A program made the translations under genes and the position numbers. Positions 1 through 37,361 of a stretch of 37,361 nt of DNA are shown in pieces. The notes beneath the pieces are model-generated. The model did not search any database. It saw nothing but the letters and a program-made list of their open reading frames with translations, and had not been told where the DNA came from. The DNA is from Candidatus Parvarchaeum sp. (GTDB taxonomy: Archaea; Nanobdellota; Nanobdellia; Parvarchaeales; Parvarchaeaceae), in contig JBMFWF010000008.1 of the NCBI GenBank assembly GCA_049965555.1, forward strand, positions 1 to 37,361. The letters are read 5' to 3'. Each line of letters opens with the position of its first letter. Positions within the stretch are counted from its first letter, which is position 1.

Positions 1-1180
1 GTCCATTTTCGAGTTACCATATCTAGGTTGGTAAGTTGTAACACACTTTTTAAAGGATGGCCGCTTCTGAGCCCACCTCCCAACTGTTTTAGAAATGATT
101 TCTCTTTTTTGCACTTAGTAAACATTTAAGGGCCTTAACTCATGGCTAGGTTGTTTCCTTCTTGGTGTAAAACTTTACGCCATACACCCAACTTATGCCT
201 ATTTTTAAAGGAATTCTGAGTTTGACAATGTTGTGGGACCTTTCGGTCCCTACCAACACAATCAGTGTCTTTACCTCTTTTAAAATTCGGGCATAAGCTA
301 TCCTATGGGATATTTCGATGGGAACCAGCTATCGCCGCGCACGATTGGTTTTTCGCCCCTATACCCAAGTCAACTGACGATGTAGTTACCGACCAGGTCG
401 GCCCTCCATAGAGAGTAATCCCTACTTCGGCCTGCCCAGGTATAGATCGCGCGGCTTCGGGTCTTACAAACATGACTTATGGCAGTTTCCTACCAGTACC
501 TTGCGGTACTCGCTTTCGCTCCGGCTTCCTTTCGTTAGCCTTGCCATGCTCGTAAACTCCCTGCCCCTTTATGCTAAAAGGATGTTGCAACACTTGAGCC
601 TGCTTATTTATTCACAGGTTCACAACGTGCCGCAACAACTATAACTATTAGATTTCAGGTTCTTTTCACCCTCTCGTCGAGAGTGCTTTTCAACTTTCGC
701 TCACGCTACTCTGCGCTATCGGTTTCAGGTAGTATTTAGGGTTGGATGTTTTTGACACCCGTGTTCACAGAAGAGTATCGACCTCTGCTACTCTGTATGA
801 TGACCGTGCATTGAAAAACTACGAGGCTGTCACTCTCTTTGGCCCGTCATTCCAGACAAGTTTGTCTTCCTCAACACAGCCATTAACCACGCCACATTTC
901 TGCATTGCTGCAGATTCGGTTCGCCCTCTTCCCTTTTCGTTCGCCATTACTGGGGGAATCTCTATTGATTTCTTTTCCTGCAGGTACTAAAATGTTTTAG
1001 TTCCCTGCGTTCCCTTTCTTTCCGTAAAGGAAAGAATCTATGCTTACGCATAGGCATCACGCATTCAGAGACGATGCGATCAACGGTCGTCTGCGCCTAC
1101 CGCATCATTATCGCAACTTGCTGCGTCCTTCTTCGGCTCCTGAACCAAGTCATCCATCTAATAGCTTGGATTAGCAAATC
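1..1180 (-). rRNA. rrl: 23S rRNA, 5' portion (continues beyond the window start); 5' end approximate
   Basis: The reverse complement has conserved LSU motifs: TGGATGACTTGGTTCAGGAGCCGAAGAAGGACGCAGCAAGTTGCGATA, GAACTAAAACATTTTAGTACCTGCAGGAAAAGAAATCAA, CCGATAGCG...AGTAGCGTGAGCGAAAGTTGAAAAGCAC, GATAGCTGGTTCCCATCGAAA, GGTGGGCTCAGAAGCGGCCATCCTTTAAA. The 5' end was placed by counting back from the TGGATG motif. Confidence 0.97.
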
Positions 1181-1287
1181 ACACAGTCACATTGCTGTTT
1201 TTAACAGCTCGACACTTCCTTCTTTATTTTCAAATAAAGAAGTGCATATTATTGTTTAACCGATAAATATCTAATAAGTAGAAATGG

Positions 1288-1302
1288 TTTATAAAGCTTT
1301 TT
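1288..1302 (-). promoter_or_regulatory. BRE-TATA promoter of the 23S rRNA gene
   Basis: Minus strand reads AAAAAGC-TTTATAAA, a purine-rich BRE followed by a TATA box, about 110 nt upstream of the inferred mature 5' end. Confidence 0.65.
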
Positions 1303-1356
1303 ATTTTCGCAAAATTACTCAAATTAATTATTCCAAAAAATATGAATTAATAGAAA

Positions 1357-2316
1357 TCAAGAGTAATTCCCATAAGTAAGATTTAAAGCGTGATTTTCTG
1401 GAAAAGTAGTTATATTGGTAAAAACTTTATTAGAGGAAGCCTTTAATGTCAAATTAAAGGAAAAATATACTCCTTTAGATGGAATTGTGGCATTTATATA
1501 CTGATACAAAGGCAAATAGAATTTATTAGATATACATTCTTTACCATTAACATATGCAGTAGAGTTAACATATACATTACTAATTAAGTAGCTTTTTACA
1601 GTAGAATGCAGATTATATTCGGAACAAGTTTGATTAAGAAATTTTGAGATACCAACATACTGCATTGTTAAATTTAATTGATTTATATCAAAACCAAATG
1701 AATATGAAGTTACTTGAGTTATATTATCTATTAAATATTTTATACCAAATGCTGTAGAATTTGATACTAATCCACAACTAAATTTACTTAATATACTGCT
1801 ATTACTCAAAGAAGGGTAAGCTGAGCAGATATAAAAACCAGTATTATTTACAAAGGCCATCTTTGACAAGGGCATGTAAATGTTATATTTACCAATTAAT
1901 TGCTTTAATTTTGATAGATTATAAATTAGTTTCGTTCCATTATCAATATATTCTCTTATAGAATTTACTAGAGTATTATTATTTAAAATATTCTGAAATG
2001 TTAGAACCTCCCCTACATTATAATAAGTTTTAAAAGCTGTAGAATTTACGTTTCCTTCCCTATAAATAGTATAATTGGAGGGTATGCTAAATTTCAGATT
2101 TAAAGGGATTGTAGATAAAGATTCATTACTTGTGAAGTTTGCTATGTAATAAAAAGTAAAATTACCTTTAAATGAACTTATTGAATTTGTTTCTGCTGCT
2201 AATAGAGAATTATAAGACATAAACTTTGTAGGTAAAGTATTAAAATATAAAAGTAAGAATATTACTATTATTACAATCACAGCAATAAATAATAAATAAT
2301 ACTTCTTTGATAACAT
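1357..2316 (-). CDS. Membrane-anchored/secreted hypothetical glycoprotein
   Basis: 319-aa ORF with N-terminal KK plus a hydrophobic helix, about 20 N-x-S/T sequons and four Cys. It starts 1 nt after the stop codon of the giant pilin-like gene. Confidence 0.8.
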   Translation of the reverse strand: MLSKKYYLLFIAVIVIIVIFLLLYFNTLPTKFMSYNSLLAAETNSISSFKGNFTFYYIANFTSNESLSTIPLNLKFSIPSNYTIYREGNVNSTAFKTYYNVGEVLTFQNILNNNTLVNSIREYIDNGTKLIYNLSKLKQLIGKYNIYMPLSKMAFVNNTGFYICSAYPSLSNSSILSKFSCGLVSNSTAFGIKYLIDNITQVTSYSFGFDINQLNLTMQYVGISKFLNQTCSEYNLHSTVKSYLISNVYVNSTAYVNGKECISNKFYLPLYQYINATIPSKGVYFSFNLTLKASSNKVFTNITTFPENHALNLTYGNYS

Positions 2317-2317
2317 A

Positions 2318-5300
2318 TTAGTTTATAAGCATACCACCATTACCACATGATCCGCCACCTGCGCCTGTGCCTACATGCACATACAAAGTCTGTGCTGGAA
2401 GATAAAGAGAAAGCTCTGCACTGTTGCCACTAGTATCTAAACAGCGATTATCACTATATCCACTAACAGAAATTTGTCCCGCGGATGTAACAATATAATA
2501 AGAAGCATACCCGGCATTTCCACCGGCATTATAAATTGTAAGGCTCCCTCCCTGCCAATTGCATTCACCGTAAAGATTTGCATGGTCGCTGCTACTTGCA
2601 AGTTCATATCCATTACATGAAGGAGCTGATGAGTTAGTATATGGATAATTCACTGTTGATAATATCCCTGGAGGATATGATACAGAATAACCACTAGATA
2701 GCCCTCCTGGATTTGAGAATGATGGAGAGAGTGTGTCGAAGGTATATGGCAATAATCTAGTCCACTGGATAGATTCCGTACCGCCTTGTCCAGCATTGTT
2801 ATCATACAACCCTAAAAAGAAATTTGTATTTCCTTGAGAAACAGAAGTGTTTGTAGAGTAGACTGTTCCTAAGTAAGGCGGAGAAACTGACCCGCCTTCA
2901 TTGCCTGTACCTTCCCAATAAGCAGTATATGTATAAAAGGTATTGTTTGACAATGTAGTTGAGACTGAACTTAATGTAGTACATGCATTATTTGTTCCTG
3001 GGTTATAGGTTAAGCTATATCCTCCTGCACCATTTCCAGTGATAGTATACCCATGAAACACGGAACAAGGGCCATAAGATTGGACGCTGCCACTATCAGA
3101 AGCTGGCCAACCCATTTCTAAGTTCATTCCATTAAAATCTGAAATCTTCATGTCTGCCTGCACTAACAGACTTGGATTGTATGAAGGCCCATTTACACCG
3201 TAAACATACCACCAGTTATTAGTATAATTTATGAATAAACCATTGTTAACACTTATAGACTCGCCGCTTTCACCGCCAGTATTAACGGTTGAAAATCCAG
3301 ATGGCAATGAAGTACCCGCATAATTCCAGTATCCCTCAAAGAATACATTACCACCATTGTCATACTGGGCGTAAGAAGAAGAAAGCTGGGGCGCTTCCCC
3401 AACAGTGTTTCCATTGAATAGATTAATTGATGGGTAGTAGACCACTGCATAAATATTTTCTGAGCCACCTCCTGCTATTTGAGCTAAGTTAAGCCAGAAT
3501 ATTGCGTTTACCTGATTTATATTATTTTCAGTATTCTCGTAATTTCCTTCATACCAACTATCAATTACAGTTCCATTACTGTACTGAAATTCAACATTTT
3601 GCATGTTACTCGAAAGAATTGAAGAATAAAGATTTGTATCAAGGAATATTTCTTGATCAAAAGGAGAGGGAGTAGCAGATGATGAGGGGTTATAAACTGT
3701 TATTGGTATATAACACTCCCAATTAGTAAAAGTATAAGTTGTGCCTTCTTCTACTGAAGCTGATGCCCGACATACTGCACCTCCCGCTGCATTGGCTGTT
3801 GCCGTTGCAGTGTAACTAGATTGTGAAGACTGACTGCTTAAAGATAATGTTATTGGGGAGCCGGTTGATGCTGAACCGCTTACAGCACCATTGTCATACG
3901 ATACAGACCAACTCGAAGCTGAAGAAGGTAAATTAATCTCATAGAATTCTGTTGTAGACGAACCGCTTGTTGAAAATGAAATCGAATTCGTGGAACCTGC
4001 TGAAACTGTTCCTGAAGAAGGTGATGGTGTGTAAGTATAAGTAAAATAGCCGTTGAATTCATGTGACCATGAGCCTGTTTGCTCCACTGTAATACCAGAA
4101 GGATCAGCAGGATTTGCTGTAACATCAGAATATGGCAGTAACTGTACGCTACTATTTGAAGGAGTCCATCCTATTACATTAAACTGGCTAGACAGCATAT
4201 AGGCGCCGTTTATCTCAAATGCACTCATTCCAGGAGCGCAAATGTTTGTCCAGTCTACTGCAACTTCGTACCAACCAGGAGTTACTGAAACGGTTGTTGG
4301 CCCATATTGTGTGGCACCTTGACCGTGCCAAGCGTTTCCACCGAAAACGCTAGACCAGGAATTAGTTCCATAAGGAGCATAAAACACTTCCATAGCATCA
4401 TCTGTAGTTATTGTAACGGTAATTGAAGACGTGAAATACATGTAAGCAACTGCTGTGTACCCTTGGGAATTATATGGCGAACCGCACGAAACACCATTAT
4501 TATTCAAATCGCTTAATGATGAAGGAAACGCCTGCGTAGGCATCCCTTCATAGATGTTACCTTGATAAGAAGAAGTACCGAAATTCCATTCTACGCTAGT
4601 TGAGGTTAATGATGGAACTGAATAAGAATAAGAAGGTATGCTGCCGCCGCTGGTAGTGGTTGTAAATTGTATGCTTGAAGAAGAGGATGTTTTCTCGACA
4701 TTATTGAAAGTAACATTCCATGGATAACTGCTTGGAAGGTTGCTTTCATCGAACGTAGTTATACATGTAGTTTGTTCAGAAAACGATACTGAAATTGTTG
4801 AGCCCACCTGTGCTGAACCGGAGGAAGGTGAAGGAGTAGTAGCAGTTGTACAATCTAATGTTGAAGAAGAATTTGGAGATATTGAATTAATTGTATATGA
4901 ATATGAAGGAAGACTACCACCACTGGTTGTAGTATGAAAAATAACATTTGATGGTGCAATGCTATTGTTACTAACACTATTATAGGTTACTGACCACGTT
5001 ATACCTGAACTTAAGCCAGTTTCTGTAAAAGTTGTTATACATGCTGTTGAACCGGAATAGCTTATAGCATTTGTAGTACCCGCTTCTGCCGATCCTGAAG
5101 AAGGCGAAGGAGTGTACGTAGTAGTACAGGCTAATGTTGAAGAAGAATTAGTTAAAGTTGGAATGGAATATGGATAAGTAGGTATACTGCTGCCGCTGGT
5201 TTTAGTTATGAATACTATGTTTGAAGGAGCATTTGCATTATTTGTTATGGAAGCATACGTTACTTCCCAGTTGTAACCGGAGGGCAATCCGCTCTCTGTA

Positions 5301-6511
5301 AATGTTGTTGTGCATGTTGTTTCTGCCGAAAAAGTGATTAAGACTGTAGAACCGGCTGCAGCTTTTCCCGATGAAGGTGATGGTGAATATGTTGTAGTAC
5401 AAGCTAATGTTGAAGAAGAATTTGATAGAGTACTAATTGAATAAGAATAATTTCCAGGGGGTCCAAAATAATAAATATTGCTTGTTGTATTGTCCTTTCC
5501 AACTCCATCGAATGACATGTCCCATTTGTAACCATTAGGTAAGCCACTTTCAGTAAAGGCAGTCGTGCATTCCCCTAGAAAACGTATATATTGATACTGC
5601 CCCACAGTTAAAGATCCGGATGAAGGCGAAGGCTGGTATACACAGCCAGCTACTACAGAATTGTTAACTGAATACGGATAAGTACCGCTTTTTTCATTTG
5701 TAAAAACTAATAAATTGGTAGTTGAAGATTGATTGAGGCCTGCATAGTCTACTTGCCATTTTGTGCCTAAAGGCAACTCCTTCTCTATGAAAGTTGCTGC
5801 ACATGAATTAATGAATATTATATTATTTAGAAGACCTGCTTCGGAATAGCCGGAGGAAGGCAGAGCCGTGAATGTACAGCCATTAAATGAAGTATTGCCA
5901 ACGGTAAAGGAATAATTACCAGGCACAGAAGCGAATAATATTTCAGTCCCCGTAGAAGTGTGATTAATGCCTTTAAAGTCTACCCACCATTGAGAGCCAG
6001 TTGGCAAACCATCTTCACTAAATTCCGTTATAATGGAAGGCAGTGGAAGATTTATATTTGCTGGCACGAAAGACATTGTTCCATTTGAAGATGCGTTTAT
6101 AGCACTTGAAACTGCAAATCCAATTCCTAAGGAAACCGTATCCCGAGTATTTGCAAGCTTCAATTTTGTAAAGCATATTGAATTCTGACCAGGAGATAAT
6201 GTCAGGTACTGGCAGCTTACATTTGATAACTTAGTATTATTATAAAGCAATGAGAACTTGTTTAAATTTACTGAAACTGAAAGAGAATTTGTTAGATAAA
6301 ATTCCATATAGCTGTAATTTGCAATTACAGCAGTTACTTTTACACCTGTAAACCCGCTTATTGTTGAAGAAGGCGATATAAAGTGCAAAGGAGAAAATAA
6401 ACCAAGGAGAAAAACCACAATTAAAACTGCGGCTACAAGAACAATCATCCAACCGTAAGTCATCAAGGCTTCTACAACAGTCTGTCCTTTTTTACCCGTT
6501 TTAATTCGCAT
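2318..6511 (-). CDS. Giant class III signal peptide (type IV pilin-like) surface adhesin with seven thermopsin-C-like repeats, a PA14-like insert and a DUF2341-like domain
   Basis: N-terminus is KKG|QTVVEALMTYGW plus a hydrophobic helix (Glu at +5). Repeats read F-x-E-x-x-L-P-x-x-x-x-W-x-V. TTDDAMEVF resembles a PA14 DD motif. IPITVYN...VEFQYSNG..IDSWYE...FWLNL...DNGGNVF resembles DUF2341. Confidence 0.85.
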   Translation of the reverse strand: MRIKTGKKGQTVVEALMTYGWMIVLVAAVLIVVFLLGLFSPLHFISPSSTISGFTGVKVTAVIANYSYMEFYLTNSLSVSVNLNKFSLLYNNTKLSNVSCQYLTLSPGQNSICFTKLKLANTRDTVSLGIGFAVSSAINASSNGTMSFVPANINLPLPSIITEFSEDGLPTGSQWWVDFKGINHTSTGTEILFASVPGNYSFTVGNTSFNGCTFTALPSSGYSEAGLLNNIIFINSCAATFIEKELPLGTKWQVDYAGLNQSSTTNLLVFTNEKSGTYPYSVNNSVVAGCVYQPSPSSGSLTVGQYQYIRFLGECTTAFTESGLPNGYKWDMSFDGVGKDNTTSNIYYFGPPGNYSYSISTLSNSSSTLACTTTYSPSPSSGKAAAGSTVLITFSAETTCTTTFTESGLPSGYNWEVTYASITNNANAPSNIVFITKTSGSSIPTYPYSIPTLTNSSSTLACTTTYTPSPSSGSAEAGTTNAISYSGSTACITTFTETGLSSGITWSVTYNSVSNNSIAPSNVIFHTTTSGGSLPSYSYTINSISPNSSSTLDCTTATTPSPSSGSAQVGSTISVSFSEQTTCITTFDESNLPSSYPWNVTFNNVEKTSSSSSIQFTTTTSGGSIPSYSYSVPSLTSTSVEWNFGTSSYQGNIYEGMPTQAFPSSLSDLNNNGVSCGSPYNSQGYTAVAYMYFTSSITVTITTDDAMEVFYAPYGTNSWSSVFGGNAWHGQGATQYGPTTVSVTPGWYEVAVDWTNICAPGMSAFEINGAYMLSSQFNVIGWTPSNSSVQLLPYSDVTANPADPSGITVEQTGSWSHEFNGYFTYTYTPSPSSGTVSAGSTNSISFSTSGSSTTEFYEINLPSSASSWSVSYDNGAVSGSASTGSPITLSLSSQSSQSSYTATATANAAGGAVCRASASVEEGTTYTFTNWECYIPITVYNPSSSATPSPFDQEIFLDTNLYSSILSSNMQNVEFQYSNGTVIDSWYEGNYENTENNINQVNAIFWLNLAQIAGGGSENIYAVVYYPSINLFNGNTVGEAPQLSSSYAQYDNGGNVFFEGYWNYAGTSLPSGFSTVNTGGESGESISVNNGLFINYTNNWWYVYGVNGPSYNPSLLVQADMKISDFNGMNLEMGWPASDSGSVQSYGPCSVFHGYTITGNGAGGYSLTYNPGTNNACTTLSSVSTTLSNNTFYTYTAYWEGTGNEGGSVSPPYLGTVYSTNTSVSQGNTNFFLGLYDNNAGQGGTESIQWTRLLPYTFDTLSPSFSNPGGLSSGYSVSYPPGILSTVNYPYTNSSAPSCNGYELASSSDHANLYGECNWQGGSLTIYNAGGNAGYASYYIVTSAGQISVSGYSDNRCLDTSGNSAELSLYLPAQTLYVHVGTGAGGGSCGNGGMLIN
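3720..6035 (-). repeat. Seven degenerate ~80-95 aa intragenic repeat units
   Basis: Unit starts: EFSEDGLP, TFIEKELP, AFTESGLP, TFTESGLP, TFTETGLS, TFDESNLP, EFYEINLP. The block NSSSTL(A/D)CTT.T/Y.PSPSSG recurs in units 3-5. Confidence 0.85.
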
Positions 6512-6569
6512 ATATATAGAAATTAATAAACTTTATTATTTTAAATAGGTTTAATTCAGAAAAGGTAAT

Positions 6570-6585
6570 GAAAAGCTTAAATATA
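6570..6585 (+). promoter_or_regulatory. BRE-TATA promoter upstream of the small ORF at 6617
   Basis: GAAAAGCTTAAATATA lies about 32 nt before the ATG at 6617. Confidence 0.55.
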
Positions 6586-6616
6586 ACAATGTATATTACT
6601 ATATTGTAGTGTATTT

Positions 6617-6712
6617 ATGAAAAGAAAGGAATTTTCTATAAATGATGGAGAGATTGAAGATCCGGATGAAGATTACGATATTGAGAAAGATGAAGAGCTG
6701 TTAGAAGTTTAA
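6617..6712 (+). CDS. Putative 31-aa acidic micro-protein (not in the ORF track)
   Basis: Translates as MKRKEFSINDGEIEDPDEDYDIEKDEELLEV*. It has an upstream BRE-TATA and ends 2 nt from the convergent peptidase stop. Confidence 0.5.
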   Translation: MKRKEFSINDGEIEDPDEDYDIEKDEELLEV

Positions 6713-6714
6713 TA

Positions 6715-7548
6715 TTATAATGCAGAAAAAATCTGAAGAAATGGGTTGCCAAATAAAATGGTTATAAGGACTGCAAAGAATATGCCAGGAACAAAAGGCA
6801 AGCCAATCTTAATTAATACCTCTTTTACGCCTTTTTCCTTCAGCTTTTGAATGTCTGCATTTGTTAACCCAGTACTTCTTTCAGGCACCATCTTTTTGCC
6901 ATTTGAATCTTTTGGTGACTCTGCAAGCCAGTCTCCTTCAGTAAGTTTTGAAACTTTTTCGTTTATGTACATTAGGTGATTTGCAACCAAGAATACAAAG
7001 CGTATAGAAAATATCATGAATATGCCTACTGCAATAAAAATATTTATCGGCAGGGGAAGTAATAAAACAGATATTATTATCATAACAATAGATCCAATGA
7101 AAAATGGTATGTCATACCTTTGGAAGTGCTTTTTGAGTTTCTTTATTTTTATTAATCCAAAGAATACTGTACCTATTAACCCGTAAATTCCTCCAAAAAG
7201 GAGGATATTTATAAATAATGCAATAAAAGACTTGTCCGAAAATAAGTTTAGAGAATTAAAAATTATGCTTAACCCTAACATTAATTTTACATCTCCCCCG
7301 CCCCATTGGCCTAAACGATACATAAAATAGGAAAACCCAAAGAGAAGAAGCATTGAAAGCGGTATGTAAATAAGATTTGAAACGGTATTATAAACTATTG
7401 AATAAATAAATGAAAGCAATAGTGCGCCTGCTATAAGTATATAGCTTATTGAATCAGGTACTTCTCTTTTCCTAAAGTCCTGTATTGAAGCTAATAAAAG
7501 CATCAAAAGCACAAAGATAAATATCAGATAATTCATTTCATATACCAT
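6715..7548 (-). CDS. Prepilin/prearchaellin peptidase, A24 family (PibD/FlaK-like)
   Basis: Polytopic membrane protein with both catalytic Asp motifs (SIQDFRKREVPD and WGGGDVK) and a C-terminal LPFVPGIF. The true start may be the second Met at 7536. Confidence 0.93.
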   Translation of the reverse strand: MVYEMNYLIFIFVLLMLLLASIQDFRKREVPDSISYILIAGALLLSFIYSIVYNTVSNLIYIPLSMLLLFGFSYFMYRLGQWGGGDVKLMLGLSIIFNSLNLFSDKSFIALFINILLFGGIYGLIGTVFFGLIKIKKLKKHFQRYDIPFFIGSIVMIIISVLLLPLPINIFIAVGIFMIFSIRFVFLVANHLMYINEKVSKLTEGDWLAESPKDSNGKKMVPERSTGLTNADIQKLKEKGVKEVLIKIGLPFVPGIFFAVLITILFGNPFLQIFSAL

Positions 7549-8281
7549 GTTATACTTAATTGGTACAGGATTATATTATTTAAATGATTTGCCTTTAAGG
7601 GCAATTGATGAACTAAAAAGATGCGATGAAATTTTACTTGAGAGATACACCAATCTAAATGATATAAGTTTCCTTGAAAAGCTTGAAAAAGAAATTGGCA
7701 AAAAAATAGAAATTATTGGAAGAGAAGCAATGGAAAGCGATTCGATACTGGATAAAGCTATGAATGAAAGAATAGCTGTTTTGGTGCCAGGTGACCCTCT
7801 TGCAGCTACTACCCATTTTTCACTGATACAAGAATGCAAAGCTAGAAATATACAAACAAAAATAATTCATGCCTCTAGCATATTCTCTTCTATTGGCGAA
7901 ACAGGATTATCTCTTTACAAGTTCGGCGGCACTGCCAGCATACCTATATATAGTGAGCATTTTCACCCAGAAAGCTTTTTTGAAATAATAGAGAGAAATA
8001 TAAAATGCAATTATCATTCTCTTGTACTATTGGAAGTCAGAAATAAAGAAGAATTCGTAAGCCCAGAAAAGGCTGTTGAGATACTTAAAGAGATAGAAAA
8101 CAAAAGAGGAGTAAAAATAATAGACTGGAAAAATGTAATTGCGATATCAAAGATGGGAAGCATTGATCAAAGAATCATAAATGTAAATAGTGAGGATTTA
8201 AAAAGCCTAGAACCTCCTTGTTCGCTTATAATCCCTGGAGAGCTCAATGAAAACGAAAAAGATGCACTAAAACTTCTATAA
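7547..8281 (+). CDS. dph5: Diphthine synthase
   Basis: MLYLIGTGL, ERYT, LVPGDPLAATTH, IHASSI, GLSLYKFG, HSLVLL and SLIIPGEL motifs. Confidence 0.95.
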   Translation: MLYLIGTGLYYLNDLPLRAIDELKRCDEILLERYTNLNDISFLEKLEKEIGKKIEIIGREAMESDSILDKAMNERIAVLVPGDPLAATTHFSLIQECKARNIQTKIIHASSIFSSIGETGLSLYKFGGTASIPIYSEHFHPESFFEIIERNIKCNYHSLVLLEVRNKEEFVSPEKAVEILKEIENKRGVKIIDWKNVIAISKMGSIDQRIINVNSEDLKSLEPPCSLIIPGELNENEKDALKLL

Positions 8282-8284
8282 AGA

Positions 8285-9172
8285 TTAGGATGCGCTTATT
8301 GTTAGAGGTATGCTATTAGAAGTCAAACAGTATGTGTAACCTGCGCTAACGTTTATTGATGTATCAGAACTATAACCAATCGAATTAGAAATAGGTTTTA
8401 CTACAAGAGAAAAGGGTATTGGTGCAAGTAGCCTGCCATCCTGAAAATTAAGTGAGTACTCTGACTGAGAGATATTTACACTTGGATTTATGGTATATGT
8501 ATTACCGGTTGAAGAGGTGAAATAGCCCTCTCCGTTCTTTATGCTTATATAAACCCAATTAAGCTTGGAAGTTGAACCTATCCCAGTTAAAGAGCTACCG
8601 CTCACATATTCACTCTGATTTGATGGAACTGGGCTAGCAGTTATTGTAGTATTAAATGATTGCAAATAAATGTTTATTGGAAGGCCTGATGATGAGGTAA
8701 CTGATGACATAGGGACAGACCCGCTAAAGTTGTAATTTTCTATAGTAAGTGGATAATTTGTATAAGATACAGCATTAAAACAAGCGCTAAAGGTTATTGA
8801 GCAACTTGTTGGACTTGAACTTGAAAAAGTCCAAGTAGAAGAGGATGGAGAATCGGGAGGTATCAAAAAGCTCTTGCTCTGCACGGGCAGAAAAGAACAT
8901 CCATAAGGGGATAATGTTACATTTAAGTAGTTTTTGCCATGGTTAAAAACATTCGATATGAAATTCATGCTTTCCCCAGTGTACAAATGCGATAAAGGAG
9001 TTACTGCAGATACATTGAATGATATCGGCAGGTAAGGATTTACATTCTGTGTAGTTGTCGTAGTCGTACTGGTCTTAAAATTAAGATACCCTCCCTTATA
9101 AAGAAAGAAAACACCGACTATTATTATAATCACAACGATTACTATGACTCCGGATTGTCCTTTATTTTTCAT
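8285..9172 (-). CDS. Class III signal peptide pilin-like protein (paralog 4)
   Basis: MKNKG|QSG plus a hydrophobic helix, a Ser/Thr-rich beta domain and a C-terminal YTY strand. Confidence 0.75.
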   Translation of the reverse strand: MKNKGQSGVIVIVVIIIIVGVFFLYKGGYLNFKTSTTTTTTQNVNPYLPISFNVSAVTPLSHLYTGESMNFISNVFNHGKNYLNVTLSPYGCSFLPVQSKSFLIPPDSPSSSTWTFSSSSPTSCSITFSACFNAVSYTNYPLTIENYNFSGSVPMSSVTSSSGLPINIYLQSFNTTITASPVPSNQSEYVSGSSLTGIGSTSKLNWVYISIKNGEGYFTSSTGNTYTINPSVNISQSEYSLNFQDGRLLAPIPFSLVVKPISNSIGYSSDTSINVSAGYTYCLTSNSIPLTISAS

Positions 9173-9174
9173 AA

Positions 9175-10107
9175 TTATATGCAGGAAATTTGGTTGCCTG
9201 TAAAAGCAACATAATAATTATAATTGGTATCTATTGCTATTGTATTCTGGGAGCTTGCATTGTCATTTGTAACTGTTATCTCAATAGGTAAACCTGAACC
9301 TGCGGATATCAACTGAAGATTCACATTATGAAGAGTTAAAGAAAGTGTTTTGCCTGAAACTGAAAATGGATAATTTTGACCATTGTAATAAACAAATGCA
9401 CTTGCAATCCCTCCTGTTGAGTTATCAATGTACAAGCTTATCGTTTTAATGTAGTCATTCGGATTATTATTAGAAATAGCGGTATAAGGGGCACCGGATT
9501 TATAGTTTCCGGAATTGTAATCAGGGGACACATCCAAAGTGATGGTTGTAGACAATGAACCAGAAGGAATCTGAGTCTCGACTGATGCTGGTAGGGCAGA
9601 TAAAGTGATAAAACCAGAATTTGAATTAGAGTATATGGATTGAGGTATCAAACCTGATTTTGTTCCGTAAGGATAAGTAATTACTGAAGTTGTTAAGTTC
9701 TGCCAAAAATTTTGTACTTCAAATGCAAAATAGGGTATAACTGAGCCGCTTGAACTTGTGCATGAAGAATTAAAAAGTATTGTTGAAGGGGTTTTCATAT
9801 TAGCTGGGACCGAAACAGATCTAGAGGCTGGCACGATTGAAACTGGAGGAGCAGTAAGAACCTGGAGAGTTGCAGTTAAAGACTGATTAAATGGATTAAA
9901 TAAAGTTACATAAAGAGGAGAGGACTTGCCAGAATAAAGCTGTGAAACATTGGAATATGCAGATATACTGAAGGTGCTCGGAGTGCTCGTACTTGGTTTG
10001 CCTAACTTCAAAGCACCGCTATTAAAGCTATACAATGCAATTATTAGTATTATAACAATAACCAACACTCCTGCAATTGCAGCTCCGCTTGCGCCTAATC
10101 TATTCAT
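9175..10107 (-). CDS. Class III-like signal peptide pilin-like protein (paralog 3)
   Basis: MNRLG|ASGAAIAG plus a hydrophobic helix and a C-terminal YNY strand. Confidence 0.65.
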   Translation of the reverse strand: MNRLGASGAAIAGVLVIVIILIIALYSFNSGALKLGKPSTSTPSTFSISAYSNVSQLYSGKSSPLYVTLFNPFNQSLTATLQVLTAPPVSIVPASRSVSVPANMKTPSTILFNSSCTSSSGSVIPYFAFEVQNFWQNLTTSVITYPYGTKSGLIPQSIYSNSNSGFITLSALPASVETQIPSGSLSTTITLDVSPDYNSGNYKSGAPYTAISNNNPNDYIKTISLYIDNSTGGIASAFVYYNGQNYPFSVSGKTLSLTLHNVNLQLISAGSGLPIEITVTNDNASSQNTIAIDTNYNYYVAFTGNQISCI

Positions 10108-10140
10108 AAAATAATAATAGTAAATTAACTATAAAAGCGT

Positions 10141-11133
10141 TTAACTTGAATAAGGTTCTATATAAAGTCCTATTGGGAAATAGCCCTCTTCTTCGTAAGA
10201 ATATGAAACACTAAAATGCATATTAGCTTGAATATAGGGTATGCTTGATCCAGAAAGCTTATTGTACTCACTTGTACTCAATGATATGGGCAGCTCTATA
10301 GAAGCACCGGTTGGGCCTATAGTAATCGCTTTTGAAAATAGGGCAGTTCCATTTGAAAATTGCCTGACTATAAAGCCAAGAGCATTGGCATCCGTTATAT
10401 TTATTATAGAACTGTTTAATATTATGTTTATTTGAGTATTCCCTATTGGAACACCGGAACCGACATTATTAAGCGACAGACCCAATTCTATGTCCTGGCC
10501 GTAAACTACTGGCTGTGATGAAGAAGAGGAGAAATAGATGGGGCCTGCTGTAACACCAGATGGCTGTGTCACCGGGGCGGGATAATTACCATTATTACTT
10601 GCGGTCTGAGAAACAAATTCAAGCTGCTGCGAAGCCGTTGAAATGTATGAAAAATTAAGATAATAACCTATGTTCTGTGAGTATTGTATGTTTCCATAGG
10701 CACTTGCAGGTGGAGCCAAAAAGGTAAATCCTTCTGACAAGATATCTCCGGTTGCAAGTGAAGGAATACTTACACACCTTCCACTAGTTATTGCATTACC
10801 ATTTGGATTTGGAGAAGAAGTTTCCGGGCTTGAAAGAATTTTAAAAAGACCTAAGTTATCAAGACAGAAATAAAGATTAGAAGCCGCTTTTCCATTTAAA
10901 TTATTTGCTACTAAGAAAGTCGCACCGAATGTTGAGGATGGAGAAACTTTTATAGGAGCATTAACTGAGATAACTCCAACTGCAACAGTATGATTTAATG
11001 AAGTTGCGGTTGGAACCGGGGAAAAACCCAAGCTGTGAAGAAGGTAAGGGCCGTACAAGAACAATATTACTATAATTACCAGTACAATTACGCCTCCCGC
11101 AATCCCACTTCCATTCGATCCTTTTTTATTCAT
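10141..11133 (-). CDS. Class III-like signal peptide pilin-like protein (paralog 2)
   Basis: MNKKG|SNGSGIAGG plus a hydrophobic helix, an AGPIYF motif and a C-terminal YSY strand. Confidence 0.7.
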   Translation of the reverse strand: MNKKGSNGSGIAGGVIVLVIIVILFLYGPYLLHSLGFSPVPTATSLNHTVAVGVISVNAPIKVSPSSTFGATFLVANNLNGKAASNLYFCLDNLGLFKILSSPETSSPNPNGNAITSGRCVSIPSLATGDILSEGFTFLAPPASAYGNIQYSQNIGYYLNFSYISTASQQLEFVSQTASNNGNYPAPVTQPSGVTAGPIYFSSSSSQPVVYGQDIELGLSLNNVGSGVPIGNTQINIILNSSIINITDANALGFIVRQFSNGTALFSKAITIGPTGASIELPISLSTSEYNKLSGSSIPYIQANMHFSVSYSYEEEGYFPIGLYIEPYSS

Positions 11134-11137
11134 AATA

Positions 11138-12610
11138 TTAGCTACATACCTGATTTGATATTACAACAGGCATATTCAAAGTTTCATTATAGTTGTAATT
11201 TACATAACCTATTACGGTCATAGTATTGAAATGCATACCATTTAAAGAGCTCACCGGGTTCAAATCAAGATAGAATGTTGAACCTGAACTTAGTACCTTG
11301 CTGTTGCTTATGTAACAATCCCAATAATTTGACCCTGGAAATTGAAAGCCTTGCCTTTGAGTAGGGCTCGCAGTCACACAGCTCCAGTAGCTTGTGGATG
11401 GGTTAGAAGGATAGAAGTTTTTACTTATGTACAAAGAAACGTTATTTACTTGATATGGGTAATTGCCATTGTTCTTTAAACTTACCTCTAAAGGAACTGA
11501 ATCTATCTTTGTTATTACCGGCTGCTTTACTACAGTGTATACTTCAATCTGCACAGGTCCTGCAGAGTAAAAATTAAATGAAGGTTCTGCTGGCACAAGT
11601 GCCTGTGAAGACGATACAAGCTGTGACTGGAAAGAATCCGACATAAATTCTATTGGAAGTATAACCGCGGCAGTATAATTCTTAACCAGAAAACTTGCAA
11701 GAAAAGACATAGTCAAGGGAAAAGTGAGCTTGTCTGAAGAAGGAGGACATGACAATTCAAAATTAGTTATATTCTCTTTCGTTTCGCCTGGAGCCAGTAT
11801 GCCAACCAAACTCGAGTCCTTTATTGCTGGTGGTGAACTTTGTGTTTCCGCTGGGTTTATAAATTTGGATAGCATGTCTTTACAGTATGTAGCTGCGCCG
11901 GGTGAAACTGTGCTTCCACATGAGATGTTTACTTCCAAGTTATTCGGAGTATCGGGCCCTAAAGGAACATTGCCATTGTTATCTACGGAGTAAAGAATCG
12001 TACCCTGCTGCGGGTTCGTTGTAAGAACTACCTGCTGATTAGAAGGATAACTGAAAGTAAGAAAAGATAAAAAGGTTGGAGTTGAATTTACTGCAGTAAC
12101 CTGGGGCTGCGTAACTAGAAGGTTTGGATTCTGCACTTCTGCAATAAAAGTTGAAATCGATGAAATGCCTGATGAAATCAACCCGCCCACCTTCGAAAAA
12201 ATCGAGCCATATGTAACCTCCGTGTAGACTATACCGACGTTTGTTGGTGCAACAAATATGAAATATATTACAATTATAACTAACAATATAATAAATGGAG
12301 CAAGGAGGAGAGAGTGCTTTTTTAAACTCTTTTTTAATAAATCTTTATCCAATAATTGGGTCTTCGCCTTGTTTTCCTCTTCCAGCTTTATAAAATCGGT
12401 TGATACTCCATGTGCAGTTATCTGATGCTGATAGAGTTGCGGCTTTGTCTTAAAGCGCAGCCCACAGATATCGCACACATTCCTTCCTTTTTTACCATAA
12501 TTCGGATCAGAATTTGGTTTAATAGGGGTAGGTGGAGTTGGAGGCTTTGGATTTGGAGCCGGACTTCCTCCTGCAGCTGCTTGGCCCCTTCTGTTTATAT
12601 TAAGCATCAT
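11138..12610 (-). CDS. Single-pass membrane protein with an N-terminal C2H2 zinc finger and a pilin-like extracellular domain (paralog 1)
   Basis: RRG|Q start, Pro-rich linker, CDICGLRFKTKPQLYQHQITAH, a TM helix near residues 100-120, then AGPVQI and YNYN motifs shared with downstream genes. Confidence 0.8.
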   Translation of the reverse strand: MMLNINRRGQAAAGGSPAPNPKPPTPPTPIKPNSDPNYGKKGRNVCDICGLRFKTKPQLYQHQITAHGVSTDFIKLEEENKAKTQLLDKDLLKKSLKKHSLLLAPFIILLVIIVIYFIFVAPTNVGIVYTEVTYGSIFSKVGGLISSGISSISTFIAEVQNPNLLVTQPQVTAVNSTPTFLSFLTFSYPSNQQVVLTTNPQQGTILYSVDNNGNVPLGPDTPNNLEVNISCGSTVSPGAATYCKDMLSKFINPAETQSSPPAIKDSSLVGILAPGETKENITNFELSCPPSSDKLTFPLTMSFLASFLVKNYTAAVILPIEFMSDSFQSQLVSSSQALVPAEPSFNFYSAGPVQIEVYTVVKQPVITKIDSVPLEVSLKNNGNYPYQVNNVSLYISKNFYPSNPSTSYWSCVTASPTQRQGFQFPGSNYWDCYISNSKVLSSGSTFYLDLNPVSSLNGMHFNTMTVIGYVNYNYNETLNMPVVISNQVCS

Positions 12611-12644
12611 AATAAGAAATAAAGGACGTTGTTATATATAAATT

Positions 12645-13850
12645 TCAACCTTTAATAGATTTAAGAGAGATATAAGAAGGTATTACTAAACCATCGGTAG
12701 ATAGTTTTATGGTCCCGCTGTAATTTCCATTTGTTGCAGTAACTCCAACGAAATTTGAAGGGATAAGAAGCACATTTTCGCCATCCGAAAGAGTATTTGC
12801 AGCAATCGTTAAATTTGCGCCACTAGGCGTAAAGTAAAGGTAAATGTTGCCCTTTCTTATTATACTGGATATATACAATGTAAGAAGGTAATTGCCCTTT
12901 GTTGCATTAACAGAATAGTAAACTGTTGGAGAGTTTGCTGCTATATATGGTATAGTGTAGTTAAGATAAGCGTTTGCTATCTCGTATGAAACGTTTTCAG
13001 CAGGTTGAAAACCCACATTAAACAACAAAGGAAGGATTATTGAAGAGCTTGAAAGATTGGAAGCGCGGATTGCTTTTGATATTACAATAGAAGGTATATT
13101 AACCGTAATCTGTGAATTATTTCCGTTGTTTATACTTGAGATAACTTGGCCATTGACGGAAACATTTAAATTCCCGTAGCCTATTGGGGTGTAAACAATT
13201 GAATAGTCGCCAACGCCACTGAAAGTCAATACTTTTATTGGCAGGATATTTGCATCATTTTTGCCCTGCTCTTTAATAACCTCTATTTTTGCCAATTTGA
13301 AAGACTGCGATAAAGCAAAGCCATTTAAGCTGTCTGTTATTGATAAGATGTACTTTCCAGTTTGGCTTGCGGGTATCTCCCTTATTATCGTTTCATTTTT
13401 TACAGGCAATGTGGAAAAGAATGAATTGCCATTCAATGAAAGGCTAAGTTTTGGAGTACCGGAAACTGACTGAACAATTATCTCGATAAAGTAATCTGAT
13501 GATTGGGAAAGATTCAAGTCTATATTATAGGAGGAAGAGCCGAATATGCTTGAGCCTATAGATACACTGCTTGCATTGAATATAGTTGAATTAAAAAGCG
13601 GGTAATTAACGCCAAAAGTGCCTAAGGTGTATGAGGTATTGACAGATTTGCTGTTCCCTCCTATGTAGGTATCAAGATTCTGATAGTACTCTCCTGCAGG
13701 TATGGATGGCGTAGAAACGCTTGTGTTGTTTATTCCAAGAAGCTTATATGCCACAGGCGGCGGCACCAGAAGCAGGTATATTACTATCGAACCTATAAGT
13801 ATAAGCATCAACGCTACAACGGCGGGAATCCTTTCCCTTTCCACTGCCAT
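12645..13850 (-). CDS. Membrane-anchored beta-rich surface protein
   Basis: 401-aa ORF with an N-terminal TM helix ending in IYLLLVPPP, many N-glycosylation sequons and no Cys. It is the first gene of the minus-strand surface cluster. Confidence 0.75.
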   Translation of the reverse strand: MAVERERIPAVVALMLILIGSIVIYLLLVPPPVAYKLLGINNTSVSTPSIPAGEYYQNLDTYIGGNSKSVNTSYTLGTFGVNYPLFNSTIFNASSVSIGSSIFGSSSYNIDLNLSQSSDYFIEIIVQSVSGTPKLSLSLNGNSFFSTLPVKNETIIREIPASQTGKYILSITDSLNGFALSQSFKLAKIEVIKEQGKNDANILPIKVLTFSGVGDYSIVYTPIGYGNLNVSVNGQVISSINNGNNSQITVNIPSIVISKAIRASNLSSSSIILPLLFNVGFQPAENVSYEIANAYLNYTIPYIAANSPTVYYSVNATKGNYLLTLYISSIIRKGNIYLYFTPSGANLTIAANTLSDGENVLLIPSNFVGVTATNGNYSGTIKLSTDGLVIPSYISLKSIKG

Positions 13851-13912
13851 GAAATCTTTACTACGTTATAATATATAAATATTTCTAGTCTAGCAAAAGC
13901 GGCTTTTATTCA

Positions 13913-14188
13913 TTAAAAGGTGAAATATTCTCTTAAATTTGCAGGCACTTCAAAGAAACCTGCTTTAAGTCCGGCATCAATGTAAGCCCAGCTTATAACT
14001 ACTGCTTCAAACGCACGTATATAATCCTTCTTCTCAGCAAAAAACTTGCTATCGCTAAAATAATTTGAAGACATGTCAAAAAACTCTGAAGAAAGCTTGT
14101 TGTCATTATCCTTTAATGATAAAGAACGAAAAACTCTCTCCATCATCCTTATCTCCTTTTCTGTTCTATCCTTTAAATCGTCATCCAT
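13913..14188 (-). CDS. DUF357 family protein
   Basis: MSSNYFSDSKFF..KKDYIRAFEAVVISWAYIDAG matches the archaeal DUF357 pattern (Y..D...F...GD...A.......W.DAG). Confidence 0.8.
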   Translation of the reverse strand: MDDDLKDRTEKEIRMMERVFRSLSLKDNDNKLSSEFFDMSSNYFSDSKFFAEKKDYIRAFEAVVISWAYIDAGLKAGFFEVPANLREYFTF

Positions 14189-15179
14189 AAAAAGAAAGCA
14201 AATTGTCTTCTGTTTTTACCTTTTCCAGATATTGGTTTACCCTTTCAACTGAAAAACTATGCTCATCGCATAGAAATTTTATCAGCTTTTCTCTATTTAT
14301 CCTACCAGGGTTTAAATCCTGAGAAACCTCGATCACATTTGGAGAGATAAAGTATTCATATATTTCATTTATATCATAATCTGCCCGGAAATCATAAGTA
14401 TTGAAAAGATCTCCCTTACTTTTTTCTTTAACTAATTTAAGTGCTTTTTTCGGGCCGATACTATCAACTCCTTTATTGTAATCAGTGCCTACAAAAAGGG
14501 AAAGCACAATGAGCTGTTCTCTGCTTATTCCCAGTTTGTTTAAATTGTAACTTGCGTCTATTATTTCCGGTGAAACCCCTGCTGTTATGCCCTTTCCGCT
14601 TATCTTTCTCTTGTTTGTTATGTTAAGGTTTCTAACCACTTTCTTTGCACCGAAAAGCAAGGTGTCATAGTCCTGGGAAGCAGCAGCAAATACCTTCCCC
14701 TGCTGGCTCAGCACTGCAGCCTGGGCTTCTCCTTCTGCCGGTGCCTGGACATAAGGTATGCCAAGATAACCAAGAAGCTCCTTTGAGGAGTCTATTATAT
14801 AATCATCTATTCTTGCTATCCTACGCATATACATTGCTTTTTCCTCTGGCGTAGAGGCATATTCCATCTTTTCTAAGGCTTCTTCTTTTGTTTTCTCCCG
14901 CTCCTGTAGTGTTTCCTTCTTAAACTTTGGGGCTTTTCCGTCAAATACAAAAACAGGTTTTATCCTGTTTTCTAGAAGGGAAACTGAACGATAAAACAAG
15001 CCGTTTAAATGCGTTGTCACTCTTCCCTTTGAATCAGTAAGATATGAGCCATCTGCCAATCTTATAGTTGTTAGAAACTGGAATATCCAATTAAAGGCAT
15101 CTATTGCTATTGCCTTGCCGGAAAGCTCGGCAATCTTTATTTTTTTTGATTCAAATAAGCCATTTAACTTAACGCCCAT
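14181..15179 (-). CDS. fen1: Flap endonuclease 1
   Basis: MGV start, AIDAFN..FQFLTTIR, VFVFDG, APAEGEAQA, SQDYDTLLFGA and VGTDYN..GIGPKKA-like H3TH motifs. Confidence 0.97.
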   Translation of the reverse strand: MGVKLNGLFESKKIKIAELSGKAIAIDAFNWIFQFLTTIRLADGSYLTDSKGRVTTHLNGLFYRSVSLLENRIKPVFVFDGKAPKFKKETLQEREKTKEEALEKMEYASTPEEKAMYMRRIARIDDYIIDSSKELLGYLGIPYVQAPAEGEAQAAVLSQQGKVFAAASQDYDTLLFGAKKVVRNLNITNKRKISGKGITAGVSPEIIDASYNLNKLGISREQLIVLSLFVGTDYNKGVDSIGPKKALKLVKEKSKGDLFNTYDFRADYDINEIYEYFISPNVIEVSQDLNPGRINREKLIKFLCDEHSFSVERVNQYLEKVKTEDNLLSFYG

Positions 15180-15221
15180 TATTTTACTATAACCTGCAAT
15201 CTTTAATGCTTTTTTGCTTTG

Positions 15222-16112
15222 CTATAAAGTTGTTACTATAACTTTTCCGTCATCAAAAAGAAATGAATGCTCGAACTGAGACACTAAACCGTTGTCCCTC
15301 TCTTTCAATACATTAAATTCATGGAGTGAGCCGGCAGCAACCATATTTCTTATTTCTATCTCGGCTAACCTCCCAAATTTATTTATTATCCACCTTTTTG
15401 CAAAGGGCAGCTCATTGTATTCCTCTGCAATATACTTTAATATCTCCCTGCCAAGGGTGCTTCTTACATTTTTATTTGCAACCATCTGGTAAATCTGGAC
15501 CTCTGAGCTGTCTATGACATAACCGCCGCCATTTGTCGCAAAAGGTTCTACAGCAACAACTCCTTCCTTTCTTAAAAATGACCCAGAATAATTTTTTGAG
15601 TTGGAAATAAATTCTCCTTCATGCAGACTGTACCTTCCAATACCGTGTCCCCCTAGATTAACTATTGGAGAAAAACCGAAACTTCTTATCTTATCATCTA
15701 TTACACTGCTTATTTCACTTACAGCTATTCCGGGCTTTATTATCTTAATTACTGCATCCAATGCTTCCTTTGTGGCGCTGACAAGTTTGTTTCCATCTTC
15801 ACCCACTACAACAGAAGCTGCTGTATCAGAAAGATAGCCGTCGACGCTTGCTCCCACATCCACCTTGACTATATCTCCTTTTTTAAGCTCCGTTTTATCA
15901 TCATACTTCGGAGTGTAATGTGCTGCAATCTGGTTTACTGATATATTTGGAGGGAAGGAAGGCTTTGCTCCTCTCTCAACTGTCCTCTTTTCTATGGCTT
16001 CTGCAATGTCAAGAAGCTTTGCTCCAGGCACGCACAAAGAAATGCCTAGTTCCCTTATCTCCTTGCCTATCTTACCGGCTAACAGCCATTTTTCCCTTTC
16101 TTCGCTTTCCAT
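15222..16112 (-). CDS. map: Methionine aminopeptidase type II
   Basis: AAHYTP, KVDVG..VDGYLSDTA, NLGGHG, AVEPFAT and SQFEH metal-ligand motifs plus the type II helical insert. Confidence 0.96.
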   Translation of the reverse strand: MESEEREKWLLAGKIGKEIRELGISLCVPGAKLLDIAEAIEKRTVERGAKPSFPPNISVNQIAAHYTPKYDDKTELKKGDIVKVDVGASVDGYLSDTAASVVVGEDGNKLVSATKEALDAVIKIIKPGIAVSEISSVIDDKIRSFGFSPIVNLGGHGIGRYSLHEGEFISNSKNYSGSFLRKEGVVAVEPFATNGGGYVIDSSEVQIYQMVANKNVRSTLGREILKYIAEEYNELPFAKRWIINKFGRLAEIEIRNMVAAGSLHEFNVLKERDNGLVSQFEHSFLFDDGKVIVTTL

Positions 16113-16118
16113 TAATGT

Positions 16119-16670
16119 CTAATCCAATATCGCTTCTTCGTCTATGAAACTTCTTATCTTATCCAAGAAATTTTTGCTTATTCCGTTGTTTTCTATCACT
16201 ATAAAAACAAGCTTGCTCTTTCTTTCTCTTGCTATCGATGAAGTGAAATGTATGAACCTTAGTATTTCGCTCTCTGAATTGTATATAAGAAATGATGTTA
16301 TGGAATCTATAACTACGAAAGTTTCCCTTTCTTTCTTAAGCAACCCTTCCAAATTTATGCTTATCTCAGTTAGATCTCCAGGCGATTTTATGAATATGCA
16401 CTTGCTATCAGGAATGCTGTCCGGTATCATAGGAGCTGTTACGGAGTCTATAATAAAGTAATCATTTACCTTTGCCAACTCAAGCTTTTCTTCTATGGAC
16501 TTGAATGGAAGGCCAGAGGTAACATAAATAAGCTTAAAGCCCTTGTTTTTTATTCTTGAGAGAAGTTCTATCGCTGCCTCGTCTAGTTTGTACCTTTCCT
16601 TTACAAAAAGCATGCCTACTCCATCATCTGTCATCTTCTCTATAAAATCATTATTAAACTTGTTTTCCAT
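16119..16670 (-). CDS. Inactive RecA/KaiC-fold protein (DUF835-like)
   Basis: Has IYVT, FIIDS and the Walker-B-like VVIDSITSFLIYN followed by LRFIH, but no GxxxxGK[ST] Walker A motif. Confidence 0.6.
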   Translation of the reverse strand: MENKFNNDFIEKMTDDGVGMLFVKERYKLDEAAIELLSRIKNKGFKLIYVTSGLPFKSIEEKLELAKVNDYFIIDSVTAPMIPDSIPDSKCIFIKSPGDLTEISINLEGLLKKERETFVVIDSITSFLIYNSESEILRFIHFTSSIARERKSKLVFIVIENNGISKNFLDKIRSFIDEEAILD

Positions 16671-16723
16671 TCAAATCACTGTAGATATAAAATAAAAAAT
16701 CATAATATTAATAGTATTATTCT

Positions 16724-19042
16724 CTATAAAAACCCTTCAAGTGAATTATCTTTCTTGCCCAGGACATCTTCCTCGGAATAGCCTATAACTTCCAGTATCT
16801 GAAGAACCGAAGGCAAAACTTGTTTATATATATAGTAATCAGGATCATATTTTATGCCATTCTTTCTTGCAATGTCATAAAGCACTGCTTTTTCAGACAC
16901 GGTTTCATTGCTTTTGCCTTTTGCTATTATGTACTTTATAGTGTCTCCGCTCACGAATTTCATCCCGCTTTTTTCAACCGCGGATATATGCCTATTTGTC
17001 TGCTGATAAGAAGAAGGATCTTTTCTCAGCCTTGTAAGAATAACCAGTTCCTCAAGGTCTGCCTTCCCTAGCCTTATCCTTTCTATCGTATTTTTCACGG
17101 TTGAAAGTGCAGCTTCTTTGTCATTATCCAAAAGAATTTTTTTAAGCACCTCTTTCTGTAGATTCTTTGCTATCACCGCCCAGTCTCTCCTAACGGACTG
17201 AAAGCCCTTTATTGTTAAATTCCCATTAAAATCAGACATCGCATATTTTTTCTTTGCGCCTATCCCACCCTTTGAACTTACAAATATTGCACGTGTATAG
17301 AATCCCTGAAGCTCCAATTCCATCGGTTTAGGAAGTTTGCTGTTTATAGCAACTATAAAGTCATTCACTGCCCGCTTATCTTCACCAAATTGAAGAAAAG
17401 CAGAATCTGTATCAGCATATAGCACCTTAAATTTATATGAAGAAGCGGTTGATATAACTTCTTGAACATACTTTCTTCCCAATGAAGTTGTTGCACCAGC
17501 ACAATCAAAACAGTACCATCTAGAATTGTAGTATCCTAAATAGCCGTAAAACCCATTTGCTATCAACTTTAAAACAAGTACTCTTGCATTTAGCTGTTTA
17601 TTATCTTTATCTATTTTAAGCAGGTCTTTTGCCTCAAACCTAAGTTTTATTACTTCATCTAAAACGGAAGGTATCAAACCTAGTTTTTTCTCCTTAGGTA
17701 AAAATGTTTTTTCTCCATTGTTGTACTGTATAGTAGAAGGACATATGTTATGAGACACAATTATACTCGGATAAAGACTGCGGAAGTCAACTACTGCGAT
17801 ATTTTCATATAGCCCGGGAGTAGGCTGGAAAACAAATGCGCCTACATTTATTTTCTTTATCCTATCATTAACCTGAAATTCGGAGGGTTTGTTGGGTATC
17901 AATTCGTTTTTTAGTATTGCCTTCTTCATTATAAGATTTTCAACTACAGAGCCTGTGGTCATTCTAGAAACATCTGCAAAAGTCTGCCCAATCAGTTTAT
18001 TTAGCTCAGATATAAGCGGAAAAAGTGCATCGAAGATTAGAAGTGTAACATTCGAATCCTGTATGCAGTAACCGCACAATTCCGTTGCAATCTTATTGTC
18101 GGTAAAAACCTCGTTTATCCTGTCCCAATCAAACTCCCCCTTCCTTTCTCCAGTAATTTCTGCAGCCACTTCTCTAAGGGTAAGCACCTCTGTTTTAAGA
18201 TTGTATATTGAATATATGTTTCTTATGAAATTCAATATATCGACATGTGAAATCCCATTTATCTCTGCTATTTTTCTTTTTTCTCCTTTAATCTTAAGTT
18301 CAAAGCCGTTTATCATGAATTTTATCCCAAGTATCTTTGACCTCTCTGAAATGTAAGGCATATCAAATGAATCTGAGTTGTACCCTACTATCACATTGAA
18401 ATTGTTCGATGACAGTAAATCGGAAAGCTTCAAAATAAGCTCTTTTTCATCCTTTACCTTTATTATATTGTCTCCTTCTGCATTAAGCCAAGTGATACAC
18501 TTTTTCAATCCAGCGCTTACAACAGAAACTGCAATTATTGGATCGGATTTTGCACTGGGAAAAGAACGCTTTGAAAAGGTTTCTATGTCCAAAGCAGCTG
18601 CTTTCATTGGAAAGTTTCCTATTCCTTCGTCTTTTATATTAACAACATAATCTCCTTCGGTTTCTATATTCAAACGGTTAAAAGTTCCTATGCCCTTGTC
18701 AATAAGGTACCGCTTATAAAAAGGTATATCTGCTTCGTAGGTAGGGAAACTAAGCTGCTTTATCTTCGGCACATCTTCAGGTAATTTGGTAAAAACTTGC
18801 AGCAATTTTTTCTTTTCTCCAAGCAGATATTTTTCAACTTCATTGAAAGAATCTATGAAAGACAAACTCCCAATAGTTTTTTTGAATTCTTCTTCACTTG
18901 CGTCTACATAGCAGTAAGGCCTGAAATTTCTATCGTAGAATATTCTCCTTTCTAGTTTTTCATTTACACAGAAAAGCCGTATTACAGGCATGTTGTCTAT
19001 CACTGTATAATCTGCATCTACAAGAAAGTATGTTCCGGCCAT
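16724..19042 (-). CDS. polB: Family B DNA polymerase, intact and intein-free
   Basis: Exonuclease motifs DIET, GYNSDSFD and YCIQD; polymerase motifs DFRSLYPS, KLIANGFYGY, YADTDS and KKKY; N-terminal YEADIPFYKRYLID. Confidence 0.97.
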   Translation of the reverse strand: MAGTYFLVDADYTVIDNMPVIRLFCVNEKLERRIFYDRNFRPYCYVDASEEEFKKTIGSLSFIDSFNEVEKYLLGEKKKLLQVFTKLPEDVPKIKQLSFPTYEADIPFYKRYLIDKGIGTFNRLNIETEGDYVVNIKDEGIGNFPMKAAALDIETFSKRSFPSAKSDPIIAVSVVSAGLKKCITWLNAEGDNIIKVKDEKELILKLSDLLSSNNFNVIVGYNSDSFDMPYISERSKILGIKFMINGFELKIKGEKRKIAEINGISHVDILNFIRNIYSIYNLKTEVLTLREVAAEITGERKGEFDWDRINEVFTDNKIATELCGYCIQDSNVTLLIFDALFPLISELNKLIGQTFADVSRMTTGSVVENLIMKKAILKNELIPNKPSEFQVNDRIKKINVGAFVFQPTPGLYENIAVVDFRSLYPSIIVSHNICPSTIQYNNGEKTFLPKEKKLGLIPSVLDEVIKLRFEAKDLLKIDKDNKQLNARVLVLKLIANGFYGYLGYYNSRWYCFDCAGATTSLGRKYVQEVISTASSYKFKVLYADTDSAFLQFGEDKRAVNDFIVAINSKLPKPMELELQGFYTRAIFVSSKGGIGAKKKYAMSDFNGNLTIKGFQSVRRDWAVIAKNLQKEVLKKILLDNDKEAALSTVKNTIERIRLGKADLEELVILTRLRKDPSSYQQTNRHISAVEKSGMKFVSGDTIKYIIAKGKSNETVSEKAVLYDIARKNGIKYDPDYYIYKQVLPSVLQILEVIGYSEEDVLGKKDNSLEGFL

Positions 19043-19077
19043 ATAAATTATAGCAGATATGTGTAAAAAAGGTTAAC

Positions 19078-20832
19078 TTATTTAGTAGTTACAGCCTTTG
19101 CGAGGTTTCTTGGATGATCCGGATCTATGTGCTTTGAAAGAGAAACGTAGTATGAAAGAAGCTGTGATATTATTACCTGCGGAACAAAGCTGAATATGCC
19201 AGCAGGCTGTGACCTTATAAGAAAATCAAATACTTCAAGTTTCTCGTTTGCTATTCCAATTATTTTCCCATTTCTTGCCTTTATTTCTTTCAGATTGTTT
19301 ATTTCCCTGTCTTTGAACCTGTCAGATACCAATGCTATGGAGTACGTTCCTCTCGATATCAAGGCAAGCGGCCCGTGCTTAAATGTTGCTGAATCTATAG
19401 CTTCTGCATGTATGTATGTTATCTCTTTCATTTTAAGTGCAGCTTCCATGGCTGAGATATAATCGTTTCCTCTACCAAGAAAAAACAGGTTCTTTTCTCC
19501 CTTTATAGCAGATGCTGCTTCTTTTATTGCATTGTAAACCGAAGGCACAAAAAGGTTATAGAGGTTTATATTCAGAAGATTAAGGTCATTGAGCCCTTCT
19601 TTTTCTTCCCCTTCTGAAAACATTGCTATCAGGCAGGAAAGTATGGCAGACATTGTAAATGTTTTTGTTGCTGCGACCCCTTTCTCATGGCCCGCATTTA
19701 TGTTTATGAAGTAATCTACTGAATTTGCAAGCGTGGAACCTTCTGTGTTTATTATGCCTATTTTTTTATTTTCCTTTATTATTGGCAGCGATTCTATTAT
19801 GTCCATTGTCTCCCCGCTCTGTGATATTATTATAAATATGTCCTCTTTCCCGATTGTCTTTGAATAGTTCAAAAGGTCCTGGGGCTGAACAGCAATCGCG
19901 TCCCTTCCAAGATCTCTAAAAAGACTGGCTGCAATCAGAGCAACATGAAATGAAGAGCCCGATCCGACAAGAAACACTTTTTTAGACAATGAAACTGCTG
20001 ATGCTGCGCTTTTTAGGTATGAAAGATCTGAATTAACCAAATTTGAAATCAGCCTTTGCTGTTCCATTATCTCCTTCATCATGAAATGCCTGTATTTACC
20101 CTTATCTACATCTGAAATCGAAAAATTCACTTCTCTAACTTTGTGTTTACCCAAATTATTAGACTTGAGAACCTTGAAACCTGTTTTGCTTATAGATATT
20201 ACATCGCCATCAAAAAGGTACACTACTTTGTTTGTATGCTTCAAAAAGGAAGGCACGTCGCTTGAAACGAATGTGCCATTTTCCTTAACACCCAAAACAA
20301 GAGGAGAACCATTTTTTACTGCAATGATGTTGTCTGTCGAAGAGTTCATAACAACGAATGAAGAAAATCCTTTTATCTTTTCGGCTGTCGAAATAACCGC
20401 ATCTTCAAAGCTTTTCCCATTTTTCATTTCTTCTTCTATCAAATGTGGAAGAACCTCTGTGTCTGTCTCAGAAGAAAAGATGTGATTTTTTAAACCATCT
20501 TTAAGTTCCTGAAAATTCTCTATTATTCCATTATGAACGACTGCTATTTTTCCGCTGCAATCCAGCAGAGGGTGCGAATTTGCCTTTGTAACCCCTCCAT
20601 GTGTTGCCCACCTTGTATGAGCTATGCTTTTATTTGAACTTTCATCGTTTATTTGGTAAGCCTCTATGATTTTATTTATCCTTCCTGTATCCTTTCTTAC
20701 CTCTATATTGTTGTTTTTGCCTTCAAATGCACATCCGAAACTGTCATAACCTCTATACTCTAAGTTCTTTATGCCCTCCAAGACAAAGGGTATAGAATTC
20801 TCATTTCCGTTATAACCTATGATACCGCACAT
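19078..20832 (-). CDS. glmS: Glutamine--fructose-6-phosphate aminotransferase
   Basis: MCGIIG, LEYRGYDS, HTRWATHG, HNGIIEN, SQSGET, AATKT, KHGP and PRNLAKAVT motifs. Confidence 0.98.
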   Translation of the reverse strand: MCGIIGYNGNENSIPFVLEGIKNLEYRGYDSFGCAFEGKNNNIEVRKDTGRINKIIEAYQINDESSNKSIAHTRWATHGGVTKANSHPLLDCSGKIAVVHNGIIENFQELKDGLKNHIFSSETDTEVLPHLIEEEMKNGKSFEDAVISTAEKIKGFSSFVVMNSSTDNIIAVKNGSPLVLGVKENGTFVSSDVPSFLKHTNKVVYLFDGDVISISKTGFKVLKSNNLGKHKVREVNFSISDVDKGKYRHFMMKEIMEQQRLISNLVNSDLSYLKSAASAVSLSKKVFLVGSGSSFHVALIAASLFRDLGRDAIAVQPQDLLNYSKTIGKEDIFIIISQSGETMDIIESLPIIKENKKIGIINTEGSTLANSVDYFININAGHEKGVAATKTFTMSAILSCLIAMFSEGEEKEGLNDLNLLNINLYNLFVPSVYNAIKEAASAIKGEKNLFFLGRGNDYISAMEAALKMKEITYIHAEAIDSATFKHGPLALISRGTYSIALVSDRFKDREINNLKEIKARNGKIIGIANEKLEVFDFLIRSQPAGIFSFVPQVIISQLLSYYVSLSKHIDPDHPRNLAKAVTTK

Positions 20833-20867
20833 AAAAGTAGTCTAAGCTTTTGTAAGAAGGAAACTTA

Positions 20868-20881
20868 TATTTAAAGCTTTT
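20868..20881 (-). promoter_or_regulatory. BRE-TATA promoter of glmS
   Basis: Minus strand reads AAAAGCTTTAAATA, about 35 nt upstream of the glmS ATG. Confidence 0.6.
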
Positions 20882-20911
20882 ATAATGGTAGTATAGCTCT
20901 AATATTCAACT

Positions 20912-20926
20912 GAAAAGAGTTAAATA
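20912..20926 (+). promoter_or_regulatory. BRE-TATA promoter of the HTH gene/thpR pair
   Basis: GAAAAGAGTTAAATA lies about 45 nt upstream of the ATG at 20972. A GAGG Shine-Dalgarno-like sequence precedes the start. Confidence 0.55.
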
Positions 20927-20971
20927 CTTAAACTAATGTAGTTATAAAAAGTAAGGGAATGAGGTTTTACT

Positions 20972-21892
20972 ATGAAAAGCTATATTCTTAAAAACGACGG
21001 AGAAAACTATTTTGTCAATGACACTAAAATAATCGAAAACATAAATGATGTCAAACCCATAGCCGATGAAAAGGCCGTTTCAATAATGAAAAAACTATCA
21101 AAAAAACCTTATAGCTCAGCAAATTTAGCAAAGGAATTAAAGCTTGATAAAAAAACAGCTGCATTCTACATCGGAAAACTTGCAAAAGCAGGGTTGATAA
21201 GCATAGAGCCACAGAATAATGGAGAGGTAATAAAATCTGCGTATAACTCCTTTTCATATGAAATCAACGACAACAAGATAAAATTCGATCCTAAGATGAA
21301 GACAAAAGAAAACCAGTATGCACTTAATTTTTTCAGCAAATTCATAAACAACGGGAAGTTTGACGGATACATATGCGTTGGAGCATCGGATCCGCATGGA
21401 GAGTACAAGGCAGTAGCAAGAGATTCGCATTACACTGCATACTTGGGTATGTTCTTCGGTCAGTTCATAGATTTGCCGCAGACAATGCCAATAATACTTG
21501 ACACAGACGTTATATCAAAGAACCTTTTCAAAAAGAACCTAATAGTAATCGGCGGACCCGTCACAAACCTCGTAACAAGGGACATAAACAACTTTTTACC
21601 TATAAAGTTCATAAAGGAAGAAGGATGGGGCCTGAAGGACAGGAACGGGATACACATAAGAGATTACGAAGGAACTATAGAGAAGATAAAGAACCCCTTT
21701 GACAAGGACAAGGATATAATACTTATAGGAGGAATTAGAAATGTAGGAACGTTATCGGCAATGCTCGCCGCTACAAGATTTTCAGGCATAACATTCAAAG
21801 GATACAATGGAGAAGTGCCCTGGAGCCTTATGGTAAGAGGGTATGACATAGACGGGGACGGACAGATAGATTCTATAGAAACCGTAAAATGA
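20972..21892 (+). CDS. Winged-HTH (ArsR-like) protein fused to an S-layer-C-like GGPxxN domain; putative regulator
   Basis: IMKKLSKKPYSSANLAKELKLDKKTAAFYIGKLAKAGLI forms the wHTH. It also has NLIVIGGPVTN, ILIGG...GT..A and a C-terminal DIDGDG. Confidence 0.75.
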   Translation: MKSYILKNDGENYFVNDTKIIENINDVKPIADEKAVSIMKKLSKKPYSSANLAKELKLDKKTAAFYIGKLAKAGLISIEPQNNGEVIKSAYNSFSYEINDNKIKFDPKMKTKENQYALNFFSKFINNGKFDGYICVGASDPHGEYKAVARDSHYTAYLGMFFGQFIDLPQTMPIILDTDVISKNLFKKNLIVIGGPVTNLVTRDINNFLPIKFIKEEGWGLKDRNGIHIRDYEGTIEKIKNPFDKDKDIILIGGIRNVGTLSAMLAATRFSGITFKGYNGEVPWSLMVRGYDIDGDGQIDSIETVK

Positions 21893-22371
21893 ACCGTTAC
21901 TTTATATCGATAGAGATACCAGAAGAAACAAAAAAGGAGATAGCCTCATTCTTTTATCCAATACTTGCACAAAACGTTACAGGGAAATTCGTCTCTGTGG
22001 AAAAGCTGCATATCACTGTTCTTTTCCTTGGAAATGTCGAAATTAAGCCAGAACTTTTGGATTTTTTAAAAGGAATTAAGTTCTCAGAAGAACTGAAAAT
22101 CAAGGGGTTGGATGCCTTTCCATCGATTCAGAACATGAAAACAGCGTACGCAAAAGTGTATGGAAACGTTAAAACTCCGTTTGAAGAAGTGTGTTCATTC
22201 TTAAAAATCAAAAGCGATAAAGAGTTTAATCCGCATGTTACTTTGTGCAGAGTAAAGAAAATAATTGGAAGAATAGACCAAAAAGAGTTTGAATCTAAGG
22301 AATTCAAATTCGTTGCCGATTCGCTTCACCTTTTCAACAGTGACTTCATAAATTATTATAAGATTCTATAG
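21889..22371 (+). CDS. thpR: RNA 2',3'-cyclic phosphodiesterase / 2'-5' RNA ligase (2H phosphoesterase)
   Basis: RYFISI start and two HxT motifs (LHITVLFLG, PHVTLCR). ATGA overlap with the upstream gene. Confidence 0.93.
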   Translation: MNRYFISIEIPEETKKEIASFFYPILAQNVTGKFVSVEKLHITVLFLGNVEIKPELLDFLKGIKFSEELKIKGLDAFPSIQNMKTAYAKVYGNVKTPFEEVCSFLKIKSDKEFNPHVTLCRVKKIIGRIDQKEFESKEFKFVADSLHLFNSDFINYYKIL

Positions 22372-22372
22372 A

Positions 22373-22942
22373 TTATTTTTTGCCTGGAGGCTGCCTTGTC
22401 AACGCAAAAACAGCTATTGTCATTGCCATCAAAGTAAGTATAGTTGTTAGAAAAGACGGGCTAGTTAATATTGACATTATGTATGTTGAATTAAGGTCTC
22501 CCGGAAAAGAGGATGTAGAAACTTTAGCTGCCGTGATGTTCGTAGCAGTTGAATTTGCTCCTAAAACCCCTGGATAATAACTTGATACTGTACCAAACGC
22601 TATCAAACCAAAGATAAACATTACAAAAATGACCAATGCAGGAACAAGCGAACTTTTCTTTAGGTAGTCAATTATTGAACTCTGCGGAACCAAGGCCGTA
22701 GAAAGTAGGAATATTACAAGGAAGATGAAGAACATAACAGTTAAAACGTAAGGCAAAAACGCTATCAAAAAACTGACAAAGAAAGAGGACATTAAAGTGA
22801 TTAAACCGACTGCAACGGCTATAAGCGCAGGCACATCTGAACTTGAAAAGAATTTTGAGCGGGCAAGCAGGCCGTATACTAAAGCAAAGACTAAGACAAA
22901 TACTGTTAAATCATACAAACCAAAAGCCGGTAAATTTATCAT
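22373..22942 (-). CDS. Polytopic membrane protein (paralog C)
   Basis: About five TM segments and the motif FVLVFALVYGLLARSKFF.....ALIAVAVG. Confidence 0.8.
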   Translation of the reverse strand: MINLPAFGLYDLTVFVLVFALVYGLLARSKFFSSSDVPALIAVAVGLITLMSSFFVSFLIAFLPYVLTVMFFIFLVIFLLSTALVPQSSIIDYLKKSSLVPALVIFVMFIFGLIAFGTVSSYYPGVLGANSTATNITAAKVSTSSFPGDLNSTYIMSILTSPSFLTTILTLMAMTIAVFALTRQPPGKK

Positions 22943-22951
22943 CTTATCCTC

Positions 22952-23512
22952 CTAGGGATTCTTGCTTGAGCCGCCGCCGCCAAAAGTAAAGGCGATAACA
23001 AAAATTATTATTATCCCCAAGATCAGATACGCTAGGTTAGGGCCTATTAGTGAAGAGCCTATGCTAGAAAGTTCACTCCCTACTCCTGTACTTGAAGGCA
23101 CAAGTGCGTTTGAAAACACTCCCCCTCCTAAAAACAGTATGCCTATCGCTACAACAAAAAGCCATTTTGCATTATTTCCTGTAATGTCGAACTTAAGAAG
23201 GCTTGCGACTATAAGCATAGCCACCAGTATAAGAGCTGTAACAGCAAGAGTAGAAGACATGTATATAAGCACAGGGCTTACCCATGCGACCGTTACTGCG
23301 AAATAGGATATTATAAGCGCGATTAATCCCCTTGCCCCCTTGTTTTTATTGTCCGCAAAGTAGCTTACATTCCTAAGTACAGTACTTAAAATTGCAAGTA
23401 TGAGAAGAAAGGCGAGCCAAAACTCTATAGGATTTGTAACGTTTGGAGGGGTTATAAGACTCAATGCCTTATCAATCTGGGAATACAAAGACCCCGCTGC
23501 CGCTATTACCAT
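22952..23512 (-). CDS. Polytopic membrane protein (paralog B)
   Basis: About five TM segments and the motif FLLILAILSTVLRNVSYF......GLIALIIS. Confidence 0.8.
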   Translation of the reverse strand: MVIAAAGSLYSQIDKALSLITPPNVTNPIEFWLAFLLILAILSTVLRNVSYFADNKNKGARGLIALIISYFAVTVAWVSPVLIYMSSTLAVTALILVAMLIVASLLKFDITGNNAKWLFVVAIGILFLGGGVFSNALVPSSTGVGSELSSIGSSLIGPNLAYLILGIIIIFVIAFTFGGGGSSKNP

Positions 23513-23534
23513 GAATAATTATGGATACTTTTAG

Positions 23535-23549
23535 TATTTAAACTTTTCT
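23535..23549 (-). promoter_or_regulatory. BRE-TATA promoter, probably giving a leaderless transcript of 22952..23512
   Basis: Minus strand reads AGAAAAGTTTAAATA, ending about 23 nt before the ATG. Confidence 0.6.
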
Positions 23550-23577
23550 TTAAATATATTCACTTATAAGTATTCAA

Positions 23578-24141
23578 TTATTTGAATAGGAAATACGCAC
23601 CTATTATGAGCGCAATGAATACAATTATGTATGGAGCATATGTATAAAGATCAGTTGATACTGATTTAGATGAAAGTCCGACAAATCCTAGATTAGCTGT
23701 TACAAGAACCCAGATTATCAATCCTATTGAAATCAGAACGGCTATGATCACTACGATTTTCTTTCCAGACCTGCTCTTTAAAAGCTCGGAACTGCTTCCG
23801 TAGAGCATTGAGCCTATGACTAAAAGCATGAATATAACTATTGCGACTATGCCTACTATTGGAAGTATAAGATAGGTCAACTTGAGCGTATAATTCGTAG
23901 TAGCGAATATTATCCCAAGAACGAACGCTATTATTGCGTCTATGTCGCTTTTCCCCTTGAAGATTTCGCTCCTCTGAAGTACGCCGTAGACTATTGCAAA
24001 GACCAAAAGAAATGGAAAAAGGAAGGATTCTACGCCTGAAAACAGCAATGAAACGCCTGGAGCAGGGGCAGTCAACGTCGTAGTAACATTTGTCTTGTTA
24101 GACGTCAAATTGAAAGCCAGCGCGGCGATATTTTCTAACAT
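23578..24141 (-). CDS. Polytopic membrane protein (paralog A)
   Basis: About five TM segments and the motif FPFLLVFAIVYGVLQRSEIF.....AIIAFVLG. Confidence 0.8.
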   Translation of the reverse strand: MLENIAALAFNLTSNKTNVTTTLTAPAPGVSLLFSGVESFLFPFLLVFAIVYGVLQRSEIFKGKSDIDAIIAFVLGIIFATTNYTLKLTYLILPIVGIVAIVIFMLLVIGSMLYGSSSELLKSRSGKKIVVIIAVLISIGLIIWVLVTANLGFVGLSSKSVSTDLYTYAPYIIVFIALIIGAYFLFK

Positions 24142-24191
24142 ATTAATATTATGACTGGGAGGTATTTAAATAATTGTACTTGCACACGAAT

Positions 24192-24467
24192 ATGAAAAAA
24201 AATAGAAAATCCAAGATTGGAAGGAAAACCCTGCTTTCATTAGCAGTTGTCGGATCTGCTGTCGGAATCGCAATAATAGCAATTGTCTTATTGAACTACT
24301 CTAGTTTTTATGGCAACGGCTTCTACTACGGAAACGTGAAAATAGGAGGAAGCACGCTTTCGCATGAAATAAACAACGATGTATATCTGCTGGTAATAGC
24401 TTCTCTTTTAGTGATTTCCAGCCTATTCCTTTTGTTTAGGGTATTAAGAAACAAGCATAGTTATTAG
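24192..24467 (+). CDS. Small two-TM membrane protein
   Basis: Basic N-terminus and two hydrophobic helices. The ATG at 24192 is preferred over the TTG at 24174. It overlaps the convergent ThiF-like gene by 24 nt. Confidence 0.65.
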   Translation: MKKNRKSKIGRKTLLSLAVVGSAVGIAIIAIVLLNYSSFYGNGFYYGNVKIGGSTLSHEINNDVYLLVIASLLVISSLFLLFRVLRNKHSY

Positions 24468-25334
24468 CTTTCCGGCTTCTTCCTTTGTGTATCCTGTAAA
24501 AAGAAAGTCACCTTCTGAGGAAATAAGTACTGATTTATTATTCTGTTTGAAGATAAGGTACTCGCCGTATAAGAGGCTGCCGGAAAGAATGCTGCTTAAT
24601 TTCTTCAAGTCCAAACTTTTGCCATACGAGAATTTTATGCCTGATGAGCATACCTGCAAGAAGCCGTCTTCAGTCTTTTTTACTGCGCGTTTAACGCATA
24701 CTTCGCATTCGGGATCCCTTTTTAATGTAATATTCAAAACCCTCTTGTCTAAAAGATTAAATAAAAGTATACTGCCGCCCCCTATTCTATTTGAAGCGAA
24801 ATCAATTATTCTTTCCTTCAGGAAATAAACAAAGTCATTTTCAGGAGGTAAAACAATCGATTGGCAGCCTTCTTTTACCTTTCCTATCGAATTCCTAAAA
24901 AGGCAATTGAAGCAGGCTCCATCCCTATAAAAAAACAGAAAAGCTTCTTTTTCATTCAATGATGCAAACACTGCAGCTTTTCCGTGTCTGACGCAGCCAT
25001 CATTTATTATCATCCTGCTTTTCACATTATCAGTAAAATCCGCGATTATATCGTATTCTTTCATCGTTTCAAAGTCATTTTCTGTGAAGTACCTTTCATA
25101 TCCTTTGTATTCTGTCCCGCTGTTTAAAGAATTCAGTTTTTTTACTGCAAAGGCCACCTTTGAAACGGGAGAAGAAAAGTCGCAAGTTTTATAGAAAGGC
25201 TGCGTTACTAAATTGCTTTTCGAGATTATATCGCCATCAAAAATTCCAACTTTTTTGAACATTCCTATTGATTTTTCAAGAAAAGCAGAACCTACTGCGC
25301 CTGCCCCTATGACTAGAATAGACTTATTTTCCAT
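24444..25334 (-). CDS. ThiF/MoeB/HesA family E1-like adenylyltransferase
   Basis: IGAGAVG, DGD.ISKSNL..Q, DFTDN..SR..IND and two CxxC zinc motifs (CFNC, CEVC), plus an extra C-terminal domain. Confidence 0.85.
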   Translation of the reverse strand: MENKSILVIGAGAVGSAFLEKSIGMFKKVGIFDGDIISKSNLVTQPFYKTCDFSSPVSKVAFAVKKLNSLNSGTEYKGYERYFTENDFETMKEYDIIADFTDNVKSRMIINDGCVRHGKAAVFASLNEKEAFLFFYRDGACFNCLFRNSIGKVKEGCQSIVLPPENDFVYFLKERIIDFASNRIGGGSILLFNLLDKRVLNITLKRDPECEVCVKRAVKKTEDGFLQVCSSGIKFSYGKSLDLKKLSSILSGSLLYGEYLIFKQNNKSVLISSEGDFLFTGYTKEEAGKLITMLVS

Positions 25335-25439
25335 TTTATTTAATTGATAATAAGCAAAAAATAAACTTATTTAAATACATAGTATCTCTTAATGAGATAA
25401 ATAAATATATTTATAGGATATAAAATTTTATTAAAGTGT

Positions 25440-25973
25440 ATGTACGAAATTATAACGTTAAGAGATAAGGTAAGGGTCGAGCCGAGCAAGCTGGAAGAAG
25501 ACAGAAAAGAGGCAACCACTGAGATAATAAGAAAAAACTACATAGGAAAGATAATAGAAGACAAGGCTTTGCTGATTGGACTAATTGGTATTGACAGCAT
25601 AGAAGAGGGCATAATAATACCAAATGACGCTTCGATATACTACGACACAATATTCAGGATGCTGGCTTACCTGCCTACTTTACATGAAACGGTTAAAGGC
25701 CAGGTTGTAGAAGTAAGCGAGATAGGCGCAATAGTGAACATCGGCCCGATAGATGGTCTGGTTCACATCTCCCAGACAATGGATGATTTCGTTGACTTCT
25801 CCAAAAACGCACTTACTGGCAGAAGAACAAAAATGACGATAAAAACAGGAGATACTGTTATAGCAAGCATAATAGCCGTAAGCACCAAAGGGATAATGAA
25901 AGTAGGGCTGACAATGCGTTCCCCTGGCCTTGGAAAGCTTGGTTCAAAGAAGAAGGAGGCTGCTAAGAAATAA
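25440..25973 (+). CDS. rpoE1: DNA-directed RNA polymerase subunit Rpo7 (E')
   Basis: DKVRVEP, S1 domain GAIVNIGPIDGLVHISQ, and VGLTMRSPGLGK. Confidence 0.96.
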   Translation: MYEIITLRDKVRVEPSKLEEDRKEATTEIIRKNYIGKIIEDKALLIGLIGIDSIEEGIIIPNDASIYYDTIFRMLAYLPTLHETVKGQVVEVSEIGAIVNIGPIDGLVHISQTMDDFVDFSKNALTGRRTKMTIKTGDTVIASIIAVSTKGIMKVGLTMRSPGLGKLGSKKKEAAKK

Positions 25974-25975
25974 TC

Positions 25976-26161
25976 ATGACATTGAAAGCATGCAGAGTTT
26001 GCAATTTTTTGACTGAAGAAAGGAAATGCCCTATGTGCGGCAGCGAGGACCTCTCGCTTAAATGGAAGGGAGTGGTTATAGTATCAGACAGCGAACGCTC
26101 GATAATAGCAAAGACGATGAATATTGGAAAAAACGGCAAGTACGCCATTTCTGTTGAGTAG
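25976..26161 (+). CDS. spt4: Transcription elongation factor Spt4 (RpoE'')
   Basis: ACRVC...CPMCGS...WKG.V....S.IAK...GKYA pattern; conserved position after rpoE1. Confidence 0.95.
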   Translation: MTLKACRVCNFLTEERKCPMCGSEDLSLKWKGVVIVSDSERSIIAKTMNIGKNGKYAISVE

Positions 26162-26163
26162 AT

Positions 26164-26466
26164 ATGGAAATTAAAATAGACTCTAAAGTTGATGATAAGT
26201 ATTTTGACAGGGAGATAATAAATTTCACTGTAAAATTAAAAGGCGGGGAGCCGGCAAGGATAGATGAAACAAGAAAAGCCTTGGAAGATGAAGGCAAAAA
26301 CGGTTTTCTTGTTATTTACACTATAAAAAGCACTTATGGAAAAAATGAGGTAAAAGGGATAGCACATGTTTACAAAAACGAGGAGATGGCAAAAAAGATA
26401 CTGCCAAAGTACATACTTGAAAAGAATGGTGTAAAGAATGGAAAAGAAGAAGCAGAAAAAAAGTGA
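26164..26466 (+). CDS. rps24e: 30S ribosomal protein eS24
   Basis: R.IINF.V, IKSTYGK..VKG.AHVY and PKYILEKN motifs; conserved operon position. Confidence 0.88.
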
Positions 26467-26623
26467 AATCTGGAAAATGTACAAAATAGAAGGCGAATCT
26501 ATAACTAGAGTTAATCGTACGTGCCCTAAATGCGGCGAAGGCACTTTTCTTGCTGAACATGATAACAGATACACATGCGGAAGATGCGGTTATACTGAAT
26601 TCAAAAGAAAGGATAAAAATTAA
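26438..26623 (+). CDS. rps27ae: 30S ribosomal protein eS31 (S27ae)
   Basis: [24 protein letters not shown]. Confidence 0.96.
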
Positions 26624-26648
26624 ATAAGCGCTGATCCTTATTCTATAA

Positions 26649-27611
26649 ATGTATACTCTAGGGATAGAAAGCACTGCTCACACTTTTGGTGTTGGCATTT
26701 CTGACAATGAAAAGATAATAGCAAACGAAAGAGATACGCTTAGACCTGCTTCTGGCGGTATAATACCCAGAGAAGCAGCACAGCATCATTTCAAGTTTGC
26801 TCCAGAGATACTTAAAAGAGCGCTTGATAAAAGCGGATTGAAGCTAAAGGACATAGATCTTTTTGCATTTTCACAGGGCCCTGGTATAATACCTGCCCTT
26901 AAGGTGGGGGCCCAGCTTTCTACTTTTTTATCCAGAAAATATGGAAAAAAATTAATAGGCGTAAATCACTGTATAGCGCACCTTGAAATAGCTAGGCTTT
27001 ACACTAAATTAAATGATCCTGTGATGCTTTACGTAAGCGGAGGCAATACGCAGATAATAACTTATTACAATGGGACTTACATAGTATTCGGTGAAACCCA
27101 GGATATAGGGGTCGGCAATCTTATAGATAAGATAGGGAGAAGATTGAACATGCCCTTCCCCGCAGGCCCTAAGATAGAGGAGCTAGCAAGGAAGAGCAGG
27201 CACTACATTGAAATGCCTTATAGCATAAAAGGCATGGATGTGAGTTTTTCCGGCATAGAAACATTTGTATCAAAATTGATAGGCAAGGAAAAAATAGAGG
27301 ATATCTCATTTTCACTGCAGGAAACTATCTTTTCAATGCTGATAGAAGCGAGCGAAAGGGCAATGTCATACTGCTTAAAAGACAGTTTGGTAATAACCGG
27401 AGGGGTTGCAGCAAACAAGCGGCTAAATGAGATGGGAGAAAAGATGTGCAAAGACAGAAACGCTTATTTTAAAGCAATACCTCTGGAATACGCCGGCGAT
27501 AACGGCGCAATGATTGCTTACACTGGTTACCTTATGAAAGATTACACACAAAAGGACCTTTCAATAAAGCCGAGGTTCAGAACCGATACGGTGGAGATAA
27601 AATACAGATAA
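26649..27611 (+). CDS. kae1: KEOPS tRNA N6-threonylcarbamoyltransferase Kae1
   Basis: LGIESTAH, GGIIPREAAQHH, SQGPG, NHCIAH, YVSGGNT, GGVAAN and DNGAMIA motifs. Confidence 0.97.
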   Translation: MYTLGIESTAHTFGVGISDNEKIIANERDTLRPASGGIIPREAAQHHFKFAPEILKRALDKSGLKLKDIDLFAFSQGPGIIPALKVGAQLSTFLSRKYGKKLIGVNHCIAHLEIARLYTKLNDPVMLYVSGGNTQIITYYNGTYIVFGETQDIGVGNLIDKIGRRLNMPFPAGPKIEELARKSRHYIEMPYSIKGMDVSFSGIETFVSKLIGKEKIEDISFSLQETIFSMLIEASERAMSYCLKDSLVITGGVAANKRLNEMGEKMCKDRNAYFKAIPLEYAGDNGAMIAYTGYLMKDYTQKDLSIKPRFRTDTVEIKYR

Positions 27612-27613
27612 AT

Positions 27614-28309
27614 ATGCCAATGAATGCGCCGCAGGAGTATTACGAATTAGAAGAAAGATACAGCAAGGAAAAAGACATTGAAGAGAAGGAAAGGATACTT
27701 AAAAGAATGATGGTTATACTGCCTAAGCATAAAGGCACGGACAGGGAGTTCGGATCATTGAAGAGGAGGCTTTCACTGCTTAAAAAAGAAGCAAGCAGAA
27801 AGCCGCTGGTGCACAAGGCAACTGCAATAAGAAAAAGATGGCCGAGGGTTTCTCTTGTAGGCTACAGCGATGAAAACGTGCTAAAGCTGTTTAATTTAAC
27901 CAGGATAGAAAACCTGCTTTACGGCATAGTAAAGATAAACAATGTACAGGTTCAGATGATTTCAATCAAAGACCCGGAAAAAAACAAAGATCTGCTTCTG
28001 CAAAGCGAGATAATAATATCAAAGGAGAAAATAGACAGGTACTGCAGCTTTCAAGTAATAAGCGAAAAAATAGACGTGGAAAAAGCTCTTAAAGAATTCG
28101 GGGTCATAGGAGTGTATACTGAAAATTCACAGGATGCAGTTGCAATGGAGAGAGGAGAAACCGTTAAAGACCTGGTTAAAAAGCTCCACCTTAAGACAGA
28201 AAAAAACGCATATGCGGTTGTATTCGGCAAAAGCGCAAAATTCCAGGGTCAAAGAGTTGCCCTTTCGCATAAATTGGAGGATGGAGATAGAGTCTTCATA
28301 AAAACATGA
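27614..28309 (+). CDS. DRG/OBG-family GTPase derivative with a degenerate G-domain and a C-terminal TGS domain
   Basis: N-terminal helical region with PKHKGT and a C-terminal TGS (GETVKD....LH...A.VFGKSAKFQGQRV..SHKLEDGD). No GxxxxGKS, DxxG or NKxD motif is present. Confidence 0.8.
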   Translation: MPMNAPQEYYELEERYSKEKDIEEKERILKRMMVILPKHKGTDREFGSLKRRLSLLKKEASRKPLVHKATAIRKRWPRVSLVGYSDENVLKLFNLTRIENLLYGIVKINNVQVQMISIKDPEKNKDLLLQSEIIISKEKIDRYCSFQVISEKIDVEKALKEFGVIGVYTENSQDAVAMERGETVKDLVKKLHLKTEKNAYAVVFGKSAKFQGQRVALSHKLEDGDRVFIKT

Positions 28310-28902
28310 AAACGCTTGCAGTTGGGTCAGAAGCTGTAATATACGAAAAGGATAACACTATAATAAAAAAAAGAATAAAGAAGAGTTATAGGATAAGAGA
28401 GATAGACGAGAAACTAAGAAAAAGAAGAAGCAAGGCTGAATTCAAGATAATGCAGTTCCTCTACAAAAACAACTTAAACGTTCCAAAGCCGCTCAAATAC
28501 AGAGAAGACAAAATGGAGATATGGATGGAAAGAATAGAAGGAACTAGGTTAGCTGAGGAATTTTCAGTTAAAGACGCAAAGGACATTGGCCTTGCAGTTG
28601 CTGAAATGCATAATCTTGGAGTGATACACGGGGACCTCACTACTGCAAACATCATAAAAAGAGAACAAAAGCTGTATATTATAGATTTCGGATTGAGCTA
28701 CCATTCATCAAAAGATGAGGATTTTGCAAGTGACCTTTTCCTGTTCAAGAATGCGTTGAAATCAAAGCACAATGAACTATATAAAGAGGCTTACTATTCT
28801 TTCCTGAATGCTTATAAATCCAAAATTAGAAAAGAATTTAAAGGAATAGATACTCATCTTAAAGATATAGAAGAAAGGAGGAGATATAATGAAAGTTATT
28901 AA
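28306..28902 (+). CDS. bud32: KEOPS kinase/ATPase Bud32
   Basis: GSEA, K.RIKK.YR...D..LR..R..E, IHGDLTTAN and IDFGL motifs; C-terminal RRRY. Confidence 0.94.
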   Translation: MKTLAVGSEAVIYEKDNTIIKKRIKKSYRIREIDEKLRKRRSKAEFKIMQFLYKNNLNVPKPLKYREDKMEIWMERIEGTRLAEEFSVKDAKDIGLAVAEMHNLGVIHGDLTTANIIKREQKLYIIDFGLSYHSSKDEDFASDLFLFKNALKSKHNELYKEAYYSFLNAYKSKIRKEFKGIDTHLKDIEERRRYNESY

Positions 28903-29314
28903 TGTTAAGAACAGGTTCGTGCCTCACTGGCTTAATTACAAGCAGGAGGAAGTAGAACAGCTCATAATAAACAAATCGCAGAAAGGCCTTACAAAGTCGG
29001 AGATAGGTACTATATTGAAAGACCAGTACGGGATACCTTCTGTAAAGGATATCACGAAAAAAAGCATAAGCGCAATACTAAAAAGCAGGGGAATTCAAGA
29101 GCAGCTGCCTGAAGACCTTGTAGCTCTTTACAGAAAGGCAGTAAAGCTGCACATGCATGTTGACAAGATGAAGAAAGACAAACATTCCATAAGAAGCCTT
29201 GTCGTTCTGGAGAACAGGATAAAAAAACTGATTAAATACTATAAACAGACTAAAATGTTGCCTAAAGATTATGAATATTCGCTTGAATCTGCAAGGTTGG
29301 TAGTAAAGATATGA
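28889..29314 (+). CDS. rps15: 30S ribosomal protein uS15 (S15P/S13e)
   Basis: IGTILKDQYGIP, LPEDL, H...KKDKHS.R.L...E..I.KL.KYYK motifs. Confidence 0.95.
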   Translation: MKVINVKNRFVPHWLNYKQEEVEQLIINKSQKGLTKSEIGTILKDQYGIPSVKDITKKSISAILKSRGIQEQLPEDLVALYRKAVKLHMHVDKMKKDKHSIRSLVVLENRIKKLIKYYKQTKMLPKDYEYSLESARLVVKI

Positions 29315-29841
29315 ATCAGCCTAATTCTTGGTATAAGGTAAAAGCTGTCGATTTTGATAACGCAGAAATAGGCAGTGTGTACGGAAATGAAGCTAATATA
29401 CCAAAAAGAGTTTTAATGGTAAACGCTAATAATTTGCCTGACATAAAGACGAAACCCGGCTTTAAACTCGGATTTAGATTGATTTCTTCGACTGAAAACA
29501 CAGCGAATGCACAACTAGAATCGCTTGTTCTTTCCAGAGAACAAGTTGGCAGGATGGTAAGACACAATTCATCAAAAATAGAGGTAGTAAGAAAGGTAGA
29601 ACTGGAAGAAAAAGAATACGCAATAAAAGCAGTTATAATAATAAACAAAGCGGAGAACAAATACAAGAAATTCGTAAGGGCAGAAGCAAATGAATTCATT
29701 GACAATCTGGCTGAGAAGAAGAGCCTAAAAGAATTGGTTTTAGATGTTCTAGCCGGCAAAGTGCAAAACCAGCTCCACAAAAAGCTAAGCAAGATATATC
29801 CAACAAGGGCAACTGAAATAAGAATGATAACAAGCGTTTGA
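29311..29841 (+). CDS. rps3ae: 30S ribosomal protein eS1 (S3ae)
   Basis: WYKVKA..F...IG, RMVR..SSKI and KIYP.R..EIR motifs; follows rps15. Confidence 0.9.
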   Translation: MNQPNSWYKVKAVDFDNAEIGSVYGNEANIPKRVLMVNANNLPDIKTKPGFKLGFRLISSTENTANAQLESLVLSREQVGRMVRHNSSKIEVVRKVELEEKEYAIKAVIIINKAENKYKKFVRAEANEFIDNLAEKKSLKELVLDVLAGKVQNQLHKKLSKIYPTRATEIRMITSV

Positions 29842-29971
29842 TTAAATAATATTCGGGCTTTTAAAACAAATTTTAAACTAAAATAAAAGTCGCCCTCATA
29901 TCTAAGAAGAGACTAAAATCTGTGTATATATTAAAATAACTGACCATTTTTATATGGCCGTATATTTTAAT

Positions 29972-30044
29972 TGGACTCGACGGGATTTGAACCCGTAGTC
30001 TCTCCCATGCCATGGGAGCGCGTTGCCAATTGCGCCACGAGCCC
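29972..30044 (-). tRNA. tRNA-Ala(GGC), intron-less, CCA not encoded
   Basis: Reverse complement is GGGCTCG TGGCGCAATTGGCAACGCG CTCCC ATGGCAT GGGAG AGACT ACGGG TTCAAAT CCCGT CGAGTCC A. It folds as a cloverleaf with the G3:U70 alanine identity pair and discriminator A73. Confidence 0.97.
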
Positions 30045-30100
30045 TTACGAACTAAAAGATAATTAACAATAAAAACAGAGTATAAATAAATATTACTGCT

Positions 30101-32029
30101 TTATCTGTGGATATCCCTGCCGTATTTCTTCAACCTATAATCAATTCTATTTAATTCATTTTTTGCATCTTTAAGCTGCCTCCCTGATAGTTTTCCAGAG
30201 TTTATCAGACTAACAAGATTTTCACGCCTATCCATTAAACCCCTTGTTTCTATTTCATTCTGCATACGAACATCTAAATTTCCGTTTTCGTCGACAGGTG
30301 ACTTATGGGAGAACCATAATATAGGTTTAAGTCTTTTATCAAAAGCAGTATTTGGACCGACAACACCTGAATTTGTAGTAGGAGCACTTGCCTGCTGCAC
30401 TTTATTCGTTGATTCTGGAGCTTTTTTCTGTTCTTTTATTAACCTATCGTGTTCTGCTTGTTGTCTTGCTGCTTCTGCTAGCTTAGCCTGTTCTTCCAAC
30501 ATCTCTCTTCTTTGTTGTTCTTGTCTTGCTGCTTCTGCTAGCTTAGCCTGTTCTTCCAACATCTCTCTTCTTTGTTGTTCTGCTTTTTGTTTTTTCAACT
30601 GATCTGGAACTATCTTCCCTGATATCTTATTAAGTTTTTTATCTAGCTTTGCTATTAATTTACGCCTGGTAGTTTCTGATAAATTAAGATTGGGATCAAG
30701 CAGTTTATTTCTTTCATTAAGCAAAGATGAAACATCTTTTTGTCTTGTTTCCTTTGATAACCTCTTCTCAAATATCTTTCTTGCGGTTTTATCCGAAGGA
30801 ACTTCTCCAATAGCACCTTTATTTACAGCATTTGCTAAGTCAAAAAGGTCTCCTGCCTGACTGTTTCCAACATTTGTTATAAACTTATTTTTGCTGTTTA
30901 ACTGTTTTTGTTCTTTCTTTAAAGCTTTCTTTTGTGACCAGGACAACTTATAGTTGCTTTTGGCCTTTGATTTTAAGTCCCTCAATGCCTGATCTTTTGA
31001 AAAGAAACCTGTTAGCTTCTGAAGATCCTTGTTATTTGAAAGTTGTTTATTGGAATACTGAACCTTAGTAAGGTCAACTCTGTCTGCTACATTTTTCCAT
31101 GCTTCATTTGCCAGTTTGTTTTTGAGCTGGGCCATCCTCAACTGCTCTTGAGGAGTAAGGTTGCCTTTTTTTAGTAAATCTTGGTATTCTTTAAGAACAG
31201 GTTCATTTGCCTGCTTTCTTTTTGCTATTGAAGAAAGCGCATCTTTTTGCACATTTGCTTCTTTCTGTGCTTTTTTATCTTCTTTAGAAGGCTTAGGGTA
31301 GTGCTTACCCCATCTTCTAATTAGGAATATAACCAATAATATAGCAACAAACAATGGAACTAAAACTATTGGACTGAAAAGAAAGGATGCAAATCCCGGG
31401 ATAAGCAATGCAATCAGAAGAAAGACTATAAAGAGTAATATTACCCTTAAAACTATATTGCTATGCGTTTTTACACCCCTTAGAAGTAGGATTATAAAAA
31501 CAACTACCGTGATTATTCCAAATACAAGCGGAAGTATGCTAAGTATATTTATATGCAATGCAGAGTTTACAGAGTTAGTAAGGCCCGTATCATTTTCAAA
31601 CAAGATTATAATAAGAAAAAGAGCAACAACTAAGCCAATCAGCCTTATAGACCTAGGAGACTTAACAGCGGCAAGCATTCCTAATATCAATGCTATAAAT
31701 GCCAGTATTATAAAGGTATTTAGGAAGAAATGCAGTAAAGTATTATCTGTATAAAGCAGAAAGAAGGTTATAAGTGCAAAGATGAATGAAATTGCAATTC
31801 TACCGCTTGAAAGCTGTGTTCTGTCCAAAGCTATTGCAAATATTATAAACATCACTATTGCAAAGAATCCAGCGTAGATGTAGGAATTTCCTGAGGACAG
31901 CCCGGAAAGTAATGAGTTACTTGAAGAAGATATAGGAGGGGGAGATGATACACTTATTTGTGCATGAACTAAAGATACCGAAAACACTGATAATAAGATC
32001 AATATCGCTGCGATGTAACTTATTTTCAT
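30101..32029 (-). CDS. Polytopic membrane protein with a long basic coiled-coil C-terminal tail
   Basis: Signal-like N-terminus, about seven TM helices, then about 400 aa of K/Q/E-rich helical sequence. Confidence 0.8.
   Translation of the reverse strand: MKISYIAAILILLSVFSVSLVHAQISVSSPPPISSSSNSLLSGLSSGNSYIYAGFFAIVMFIIFAIALDRTQLSSGRIAISFIFALITFFLLYTDNTLLHFFLNTFIILAFIALILGMLAAVKSPRSIRLIGLVVALFLIIILFENDTGLTNSVNSALHINILSILPLVFGIITVVVFIILLLRGVKTHSNIVLRVILLFIVFLLIALLIPGFASFLFSPIVLVPLFVAILLVIFLIRRWGKHYPKPSKEDKKAQKEANVQKDALSSIAKRKQANEPVLKEYQDLLKKGNLTPQEQLRMAQLKNKLANEAWKNVADRVDLTKVQYSNKQLSNNKDLQKLTGFFSKDQALRDLKSKAKSNYKLSWSQKKALKKEQKQLNSKNKFITNVGNSQAGDLFDLANAVNKGAIGEVPSDKTARKIFEKRLSKETRQKDVSSLLNERNKLLDPNLNLSETTRRKLIAKLDKKLNKISGKIVPDQLKKQKAEQQRREMLEEQAKLAEAARQEQQRREMLEEQAKLAEAARQQAEHDRLIKEQKKAPESTNKVQQASAPTTNSGVVGPNTAFDKRLKPILWFSHKSPVDENGNLDVRMQNEIETRGLMDRRENLVSLINSGKLSGRQLKDAKNELNRIDYRLKKYGRDIHR
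30461..30580. repeat. Exact 60-bp tandem duplication (2 copies), in frame
   Basis: 30461-30520 is identical to 30521-30580 and encodes EQQRREMLEEQAKLAEAARQ twice on the minus strand. Confidence 0.95.
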
Positions 32030-32070
32030 ATTTTAATATAACCTTTTATGGGTTATAAATTTAGTTTTTA

Positions 32071-32086
32071 GAAAGGTTTTTAAATG
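32071..32086 (+). promoter_or_regulatory. BRE-TATA promoter of the tfs-fnr-nnrD unit
   Basis: GAAAGGTTTTTAAATG lies about 40 nt upstream of the ATG at 32127. Confidence 0.5.
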
Positions 32087-32126
32087 AAAAGCAAGATTTA
32101 AGAATTGCAGATTACTATATTATAAA

Positions 32127-32369
32127 ATGAAAGAAGAAGACATGGAACTAAAGGGAAAAACGAAAAAGCTTAAGAAAAAGACTGTGGAAGAAGCTCCATC
32201 TGAAGAAGAAAGCATGTCGCAGATGGAATTCGAAACTAACACTGAATGCCCTAAATGTGGCCAGAAAAAGATAATATCTTGGACTGAGCAGACAAGGAGC
32301 TCAGATGAACCGCCAACTAGGTTCTATAAGTGCGTAAACTGCGGTTACACATGGAGAGAGTACAGTTAA
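32127..32369 (+). CDS. tfs: Transcription factor S (TFS/RpoM-like), C-terminal zinc ribbon only
   Basis: CPKCG...QTRSSDEPPTRFYKC..CGYTWREY. The N-terminal zinc ribbon is absent. Confidence 0.88.
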   Translation: MKEEDMELKGKTKKLKKKTVEEAPSEEESMSQMEFETNTECPKCGQKKIISWTEQTRSSDEPPTRFYKCVNCGYTWREYS

Positions 32370-32376
32370 TAAGTCC

Positions 32377-33369
32377 ATGGAAGACACTGACCTTATAATA
32401 ATAGGAGCCGGACCTACAGGGATGTTTGCTACTTTCTGTGCAGGACTCAGAGAGATAAACAGCATAACACTTGAAAGCCTTGACACACACGGGGGGCAGA
32501 TGCTGGAGCTTTACCCTGAAAAAGTGGTATACGACGTGCAAGCCGTACCGAAAATGAAAGCTATAGACTTATCAAACAAGATGTACGAACAAAGCATGCT
32601 ATTCAAAAAAAGGATAGAGTTTAATTCAAAAGTAACGGATATAATACCTGAAAACGGCAGATTCACAATAGAGGTTAACAATCAAAAGAAATATACGAGC
32701 AAAGCAGTCCTTATATGCGGAGGAGTAGGAGATTTTCATCCTAATAAATTAGGTGTAGATGGAGAGGCAGAATACGAAGGAAAAGGGCTTTACTACGCGG
32801 TAAAGTCTGTGGATGACTTCAAGGACAAAACTGTTGCCATCATCGGCGGAGGGGATTCTGCTTTTGATTACCAGATGCAGATTTCTCCTGTATGCAAGAA
32901 GACCTATATAATACAACATAACAATACATTTAAAGCTGCGGAGTCAAGCGTGGATGCAGTAAAAAGGGATAGCAAGGCAGAGATAATAATGAACACAGAT
33001 GTAAAGAAGATAAATGGCGATGGAAACACTGTCAAAAGTATAGAATTATTTGATAACACGGATAAAACAGGGAAAAACCTAGAGGTTGATGCCGTTGTGG
33101 TAGCTATAGGCTACAAAGTTAATCCTTCAGTTTTCAAATCACTTCCTATAGAGACAACTAACAGGTACATAAAAGTTGACCACAACTACAAAACAAGCAT
33201 CGACGGTGTTTATGCAGCAGGAGATATAGCAAACGTAACAGATGAACCTAAGTTTGCCCTTATAGCAGTTGGGGGAGCAGAAGCTTACATAGCAATAAAC
33301 AACATAAAGAAGTACATCTCTCCAAATGCTTCTCTTTTTGGAGGACACAGTTCTTCTCTTAACCTATGA
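32377..33369 (+). CDS. Ferredoxin--NAD(P)+ reductase type 2 (TrxR-like, YumC-type)
   Basis: IIGAGPTG, GGQ...LYPEK.VYD, GGGDSA.D, GVYAAGD and C-terminal GHSS motifs. There is no redox CxxC. Confidence 0.88.
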   Translation: MEDTDLIIIGAGPTGMFATFCAGLREINSITLESLDTHGGQMLELYPEKVVYDVQAVPKMKAIDLSNKMYEQSMLFKKRIEFNSKVTDIIPENGRFTIEVNNQKKYTSKAVLICGGVGDFHPNKLGVDGEAEYEGKGLYYAVKSVDDFKDKTVAIIGGGDSAFDYQMQISPVCKKTYIIQHNNTFKAAESSVDAVKRDSKAEIIMNTDVKKINGDGNTVKSIELFDNTDKTGKNLEVDAVVVAIGYKVNPSVFKSLPIETTNRYIKVDHNYKTSIDGVYAAGDIANVTDEPKFALIAVGGAEAYIAINNIKKYISPNASLFGGHSSSLNL

Positions 33370-34217
33370 TTTACACGACATTAAATGAAAAAATTATAAA
33401 AAAGATATATAAAAAGAGGGACAACTGGTCACATAAAGGAAACTTTGGCAAGGTTCTCATAGTAGGAGGGTCTGATGAGTACACCGGTTCGCCGGCAATA
33501 GTTGCTCTTTCCGCATTAAGAGCTGGAGTCGACCTCACAAAGATAATTGCGCCGAAAAGAGCAGCGGATATATGCGCAGGGTTCTCCCCTGAATTAATAA
33601 CTAAAGCCGTGGATAGCACAGAATTGAATTCAAACGCTTTTCATCTTATAAAGGAAGAATCGGAAAAATACAATGTGATGGTATTGGGAAATGGAATGAA
33701 GACCGGCTACGAACAGGCTACACTTGTAAGTAAGATACTAAAAGAGATAAACATGAAAATCGTATTAGATGCCGATGCCATCAAAGTAGCCGATGTTAAT
33801 CAACTTGCAAGAAATGTAGTCATAACGCCGAATTCAAATGAATTCAAGATACTTTTTAAGGAGGATCCTTCTAAAGATATAGAAAAAAGGATAAAACAGG
33901 TTTATGAAAAGGCAAGAGAATTCAATACTACTATACTTCTAAAGGGCCATATAGACATAATATCCAATGGTGAAAACACTTTCATTAACAAGAACAATTC
34001 AGTCTATATGACAAAAGGCGGAACTGGTGATTCGCTTGCAGGCATAACCGCCGCAATGCTATGCCAGAACAATGATTTAGCAGAAGCCGCTGCCGCTGCT
34101 GCTTTTATAAACGGCTATACTGGAAGAACAATCGCCAAAAGGGAGAGAGAGGCGTTTTCAGTAATGCACCTGATAGAAAATATAAGTGATACAATCAACA
34201 AATGGAGATATCAGTGA
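33366..34217 (+). CDS. nnrD: ADP/ATP-dependent NAD(P)H-hydrate dehydratase (YjeF C-terminal domain), stand-alone
   Basis: SHKGNFGKVLIVGGS..YTGSP, VLDADA, ITPN..EF, LLKG..D and GGTGDSLAG motifs. Confidence 0.93.
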   Translation: MIYTTLNEKIIKKIYKKRDNWSHKGNFGKVLIVGGSDEYTGSPAIVALSALRAGVDLTKIIAPKRAADICAGFSPELITKAVDSTELNSNAFHLIKEESEKYNVMVLGNGMKTGYEQATLVSKILKEINMKIVLDADAIKVADVNQLARNVVITPNSNEFKILFKEDPSKDIEKRIKQVYEKAREFNTTILLKGHIDIISNGENTFINKNNSVYMTKGGTGDSLAGITAAMLCQNNDLAEAAAAAAFINGYTGRTIAKREREAFSVMHLIENISDTINKWRYQ

Positions 34218-35677
34218 TATTCATACCTTTTTTTAAGTTCATCAAAATCAACCGAAGCAGAATCTAAAATAACAAGATCCAGTTTATCTGCGTTTATCCT
34301 GAACTGCTTCATTGAATCGCTTTCCCTCACGGTTATTGTATTATCGGCCATTGTGTCGTAATCGACTGTAAAAGCAATCTTTATTCCGATTTCTTCGGCC
34401 CGCCTGTATCTCTTCCCTATGCTACCATTGTCGCTGTATAGTATGTCATTTCTAAACCTTGAACCATTGAAAATAGACGCTGCTTTGACATCAAGATTAT
34501 CTTTTGATACCAATGGGAAGATTGCTGCCTTGAAAGGGGATATGGCGCTATTCATTGAAAGCCACGCCCTATTTTGATCTTTTCTGAACGAAGAGAACAA
34601 AAGTAAGTAAAACAGCCTGTCGGTTCCCATAGATATCTCAAATATCTGGGGTATCTTCCCTTCAACTCTTAATCCTTTTGCACCTTTTTCTTCATATGCA
34701 GAAAGGTCATGCTCTCCGCGATTGTTGCATGCAACCAGCTCTATCCACTGATCTTCTTTCTTAATCTCAATGTCAAAAGATTCCTTTGAGTAGAAGGCCT
34801 TGTCTTCGTAAAGTTTTCTATATCTTATTTCTTGGTTATTGAATCCGACCCTTAGCAAAAACTCATGCACTTTTGCTATTCCATATGCAGTTACATTGCT
34901 TTTTATTACCTGCTTCGAAAGTGCATCGCTAATCAATATCTCTCTTATTGTACTGTCATTCTTGTCATATATGTTTATTTTATAGTCTTGATCAAGCTTG
35001 AAATCATCATTAATGAAGAATATCTCTATATCATTCTGATAGAACTCCCTCTGCCTCAAAAGATTGTTTCTAGGAGAGATTTCGTTTCTAAAGGCTTTGC
35101 CTACCTGGGCTATTGTCATTGGCAGTTTTTTGCCGTAAGCTTCAAAGACCCTTTTAAAGTCGAGGAATATCGACTGGCAAGCTTCTGGCCGAAGGTAAGC
35201 CGAAATGTCATCTCCAACCTTTACCGGAAACATTGTACCGAATTTTTTTATGCCGTCTAGTTCTCCGCCGCACTTGCTGCACTTTATAGAATATTCTTTT
35301 ATGTACTTTAAGTATTCTTCATCAGATAAACCTTCAAAGTTCTTACTACTGTCTTTTTCCTCCAAAAGCTTATCGACTCTGTAGACTGTGCCGCACTTGC
35401 TGCACTTTATCTCCATATCAAAAAAGTTATCTTCATGCCCAGAGGCCTGCAAAACTATTCTTGGAAGAATAACACTGCCGGAAATTTCAAAGCCATCCAT
35501 TGAGTAAACAGTCTGCCTCCACTGCTCCAGCAAATTATTGAGTATTCTTACGCCTATTGGGCCATAATCCCAAAATCCGGCTATATTATCGCTGAACACC
35601 TCCGAAGAATGGAAGAATATCCCCCTTGAAAGTGCTATCTTTAAAAGCGCATCGTCTCTTTCTTCTTTTTTATCCAT
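34211..35677 (-). CDS. glyS: Glycine--tRNA ligase (alpha2, archaeal/eukaryotic type)
   Basis: GFWDYGPIG, ASGH...F.D, YLRPE, QVGKAFRNEISPR..LLR.REF.Q and the anticodon domain GSIGKRYRR. Confidence 0.94.
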   Translation of the reverse strand: MDKKEERDDALLKIALSRGIFFHSSEVFSDNIAGFWDYGPIGVRILNNLLEQWRQTVYSMDGFEISGSVILPRIVLQASGHEDNFFDMEIKCSKCGTVYRVDKLLEEKDSSKNFEGLSDEEYLKYIKEYSIKCSKCGGELDGIKKFGTMFPVKVGDDISAYLRPEACQSIFLDFKRVFEAYGKKLPMTIAQVGKAFRNEISPRNNLLRQREFYQNDIEIFFINDDFKLDQDYKINIYDKNDSTIREILISDALSKQVIKSNVTAYGIAKVHEFLLRVGFNNQEIRYRKLYEDKAFYSKESFDIEIKKEDQWIELVACNNRGEHDLSAYEEKGAKGLRVEGKIPQIFEISMGTDRLFYLLLFSSFRKDQNRAWLSMNSAISPFKAAIFPLVSKDNLDVKAASIFNGSRFRNDILYSDNGSIGKRYRRAEEIGIKIAFTVDYDTMADNTITVRESDSMKQFRINADKLDLVILDSASVDFDELKKRYEYH

Positions 35678-35708
35678 CTAATGAAATAAAGTTGGTGGCT
35701 TAAATTAA

Positions 35709-37361
35709 TTACTTTCTGCTTCTTTTCTTACGAACCGCTTTCTTTTTAGTGCTTGTACTGCCCTTATTTTTGCGCATTTTTACATACAACCTATATTCAA
35801 AGATTATGCCTGCAAGCACAACCCCTATTGCTATCCCAAGAACTATAAAACTTATCTCTTCTGTGAGAGGAGCTGCAGGGGTAGAAACAGGTATAGGCTG
35901 AAGAGAAGGAGTATAAGGTATAAGACTTGCATTTGAAAGAAGCATACCAAGCTGAGTAAAGCCTCTTGCTTCAGTTTCAAAAAGCAGATACTCTGGAAAA
36001 TCAGAATTGCTTACATTTGAGGAATTGTAGAACTGGTTCCCAAAGTAGTAATAGCTTATCCCCAAGAAAGGAGTTACTCCGCTTGCCTCGGCAGAATTTA
36101 TAGTGTTTAGGGTTGCAATTGCACTTTGGTTGCCTATCTGAGATAATACTGAAAGATTAATCAGGCTGTTCTCTTCTATAAGCATTTGTGCAATGCTTAT
36201 CGATTCTATAGATGCAAATATTGACGAGATGTAGTTCCCACTGTAATATCTTGACTGCGCTGAACTTAGGTAAGATTGCATTTGAGACACTTCTGATGGC
36301 AAATCTACACCAAGTAAACTTGCATAGTCATTGTATGAAGAAGCCTTATAAAGATAATAATTGCTCAATGCTTCATAATTTGACTGGGAGAAATTTGAAC
36401 TTCCTTTTGGAAGTATTGAAACCCAGAAGTATGCCGTTTGGGCTTTTACTGCGGCAAGTGAGTAGTAGTAAATTGCATTTTGCAAGTTTCCAGAAGAAAG
36501 GCTTTGAACAGAATCATTCAAATAATCCCGTGCCTGCATAAGCCTATCGAAAGCTATGAACTTTAGTATTAAAGTAGATGAATTAGAAATGTAATTTGAT
36601 GATATGTTGTTTTCTATCCCATTTATCGTTGAGTTCTCTTTTGATATTAGATTACTTACAAATGAATCTTGGTTTGAAGAAGGCAAAGTTTCTAGTATTT
36701 TCGCCTGCAATAAATCAGAAGAAGAGGTTATCATGCTGCTAGCTGCAACATAATAACTGCCATTCGCTGCTTCTGCTTTCTGTGTTGACATGTCAGAAAC
36801 CGCTTGGCTTATAAGTAACTGTATGGAAGAATTGCTGCTATTAACGCTGGGCAAAGAGGAGTATAGCCCATTCTGGTAAGAATCAAATTGCAAGTAAGTC
36901 TGCTTCATCAGTGAAAGGTAAAGATTTGTCTGTATGTTGTAATTAACAGTTGGCGTTACATTATAGCCTGTGAAGTACTGGAAAGCTTGATATTCAGAAC
37001 TTACCGGCACAGGTATTTCTCCATGCGCTTCATCATAAGAAAGGGCAGCCGATGATATGGTGTCAGTAGAAGGATAAAGAAAAGTTTTGATGTGCTGATT
37101 TGCAGCCGCTTCGGATTTCTGCGAAACATCTCCTACTATCCCTACGCTGCCGTCTGGATTTGCAGTGCCTGTCATTGCAACGTTTTTGTTCAGTGGTTTA
37201 CCCGAAAGTATTGACATTGCGGCCATCGTAAACGCCGAACCTGCGCTTGGCCCGCCCACTTCAACTGAAGAAGATGTTATGTAATAGTAGAAATTGTAAT
37301 TATCACAGTTAACGTTAAGCAGTTGACAAGCCAATTCTGCCGACAAAACGGCCTGTGCCTG
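35709..37361 (-). CDS. Membrane-anchored S16 (Lon-proteolytic-domain) serine protease, 5'-partial
   Basis: VGGPSAG (catalytic Ser), AMTGT..PDGSVG.VG.V..K (catalytic Lys), a helical region and a C-terminal TM helix with a basic tail. The frame stays open to the window edge (QAQAV precedes the TTG at 37346). Confidence 0.9.
   Translation of the reverse strand, partial: QAQAVLSAELACQLLNVNCDNYNFYYYITSSSVEVGGPSAGSAFTMAAMSILSGKPLNKNVAMTGTANPDGSVGIVGDVSQKSEAAANQHIKTFLYPSTDTISSAALSYDEAHGEIPVPVSSEYQAFQYFTGYNVTPTVNYNIQTNLYLSLMKQTYLQFDSYQNGLYSSLPSVNSSNSSIQLLISQAVSDMSTQKAEAANGSYYVAASSMITSSSDLLQAKILETLPSSNQDSFVSNLISKENSTINGIENNISSNYISNSSTLILKFIAFDRLMQARDYLNDSVQSLSSGNLQNAIYYYSLAAVKAQTAYFWVSILPKGSSNFSQSNYEALSNYYLYKASSYNDYASLLGVDLPSEVSQMQSYLSSAQSRYYSGNYISSIFASIESISIAQMLIEENSLINLSVLSQIGNQSAIATLNTINSAEASGVTPFLGISYYYFGNQFYNSSNVSNSDFPEYLLFETEARGFTQLGMLLSNASLIPYTPSLQPIPVSTPAAPLTEEISFIVLGIAIGVVLAGIIFEYRLYVKMRKNKGSTSTKKKAVRKKRSRK

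Follow-up and report, generated by a model that had tools for sequence, protein, structure and literature searches.

Gene Content of the Locus

The window analyzed here is a 37,361-nucleotide stretch of DNA from a Candidatus Parvarchaeum (the ARMAN-4/5 genus), a tiny archaeon of acid mines. Between positions 1357 and 13850 we confirmed eight open reading frames on the minus strand, at the coordinates given in an earlier note on this DNA; a ninth gene lies on the plus strand. These 12.5 kb probably represent three functionally linked yet separable units and not one apparatus. N-glycosylation sequons are dense here, at 3- to 11-fold the median for the genome.

Five single-copy genes for surface proteins form a minus-strand operon at 8285–13850, with gaps of 34, 4, 33, and 2 bp. 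The first gene product (g401, 12645–13850) contains an N-terminal membrane helix, a stalk, and all-β CBM-like jelly-roll domains. The second (g490, 11138–12610) is a bitopic membrane protein with a cytoplasmic Pro-rich stretch, a C2H2 zinc finger, one transmembrane helix, and an ectodomain. Three small subunits follow: g330 (10141–11133), with a K-G↓S leader (the arrow marks the predicted cleavage site), an anchor helix, a Ser/Thr/Pro stalk, and two Ig-like domains; g310 (9175–10107), with an L-G↓A-S leader; and g295 (8285–9172), with a K-G↓Q leader. g310 and g295 are paralogues (hhalign, 96.6% over the full length).

The adjacent frame at 6715–7548 (minus strand) is indeed the prepilin (class III signal) peptidase that the earlier note had recognized, and belongs by sequence to the PibD/FlaK type. 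It matches Peptidase_A24 (PF01478; E = 9e-14, 52.2 bits with a cutoff of 26.5), contains six hydrophobic segments, and its residues Asp24 and Asp86 (within GGGD) reach a conservation of 95% or more across 41 orthologues. Peptidases of the PibD/FlaK type (5–6 TM form) share this Pfam domain, the two catalytic aspartates including the GxGD motif, and about six transmembrane segments, and they process many substrates from one gene, as predicted here. The A24 match is the only one in the whole genome; among 61 related genomes, 55 have a match, likewise as one copy each. This sole enzyme must also act on pilins encoded on other contigs, which is why the proposal of a single dedicated apparatus is not upheld; what stands is that the locus encodes surface proteins, several of them very probably A24-dependent. 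Unlike known PibD/FlaK genes, this gene is kept in a divergent pair with that of diphthine synthase (dph5, 7547–8281, plus strand; TP_methylase match, 1.9e-16), their start codons overlapping by 2 bp. Since no more than 1.6 kb separates dph5 from A24 in 10 of 19 loci of other families (and in 11 of 20 class-level loci), we reject the view that it splits the cluster. The two genes are an old divergent pair, with dph5 a housekeeping gene outside the surface system.

The giant protein g1397 (2318–6511, minus strand) is, by its sequence features, a genuine modular type IV pilin. A K-K-G↓Q leader, Glu at +5, and a TYGW stem precede about seven "GLP" repeats of ~80–95 residues, an inserted domain of ~180 residues, and a C-terminal region that a language model tentatively links to DUF2341 (Atlas, 0.91). 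This assignment is the sole lead; the suggested lectin-like character found no support in Pfam, as none of six segments matched a family credibly even with E values up to 1 allowed. g1397 is one of 10 TYGW-stem pilins in the genome; the other nine have an identical stem, from which that of g1397 has diverged. It shares domains with proteins of 3008, 1131, 1171, and 1025 residues. Modular type IV pilins are known, for example PilB and PilC of Streptococcus sanguinis. Like these, g1397 adds further domains to a full pilin leader and stem, and the ten-pilin set combines a common stem with different heads. In contrast to them, g1397 is archaeal and far larger (1397 residues), and its approximately seven repeats are common to non-pilin giant proteins of the same genome. 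Of 20 family loci, 13 have the gene next to A24 (duplicated in locus L020) and 7 lack it there; it is the variable part of the neighborhood and differs from species to species. One base pair downstream starts g319 (1357–2316, minus strand), a membrane-anchored protein with a hydrophobic, evidently uncleaved anchor and 20 sequons (rank 2 of 628). In each of the four loci with an identified g319 homologue (L022, L023, L025, and L027), it comes after the orthologue of g1397.

As the earlier note stated, no assembly ATPase, platform protein, or small pilin is encoded inside the locus. All three are present elsewhere in the genome: two T2SSE ATPases (T2SSE match, 2.1e-36) and two T2SSF platform proteins are encoded on other contigs, and additional pilins include a LamG pilin and two small pilins with the same TYGW stem as g1397. 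The giant protein probably serves as an adhesin subunit in the pilus that the contig 3 machinery assembles.

A Five-Gene Module of Nanoarchaeia

Of 20 Parvarchaeaceae loci, 15 have all five operon genes in order beside the dph5–A24 pair, at identities as low as 33–40%. With linkage conserved in relatives and pilus assembly genes in the genome, we made none of the observations that the earlier note had named as speaking against its reading. Genus g2 of this family has a divided array, with g295 and g310 still next to A24 but g330 and g401 ~18 kb away or on another contig. Outside the family, the module is away from A24 in 17 of 19 A24-centered loci. Adjacency to the peptidase is therefore not required.

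Of 301 Nanoarchaeia genomes, 72 contain the g401 family (1339 cluster representatives) and 138 contain the g330 family. Among the matches listed, at least 23 of 34 g401-containing genomes from outside Parvarchaeaceae have a g330-family match within 6 kb of g401 on the same contig. Two or more lipobox-containing frames lie downstream in 19 of 21 distant module loci, and a transmembrane protein of 394–750 residues occupies the place of g490. Models built from ectodomains alone recovered the order g330-type, g310-type, g295-type: the last lipoprotein of distant modules matches g295-type ectodomains in 6 loci (2e-8 to 3e-3), and the middle one matches g310-type ectodomains in 2 loci (3e-5 and 9e-4). 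By these comparisons, the operon at 8285–13850 is the local copy of a module spread across the class Nanoarchaeia, the small subunits of which are predicted lipoproteins in other lineages. The previous description as an array of atypical pilin-like subunits gives way to this one. Our literature searches did not find a description of such a module.

Leaders and Lipid Anchors

Four of the five proteins for which class III-like leaders had been proposed (1397, 295, 310, and 330 residues) bear them: a short basic stretch, then G followed by Q/A/S, then a hydrophobic helix of ~20 residues. The small subunits of Parvarchaeaceae have conserved [K/R]-[G/A/S]↓[Q/A/S] leaders. In the 330-residue family, G occupies −1 in 17 of 17 sequences (Gly5 of g330 is invariant) and K-G-[A/S/Q] is found in 16; in the 295-residue family, all 20 sequences have [G/A/S]Q and 18 of them have [K/R][G/A/S]Q, the +1 residue (Gln6 of g295) being invariant. 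The g310 motif is the weakest of the three: [G/A][A/S/Q] occurs in all 16 family members, but position −2 is basic in no more than 6, and 3 contain no K/R. The +1 to +3 residues (S-N-G, A-S-G, and Q-S-G) differ from the FlaFind pattern.

The fifth proposed protein, g490, does not belong to this group. Its RRG↓Q motif runs into the Pro-rich stretch and the zinc finger instead of a hydrophobic helix, the sole hydrophobic helix is at residues 102–120, and the motif is absent from distant orthologues. With the motif outside a leader context, four and not five class III-like proteins remain. The C2H2 finger (residues 45–67) scores 19.8 bits, below the Pfam cutoff of 25.2, and is backed by PDB zinc-finger matches (3.8e-7).

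Regular expressions of our own, applied to simple ORF calls, found a lipobox in 0 of 870 frames from the genome of the window. The same census gave 0–1 of 336 in family loci, 3–4 of 346 in A24-centered loci of other families, and 28–31 of 313 in their module loci. Lipobox signals are also aligned in 9 of 9 non-family rows of the g330-family alignment. The small subunits are thus predicted to be lipid-anchored in other lineages and to carry prepilin-type leaders in Parvarchaeaceae. For g401, [K/R][G/A/S]Q occurs in 102 of the best 150 family representatives, and this type of motif dominates outside Parvarchaeum (132 of 150). Parvarchaeum g401 lacks the G/A/S-Q site of its relatives and, by sequence, evidently carries an uncleaved signal anchor (transmembrane segment 11–29); it contains 15 sequons (rank 24 of 628). 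Peptidase dependence is therefore not uniform across the module.

Predicted Folds

The AF2 model of g330 (pLDDT 85.2) contains a helix (10–34), a low-confidence segment (36–42), and β-domains at 52–174 and 199–323, which VIA-align matches to macroglobulin (MG) domains (Z 10–11) and CARDB (8.8). The model shows Ig-like domains on what would be a flexible stalk, not a filament-type pilin. The ectodomain of g490 (~370 residues) shares its fold class with the small subunits; hhalign gave 58.6% for g490 and g330, and Atlas structures of DPANN proteins of ~317–319 residues match g490 with TM scores of 0.61–0.65. The model of g401 (pLDDT 86.9) has a helix at 10–28 and low confidence at 41–52; residues 85–195 match CBM-type domains (VIA-align, Z 9–11), and BcsB, the periplasmic subunit of bacterial cellulose synthase, is a two-domain match (Z 10.7). 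Both g401 and BcsB (Z 9.9–10.7) contain tandem CBM-like jelly rolls and a single membrane anchor. They differ in that the anchor of g401 is N-terminal instead of C-terminal, in the relative orientation of the domains (rmsd 18 over both), and in the lack of a synthase partner here. In the modeled module proteins, a 25-residue helix and then a linker of low confidence precede the domains, and no pilin or archaellin is among the Ig-like and CBM-like fold matches listed for them. Archaeal pilins also have Ig-like heads, so that such folds would in themselves be compatible with a place in a filament.

How the Module May Work

The best explanation, to which we assign a probability of roughly 0.6, is a membrane-anchored surface complex, a single A24 peptidase that matures its anchors, and a separate modular pilin. 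All five module proteins would be inserted N-in/C-out by the Sec pathway; from operon conservation we infer that they may form one complex, conserved across Nanoarchaeia. In most lineages the three small subunits, each predicted to have two Ig-like domains, would be lipid-anchored by the lipobox cysteine, with the g401 homologue carrying a prepilin-type leader; in Parvarchaeaceae each small subunit would carry such a leader in place of the lipobox. The sole peptidase would cut after the conserved G/A/S, leaving a hydrophobic helix at the mature N-terminus as membrane anchor for the glycosylated ectodomain; no filament would be built. The same enzyme would mature g1397. The contig 3 ATPase and platform would then place this protein, as a minor or tip subunit with an adhesive function, in pili made of the 158- and 160-residue pilins of contig 1. 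Any role of these proteins in host contact would be putative.

It is less likely that the N-termini of g295, g310, and g330 are uncleaved signal anchors that merely tolerate a small residue, with adjacency to A24 inherited in a slowly rearranging family. The housekeeping neighbors MetAP, FEN1, and DUF357 are equally syntenic in family loci, and the split array in genus g2, the separation from A24 in most other families, the weak motif of g310, and the evidently uncleaved anchors of g401 and g319 fit such a view. It does not explain why the G or Q positions are invariant in fast-evolving proteins of 33–45% overall identity, why this motif type dominates the g401 family outside Parvarchaeum, or why five genomes from three other families also have A24 at most about 1.5 kb from the module.

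A single pilus-like attachment filament, made of all class III-type proteins with the adjacent peptidase and machinery encoded elsewhere, is more doubtful still. The small residue at −1 before a hydrophobic helix, the A24 adjacency conserved within the family, the two ATPases and platforms in the genome, and the β-sandwich heads of archaeal pilins would suit it. The orthologues elsewhere are lipoproteins, which could not enter a pilus by an N-terminal helix, yet operon and ectodomains are kept. In addition, the small subunits lack the Glu at +5 and the TYGW stem of the ten evident pilins, their helix leads into a low-confidence Ser/Thr/Pro linker instead of packing on the head, the module includes a zinc-finger transmembrane protein and the uncleavable g401, and none of the 42 loci read has an ATPase or platform beside it. 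In favor of a filament, incorporation of class III binding proteins into such structures has been proposed, in the part of PMC13705601 available to us. A glycan-handling or wall-building device, with g401 as BcsB-like polysaccharide guide or binder and the Ig-like subunits as scaffold, is very improbable: Pfam CBM-like and BcsB matches occur in 9 and 6 of 35 g401-family members, BcsB chains are among the Foldseek and VIA-align matches, and the ARMAN wall is described as ~30 nm without an S-layer (PMC4110969, in part), but the window's own g401 has no Pfam match, Z values of 9–11 to generic jelly rolls are only modestly over background according to the tool's note, and no synthase or glycosyltransferase was conspicuous among the N-termini read in module loci.

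Relation to Known Systems

A membrane-held complex would have a precedent in the Sulfolobales bindosome (BasEF; PibD). [quoted passage not shown] As far as these portions go, both systems contain large surface glycoproteins with prepilin-type leaders, which a PibD-type peptidase of broad range presumably cuts and which the remaining hydrophobic helix then holds on the cell; both hosts are acidophiles without lipoproteins, and other archaea have lipid-anchored homologues. Encoded in the bindosome locus, too, is a membrane protein with an N-terminal Zn-ribbon (arCOG07264), which g490 resembles by description alone. In contrast to the bindosome, the module has no solute-binding fold or ABC transporter, its ectodomains are Ig-like or CBM-like, and it forms its own class-wide five-gene operon without an adjacent Bas-type ATPase or platform. 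A second candidate is cls.004306 (NEQ255), a DPANN-specific cluster listed as a secreted protein often adjoining arCOG02487, with S-layer-like proteins named in the same entry (PMC6393860 and, for arCOG02487, PMC5898192, in part). By description only, this too is a DPANN-wide uncharacterized secreted or Ig-like neighborhood, and it may be the same module; the accessible part of PMC6393860 mentions neither an arrangement of five genes nor a switch in anchor type.

The sole peptidase of this archaeon thus stands beside a widely conserved five-gene surface set and a giant pilin, which makes the region a neighborhood of surface-protein genes, not a self-contained pilus machine.

Locus and Genomic Setting

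Positions 1357–13850 of the window hold nine ORFs, eight on the minus strand and one on the plus strand, in exact agreement with the gene list of the earlier note. Five minus-strand genes, named here by the length of their products in amino acids, form an array: g401 (12645–13850), g490 (11138–12610), g330 (10141–11133), g310 (9175–10107), and g295 (8285–9172). They are followed by a dph5-like ORF (7547–8281, +), an A24 prepilin peptidase gene (6715–7548, −), the gene of the giant protein g1397 (2318–6511, −), and that of a membrane-anchored protein (g319, 1357–2316, −). The genome (783,591 bases on 28 contigs, 92% complete) encodes each of the five array proteins once. One gene of the locus has copies with 68–93% identity in Candidatus Parvarchaeum acidiphilum ARMAN-4, Ca. 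P. acidophilus ARMAN-5, and a "Parvarchaeota/Nanoarchaeota archaeon". N-glycosylation sequons occur at 1.2 to 6.3 per 100 residues in the surface proteins considered here, versus a genome median of 0.57. The window sequences of g319, g1397, g295, g310, g330, and g401 match no Pfam family at E values up to 0.01. A mobile or defence island was considered and rejected because the surrounding genes are housekeeping genes.

Other parts of the window contain a 306-residue protein (20972–21892, +) with an ArsR-type HTH (7.2e-5) and an "S-layer like family, outer domain" (PF05124, 8.4e-7), three successive ORFs of 189, 186, and 187 residues without a Pfam family (22373–24141, −) that may be tandem paralogues, and a 642-residue ORF, also without a Pfam family (30101–32029, −), that adjoins tRNA-Ala (GGC) at 29972–30044.

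The neighbourhood is well conserved among 20 loci from Parvarchaeaceae. Fifteen of them carry, in this order, MetAP, FEN1, DUF357, g401, g490, g330, g310, g295, dph5 on the opposite strand, and A24, which supports a linkage of these genes. One further locus lacks a detectable g310, one stops at a contig edge, and one is rearranged or fragmented. Two loci from genus g2 retain only g295 and g310 beside A24, with g330 and g401 located some 18 kb from there or on a different contig. The gene downstream of the peptidase is more variable. In 13 of the 20 loci a g1397 homologue comes after A24, in seven it is missing there, and the locus of one sister species (L020, G002:C25, 710–10030) carries two tandem g1397 paralogues of 1761 and 1124 residues at this position.

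The dph5-like ORF, which had been thought to split the cluster, forms a divergent pair with the peptidase gene, and the two start codons overlap by 2 bp. The distance between dph5 and A24 is at most 1.6 kb in 11 of 20 loci compared across the class, including 10 of the 19 that come from other Nanoarchaeia families. This conservation identifies dph5 as one half of an old A24–dph5 pair and not as an intruder.

One Peptidase for Many Candidate Substrates

The A24 protein is recognized by PF01478 with an E value of 9e-14 (52.2 bits, cut-off 26.5), as expected from its earlier annotation. It has six hydrophobic segments and the two catalytic aspartates, Asp24 and Asp86, that are kept in at least 95% of 41 orthologues. 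The second aspartate is part of a GGGD sequence, corresponding to the GxGD motif of PibD/FlaK-type peptidases. The proposal that this enzyme belongs to a dedicated system fails, since it is the sole A24 match in the genome and has many other candidate substrates. A crude genome-wide scan returned 34 candidate class III substrates among 1815 ORFs, and a stricter scan returned 24 among 870. An A24 match is present in 55 of 61 related genomes, with exactly one copy in each. Because the cell has only this one peptidase, the neighbouring peptidase gene does not define a pilus locus. The case thus cautions against over-reading the adjacency of a peptidase gene and class III-type proteins.

Ten of the candidate substrates are pilins with a TYGW-containing stem. 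In nine of these (66–571 residues), the 30 residues following the cleavage site are identical while the heads differ, which points to gene conversion or to heads being exchanged like cassettes on a fixed stem. The corresponding genes are scattered over contigs C1, C3, C4, C5, C6, and C7 (for example C1:15398–16410 and C3:10041–11210), and the set includes two small contig 1 pilins with lengths of 158 and 160 residues as well as a LamG-headed pilin beside assembly genes. The window encodes no T2SSE ATPase and no T2SSF platform protein, as noted previously for the locus, and is not classed as a type IV filament locus. Homologues of both are found elsewhere in the genome. On contig 3 (6422–9886), the gene of a T2SSE ATPase (2.1e-36) precedes those of two T2SSF platform proteins, and a second, long T2SSE-type ATPase (746 residues, 4.5e-17) maps to contig C6 within 41932–46268 (L011:6933–11269). 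This second ATPase is flanked by an S8 subtilase-like protein of 806 residues and a 705-residue protein that matches T2SSF only weakly.

Class III-like Leaders and the Giant Pilin

Five proteins of the locus had been credited with class III-like cleavage sites, and four of these, namely g1397, g295, g310, and g330, do start with a short basic leader and a small residue followed by a single hydrophobic helix. The predicted cleavage sites are K-K-G|Q with Glu at +5 (g1397), K-G|Q (g295), L-G|A (g310), and K-G|S (g330). The full class III pattern, with a basic leader, G/A/S at −1, and a helix of about 20 residues directly after, is present in g1397, g330, and g295, and in a weaker form in g310. 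These positions are held within Parvarchaeaceae while the remaining sequence drops to 33–45% identity. All 17 sequences of the g330 family have Gly at −1, and 16 of them have K-G-[A/S/Q]; in the g295 family, Gln +1 is invariant (20/20) and [K/R][G/A/S]Q nearly so (18/20). All 16 g310 homologues have [G/A][A/S/Q], with a basic residue at −2 in just six and no K/R at all in three. We infer from these leaders that g295, g310, g330, and g1397 would be cleaved by the A24 peptidase. The fifth candidate, g490, was rejected. Its RRG|Q sequence leads into a proline-rich stretch and a zinc finger, the only transmembrane helix spans residues 102–120, and distant orthologues lack the motif. The proteins g401 and g319 have plain N-terminal anchors, and g401 carries Arg at the aligned −1 position.

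Of the four leader-bearing proteins, only g1397 has a pilin stem, and on this basis it is classed as a pilin and the others are not. Its head region is complete, with leader, Gln +1, Glu +5, and TYGW; g295, g310, and g330 lack both Glu +5 and TYGW. The body of g1397 contains some seven "GLP" repeats, spread over residues ~160 to ~930, together with an inserted domain of ~180 residues. These repeats are visible only as recurring motifs: Tandem Repeats Finder detected no DNA repeats in the gene, and a BLASTP self-comparison listed no internal repeats at 1e-3. The same repeats recur in giant proteins of 3008, 1131, 1171, and 1025 residues encoded in the same genome. In the 3008-residue protein (C11:8724–17750), the repeat units are 34–40% identical to those of g1397 over 350–500 residues. 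The description of the giant protein as lectin-like did not find support in Pfam searches with six segments of g1397 at E values up to 1, which returned only a spurious RADX match (0.021) and neither PF10102 nor Laminin_G. Similarity of the last 450 residues to a DUF2341 cluster is seen only in Atlas language-model features (0.91, 171 shared features), and "lectin-like" therefore stays a lead. The best reading of g1397 is that of a modular adhesin-type pilin.

Predicted Folds of the Array Proteins

In archaeal type IV pilins, a long N-terminal helix packs against the globular head and allows the subunits to polymerise. The AlphaFold2 model of g330 (23-row alignment, mean pLDDT 85.2), a prediction and not a solved structure, consists of a helix (residues 10–34) and two beta-sandwich Ig-like domains, and the helix is predicted to be separated from these domains by an unstructured stretch (residues 35–51) within which residues 36–42 score below 50. 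VIA-align comparisons relate g330 to macroglobulin-type domains (Z 10–11) and a CARDB domain (8.8), and the Foldseek matches listed include the AglB C-terminal region as well as integrin and complement domains. The g401 model (35 rows, pLDDT 86.9) starts with a helix (residues 10–28), continues with a region of low confidence (41–52), and is all-beta thereafter. Residues 85–195 resemble CBM-type jelly rolls (Z 9–11), and a two-domain match to BcsB has a Z of 10.7. These assignments agree with the Pfam matches of g401 family members, which are CBM-like in nine and BcsB in six of 35 sequences; g401 of the window itself has none. The fold matches listed for the g330 and g401 models include no type IV pilin or archaellin, which is not proof of difference.

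In g490, the proline-rich stretch precedes a C2H2 zinc finger that scores below the Pfam cut-off and matches PDB zinc fingers at 3.8e-7. A PDB search with the g490 profile returned zinc fingers only; g1397 and the family profiles of g330 and g401 retrieved nothing from the PDB at E values up to 1. The ectodomain of g490 is similar to DPANN proteins of ~317–319 residues (TM 0.61–0.65, Atlas's own model), and g490 scores 58.6% against g330 in hhalign. The g490 ectodomain probably belongs to the Ig-like set as its fourth member. The subunits g295 and g310 are paralogues (hhalign 96.6%).

A Class-Wide Module with Two Kinds of Predicted Anchor

Homologues of g401 are not confined to Parvarchaeaceae. 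Of 301 Nanoarchaeia genomes, 72 contain full-length matches (~400 residues) to the g401 profile, representing 27 of 177 genera, and 138 contain matches to the g330 profile (79 of 177 genera). Outside Parvarchaeaceae, 34 genomes match the g401 profile. In at least 23 of them, a g330-family match is listed on the same contig and no more than 6 kb away; one locus is cut by a contig end, three genomes have g330 matches at unlisted places, and seven have none at E 0.001. Common to 22 distant loci is a layout in which the g401 homologue is followed by a protein of 394–750 residues that combines a cytoplasmic head with a single membrane helix, and then by two to four proteins of ~290–440 residues. 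At least two of these smaller proteins carry a lipobox, defined as a signal peptide that ends in [L/V/I][A/S/T/V/I][G/A/S]C, in 19 of 21 distant loci. What had been pictured as an array of atypical pilin-like subunits is a class-wide module with lipobox-bearing small subunits in other lineages.

The assignment of orthologs was based on HMMs built from ectodomains alone, leaving out the signal region. The first small protein is of the g330 type in ten distant loci (1e-19 to 5e-10, one at 5e-4), the last is of the g295 type in six (2e-8 to 3e-3), and the middle one is of the g310 type in two. Since the ectodomain types follow gene position, g330, g310, and g295 must have been distinct before the lineages split, and their anchors would have changed separately. 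In the alignments, the K-G leaders of Parvarchaeaceae take the place of a signal peptide ending in G-C in other lineages. A census with two regular expressions found no lipobox in g295, g310, or g330, nor in any of the 870 ORFs of the genome. The same census counted 0–1 lipoboxes among 336 ORFs from Parvarchaeaceae loci, 3–4 among 346 from A24-centred loci of other families, and 28–31 among 313 from module-centred loci of other families. A set of 34 multi-TM ORFs from loci of other families consisted mostly of A24 peptidases. Proximity of the peptidase gene to the module is mostly a feature of Parvarchaeaceae: an A24 gene lies within ~1.5 kb in five genomes of three other families (2 of 19 A24-centred and 3 of 20 module-centred loci), and in most families the two are not adjacent.

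The g401 family comprises 1339 length-conserved cluster representatives. Among the best 150, the helix is preceded by [K/R][G/A/S]Q in 102 and by [K/R][G/A/S]x in 30. Parvarchaeum g401 has Arg-Ile at the aligned site, which is the reverse of the pattern seen with the small subunits. A search with the g401 profile retrieved 48 proteins, all unnamed or "hypothetical" and none with a Pfam domain. Eight of the best 150 representatives (P0114, P0122, P0139, P0160, P0167, P0168, P0174, and P0183) are longer (~555–577 residues) and match the profile in two stretches, which points to an extra or duplicated domain.

Possible Function and Significance

These observations would be explained by a membrane-anchored surface complex that is common to Nanoarchaeia and, in this lineage, encoded beside the general prepilin peptidase of the cell. 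In Parvarchaeaceae, three subunits of this putative complex would sit on prepilin-type leaders in place of lipid anchors, and a species-variable adhesive pilin would be encoded downstream of the complex and peptidase genes. Both the formation of a complex by the five proteins and its function are inferences.

Large class III substrates that are not pilins have a precedent in the sugar-binding proteins of the bindosome, described in Sulfolobales and now predicted widely, according to two reports (PMC4858521, PMC13705601). By analogy, the module proteins may work like such binding proteins, though they are not members of that group. Bindosome-type class III proteins combine a solute-binding fold with an adjoining ABC transporter, whereas the module folds are Ig-like (MG/CARDB-type) and the five-gene operon contains no ABC transporter gene. 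For the proposed surface complex, the ortholog-by-ortholog swap from lipobox to prepilin-type leader extends the pattern of the Sulfolobales binding proteins to another protein class and another phylum.

According to PMC12462473, lipoproteins are reported to be prevalent in DPANN, and the lipidation enzyme AliA (arCOG02177) to be "present in DPANN with some gaps"; a table in PMC5898192 gives arCOG02177 as absent from Sulfolobi and Thermoplasmata. An anchor swap in a genome without detectable lipoproteins makes a testable prediction on the loss of AliA. PMC4110969 describes ARMAN cells as having a wall of ~30 nm, no S-layer, and 5–8 nm features near the inner membrane that are linked into the cytoplasm. 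Tying these features to the five-gene module is speculation. In a joint reading, the module would be a core complex of the envelope or of host contact in Nanoarchaeia. Its counterpart in ARMAN cells would be the 5–8 nm densities that cryo-tomography shows directly outside the inner membrane, the link across the membrane would be made by the cytoplasmic zinc finger of g490, and adaptation to acid would have led to the loss of AliA lipidation, forcing three subunits, one by one, onto prepilin-type helices. Taken with all of its parts, we consider this reading improbable, with odds of roughly one in seven (0.15). If true, it would represent a natural experiment showing that lipid and prepilin-type anchoring are interchangeable.

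PMC6393860 lists a DPANN-specific "secreted protein next to S-layer-like proteins" (cls.004306, NEQ255) that may be part of the module. We found no account of the five-gene module or of the anchor change in the literature on ARMAN/Parvarchaeota pili and cell wall, archaeal lipoproteins, and DPANN class III signals. DPANN archaea live attached to hosts, and to our knowledge almost none of their cell-surface proteins have been assigned. The g401 family and its four operon partners constitute a common surface module of Nanoarchaeia, which gives cryo-tomography, proteomics, and genetic work on the few relatives that can be cultivated a defined target.
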